20,454 bases of DNA from Fibrobacteria bacterium (GCA_041746255.1 JBGTHM010000082.1:1-20454); one strand, 5' to 3'; counted from the first letter of the stretch, positions 1 to 20,454 are shown. Notes: generated by a model not told the origin, from the sequence alone. Numbers and translations: made by a program.

Positions 1-2657
1 TGTGCGCTGCCGGCTCCCAGGGTAAAATTGCGAGGATAGTCGAAAACGGCTTTAAGCACATAGGCGCCTGTGCCCACCTTGTCCCGCTTCGCAGTGAGAC
101 CGTTCCAGACAATTCGGGCGACATAGCGATCGCGTTCTCCGTTTTCACCGGACAATACTTGCATTTGGGCTAAGTCCTCAGCGGATAGGACTCCCTGGGT
201 TTGCGTGACGTAGGCTCCCAGATTGGAGTATATCATGAACGTGTAATTGACGGGAAACTCAGTAACGATATGGAATACTGGTCCCACGAAAACCCCGGAT
301 TGACCCACATAACATGTCCCGCATTTCCCCTCGACGTTTCCGGGCAGGGGATTGCCGTTTCGGTCGATGGGAATGAATTGGGCCGGTCCCGGATCGCTGG
401 GCAGGGGCGCCGGCTGCATTTCACCTTTTATGGTACCCGGAGAAATAACGTAAATTTCCTTGATTTCCTGTTTTGGCGCCGAGCCCGACATGGGGCGAAA
501 ATTTTTCACCGTCGGCTGTATGCCTTGAGTATCCTTGATTTGCCCATTGGGATTAATGGAAACTGAATCTTTTCCCACCGGACGGAATTCTGAATTGGGA
601 TCAATTTCAAAGGTCCAAAGAGCGGGATTGCCCGGATCCTGTGCCACCTTCGAAAAGCGAATTTGATCTGCGGTGAGTTCCACGCCGTCCCGTTTGATGA
701 CCAGAGGAGTGGTGGAGCCGGGAAGCACGTTTACAGGCTCGGAAAAGGTCACAAAAATTACCGACTTCCCGTTGACTTCCTTTACTTCGGCTGTGAGGAT
801 GACGGGCGGCAAGGAGTCCTGGATGTTGAAATAATTGTCGATGAGGGGAATATTATCCTGGCGGAAGGTGCGCCCCAGCGAATCGGGAGCAGGCTGGGAA
901 GTGATTCCAAAAGGGAAGGGATTGGCGAGGGTAACGATGACCCGGGTGGTGGAGGGAGTCCCGTCCGGATTTGTTGCGAATTCGATTTCACCCTTGGAGA
1001 CTTGCGCCAGGCGGGTATGTTTCTTGCCATTCGCGTCCACCATGCGGAATTCCAGACGCTCGGGCAAAGCGGATAGATTCTTTTCGAAATCGATAATTAT
1101 GGTTTCCGCCTTTCCATCTCCATTCAAGTCCCGGTACACGGCCCCGAGAACCGCCGGTCCATAAGACATGCTTACGCTGATGCGCGCGCTGTCGGGAGGT
1201 AGGAAAGGATTGCGGTAGATCAGCGTGATCAAGTCACCGTCCCGGGTTTGCACGATATTGTCGGAAGGTTTGCCTGCGGTACTGTTATGGCCAAAAGGGA
1301 GACTGTTGGCCCAGGTGTCGGTCTTGGTTTTATTGGCTCCTTCCGTGTTTTTCTGATTTTCCCGGTCCGAGATCGAATTTTCTATGACCATGGTGAATGA
1401 ATCGATTTCGGATTTCGTAGTCACGGTATATTTGAGATGCGTATCGGTTATGATGAAGGGTCGGCCAAAGTCGCTGATAGGTTCGTCTAGACGGTTGTAG
1501 AGCGTGATGCGAGGAAGCTCGCGACAGGAATTGGATAGCGGAGTTGCGAATGGCCCGGTGGCGCTGCGGGTGACGTTGAAAACGGATTCGCGAGTTGAAG
1601 AGCCGAAGTCGGTTTCGACCGTGATGGCATTGGTTCCCAACTCCAGGTATATGGGACCGGGCAGTAGCAAAGTGTAAGTAGACGTCCCAGACTGAAAAAT
1701 ATGATCCGCCGCCGGTACCCGGTATTCGCGCTGGGTTAGGGCGTTGCGAACGATGGTCAGTTTCGGTGCGGATTGTTTGAATATCTGTCCGGCGATGTCC
1801 TTGGTCAGCAAGGAGGCGAGCTTGGTGACGTCGCGTACCGCGAAAAACAATCCACCCGTCTTGGTGGCGATATCCTGCATATCCTTATAATCAGCCTGGT
1901 TGTCGCCCAGGAAAATGGCATGCACCTGGGGCCAGCTATTCCATGTTTGCTTATACGCATAAGGGTCGGATTTGGGTTCGTTCGGCCTGCCGTCGGAAAT
2001 GAATATGATGGCCTGTTGATCCTTGGGCTTCTTCGACTGTTGCAGAAGCAACATGGCTGCTTCGAAGGCCGCGGTATAATTGGTGCGACCCTTGAGTTCC
2101 ATTTTGACTTCGGCTTTAATGGAGGCCAGATTAGCCTGGGTCAGGGCCGTCAACTGGCTTGAGCGGTAATAAGCGGATTGATCGAAAAGAACCACGCCGA
2201 CATTCGATTTACCACCCGATTTGGCGAGGGCGCTGTCGAGGAAAGCATGCAAAGACGGTCCTCGCAGGCTGGAGGGATCGCCGCTGATGCAATTGGGATC
2301 GGTGGGATGGTTTCCGACATCCTCGCAATAACGCGGAATGCCGTCCACGGTTTTGACAACGCCCATTGATCCGGTATTATCCATGATGAGTACGATATCG
2401 GGAGCTTCAACGTTGGTTTCCGAAGCGAGGCAGATATTGAGACCGTCGCGTTCAATGGCAATTAGAGATTCTTGCACGCGGATGCTGGATGCATTCGATG
2501 TTTGCCCATCCAGGCAAGGTATGGCTGGCTTGAACTCGCAAATTAGGCCGCTTTCTCCGCCGCCGATTTGGGCGGACACCGTACCAATCAACGTGGCGAG
2601 TAGGCAGGCGGGAAGCTGGGGAAGTTTTAGAATTTTTACGAAGTATGGCTGAAGCAT
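1..2657 (-). CDS. Secreted VWA (von Willebrand factor A) domain protein, >=885 aa, truncated at its 3' end by the window edge
   Basis: Translated by hand. ATG at 2657 with GGGAG 8 nt upstream; frame open to position 3. Signal-like N-terminus (MLQPYFVKILKLPQLPACLLATLIGTVSAQ). MIDAS elements DIVLIMDNTGSMG (2361-2399), GRTNY and IIFISDGRPN. DLNGDGKAE Ca-loop-like motif. C-terminal IVWNGLTAKRDKVGTGAYVLKA. Confidence 0.9.
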   Translation of the reverse strand, partial: MLQPYFVKILKLPQLPACLLATLIGTVSAQIGGGESGLICEFKPAIPCLDGQTSNASSIRVQESLIAIERDGLNICLASETNVEAPDIVLIMDNTGSMGVVKTVDGIPRYCEDVGNHPTDPNCISGDPSSLRGPSLHAFLDSALAKSGGKSNVGVVLFDQSAYYRSSQLTALTQANLASIKAEVKMELKGRTNYTAAFEAAMLLLQQSKKPKDQQAIIFISDGRPNEPKSDPYAYKQTWNSWPQVHAIFLGDNQADYKDMQDIATKTGGLFFAVRDVTKLASLLTKDIAGQIFKQSAPKLTIVRNALTQREYRVPAADHIFQSGTSTYTLLLPGPIYLELGTNAITVETDFGSSTRESVFNVTRSATGPFATPLSNSCRELPRITLYNRLDEPISDFGRPFIITDTHLKYTVTTKSEIDSFTMVIENSISDRENQKNTEGANKTKTDTWANSLPFGHNSTAGKPSDNIVQTRDGDLITLIYRNPFLPPDSARISVSMSYGPAVLGAVYRDLNGDGKAETIIIDFEKNLSALPERLEFRMVDANGKKHTRLAQVSKGEIEFATNPDGTPSTTRVIVTLANPFPFGITSQPAPDSLGRTFRQDNIPLIDNYFNIQDSLPPVILTAEVKEVNGKSVIFVTFSEPVNVLPGSTTPLVIKRDGVELTADQIRFSKVAQDPGNPALWTFEIDPNSEFRPVGKDSVSINPNGQIKDTQGIQPTVKNFRPMSGSAPKQEIKEIYVISPGTIKGEMQPAPLPSDPGPAQFIPIDRNGNPLPGNVEGKCGTCYVGQSGVFVGPVFHIVTEFPVNYTFMIYSNLGAYVTQTQGVLSAEDLAQMQVLSGENGERDRYVARIVWNGLTAKRDKVGTGAYVLKAVFDYPRNFTLGAGSA

Positions 2658-2934
2658 ATTTTGTACTCCCGAGACCTGCATGCAGGATATCGACCTGAAA
2701 ATATGGTGTTTTATCGGTTCTACCCTAGAGGATAGGGGAGTTGGTAGGAGAAGTCAATTTGTTGTTAACAAATTAGTTTCCTTTGAGTTTTTAAAAGGTT
2801 TTTTGAGGATAGATTGATTCCAACAATCTGAAAAATTACTTCCATAACCTAATCGGCGTTACTCTATGGGTATGGTTCCGGAATAACAGACTATGGTAAT
2901 TTCCGCTAAGGCCCTTCATAAAAGGATTTACCCA

Positions 2935-3882
2935 ATGAAACGCATTCGATTTCAACGCCCCCAAAAAATGTTTTCTATGGCCGTATTCACTATCGCTACC
3001 CTTGCGTTGAGTGGTTGCGTGTTAACTTCGGAAGAAAGCGAGAAAGTAAAGAGCGCAACCGAAACTGAGAAGCAAACCGGGAACCAAACCGGCACCATTA
3101 CCCCGGTTTCCGACAAAGTCAATGAGACGGCTCAGAAAAACACGGAGATAGGGGTGGGGTCCTCCAATATTGATGACGGATCCAAAGTTCGCATCGCTAC
3201 CGTGGGTGTATCCCAATGCTTTTGGGGTAGCTTGCAAAAAGGCCAGAAAGAAGAACCGATTGTCAAAATCAACCATGCCGTCACGGCCGACCTAGTGGAT
3301 GTTGAACTGATATTCAGTCCGGCATTTGTCGATTTGACCTATGGAAAAAACAAGATTGGGTGGAAGAACCATACCTTCAATCTGCTGGTCACAAGCGATC
3401 ACGTGGAAGTCGGGCTCCTTAACGGCAATGGTGAAACCGCCTTTCATGGAAAAATCGATTTACTCAGCAAAACCGATAAGGTTCCCTCCGGATACGCTTC
3501 CCTGGGCTTTACCGGCGGAGATGGAAACTTGACTGTCGGAAAGATTGAGGACGTGGTATCCTTCGGTACCTCCTTCGACGACAACCTCAATTACCATGGT
3601 TATCATCTGTTTACCGACAGCCCGGCCACCGACTCGGTATTTACTCCCAATCCCAATTATCCTTTCTGGGAATTCCGCGCCATTTACCGCGTAACGGTGA
3701 AGGCCGAAATTTTCGGACCTTCGGGATACGGTAGCGCACATATGACTTCGGTCCACGCCTCTCCCAGTAAAAATGGGATTGAAACCGTGGATGTCCTTCA
3801 AAAAACCTGTCCCGTGCCGGGCTCCCCAGGCGACCCTTTTACGCCCACAAAAATCTACGATCCCACCGAATGGATTGACTGA
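2935..3882 (+). CDS. Uncharacterised lipoprotein
   Basis: ORF 2893..3882. ATG 2935 preferred because AAGGA lies just upstream. Basic N-region, hydrophobic core and lipobox LSGC, then a T/E/K-rich linker and a globular domain. Confidence 0.8.
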   Translation: MKRIRFQRPQKMFSMAVFTIATLALSGCVLTSEESEKVKSATETEKQTGNQTGTITPVSDKVNETAQKNTEIGVGSSNIDDGSKVRIATVGVSQCFWGSLQKGQKEEPIVKINHAVTADLVDVELIFSPAFVDLTYGKNKIGWKNHTFNLLVTSDHVEVGLLNGNGETAFHGKIDLLSKTDKVPSGYASLGFTGGDGNLTVGKIEDVVSFGTSFDDNLNYHGYHLFTDSPATDSVFTPNPNYPFWEFRAIYRVTVKAEIFGPSGYGSAHMTSVHASPSKNGIETVDVLQKTCPVPGSPGDPFTPTKIYDPTEWID

Positions 3883-3943
3883 GCCGCACCGCTGTCCAAA
3901 TCTATGACGATTGCTAGATTAGCCTCCAACAGGAGACTGATGC

Positions 3944-4507
3944 ATGGTAGTATTGCCCACGCCTTTACCCGGTTTGAGGGTTATAAAGCCGACCGTTTTC
4001 GAAGATGAGCGGGGTTGGTTCTATGAGAGCTATAACCGCGAAAAATTTTCTGGCGCCGGCGTCGATACCGTTTTCGTGCAAGACAATCACAGCCGCTCCG
4101 CCAAAAACACGCTACGCGGGATGCATTTTCAGAGTTCTCCGGGTCAAATAAAGCTGGTTCGTTGTACCAAAGGAGAAATTTGGGACGTAGCCGTGGACCT
4201 TAGGCCTGAAAGTCCCACCTTCGGACTGCATTTCGGAGCCTATTTGAACGAAGAGACCAAACACCAGATTTATCTGCCCTTGGGTTTCGCCCATGGCTTT
4301 TTGGTGGTTTCCGACTGGGCCGAGGTGCAATATAAATGTTCCAGCGTCTACAACGGCGCCACCGAATGCGGAATCGCATGGGACGATCCCGATTTGGCCA
4401 TAGCCTGGCCGTTAAAGGGCCAAACCCCGCTGCTCTCCCAACGCGATAGGCAAAATCAAAGCTTTAGCGACTACCGCTCGGGGCTTTCGAGTTCCAACCC
4501 GTCGTAA
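3944..4507 (+). CDS. rfbC: dTDP-4-dehydrorhamnose 3,5-epimerase
   Basis: Motifs FEDERGWFYESY, VQDNHSRS, LRGMHFQ, QIKLVRC, DVAVDLR, GFAHGF, YKCS, WDDPDLAIAWP and LSQRD. SD AGGAG at 3931-3935. Confidence 0.96.
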   Translation: MVVLPTPLPGLRVIKPTVFEDERGWFYESYNREKFSGAGVDTVFVQDNHSRSAKNTLRGMHFQSSPGQIKLVRCTKGEIWDVAVDLRPESPTFGLHFGAYLNEETKHQIYLPLGFAHGFLVVSDWAEVQYKCSSVYNGATECGIAWDDPDLAIAWPLKGQTPLLSQRDRQNQSFSDYRSGLSSSNPS

Positions 4508-5241
4508 CTCATATACATGTTTTCGGGGAGGATGCTTTGGGTTTCCTCATGCTCGAGTTCGTGGGTCATGTGAATGAAATAGGTGCGGCGCGCGCCGATG
4601 CGTTTGGCGTATGCCACCGATTGCGATAGGCATAAATGGGTGGAATGCGGTCGCATGCGCAGGCAGTCGAGCGCCAGGATATCCAGCCCCCTCATGCGCT
4701 CCAGGGTGGAATCGGGAATTACGGTGACGTCGGTGATAAGGGCGAAATCGTTGATGCGATAACCCAGAATGGGTAGCGGTCCATGGAGAACCGGTAAGGG
4801 AACGATTTTCCAATCCCCTGCGGGAATGTCGCCGGTAACCTCCCGTAAGGCGAACTGGGGAATGCCTCCGCCGTGGGGAAGGGGAGGTCGAAAGGCATAG
4901 CGATAACGGCTTTTGACATCGGCCAGGGTATGCGCATTGCCATGGATGGGAAGCGGGCCTCTGCTGCGCTGGCTGAATACCCGCAAGTCATCCATTCCCG
5001 CAGTGTGATCGGCATGGGCGTGGGTTAACAGCACATAATCGATTTCCGAAATTCCGTAGCGTAAGCTTGCCATGCGAAACTCGGGGGAGACATCGATTAG
5101 GGTCGATTGGTTGGCATCCCGAATCCATACTCCCAGTCGGTTGCGTCGGTTAAGCGGGTTGGGCGACATGCAAACGCGGCAGCGGCATCCGATGGTGGGT
5201 ATGCCATGTGAGGTTCCGGTTCCCAAAAAGGTGATTCGCAT
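4471..5241 (-). CDS. MBL-fold metallo-hydrolase, PhnP-like phosphodiesterase family
   Basis: Starts MRITFLGTGTSHGIPTIGCRCRVC (CxCxxC). HxHxDH motif THAHADH; also PVLHG, ITDV, HSTHL and FIHMTH. Start moved from 5268 to ATG 5241. Confidence 0.92.
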   Translation of the reverse strand: MRITFLGTGTSHGIPTIGCRCRVCMSPNPLNRRNRLGVWIRDANQSTLIDVSPEFRMASLRYGISEIDYVLLTHAHADHTAGMDDLRVFSQRSRGPLPIHGNAHTLADVKSRYRYAFRPPLPHGGGIPQFALREVTGDIPAGDWKIVPLPVLHGPLPILGYRINDFALITDVTVIPDSTLERMRGLDILALDCLRMRPHSTHLCLSQSVAYAKRIGARRTYFIHMTHELEHEETQSILPENMYMSYDGLELESPER

Positions 5242-5247
5242 ACAGGG

Positions 5248-5257
5248 AAAATAACAA
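5248..5257 (-). promoter_or_regulatory. Putative extended -10 element (TTGTTATTTT) 6 nt before the ATG of the MBL hydrolase
   Basis: Fits TG-n-TAnnnT. No SD between it and the start codon. Same layout as 12873-12882. Confidence 0.45.
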
Positions 5258-5373
5258 TCTTTAGGCATTCGTCTGAAGGTCGAAGATTTCCATGATCCCT
5301 GTGACGGCGGTCATGTTTATTTTCCTCGATTTATCTCTATTCCTTCCAGAATGAAAACCTTCAGGAGGGAAAT

Positions 5374-6702
5374 ATGCATGTAATTGATACGCGATCCGGT
5401 ATGGGAATTTTGCCGGGAATTATCACCGGTTTACTCTTATTTGGAACTCTAGGGCTGGTTAGCTGTAAATCAGGTAGCACCAAGGGAAATGCAATTTTAA
5501 GTCCAGGGGACGGGGGAGGAAATCGTATCCTGATTTCCCTGCGGCAATCCGGCTTGCAAGGCGAGGAAAAGCCGGCGGCCACTGAAATCGATTCCATTCA
5601 CATTTCCATTTCCGCCGAGGATATGCTTCCCATGCAATTTTCGTTTACCGGATCGGAACTTGAGGTGGAGCTTCCCGGCATACCGCCAGGCAAAGCGAGG
5701 CTTTTGCAAGCCGGTCTCTACCAGGGCGGCAGCTTGCATTATTTTGGAGAGGCGCGGCTCGATTTGTCCAAAGAGGAGCCGGCTCGCATTACCATGCCAT
5801 GCTCCCCTCGCTTCTCGCATATCTCCGGTTTTTTCCATCTGGGGCCCGGAAATCCCTACCGGGTGGCTGCGGGCAAGCTCACCTTGACCTCCGATGCATG
5901 GAAAAAGGAGGAATTACTCTCGCTGGAAGGGGAATTCGCCCGCTTCTTGTTTGAATTCGTCCCCGGAAATAAAAAATATCGACTTCGCCTGGAACTCTTT
6001 GACGCTGCGGGAGAAACGGTGCTTACCGGTGAAATGCCGGAAAGATTGCTGGAATCCGGCAAACTCGCGCGCTGGGAACTTCCGCTTTCGTCCTCCCATG
6101 CCCTTGCCGTTTTGGGGTTTACCCTGCAGGCCGCCGCACCGGTGTTGTTACAACCCCGGTTTCCCTCCCTTCGAAGACCTCCGAAGCAATATGGTGAAGT
6201 GATCTTTACGGAATTTTATGCGGCTCCCTCGGCTGCCGATTCGGGGAGCGAGGGAGAGTGGATGGAAATTCTGAACCGTGCCACCGACACTTTGGATTTA
6301 CGAGGTTGCCGGATTTCACGCGAAGGTAGTGTCTCGCCGACCAAATCCCTGCAACTCGACAGCACCTTATTTTTGGAGCCGGGGCGGGCCTATGTACTCG
6401 GGAGAAAAGCTGCTGCGAAGGCTGATAGCCGGTTTGATACTTTCGGTTTGGTCAATACACAATCCACGTTGATGCTTTTGTGCCGTTCAGACAGTCTATT
6501 GCTGGATACTTTGCATTATAATACGGTTTTGGCGGATGGAGCGCCGGGCGTGCGTATTCGTGAAGGGCGTGTTTCCACCCTGCGTCATGATAGGCTGGAA
6601 TTGCGGGAGCTTTCGGAAAATTGGTGCCATACGGCCATGGTTGCTCGGGAGGGTCTACCCGGAGCCAGTCCAGGCGAAGCCGAGTCGCATTGCCCTCGGT
6701 GA
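5374..6702 (+). CDS. Lamin-tail-domain (LTD) containing lipoprotein
   Basis: SD GGAGG; lipobox-like LVSC. LTD signature VIFTEFYAAP...EWMEILNRATDTLDLRGCRI and C-terminal GASPG. Beta-rich N-terminal region. Confidence 0.82.
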   Translation: MHVIDTRSGMGILPGIITGLLLFGTLGLVSCKSGSTKGNAILSPGDGGGNRILISLRQSGLQGEEKPAATEIDSIHISISAEDMLPMQFSFTGSELEVELPGIPPGKARLLQAGLYQGGSLHYFGEARLDLSKEEPARITMPCSPRFSHISGFFHLGPGNPYRVAAGKLTLTSDAWKKEELLSLEGEFARFLFEFVPGNKKYRLRLELFDAAGETVLTGEMPERLLESGKLARWELPLSSSHALAVLGFTLQAAAPVLLQPRFPSLRRPPKQYGEVIFTEFYAAPSAADSGSEGEWMEILNRATDTLDLRGCRISREGSVSPTKSLQLDSTLFLEPGRAYVLGRKAAAKADSRFDTFGLVNTQSTLMLLCRSDSLLLDTLHYNTVLADGAPGVRIREGRVSTLRHDRLELRELSENWCHTAMVAREGLPGASPGEAESHCPR

Positions 6703-6709
6703 GAAGGGA

Positions 6710-7528
6710 TCAGGGCGCTTCAGGAGGGCTGGAGGAGTATCCGGTGGAAGTGGAAAGAGGGTTGGCAATCAATCCCTTTTTGAAATATCCGACGGCAAAA
6801 CCGAAGATTCCGTAAATCATGATCAAACCCCAGAGGTATTCCGGAAATATCATTCCGAACCCCAGGATATACCCCACTATGACATTGGCAATTTGAAAAA
6901 GGTTGAAAGCCTTATTCTTGCGACCCATAAGCTTGGGCAGATATAACGGAGATACCATGAGCAGGCCACTGAAAATGAGCAACAGCGGGAGCGCGATTAT
7001 CAGGTCCGGCCGGGTACCCATCAGGTATTTTTCGAAGAGAATGACATTTAGGGCCATGAAGCCGCCGGCAAAAGTGGAGGGCAGACCGTGGAAATAACTG
7101 GTGAGTTCCTCCATGTCAACCGCGTTATAGCGGGCGAGGCGCATGGAAGCGCACAGCATGTATACGCCCACGGAAACCAGCATAAGGGGACGGTGCCCCA
7201 TGAACCATTGCATATTGGAAGATTGGACGTAGAAGTAAACCAGGAAGCCCGGAGCTAACCCGAATGCCACCAAGTCTGCCAGGCTGTCGAATTGGGCTCC
7301 GAAATCGCTGGAGGCTTTCAATACCTTGGCGCTGAATCCGTCGAGTTTATCGAAAAGGACGCACCAAATAATAATCCAGGCGGCCAATACCAGAGGTTGT
7401 TTACTGCTTAGAAAAACGAGGCCGGTAGTGGGTGAGAATGATTCCGCCATGATCAGAATGCTGAATATTCCCAGGAGAAAATTAAAGCTGGTGAAGAAGT
7501 TCGGAACCAGATAACGGGTTTTGGTCAA
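6710..7528 (-). CDS. pssA: CDP-alcohol phosphatidyltransferase, probable CDP-diacylglycerol--serine O-phosphatidyltransferase
   Basis: N-terminal LVPNFFT; family motif DKLDGFSAK...SDFGAQFDSLAD; MRLARYN; YFHGLPS; multiple TM segments. TTG start with AGAGGA 6 nt upstream. Confidence 0.85.
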   Translation of the reverse strand: MTKTRYLVPNFFTSFNFLLGIFSILIMAESFSPTTGLVFLSSKQPLVLAAWIIIWCVLFDKLDGFSAKVLKASSDFGAQFDSLADLVAFGLAPGFLVYFYVQSSNMQWFMGHRPLMLVSVGVYMLCASMRLARYNAVDMEELTSYFHGLPSTFAGGFMALNVILFEKYLMGTRPDLIIALPLLLIFSGLLMVSPLYLPKLMGRKNKAFNLFQIANVIVGYILGFGMIFPEYLWGLIMIYGIFGFAVGYFKKGLIANPLSTSTGYSSSPPEAP

Positions 7529-7631
7529 GTCATGTCCTCTCTTTATCGTCCGGGCCGGGGCTTTTAAAAAACTATAATAATCCCGGGAATCGGGGCATCG
7601 AATAATAAAGTGCGAAAATTCCAGGGAATGG

Positions 7632-10217
7632 TCATGGTGGAGGAAAACATAAAATGAAAGGGTCCAGAGTGCTCACGCAAACCTGATTTCCGGAATAAAC
7701 CGGACTGCCCGGTATATGCGGCAAAGGATACTTCACCTGGAGTATGTGACCATAACTGCGTTTTTCCAGCGCCGGCTCGGTCGTGCCGACCCAATATCCA
7801 TCCGGCGCCGTAAGCGGTTTATGAAACAGATGGGAATCCAAAGTCCGCCTCGACATGATCGCCCCGGTGGCGGCCTCCATGACAATCAGTTTTTTGGATG
7901 CGGTGGTGGCCATCAATATTTCGTTGCCGTTACCGGAAAGACTCAATATCTGCTCCCCAAAATCCCGGGTCCATAGGACGGTGCGTCGGAGGCGATCCAG
8001 GGCGGCTACGGTTCCCTGGCTATATCCCGTAAAGACCGTAGTGCGCGTGGCATAGGTTTCGGTAATGGTGCCCTCGGGCAGAGGAACGCTCCAAATTACC
8101 AGTCCGGAATTCGGATTCACCGAATGAAAGCGGCCGTCAATATCCACGATGTCGAGGGCGGTCGTTATTCCGGGTGGGAGGATGAGCAAACCATTTTCTC
8201 CCAACTTCCGTTTCCAAAGGATACTGCCTTGGGAGTAGTCGATGAGAGACAGTCCGCCTTTCCAGTCGCTGTAGAGCATGCCTTGGGAAAGCCCTCGGCT
8301 TTCGCATACAGGGTTTTCCAGGGAGACCTGCGTGGTTTGCGCTGGATGGATTCCCGGTTTAAGAATGTAGAGCCGCGATTGGCTACTCACCATCAAGGTA
8401 TCGCTTTTGAACGAGGCGATTTTCATATCGAGGTCTTCGGAGAAGTGGAAAGCATTGCGCATTTCGCCGTGAGCGGGATCCAAAAATACCAGGGTGCGGT
8501 TGTCGTTTTCCAAATAGAAGAGTCCTCCGGATCCGCTGAAAAGCGGCGGTTGGATTTCCGGACCGTATTGACGCTTCCACATCCATTTCGCTCCCAGTTT
8601 TGCGGCGAGTTTCGCCGGTAATCCATCCACAGTCCATGTGGGAGTCAGGGTGGAACGAGCCGCATGTTCCAGGCTGCGCACTGCATCCGGTCCTGAAATT
8701 CCCGACGCTTCCTGAATCTGGTGACGTAATCTCCAGGCGGCCCCATTTCCGGGTTCAAGGTTCAAAATTCTTCCGACCTCCAACAATCCTTCCCGCCAAT
8801 TTTTTTGGTCAAGGTGCTCTCGGAGAGTCCGGAAAGCCATATCCGGTAAGGACGCCGCCAGGCGCAGTAAATCCGGGTCGAGGCGAACCCGTTTGCCATC
8901 ATGGAAATGTACGGTGATATGGGATTTGGCTGGGAGCACAGTCATTTCCTCATCCCACCCGAATTCGTAAGTCCAGAGTACCCGGCCGGCAGAGTCGGCG
9001 GAAACCAGGGTTTTCGAGAAGGTTTTCAGCAACAATTCCCTTCCGTAAGGAATGAGCAACCTCGCCTGGAAATCCTTTTGCCATTCCAATTCACCCGTTC
9101 TTGCATCATAGGCTTTCACCACCCCTTGCGGAGTAAGCAGGTAAAGCCTATCCTCCCCCATATAAATGCGGTTCAGGAAGGTGGAGGTCAGGCTCCAGGC
9201 GATATCTCCGAAATCTTTACCCCGGCGCACTTCGATCCGCTCGGGATATCTCAACACCAGAGCTCCGTCGCTCAGAGTGAGCCCCAGCACCTGCGAGGGA
9301 ATCCCGGCGATAGGCTGAATTTGGCGGCGCGCCGGATCGACACGGAAGATTCCGCCTTCCGGACAATGCAATATCCCGGTGACCGGGGCTATGGACCCGG
9401 TATGCCAGGCGCATCCTGGTGAGGCCAATGGGATTTCCCAAACGGGCCGCCGAGCGGAATGATATTGCAAATGGGCGGCGTAAACCAGAACGACGGACCC
9501 CTCGTCTCCATCTACAATTACGGCCTGTTCCAGATGATCGGATAGGGTTATCTGCCAGTTTCGGGAAGCCTCGGTGGAACGGAAATGGAGACTTTGCTCT
9601 TCCGGAATCCGTACCAGCAGGGCGTTCCGGGCGGCATCCACCAGCTCCTCTTTGGGTGAAAGCGGCAGCGTGGAGGGGTTCAGGTTCCCATGGGCATCCT
9701 GAGAGGCGAAGCGTCGATTTCCGTCCATTTCGGGGTTTCGGGAAAAGTCCAAACCAAAGCCGCCGTTTCCCTGCGCATGGAAAGGAAACACTTTGGGCGC
9801 ACCCGGGGGGGCGGACCTATCCAAGGCCATAGGGGAGAGCTGGGCAGGATCCAGTGCCAGTAGCCTTCGGTGGAGTCTCTCCTTTTCCACCGGCAGTAGA
9901 TCGGTGCTTTTCAAAGAGGCCTTATAGTGGTCGATGGCCTGTTGGCTGTGTCCCGTGCTCTCGCGGATATGTCCGAGAATAAGATTCGCCCTCGCGAGGA
10001 TTGCTTCGTCCCGCGATTCAGACAATAGCCGTTCGAGCAGGTTCGAGGCTTCGGAAAAATTGGCTTCTATATCGTAGAGATATCGGGCTTTCTCGAGGGC
10101 CTGCAACTGTGCATGCGGATCGGTCGTAGCTGGCTGGCCCCATGTTGGTGGGAACACCATTCCGGATAACAGAATGAGGCCAATCACGATAAAGGTGTGA
10201 TGTGGGTAGCTGTTCAT
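7632..10217 (-). CDS. Secreted TPR plus PQQ-like (BamB-type) beta-propeller repeat protein
   Basis: Signal peptide. TPR-like helices (ARANLILGHIRE..AIDHYKASL; ILNLEPGNGAAW). Two blocks of Trp-docking repeats (AYDARTGELEWQK, SVNPNSGLVIWSV, ALDRLRRTVLWTR). Start overlaps the regulator stop (ATGA). Confidence 0.82.
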   Translation of the reverse strand: MNSYPHHTFIVIGLILLSGMVFPPTWGQPATTDPHAQLQALEKARYLYDIEANFSEASNLLERLLSESRDEAILARANLILGHIRESTGHSQQAIDHYKASLKSTDLLPVEKERLHRRLLALDPAQLSPMALDRSAPPGAPKVFPFHAQGNGGFGLDFSRNPEMDGNRRFASQDAHGNLNPSTLPLSPKEELVDAARNALLVRIPEEQSLHFRSTEASRNWQITLSDHLEQAVIVDGDEGSVVLVYAAHLQYHSARRPVWEIPLASPGCAWHTGSIAPVTGILHCPEGGIFRVDPARRQIQPIAGIPSQVLGLTLSDGALVLRYPERIEVRRGKDFGDIAWSLTSTFLNRIYMGEDRLYLLTPQGVVKAYDARTGELEWQKDFQARLLIPYGRELLLKTFSKTLVSADSAGRVLWTYEFGWDEEMTVLPAKSHITVHFHDGKRVRLDPDLLRLAASLPDMAFRTLREHLDQKNWREGLLEVGRILNLEPGNGAAWRLRHQIQEASGISGPDAVRSLEHAARSTLTPTWTVDGLPAKLAAKLGAKWMWKRQYGPEIQPPLFSGSGGLFYLENDNRTLVFLDPAHGEMRNAFHFSEDLDMKIASFKSDTLMVSSQSRLYILKPGIHPAQTTQVSLENPVCESRGLSQGMLYSDWKGGLSLIDYSQGSILWKRKLGENGLLILPPGITTALDIVDIDGRFHSVNPNSGLVIWSVPLPEGTITETYATRTTVFTGYSQGTVAALDRLRRTVLWTRDFGEQILSLSGNGNEILMATTASKKLIVMEAATGAIMSRRTLDSHLFHKPLTAPDGYWVGTTEPALEKRSYGHILQVKYPLPHIPGSPVYSGNQVCVSTLDPFILCFPPP

Positions 10218-10912
10218 GCGCGAGGGTCGAATTTGTAGCCTACTCCCCGCACACTTTTGATGATGGTGGGGTTGGCCAGGTCTTGCTCTATTTTTTGACG
10301 AAGTTTTACGATTTGGTTGTCCACAGTACGCGTGGTAGGCATATTTTCCACGGAATAGCCCCAGATGTTTTGGAGTAAATCTTCGCGGGAAACCACTTCC
10401 CCCCTGTGTTGATTGAAATACCGCATAATCTGGTATTCCTTGGGTGTCAATTCGAGGGGTTGTCCTTTTTTCTCGGCTTCGTAGCGCTTGAAATCCAAAC
10501 GGATGCCATCGAACTCGAGGATGTCGGCGGGCGGGGGAGCGGCCTTGTCGTCCAGGCGACGCAGCATGCTTTTTACCCGGGCCATTAGCTCGAAAACGCT
10601 GAAAGGTTTAGTGACGTAATCGTCCGCCCCCATTTCCAATCCGGCGATTTTGTTAATCTCCTCGGTTTTGGCGGTCAGCATAAGTATGAATACCTTCGGG
10701 TGGCTTTTGCGTATATACCGGCAAACATCATAGCCACTTTTTTTGGGGAGCATCAGGTCGAGAATGACCAGGTGTGGTCGCCAATCATCCACTTTAGTGA
10801 GCGCGATTTCACCGTCCTCGGCTGTTTCAACCTGGAAACCTTCCATTTCCAGCAGGTCGACCAGTCCCAGGCGTATCGCTTCTTCGTCTTCGACTACGAG
10901 AATTTTATGCAC
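10214..10912 (-). CDS. OmpR/PhoB-family response regulator
   Basis: ILVVEDE; phospho-acceptor LVILDLMLP; MLTAK; GADDYVTKPF; winged helix TRTVDNQIVKLRQKIE..SVRGVGYKF. GTG start. Confidence 0.96.
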   Translation of the reverse strand: MHKILVVEDEEAIRLGLVDLLEMEGFQVETAEDGEIALTKVDDWRPHLVILDLMLPKKSGYDVCRYIRKSHPKVFILMLTAKTEEINKIAGLEMGADDYVTKPFSVFELMARVKSMLRRLDDKAAPPPADILEFDGIRLDFKRYEAEKKGQPLELTPKEYQIMRYFNQHRGEVVSREDLLQNIWGYSVENMPTTRTVDNQIVKLRQKIEQDLANPTIIKSVRGVGYKFDPRA

Positions 10913-12866
10913 TTTTCATTTTCCCCTTGGCGAAGGTGATAACCATTTCGGTGCCTTCGTCCAGCTTGCTGTTCACCCGGATTTCGGCGTGATGCGCATC
11001 CAGGATCTGCTTGACGATAGCCAATCCCAATCCGCTGCCTTTGGTTTTGCGGGTCATTTCGTCTCCCCCACGATAAAATTTATCGAATATATGCTTTTGA
11101 TCCGCTCCGGATATGCCGATACCCTGGTCTTTGACGCTAAGCTGAATCTGGTCCGGTTGGTTTTGCAGGGTGACGGTAACCGTGCCTACGGAGCGGGAAT
11201 ATTTCAAGGCATTTTCAAGCAGATTCTGGACCACGGAGCGTAGGGCATCCCGATCCCCATTGACGGTAGCGTCCGGATCCAGCTTTTGCATCAGGGTGAT
11301 TCCCGCCTTTTCGAAAGCCCCCGCCATCAGTCCCGCAACTTCCTGTACCACGGTGGTGAGGTTGACGGGAGTGAAATCCCATTGAGCCCGCTTTTCCTCC
11401 AGACGGGTGAAATTGAGTATATCCTCTATCATGGCATGGAGCCGCATGCTTTCCTCGCCAATCATTTGCGCATAACGTTTTCGCTTCGCCTCGGCGGGTT
11501 GTTTGCCGCTTTCCAAAATTTCCGCGAACATGCGGATGGAAGTGAGCGGAGTCTTGAGTTCATGCGAAACCGCCGAAAGGAAATTCGTTTTCATGCGTAC
11601 CGTGCGTTTTTCATTGCGTAATCCCAGGAACAGGGAAATCGACCCCAGTAGAAGAGCGATAAGGGAAAAAGCCAGCAAAGTATAGAGCAGCGTCAGTTTC
11701 CGCCTTCCCAGGGCGGCGACTTCGCTTTCCTTTTTTTTGAAAACGGCTACTTTCCAAGCGGGAAACTCACGATCGAGCGTTTTTTCAAGAGCCAACTCAC
11801 GCCCCGCTACCGATTCGGAACTGAGTAGGAGGCGTTCGGCCTGGTTGTAAATGCTGAATTCGACGTCCTTCCAGGGCCCTTTTTGCGGTAAGAGTATTTC
11901 CGCCCTCACCGCTTCCGAAAATACCGTTTCGTTCAGTCGCGCAATGATGTGGGTTTCCTTTTCGAGCCAGGGGTAACCGATAACGATATAGGGAAGCCCT
12001 TCGAAATAACTGAGTTGAATGGGATGGAGGGCGTCGAGTTCACCGAAGCGAAGCAATCGATCGGGATTCACCCGCCATTCCTCCGCGATGTATTGGGCGT
12101 TGACGAGAAAAATTTGCGAGCGCTGATAAATGGACCACAGATAATCGCGAGTTTCGCGGGGAAGGTTTTCCATGGATGTCAGTAGCGAAATGGTTTCCGC
12201 TAAATAGAAATGCAATTGGTGGTAACTGATGAAGGCGTCACTATCGAGAATATCCCGGATAAAATCCAGTCCCGAGTTCACCGCTTCTTCGCCCAGGCCC
12301 AGTCGCATCAACGATTTGATTTCCAGGAGCCGTAACCCGTGGGCGAGCGGGGTTCCCAGGGGGCTGGAAACCCTCAGGTGAGGCGGTAACGGATTGGCGC
12401 GCATGAGCCGTATGCTATTCGCATAGCGGCCCGCGCGGAATTCCTCCTGGACGGCGCGTAACCGATTGGAGTTCCAAGCGGATGGAATGGCTCCGGGGTC
12501 ATTTCCCAGATTGGGTTTGAAAGGACGTAACTGACGGGGAAATACACGCTTCTCGCTTTCGTAAATCACCAGCGATTGGATTAGGGGGTTTTCGAGCAAG
12601 TCGGTGGCGAGAAACAGGTGGTTATCCCCCGAAGCTTCGGCGCCGGCGCGTCTCAGCTGCTCTTGCAGTTTGGTCAGGTGGGATTCCTTGGTTTTCTCCA
12701 GCAGTCTTTGCAGATCCTCCACAAATTCCTCGTTTTGCAATTCCAGGGATCGCTCAATGAGGATGCGTTCATCTTTGATGGTGCGGAAGCTCAGATAGGC
12801 GAGGAGTAATCCCGGCACCATAATGCTCAGCAGAAAAACGATGAGAAGCCGTTTGGGCAGATTCAC
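10905..12866 (-). CDS. Membrane sensor histidine kinase (HisKA/HATPase_c)
   Basis: Two TM segments around a ~360 aa extracytoplasmic region. H-box SHELKTPL, N-box NLLENALKYS, G1 DQGIGI, F-box IFDKFYR, G2 GSGLGL. Confidence 0.95.
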   Translation of the reverse strand: MNLPKRLLIVFLLSIMVPGLLLAYLSFRTIKDERILIERSLELQNEEFVEDLQRLLEKTKESHLTKLQEQLRRAGAEASGDNHLFLATDLLENPLIQSLVIYESEKRVFPRQLRPFKPNLGNDPGAIPSAWNSNRLRAVQEEFRAGRYANSIRLMRANPLPPHLRVSSPLGTPLAHGLRLLEIKSLMRLGLGEEAVNSGLDFIRDILDSDAFISYHQLHFYLAETISLLTSMENLPRETRDYLWSIYQRSQIFLVNAQYIAEEWRVNPDRLLRFGELDALHPIQLSYFEGLPYIVIGYPWLEKETHIIARLNETVFSEAVRAEILLPQKGPWKDVEFSIYNQAERLLLSSESVAGRELALEKTLDREFPAWKVAVFKKKESEVAALGRRKLTLLYTLLAFSLIALLLGSISLFLGLRNEKRTVRMKTNFLSAVSHELKTPLTSIRMFAEILESGKQPAEAKRKRYAQMIGEESMRLHAMIEDILNFTRLEEKRAQWDFTPVNLTTVVQEVAGLMAGAFEKAGITLMQKLDPDATVNGDRDALRSVVQNLLENALKYSRSVGTVTVTLQNQPDQIQLSVKDQGIGISGADQKHIFDKFYRGGDEMTRKTKGSGLGLAIVKQILDAHHAEIRVNSKLDEGTEMVITFAKGKMKSA

Positions 12867-12872
12867 CGGTAG

Positions 12873-12882
12873 AAATTAACAA
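12873..12882 (-). promoter_or_regulatory. Putative extended -10 element (TTGTTAATTT) 6 nt before the kinase GTG start
   Basis: Fits TG-n-TAnnnT. No SD. Same spacing as 5248-5257. Confidence 0.45.
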
Positions 12883-12914
12883 ATTGGGAGAGGGGCAGCC
12901 TGGGGACGCCGATC

Positions 12915-13151
12915 TTAGAAAAGCAGCCTTTCCAGGGCCAGAAGCACATTTTCTCCGATACGGGCATAAATCATCTGGCGCAGATAGGGGAATTCATAGA
13001 TCTCGAAGCAAAGCAATACGGTGATAAGCACGATAAACACAACGAAAAAACTGATGATGTAATACAAGAAGAAAAAGACTACAGCCCGAGGCTCCAGAGT
13101 GCGGGGATCGATGCAGAGCCGGTAGAGAAAGGCGGCAAGATTTCCTGTCAT
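12915..13151 (-). CDS. Small single-pass membrane protein (78 aa), hypothetical
   Basis: Fills the gap between co-oriented genes, starting 15 nt after the upstream stop. Strongly hydrophobic stretch VVFFFLYYIISFFVVFIVLITVLLCF. Confidence 0.55.
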   Translation of the reverse strand: MTGNLAAFLYRLCIDPRTLEPRAVVFFFLYYIISFFVVFIVLITVLLCFEIYEFPYLRQMIYARIGENVLLALERLLF

Positions 13152-13166
13152 GGAATGGGAATAGTA

Positions 13167-14138
13167 TCAAGGCATGGCCGACCCTGCAAGCGATTCCATC
13201 GGCGCCCTTACCCAATCACCGGCCTGTAGCTTACCCGGGTATACCTCATTCACAAATACCGATGCCCAATTTTCGCCCATTTCGATAATGATGCCTCGGG
13301 CAATCCGGGAAGTGCCCAAGGTTTGGGATTTTACCTTGTTCATTATTTCGATGCGATCTCCGGCCCGAAATCCGGTACCCTCTCCGCCGTCGACGATCAT
13401 GAAAGTATACGGTTGGGCCAAGTTTTGATATTGGGAAACTTGCACGATATACCCCAATTTAGAATCGCCGGAAACTTCGGGTTTCCGCAGCGGTAGTATT
13501 TTCGGATGGATAAGCGGGCAGGCGCGCGCGGCAGTCGAAATGGTGCCGAAACTGCGGACCAATCTTCCCTGGGAGGCCTTATCCTGCACATTCGTTATCT
13601 CGATTATACCCTTGGTTTCTAACAGACGTCCCAATCCGCGGCCTTGCTTGTGGTTTCTGACAACCGGACCCATTTCGTAAATGCGGAAGAGATCGCCCGG
13701 CTTGACACCGCTGCTGGCGCCCGTGGCAAGACGGATGACATCGTTAAGCTGAATCACTTCAGAGCGGTTTTGATTTTCGTACCGTATCCGTGTCTCACCG
13801 GGAAGATATTTCCCTTCCTTGGGAATCGCTATGACCGGCGCGGTCAGCATGAATTCAGCCGAGAGCTCTTGTGGGTATCCTTCGGCCGCGCGCAAAATAG
13901 CGAGATTCTCCCTTTCCCCATGAGCCTCAACGGAATCCGGCAGAATAATACCCGCGCGCTCGGCCAAAGGGCCGACTCGGGTCAGGAAGCGATCCTTTCT
14001 TTGCTGTTCGGATTTAAGCCAAGCTTCGAGGCGGGGATTGGATTCCCCCTGAGCATATAAGAATACGCCCCCTCCACATCCCAAGGCACCGGCTAGGGTC
14101 AGCGTCATAAAACAGCGATTGCGGATAGAATTCATCAT
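13167..14138 (-). CDS. Secreted protein resembling the C-terminal part of TsaP/LysM-family proteins, with no LysM domain seen
   Basis: Signal-like N-terminus from MMNSIRNR (ATG 14138 or 14135). Two similar beta-rich repeats, GASSGVKPGDLFRIY..GIIEIT and GEGTGFRAGDRIEIM..GIIIEM..GDWV. Family assignment is from motif recall. Confidence 0.6.
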   Translation of the reverse strand: MMNSIRNRCFMTLTLAGALGCGGGVFLYAQGESNPRLEAWLKSEQQRKDRFLTRVGPLAERAGIILPDSVEAHGERENLAILRAAEGYPQELSAEFMLTAPVIAIPKEGKYLPGETRIRYENQNRSEVIQLNDVIRLATGASSGVKPGDLFRIYEMGPVVRNHKQGRGLGRLLETKGIIEITNVQDKASQGRLVRSFGTISTAARACPLIHPKILPLRKPEVSGDSKLGYIVQVSQYQNLAQPYTFMIVDGGEGTGFRAGDRIEIMNKVKSQTLGTSRIARGIIIEMGENWASVFVNEVYPGKLQAGDWVRAPMESLAGSAMP

Positions 14139-14363
14139 AATCCAATCACCCTGCCCCAGGACACCCTGAAGCACATGAAAGTTTCCCCTATGATGCCGCT
14201 TTTCAGGGGGGAAAACAAGGTTTGTGAAGCAAAATGAGTCTAAACCGACTTTTTTAGCGCTTTTCCGGGTTCGTTGTTGGACTCATTTTCCAACGGTTTG
14301 CCGAATAGCCTGTTAAATGGGCAAGTGGCGGGATTCACGGATAGGCTAAATCCTTAAAAATAA

Positions 14364-14391
14364 GTGACTTAGCTCCTCCACCCCTTATAAT
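14364..14391 (+). promoter_or_regulatory. Putative sigma70 promoter of the HTH/barrel/TPR operon
   Basis: GTGACT (14364-14369), 16-nt spacer, perfect TATAAT (14386-14391). SD GAGGAG at 14415-14420. Confidence 0.55.
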
Positions 14392-14426
14392 CCTTAGACG
14401 TACCATCCACAGATGAGGAGTCTACT

Positions 14427-14681
14427 GTGTTCACACTTAACGGAAACATCGATCCACAATATCGCACCAGCGGTCAAGTGGCCAAGATGCTGCGCATCTC
14501 GGTCTCTACGCTGAAGCGCTGGCTGGAAGACCAGCCGGACCTGGCAACCAATCGCACCAATTCTTCTGGTTGGCGACTTTTCACCGACGACGAGGTGAAA
14601 AAGATCCACGAGTTTCAAAAGTTCAGACGCAAGCTCGGAAAGTCGTTCAAGCCTTCGACCCTGAGACCCATTGATGAATAA
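14427..14681 (+). CDS. Stand-alone MerR-type HTH DNA-binding protein (BldC/Xis-like), 84 aa
   Basis: TSGQVAKMLRISVSTLKRW..RTNSSGWRLFTDDEV is a MerR HTH plus wing. No effector domain. GTG start with strong SD. Confidence 0.88.
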   Translation: MFTLNGNIDPQYRTSGQVAKMLRISVSTLKRWLEDQPDLATNRTNSSGWRLFTDDEVKKIHEFQKFRRKLGKSFKPSTLRPIDE

Positions 14682-15861
14682 ACGCCTTCTCCTAGTCGTA
14701 TCGCTGGCCTTGGGCTGGCAGTCGGTTATGGCGGTTCCCAAGCGATCGCGTGCGGAAGCCGTGCCTGGGATGGAAACGTCCAATACCGTCGCCTTGGGAG
14801 ATATCTGGCTCGAAGCCGGCTTTTCGTCGCAATTCCAAACCCGCATCCTATCCGAAGAATTTTTGGCGGCCACAGTAGACTCAACCTACCGCCAGGATTT
14901 CATCGGACTAACGGGTGGAGGAGGACGTCTCAATAGGGAGGTGGTGTTGTATCCCCGACTGGGAGCGATTATCGGGCTCGGGCATTTTCTGCATATTCAA
15001 TTGAATTCAATTCCTTGGGACGGAAGCAAAATCGGCGCTTCGTCAGCCCAAATGAAAATCACCTCCCCAGGAAACGACAACCTGCGCCTTTTCGGCATCG
15101 GCGCCTCAGTGGGAGCGGTTTTTACCACGGAAGAAAATTCCATGACCCGCCATCAAACCACGCCCGGCTTCGATCCCTTTGCCTTTGGGGCGCTTATGAT
15201 CGACCTGGATTTGATCAAGCTGGTTCCCGATTATCCCTTCAAGATGTATTTCAACTATTTCAGCCTGGACGAACAAAGGCTGGCCCATTCTTACCGACAG
15301 CACTCTTTCAAAGCGGCTTTCGAATATAAAGGGTATAAACGCAGTTATTATCTCCGCGGAAATTTCGCGCTCTACAAACCGAAAAGCGTCGCCGTCGCCT
15401 CGAAGGATTGGGAAGGCGGGTATCGTTCCGCCAGCGCAGTGGGTTTCGGCTTTCGCAAGTCGATGGGCGAACGCTTTTCCATGGCCGGAGAGCTTTCCTT
15501 CGATCCTTATCGGCCTATGTCGTTTTATCGCAGCGAATTTTCCAAACCTCCCCGGATTTCCCTGGACTTTACGGTTCCCTTGCTTCACAAAGAAAGCCGC
15601 ACGGAAGCCTTGCGAGCTCTCATTTTTCATGAACACCTGCGCAAGTCGATGCGGAGTCAGGGATCGGTCGCGGGAAAAGCGGATGCAAGTCGCGACAATC
15701 CGGAAACGGGAGAGGAATGGGAAAAATTGATGCAGGACTCCGCCGTAGACGTGGAGAACCGTAACGCTTTCGAGGGGTTGTTCGGTAACGAGGAGGAGAT
15801 GAGGGAGAGGCGAAGAAAAATCCGGGATGAATTGAAAGAAATCGAGGAATTGTTGGAATGA
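14674..15861 (+). CDS. Secreted hypothetical protein, predicted outer-membrane beta-barrel with charged C-terminal tail (paralog 1)
   Basis: Signal peptide MNKRLLLVVSLALGWQSVMA. Alternating aromatic/Gly strands (SFKAAFEYKG, GFGFRK, FSMAGELSF). E/R-rich helical C-terminus. ATG overlaps the HTH stop. Confidence 0.75.
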   Translation: MNKRLLLVVSLALGWQSVMAVPKRSRAEAVPGMETSNTVALGDIWLEAGFSSQFQTRILSEEFLAATVDSTYRQDFIGLTGGGGRLNREVVLYPRLGAIIGLGHFLHIQLNSIPWDGSKIGASSAQMKITSPGNDNLRLFGIGASVGAVFTTEENSMTRHQTTPGFDPFAFGALMIDLDLIKLVPDYPFKMYFNYFSLDEQRLAHSYRQHSFKAAFEYKGYKRSYYLRGNFALYKPKSVAVASKDWEGGYRSASAVGFGFRKSMGERFSMAGELSFDPYRPMSFYRSEFSKPPRISLDFTVPLLHKESRTEALRALIFHEHLRKSMRSQGSVAGKADASRDNPETGEEWEKLMQDSAVDVENRNAFEGLFGNEEEMRERRRKIRDELKEIEELLE

Positions 15862-17201
15862 ACTTTTTGACGGACCGATCCGGAAGGCCGACCCGCTCCT
15901 GTGAGCGGTGGTTTTCCGTATTGTCCCTCCCCTTGGGGGGGAGTTTCCGTCGCTTCCATCTTTTGATGACGGGTCTCATCGGGTTGCTCCTGCTTTCCCC
16001 CCTCTATGGAGATGAAGATGGAGTGCGGCGTGTCCGGCATGAAGGGCTGCACGCTTCCCAGTCCTCCTCCACCGCGGGCCAGGGAAATTTGCATATGGTC
16101 GGTTTTGGGAGAAGTTTTCTATGGGACAATAACGCTGCAACCCGCATCCCTCCTACGCTCCCTAATTTGGAAGCCATTTATGGTATTTATGATTTTCTCG
16201 ACGTGGCGGCGGGAAGCCGGGTTCTCAGTTATGGACTGCAACCCGGAAGCGCATACATGCGTCTGAAGGCCACCACGCCGAATAACAAAAAGCTCCGGCT
16301 TTTTGGAGTCGGCCAAAGTTTGGAGTTCAGCCGTAACCTGATGACTTTTTTCCCCTCGAACGGATATCGCATCCATAACGAAGGGTTTGGGCCGGAGGGG
16401 TTCAATTTCGGTAGCGACGCCCTCTTAACCGGCTTCAAGGCCATGACCGCCCTGGATTTCGAATTCATCAATATTTCTTCGTACTTGCCTTTCAAGTTGT
16501 ATGTGAATATGGGGTGGGAGACTGGCTTGGGCTCCTGGATTGCCGACAGTAATGCGCAAATCGCCAAAAAGCCCAATGGTAGAATGGGTACGGATAATTT
16601 TTCCAAAATGCCCTTCTCACTGGGACTGGAAGTGAAAACCTATTCCACCGATTTTTTCGTGGAATTAGAGGGCGACCCTTTCACCGTGAACATGCTTCCC
16701 ATGCTCGGCAAGTGGGTCGGACTATCGGAGGGAAACCCCTGGCAACGTTTCCAGGTAGGTAATAAATCGTTCGACATGCATTTCGTGGAAAATCCCTTTT
16801 ATCTGCATGCGGGTTCCCGCTTGAAATACGGCAACGGCTTGACCATGCTGGGAGGATTTTCCTGGTTATTGAGCAGTGAACGTGGCGCGGATTTCGGGCC
16901 TTGCCACATTCGCGACAACCCCTGCCAGGATAGAAACGTAACAGACGGTTACAATCCATTCTATCCACAGTGGAAATTATTCGGAGGGTTGCAATATCCG
17001 ATTCGCTTCACGCAGCCTTCGAGCGAACTCTACCGTTCGTTCCTCCTTAAGCGTTATCAGTCGCGGCGGAAAATTGTAGACATCGAAAAAGCCTTGGAGG
17101 ATACCCGGCAGGATACGGAGCAAATCGACGGAATGGAAAGGCGTCGAATTCTGGAAGAGCGGCGCAAGCAGGCGGAGGAGAGCGATGTCGAGCTCAATTA
17201 A
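15858..17201 (+). CDS. Secreted hypothetical protein, predicted outer-membrane beta-barrel with charged C-terminal tail (paralog 2)
   Basis: ATGA overlap with paralog 1. Hydrophobic LLMTGLIGLLLLSPLYG. Amphipathic strands (FSLGLEVK, FFVELEG, WKLFGGLQYP). Motifs shared with paralog 1. The true start could be further downstream. Confidence 0.75.
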   Translation: MNFLTDRSGRPTRSCERWFSVLSLPLGGSFRRFHLLMTGLIGLLLLSPLYGDEDGVRRVRHEGLHASQSSSTAGQGNLHMVGFGRSFLWDNNAATRIPPTLPNLEAIYGIYDFLDVAAGSRVLSYGLQPGSAYMRLKATTPNNKKLRLFGVGQSLEFSRNLMTFFPSNGYRIHNEGFGPEGFNFGSDALLTGFKAMTALDFEFINISSYLPFKLYVNMGWETGLGSWIADSNAQIAKKPNGRMGTDNFSKMPFSLGLEVKTYSTDFFVELEGDPFTVNMLPMLGKWVGLSEGNPWQRFQVGNKSFDMHFVENPFYLHAGSRLKYGNGLTMLGGFSWLLSSERGADFGPCHIRDNPCQDRNVTDGYNPFYPQWKLFGGLQYPIRFTQPSSELYRSFLLKRYQSRRKIVDIEKALEDTRQDTEQIDGMERRRILEERRKQAEESDVELN

Positions 17202-20200
17202 AATATCCGTTCTGCTAATCGCCGCGGCGATTTTTCCGGCCTACCCGCAAGCGCCGGAAGGGGGGGACCGTTGGAGGCAGGCGGACCAAATCCTAGACCG
17301 GCTGCAAGAGGAAAAACGGACTCTGGTGATTATTGAGGAGGAGGTTGGACGACTGAAATTTCTGGCCGAGGATTTGCGCGGACTACAGCTTTATCCTTCC
17401 GAAGTGACGCGGCTTCGAGGTGAAGATGAGATCTGGTTGGACAAACGGATTGAGAGGCTGGAACGCAATCATGCGGCGGCTCTCCAATTCGTAGAGGAGG
17501 GCAAACGTCCGCTTGGCGAGGCCTTGTCCATAACGCGGGAGATGCTCCGAATCGAGCCGAATGCCGATATGATTGAAATCCTCAGAAAGGACAATATTTC
17601 CAGGGCGGAGAGATTGCTGAAAACCCAGAAGCGCCTGAACGGATATTGGGACGAGGCTTCGGGCATTTTGGAATCTCTCTGGACCCGATCCGGTTTTGCC
17701 GCCGACAAGGTCGAAAACCAACTATTCGACCAAACCTTCCTGAAAGTTTTGATGTCGAATCTGGGACGGGCATCGGAACGCTTCTACGTCTCCTTCAATG
17801 ACTACAAGGACTCGCTGGTCGTTCGCAGCGAAACCAAAAACTGGGCCCGCATGGCAAAAATCGATTTGGACAGGCTTGAGCAACGCCTGGGTTCCGTCAA
17901 CGCGGAATGGGTGGAATCCGAATTGGCGAGTCTCTCCGGTCGCTTTCATGGAAAAATCGCCATCGGAGCCATTCATTATCACCTGGCCCGCAGTTATTTC
18001 CTCGCGAAAAAACCGTTGCAGTCTACGAGGATGTTTCAGGAAATCGCTGCCGACAGCCGATTCTATGGACCCAGCCGCCTGGGAATTCTACAGGGCTTTT
18101 TTGAGGCCAAACTGGATGATTCGGTTGTAGTCCATTATCGAGAAATGGTGGAAAGGAATCAATTGAGCGCGACTGATTTGGCCTCGGCGCGCTACCTGGT
18201 CGTGCAATCGTATTACGCGTTGGGAGCGGACTCACTGATTGCGCCGGAAATTTTGCTTTCCAACCAAAAGGATGCCTATCACCATAAAGGGTTGCTGGTA
18301 TACGCAAAATCCCTGGTACGCCAAAGCCGCTTTACCGAAGCGCGCAAGGTCTTGGAAGGCCTGGTTTCGCAGGCGCAGCTCCCGCAAAAATTTCAAGGGC
18401 AGATTCGCATGATGCTGGCGCACCTCAATTATGAAGAAGGCTTGTTCTCCCATGCTCTCCGCGGTTACACCGCCCTGTTGGAATGGAGTGGATTCCAGTC
18501 AGAAGCGCTTTACGGAATGGTATGGTGCAGCATCCGTTTGCAGGATTTGGATGGCGCCGAATTCATTCTCAAGAAGTTGATTTCGCAATATCCCGATCAT
18601 ACCTGGGCCTTGGATGGATTCCTGGTGCTTATTCGTCGCATCGCATTGAAGTCCGCGGAGGAATGGGAATTCTTGCTGCAGGTGGAAGAGGGAAGGGAAC
18701 GTCTGGAGCAAAGCCGCAAGAAATTGGAACAGCGTCTAAAGGACGGCCTGCTACCTGAAGCGCTGGCCGGAAAAGTCCGGGAACAATTAGTGAAAATGGA
18801 AGAGCAATTGAGCCGACACAAGCCCATGCGCGCGGAGCAGATCGGCGCGCTTTACCGGCAAGCGGTGGGTCTTTGTGAATTCATCGAACAGAGATACCGG
18901 TCGGGAGAATACTCCGAAGTTGTTTACAGTGACGAGCGGGAAAAAATGCTATGGCGTCTCGAACGGGTGGCCGGTGCTCAGACGACCCTGAATTTTGAAA
19001 ATCTGGACGGAAGCGAGGAGTGGTCGAATAACCGCCCGGTTTTCCGTAAGAAACTGTTCGAAAGCCGTGCCCTGGCCATGGATTTGCAGGTCAGGCAAAA
19101 GGCCTGGCTAAAGGATTATCTGATCTATTCCCAAAAAAAGCTAAGCGCCCTCAATCAAAGTATCACCGGAGATACCCCAGAGAGCTTGCGCCAGAAAAAA
19201 AACCTGGAAAGCCAGGCTTATCGATTGGCTGACGACATTTCCGAGCGGCTGGTTCGCAAAGGCGAGCGGATATTGAGCCAAATCGACAAGATTTCCGCAA
19301 CCACCCATGCGGGGCCCTTTGTGGATTGGATGTTATTCCAAAGCGGAATGCAACGTTACGACTTGGAAGAGCATGAGTTGCGAAAGCGTTGGATGTCCTT
19401 TCAATGGCTGAACCAGCAAAACGATGGAAATGACGTGTTTCCCGAACCTTCCATTCGCTTCCTGGAGTATGAGGCCCCCTGGAATTTGCTGGTTGAATCC
19501 TATCCGGAATCTCCGCATGCGCCCGCGGCCCTCTATTACCTGGGTTTTTCCAAAACCGGCCGGGGAAACTCCCTGGAGGGACTGAAACATTTCCAAGAGT
19601 TGGCCGAGAAATATCCGGAATCGCCCTATACCCATCAAGCCTTGATTTTCATAGGCGAACATTATTTCAACCAAAACCAATTGGCGGAGGCCGAACGCGC
19701 TTACGACCGGGTTCTCGATTATCCCGAGTCCAAATATTTCGAGCAGGCTTTGTATAAACTGGCCTGGACCCGGTATCGCCTGAATTCCTATAAAGGCGCC
19801 ATCAGTTCCTTTACCTACATACTCGAAGAAGCCGCCGGCAACCGGAATCCGGCCAAGAAATCCGTTCTGACCGCCGAAGCCTTGCAATTCGCGGCCCTTA
19901 GTATGGCTGAAAGCGACACCACGGGAGACGGCGGTCTGGCGCAGACGAAGGCATTTGCCGATAAATTGGGGGACACCAAGCTGGGGGCCCAACTCATCCA
20001 CCGCATGGCCATCATTTACGCCCAACAGGGCCGGTTGGATCGCGCCAGCCAGGCGGTGGAAACCCTGATGAAAAACTACGAACACTATGAGCGGCATTTC
20101 GAGGTTGCGATGGAACTGGCCCGTGCCTACGACAGGGAAAAGAAATTCGAAGCCGCCACCGATGTACGCATGAAGGTCTTCCGACGGGTGAATCCCCGTT

Positions 20201-20454
20201 CGGAATGGCGCGCGCGGCAAACCGATCCGGAGGTTATTGCCGATGCGGACGCGGCTTGCCGCCAAGCCATGGAGGAGGTCGCCATGCACTATCTGTGGCA
20301 GGCAAAACAGATCAAGGAAAGCGGCGGATCGCATGAACAGGAGAAAATGAACCTATTCAAAGCCGTGTCCGCTTATGAAAACCTTTTAAGTGCCTATCCC
20401 GAAGATGAGCAGCGATCAAAGTACGGCTACAACCAAGCCGAAGCCTATTATGCC
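17185..20454 (+). CDS. Giant secreted tetratricopeptide-repeat protein, >=1090 aa, truncated at its 3' end by the window edge
   Basis: Translated by hand. ATG 17185 overlaps the upstream gene by 17 nt; frame runs to the window end. Signal MSSSIKISVLLIAAAIFPAYPQ. TPRs include EALYGMVWCSIRLQDLDGAEFILKKLISQYPD, YPESPHAPAALYYLG, YPESPYTHQALIFIGEHYF and YFEQALYKLAWTRYRLNSYKGAISSF. Confidence 0.9.
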   Translation, partial: MSSSIKISVLLIAAAIFPAYPQAPEGGDRWRQADQILDRLQEEKRTLVIIEEEVGRLKFLAEDLRGLQLYPSEVTRLRGEDEIWLDKRIERLERNHAAALQFVEEGKRPLGEALSITREMLRIEPNADMIEILRKDNISRAERLLKTQKRLNGYWDEASGILESLWTRSGFAADKVENQLFDQTFLKVLMSNLGRASERFYVSFNDYKDSLVVRSETKNWARMAKIDLDRLEQRLGSVNAEWVESELASLSGRFHGKIAIGAIHYHLARSYFLAKKPLQSTRMFQEIAADSRFYGPSRLGILQGFFEAKLDDSVVVHYREMVERNQLSATDLASARYLVVQSYYALGADSLIAPEILLSNQKDAYHHKGLLVYAKSLVRQSRFTEARKVLEGLVSQAQLPQKFQGQIRMMLAHLNYEEGLFSHALRGYTALLEWSGFQSEALYGMVWCSIRLQDLDGAEFILKKLISQYPDHTWALDGFLVLIRRIALKSAEEWEFLLQVEEGRERLEQSRKKLEQRLKDGLLPEALAGKVREQLVKMEEQLSRHKPMRAEQIGALYRQAVGLCEFIEQRYRSGEYSEVVYSDEREKMLWRLERVAGAQTTLNFENLDGSEEWSNNRPVFRKKLFESRALAMDLQVRQKAWLKDYLIYSQKKLSALNQSITGDTPESLRQKKNLESQAYRLADDISERLVRKGERILSQIDKISATTHAGPFVDWMLFQSGMQRYDLEEHELRKRWMSFQWLNQQNDGNDVFPEPSIRFLEYEAPWNLLVESYPESPHAPAALYYLGFSKTGRGNSLEGLKHFQELAEKYPESPYTHQALIFIGEHYFNQNQLAEAERAYDRVLDYPESKYFEQALYKLAWTRYRLNSYKGAISSFTYILEEAAGNRNPAKKSVLTAEALQFAALSMAESDTTGDGGLAQTKAFADKLGDTKLGAQLIHRMAIIYAQQGRLDRASQAVETLMKNYEHYERHFEVAMELARAYDREKKFEAATDVRMKVFRRVNPRSEWRARQTDPEVIADADAACRQAMEEVAMHYLWQAKQIKESGGSHEQEKMNLFKAVSAYENLLSAYPEDEQRSKYGYNQAEAYYA

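Follow-up and report, generated by a model that had tools for sequence, protein, structure and literature searches.

The operon at the 3' end of the window, by which we mean the whole 20,454-nt stretch of Fibrobacteria DNA analysed here, is on balance likely to encode the module, located in the outer membrane and the periplasm, of a machine akin to the 'core complex' of the Agl-Glt and Agl-Nfs systems. Its genes encode a small helix-turn-helix (HTH) protein, two paralogous barrel proteins and a giant TPR protein, hereafter TPR1 (Table 1), and they overlap by 8, 4 and 17 nt.

Table 1. Features of the operon, called as ORFs on the + strand from 14427 to 20454, and of the site preceding it.
Feature	Position	Strand	Description
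Promoter-like site	14364..14391	+	GTGACT-16 nt-TATAAT; consensus scan, 10/12
HTH gene (gene 1)	14427..14681	+	84 aa, GTG start
Barrel 1 gene	14674..15861	+	395 aa, ATG start; TTG at 14671
Barrel 2 gene	15858..17201	+	447 aa, ATGA start
TPR1 gene	17185..20454	+	1090 aa, without stop, reaches window end

The tight coupling of the four genes, as described in the original prediction, is confirmed by the ORF calls and is largely conserved. Among the 15 relatives holding all four genes, the HTH/barrel 1 junction is an 8-nt overlap in 11, a 4-nt overlap in three and a 3-nt gap in one; the 4-nt ATGA overlap between the two barrel genes is kept in 13, and barrel 2 and TPR1 overlap by 26 nt, from an in-frame start, in 12. 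Conservation of the gene order, on which the original prediction depended, is also found, since the succession HTH, barrel, barrel, TPR is kept in all 15 related loci reaching far enough upstream, and barrel 2 lies directly 5' of TPR1 in 20/20 loci with any upstream DNA. The predicted content of four genes is correct, but further genes of the operon follow the TPR gene. A second giant TPR protein, the lipoprotein TPR2, whose lipobox cysteine is invariant, is encoded 3' of TPR1 in 19/19 loci extending beyond TPR1, and it is followed by a small exported protein in all 15 close loci extending beyond TPR2 and in 3/3 distant loci. The window holds the first four genes of a longer Fibrobacterota operon, arranged as HTH-barrel 1-barrel 2-TPR1-TPR2 lipoprotein-small exported protein. 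No paper describing this operon or its barrel family was found in literature searches.

The single promoter proposed ahead of the operon corresponds to one sigma-70-like site. It contains a conserved TTAG (14369-14372) and a C-rich block, CCTCCACCCC (14375-14384), which immediately precedes the -10-like hexamer (14386-14391); the -10-like TAnnAT and this C-rich block are invariant or nearly so in 14/14 aligned upstream regions. We infer that the conserved upstream block acts as a promoter or operator. Sigma-70-like sites are not in excess over the region (2 found vs 4.5 expected from shuffles), and the whole window gives no Rfam match at gathering score. The HTH gene is the first of the block in 15/15 loci, with 46-66% identity, and its product is indeed a small DNA-binding protein, as it matches Pfam MerR_1 (PF13411) over residues 14-75 of 84, with 36.3 bits against a cut-off of 21.6. 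It consists of the DNA-binding part only, without the C-terminal dimerisation helix and the effector-binding region of MerR regulators. In having a MerR helix-turn-helix without effector domain, it is reminiscent of the BldC-type small MerR proteins, but it matches their NCBIfam model only weakly (16.9 bits vs a cut-off of 77) and is not a member by that test. This MerR-type protein, encoded by the first, translationally coupled gene, would probably autoregulate the operon at the conserved promoter block.

Both paralogs downstream of the HTH protein model as outer-membrane barrels with about 12 strands, each ending in a charged helical tail at the C-terminus. Barrel 1 is composed of a signal peptide, a conserved N-terminal motif predicted to be periplasmic, 12 predicted strands (residues 44-304) and a helical tail (residues 309-394), 44% of which is charged; barrel 2 has a long N-region, then a hydrophobic segment, a barrel (78-383) and a charged helical tail (389-441). 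AlphaFold2 gives a pLDDT of 79.6 and a pTM of 0.72 for barrel 1 (33 sequences), and 73.6 and 0.69 for barrel 2 (21 sequences). When these models are compared with the PDB by Foldseek, the best matches of barrel 1 are FapF (E=7.7e-7, TM by target 0.49-0.59), NanC (0.64) and OmpG, and those of barrel 2 are NanC (E=1.7e-6, TM by target 0.70) and FapF. Their paralogy is apparent by BLASTP (E=8e-9 over 116 aa) and is much clearer by profile-profile comparison (probability 99.85%, E=1.3e-30, 331 columns). The original prediction of two paralogous outer-membrane barrels is thus borne out by the models and by the profiles. The complex predicted from barrel 1 (22-395) and barrel 2 (55-447), using separate alignments, scores 0.14 against a mark of 0.32, a value that speaks neither for nor against their binding.

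The barrels belong to a small family. With E values up to 1 allowed, neither of them has a match in Pfam, PF13557 included, or in NCBIfam. Searching 1.84 billion proteins at E<=0.001 retrieves only 58 representatives for barrel 1. Barrel 2 has 70 relatives at E<=0.001; all of these that have a source name are hypothetical proteins, and those with an organism name come from Fibrobacterota MAGs. A profile search with barrel 1, in which the 8000 best candidates were scored, gives 16 proteins, none annotated beyond 'hypothetical protein'. Two known kinds of barrel were considered and rejected. The proteins are not TonB-dependent receptors, as they have, in both models, about 12 strands and not 22, no plug and no receptor Pfam match. 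Neither are they porins of the BcsC/PgaA/AlgK-AlgE/Wzp type, which have 16-18 strands, and no synthase or OPX gene is adjacent in the window or in the close loci; BcsC comes only at rank 35 for barrel 1 in Foldseek (E=2.2e-4, TM 0.27-0.30).

The resemblance in fold to 12- to 14-stranded channels (FapF, NanC, OmpG, Tsx and the COG4313/PF13557 channel) raises the alternative of a passive, motor-independent conduit, in which the barrels would be channels for polysaccharide export, serving a pore-less OPX protein as porins, or for uptake of oligosaccharides such as cellodextrins or chito-oligomers, and the TPR proteins would only be periplasmic scaffolds. The features of barrel 2 are nearest to PF13557-carrying clusters in the ESM Atlas (score 0.96), which is a lead only. 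A barrel has been postulated for TonB-linked cellodextrin uptake in Fibrobacter succinogenes (Raut et al., PMC6851124). The sequence identity to these channels is only 6-12%, however, and the barrels differ from them by their C-terminal helical extension and their conserved pairing; a simple channel needs neither conserved helical tails nor two giant TPR scaffolds. In the close clade, the operon has no OPX, synthase or sugar-utilisation gene linked to it; it has no linked motor either, which in turn favours the conduit. In distant relatives, on the other hand, the barrel-TPR block is contiguous with motor genes in 3/3 loci (see below). The OPX proteins encoded there contain Poly_export and SLBB domains only; OPX proteins of this pore-less class reportedly depend on a barrel porin as a separate protein (PMC9603273), but their known porin partners are PgaA-like barrels of 18 strands (PMC9603273), not 12-stranded pairs. 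All in all, we find a passive conduit unlikely.

TPR1 is, as predicted, a TPR protein of at least 1090 aa, its ORF running open to the window end and its TPR domains being confirmed by Pfam TPR families; its export, like that of the other proteins, was judged by eye from the N-terminus. Its relatives, at 42-49% identity, are 1116-1227 aa long when complete (one partial sequence has 978 aa), so that roughly the last 60 residues of TPR1 are missing from the window (1090 of ~1150). When TPR1 and TPR2 are compared with a gammaproteobacterial core-like locus (L025), TPR1 columns 777-1157 align with residues 99-475 of its 932-aa TPR protein (hhalign probability 99%, E=2.9e-18; 72.5 bits by HMMER) and TPR2 columns 87-557 align with residues 479-919. 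The C-terminal part of TPR1 followed by the N-terminal part of TPR2 is therefore colinear with this single protein, and TPR1 from residue ~760 is, judging from these alignments, homologous to its N-terminal half. In gene order and protein sizes, L025 mirrors the core complex published for Marinobacter aquaeolei, which comprises TPR proteins of 648, 952 and 189 aa, ExbB, two ExbD and a GltG homolog of 324 aa (PMC3169522 Table S3). By this matching architecture, the 932-aa protein, at the GltD position, can be regarded as a putative GltD homolog, and a GltD-type scaffold would have been split over two genes here, or fused elsewhere. The likeness does not extend to the 673-aa TPR protein of L025, for which the TPR1 and TPR2 profiles give probabilities of 4.5% and 8.2%, and which itself matches the NCBIfam GltC model weakly (E=3.8e-4).

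The named matches of TPR1 and TPR2, which have to be read with the caution that TPR matches are repeat-prone, are all below cut-offs, the best being CpoB/YbgF and BamD; a PDB sequence search with both profiles gives only generic TPR, CpoB and BamD entries, and the C-terminal 440 residues of TPR2 find TPR clusters exclusively in the ESM Atlas (best score 0.89; lead only). Two further alternatives originate from these matches. Since YbgF/CpoB is the best named match of both proteins in NCBIfam and in the PDB, and since the ExbB protein of a distant locus (L021) scores best on the TolQ model, the operon could belong to a Tol-Pal/CpoB-like envelope-integrity or cell-division system. We give little credence to this possibility: the matches do not reach the equivalog cut-offs (65.6 vs 90.1 bits and 66.9 vs 221 bits), no TolA, TolB or Pal is found in any locus, Tol-Pal does not include twin barrels or 1000-aa scaffolds, and the TonB-like protein of the distant locus bears an AgmX/PglI tail. 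The second alternative is an accessory of type IX secretion or outer-membrane assembly, with TPR2 being PorW/SprE- or BamD-like and the barrels acting as PorV/PorP-like shuttles. Type IX secretion is reported for F. succinogenes (PMC6851124), the TPR proteins weakly match BamD, and TPR2 weakly matches the NCBIfam models T9SS_PorW_SprE (30.8 bits vs a cut-off of 250) and PorE; all these matches are nevertheless far below their cut-offs and cover TPR units only. Translocon chains 8gl6_F and 6h3i_F are among the Foldseek matches of barrel 2 (E ~7e-5 to 1e-4, TM by target 0.36-0.37), but they rank below NanC and FapF, and the distant loci encode an ExbBD/TolQR-type motor with a GltG-type tail and not a GldLM/PorLM one. 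A type IX accessory is thus very improbable.

A motor driving the operon's products would have to be encoded outside the window. The original prediction had noted that no motor genes are present there, which is confirmed and holds also for a GltG-type TonB-like gene. More generally, ExbB, ExbD, TonB-like, Wza-like and Wzc-like genes are found neither in the window nor in the 20 close-clade loci (tblastn E<=1e-4; BLAST families). Fifteen of these 20 loci extend 0.2-7 kb beyond TPR2, and their DNA ends in housekeeping genes (iPGM, methyltransferase, gcvT, ftsK). The MotA/TolQ/ExbB, ExbD and TonB-C genes for which the original prediction proposed to look downstream are not found over these lengths in the close relatives (0/15), but they are present in all three distant loci, L021, L022 and L023, from Chitinispirillaceae and kin, where the block continues directly into MotA_ExbB, ExbD, STAS, ExbD and TonB_C genes. 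After TonB_C, the array goes on with a Poly_export/SLBB (Wza-like) gene, a GNVR/AAA_31 (Wzc-like) gene and a family-2 glycosyltransferase gene. The TonB-like protein of L021 (347 aa) passes NF033768, the model of the AgmX/PglI (GltG/GltJ) C-terminal domain, scoring 90.6 bits where the cut-off is 40; its alignment to the GltG model covers positions 322-648 of 650 (E=1.9e-27), with a score that stays far below the GltG equivalog cut-off of 650. Furthermore, L021 and L025 have similar motor proteins, with 38.6% identity for ExbB. The link to the Myxococcus xanthus machinery, which had been presented as architectural only, is thus closer than anticipated, given the AgmX/PglI match of this TonB-like protein and the colinearity of the TPR pair with the protein at the GltD position of L025.

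The proposal of a Glt-like machine is thus supported in part. The barrels as modelled, the gene order and the motor linked in distant loci agree with the Glt-like envelope machine originally proposed; the lack of any NCBIfam Glt model match for the barrels, TPR1 or TPR2 and the lack of a motor in the close clade do not. The Agl-Glt gliding machinery of M. xanthus, of which Agl-Nfs is a paralog, comprises the barrels GltA/B, the TPR proteins GltC/D/E, the TonB-like proteins GltG/J and the AglRQS motor. As in these two systems, a pair of neighbouring, paralogous outer-membrane barrels precedes large TPR proteins and a small exported protein, and the distant relatives add an ExbB/TolQ-like protein, two ExbD-like proteins and a TonB-like protein with an AgmX/PglI tail. 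TPR2 is a lipoprotein, like GltD and GltE, whose mature forms are described as starting with Cys1 (PMC11761067). A Wza/Wzc-type pathway is linked to the distant loci, much as Nfs, encoded by the single nfsA-H cluster, is functionally linked to Exo, on whose polymer Agl-Nfs acts (PMC3858216). The differences are also numerous. GltA and GltB have 256 and 275 aa (PMC3169522), compared with 395 and 447 aa for the barrels described here, whose C-terminal helices are not described for GltA/GltB; the putative GltD-type region extends over two genes; MerR-type and STAS genes belong to the array; the GltG-like protein is without FHA domain, and there is no GltH, I, J or K. The pair of adjacent, modelled barrels beside a TPR gene is nonetheless the GltA/GltB type of arrangement, and gltA and gltB were found only in Myxococcales and Bdellovibrionales by Luciano et al. 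(PMC3169522).

With barrel, barrel, TPR, TPR, small-protein and TonB-like genes in succession, the array is laid out like nfsA-H and gltA-H (PMC3858216), and the window also encodes a VWA-domain protein of at least 893 aa, the Glt adhesin CglB being a VWA protein (PMC9946355). It could thus be asked whether the operon is part of a true gliding machine of Fibrobacterota, equivalent to Agl-Glt. This appears highly improbable, as no homologs of the cytoplasmic platform parts are seen, the GltG-like protein has no FHA part, the VWA gene is 11.7 kb away from the operon, and the core complex alone does not drive motility according to Luciano et al. (PMC3169522). Nothing points to gliding in particular.

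The occurrence of such a machine in a non-myxobacterial lineage, put forward in the original prediction, would not be new in itself: the core complex of Agl-Glt was reported in Gammaproteobacteria, Geobacter and F. succinogenes in 2011 (Luciano et al. 2011, PMC3169522). Besides the phylum, shared with F. succinogenes, TPR genes and ExbB, ExbD, ExbD and TonB-like genes are found in one region in the distant loci, as in the published complex (PMC3169522). The core set of F. succinogenes consists of 746-aa and 1292-aa TPR proteins with motor genes, and no twin barrels or HTH protein are reported with it (PMC3169522); no barrel homologs are found either in the two gammaproteobacterial loci, and profile comparison of both barrels with a 529-aa protein of the gammaproteobacterial locus gave no match.

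All the functional statements made here are inferences drawn from gene context and models. The two modelled barrels would be seated in the outer membrane and, because their strand number is even, their N-terminal motif and charged helical tails would both face the periplasm, where the tails might dock on TPR1 and TPR2. An inner-membrane proton motor of the TolQR/ExbBD type would drive these scaffolds via the GltG-type TonB-like protein; its genes are contiguous with the block in Chitinispirillaceae-type relatives and, in the window's clade, would need to be located at another place in the genome. The likely cargo would be a surface polymer or an adhesion complex, rather than gliding, and a polymer cargo would recall the action of Agl-Nfs on the Wza-exported spore-coat polymer. 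A rather speculative extension is that Fibrobacterota hold a complete, non-myxobacterial counterpart of the Agl-Nfs/Glt conveyor. Its proton-driven, TolQR-like motor would work, with a GltG-like arm and the split GltD-type scaffold as intermediates, on the barrel pair, and what it moves or organises would be a surface polysaccharide of the Wzx/Wzy type or else an adhesion complex with which insoluble substrates are bound; the barrels could either have been recruited independently of GltA/GltB or be their unrecognised ancient homologs. We hold this full version to be doubtful. If it were true, the combination of a Tol-like motor with twin barrels would be either ancient or repeatedly evolved, and what the core complex does could be tested outside Myxococcus.

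The core complex has been known outside gliding bacteria, including Fibrobacter, since 2011; the present locus shows that, across Fibrobacterota, the TPR part of such a system is fixed in one operon with twin barrels, a MerR-type protein and a small exported protein, and it documents the apparent split or fusion of a GltD-type scaffold. The twin barrels, as a small unnamed family, could well be the outer-membrane end that the core complex has been lacking. The array of one branch, motor included, abuts polysaccharide-export genes as a whole, which suggests a hypothesis for the cargo. Finally, the operon could offer a handle on the TPR, outer-membrane and ExbBD/TonB proteins tied by proteomics to cellulose adhesion in F. 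succinogenes. In that species, expression of the cluster FSU_2396-2403 rises on cellulose (Raut et al. 2019, PMC6851124), and FSU_2396, a tag adjacent to the core set, is carried by an OmpA-family gene (PMC6851124).

The operon start at the end of the window consists of four ORFs with successive overlaps of 8, 4 and 17 nt, behind a divergent cluster (see table). The first product, HTH, passes the Pfam MerR_1 model (36.3 bits for a cut-off of 21.6), and is the DNA-binding part of a MerR-type protein and nothing else. The original prediction of four overlapping genes headed by a small DNA-binding protein is thus confirmed, and the arrangement extends beyond the window. The giant protein TPR1 carries several TPR families (Pfam), its best NCBIfam matches, CpoB/YbgF and BamD, being both under cut-off.

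Features of the window and of the relatives' loci
Sequence	Feature	Position	Strand	Remark
Window	von Willebrand A (VWA) domain protein	3-2681	-	at least 893 aa, cut off by window start
Window	lipoprotein-like protein	within 2893-7528		329 aa
Window	rmlC	within 2893-7528		dTDP-4-dehydrorhamnose 3,5-epimerase
Window	metallo-beta-lactamase-fold protein	within 2893-7528
Window	lipoprotein-like protein	within 2893-7528		442 aa, lamin-tail domain
Window	CDP-alcohol phosphatidyltransferase	within 2893-7528		PssA-like, below cut-off
Window	lipoprotein-like protein	within 7632-14174	-	335 aa; weak FlgT_C match, below cut-off
Window	membrane protein	within 7632-14174	-	78 aa
Window	histidine kinase	within 7632-14174	-	653 aa
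Window	OmpR-type response regulator	within 7632-14174	-	232 aa
Window	BamB/PQQ-like propeller protein	within 7632-14174	-	861 aa
Window	sigma-70-like site	14364-14391
Window	TTAG and C-rich block	14369-14391		C-rich block reads CCTCCACCCC; range includes the -10-like TAnnAT directly 3' of it
Window	HTH gene	14427-14681	+	ORF call; 84 aa
Window	barrel 1 gene	14674-15861	+	ORF call; 395 aa
Window	barrel 2 gene	15858-17201	+	ORF call; 447 aa
Window	TPR1 gene	17185-20454	+	ORF call; open at window end
L021-L023	MotA/ExbB			downstream gene 1
L021-L023	ExbD			downstream gene 2
L021-L023	STAS protein	L021 17778-18104; L022 14115-14489; L023 7916-8290		downstream gene 3
L021-L023	ExbD			downstream gene 4
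L021-L023	TonB_C protein			downstream gene 5; about 345 aa
L021-L023	Poly_export/SLBB protein			downstream gene 6; 304-305 aa, without pore domain
L021-L023	Wzc-like protein			downstream gene 7; GNVR and P-loop domains
L021-L023	family-2 glycosyltransferase			downstream gene 8
L006	TPR2 gene	13389-16391
L013	PATR-repeat protein	16707-23222		more than 2172 aa

A single scan of a collection of species-representative genomes, run with the alignment of TPR1, yielded 79 pattern matches, and 25 loci were confirmed: 20 from a close clade (L001-L020), three from distant Fibrobacterota (L021, labelled 'Fibrobacteres'; L022 and L023, labelled Chitinispirillaceae, class Chitinispirillia) and two gammaproteobacterial ones (L024 and L025). 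Every named barrel 2 relative, like most of the TPR1 relatives, belongs to a MAG with the label Fibrobacteres, Fibrobacteria or Fibrobacterota (identity about 50%). Three short contigs (3-4 kb) with the barrel 2-TPR1 junction are labelled Bifidobacteriales, Verrucomicrobiales or 'uncultured bacterium'; L001, 70-74% identical to the window, is the nearest of all relatives found, and the other two, L016 and L019, are 46-53% identical. These odd labels probably reflect mis-binned Fibrobacterota contigs.

Gene order is conserved in these relatives: HTH, barrel 1, barrel 2 and TPR1 follow each other in all 15 loci reaching far enough upstream (13 close, 2 distant; tblastn), and barrel 2 is directly 5' of TPR1 in 20/20 loci having any upstream DNA (tblastn of the window proteins). 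The junctions are also largely kept: among 15 relatives, the 8-nt HTH/barrel 1 overlap recurs in 11, the ATGA overlap between the barrel genes in 13, and an overlap of 26 nt with the TPR1 start in 12. One sigma-70-like site lies upstream of the operon, such sites not being enriched across the upstream region. When the upstream regions of the window and of the relatives are aligned (alignment A5), the -10-like TAnnAT and the preceding C-rich block are invariant or nearly so in 14/14 regions, and the TTAG/C-rich block is almost invariant in these regions, which are divergent elsewhere. The MerR-type protein might bind this block as its operator, HTH then autoregulating its own operon, or the block might be a lineage-specific promoter element. 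Rfam gives no match anywhere in the window.

Neither barrel 1 nor barrel 2 has a Pfam or NCBIfam match at E up to 1, and the family of barrel 1 has few members, with 58 representatives at E<=0.001 in a set of 1.84 billion proteins. The two proteins are related to each other by BLASTP (E=8e-9 across 116 residues), and their family profiles align over 331 columns (probability 99.85%, E=1.3e-30), including a common N-terminal motif and the C-terminal tail; the predicted paralogy is therefore real and full-length. AlphaFold2 models from family alignments give for barrel 1 12 strands at 44-304 followed by long helices at 309-394 (pLDDT 79.6, pTM 0.72), and for barrel 2 a similar barrel at 78-383 with helices at 389-441 (pLDDT 73.6, pTM 0.69; pLDDT above 60 in only 2/5 models). 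Foldseek matches both models in the PDB exclusively to outer-membrane barrels, FapF, NanC and OmpG first (E about 1e-6, TM by target 0.5-0.7), in line with the location originally proposed; in the ESM Atlas, clusters with PF13557 are nearest to barrel 2, which is a lead only. An outer-membrane barrel with an even number of strands has both termini on the periplasmic side. Given the even strand number of the models, N-terminal motif and tail are both expected in the periplasm, where the tails, 44-45% of whose residues are charged, could dock on the TPR proteins. In the gliding (Glt) machinery of M. xanthus, GltA and GltB are barrels that depend on each other, and the TPR protein GltC binds them (PMC11761067, PMC9946355).

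Beyond the window, a second giant TPR gene, TPR2 (910-1012 aa), begins at the TPR1 stop in 19/19 loci extending past TPR1. TPR2 is probably a lipoprotein, as one cysteine, set in a lipobox-like context, is invariant throughout its alignment. Next comes a small exported protein in which a GKV(E/D)KPxV motif is conserved; it follows TPR2 in all 15 close loci extending past TPR2 and in 3/3 distant ones. In six close loci, another exported protein of about 240 aa comes after it.

In the three distant loci, this block leads straight into nine further genes, including motor and polymer-export genes (eight are listed in the table; L023 ExbB and its first ExbD were read from translations and confirmed by tblastn). 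The TonB-like protein of L021 passes the NCBIfam AgmX/PglI C-terminal domain model (90.6 bits for a cut-off of 40). It lacks the cytoplasmic FHA part, and its match to positions 322-648 of the GltG model (E=1.9e-27) therefore stays far under the equivalog cut-off. These motor and export families are all absent from the window and from the 20 close loci. The linkage to energiser genes expected from the original prediction thus holds for the distant relatives (3/3) and is not seen in the window or the close loci. This distribution bears on the main rival reading, a motor-independent channel with scaffolds, as the close loci could be read in this way and the contiguous motor genes of the distant loci point elsewhere; we consider it unlikely. 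With moderate confidence, we favour the operon as the outer-membrane and periplasmic module of a proton-motive-force-driven machine of the Agl-Glt/Nfs-core type (M. xanthus gliding/spore-coat machines). In the window's clade, it would be coupled to a motor encoded elsewhere in the genome, and a surface polymer or an adhesion complex is its probable cargo.

Published work provides a framework for this machine-type reading. Luciano et al. (PMC3169522) define a 'core complex' of gltC, gltD, gltE, gltG and aglRQS, clustered, with unknown function, in Gammaproteobacteria, Geobacter and F. succinogenes (Fisuc_1892-1897); gltA and gltB are there found in Myxococcales and Bdellovibrionales only. Their Marinobacter aquaeolei cluster (TPR proteins of 648, 952 and 189 aa, then 235, 170, 166 and 324 aa) is reproduced in order and sizes by L025, with TPR proteins of 673, 932 and 173 aa, ExbB, two ExbD and a 315-aa protein with an AgmX/PglI tail. 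From this matching architecture, the 932-aa protein would be a GltD homolog. The TPR1 profile matches its residues 99-475 (probability 99%, E=2.9e-18) and the TPR2 profile its residues 479-919 (98.4%, E=7.3e-15); HMMER gives the same specific colinear pattern in L025 and L024, with weak cross-matches. The profiles thus match successive parts, so that the GltD-position protein would correspond to the end of TPR1 and the start of TPR2, through gene splitting or fusion. Neither profile matches the 673-aa protein, and the gammaproteobacterial loci have no barrel homolog.

In M. xanthus, GltD stands as the central pillar in the periplasm, to which GltG and GltJ bind through their TonB-like domains (PMC11761067, PMC9946355). 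The paralogous nfsA-H form one cluster, in that order, and Nfs proteins together with AglRQS carry Exo, a polymer exported by Wza, around the spore (PMC3858216). OPX proteins whose domains are limited to Poly_export and SLBB are described as unable to span the outer membrane, 18-stranded porins being used (PMC9603273, PMC12819527). In F. succinogenes S85 grown on cellulose, an OmpA-family protein and two TPR proteins (FSU_2396-2398) are reported to rise, as are FSU_2400-2403 (ExbB/ExbD/ExbD/TonB; PMC6851124). The literature searched holds no description of twin barrels with helical tails, a split scaffold and a coupled MerR-type gene, nor, for aglRQS, of a STAS gene amid motor genes.

The close loci have housekeeping genes 3' of the operon (iPGM, methyltransferase, STAS gene, gcvT, ftsK). 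In at least five close loci, a STAS gene that shares its BLAST family with the one of the distant loci lies 4-5 kb 3' of the operon, beside gcvT in L010 and L015. The C-terminal 440 residues of L006 TPR2 (about 560-1000) are rich in tryptophan; this end lies beyond the region of homology to the gammaproteobacterial TPR protein, and no match in families, PDB or Atlas explains it. To judge by its 12 PATR (passenger-associated transport) repeats, the protein encoded after the L013 operon may be a giant surface protein resembling an autotransporter.

On the other side of the operon, the divergent cluster adjoins it in the close-clade loci reaching that far; in L021-L023 it does not. The cluster may control the operon or work together with it. 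Further envelope-related genes lie beyond this cluster, up to the VWA gene, at a distance of 11.7 kb from the operon. CglB, the Glt adhesin, is a VWA protein as well.
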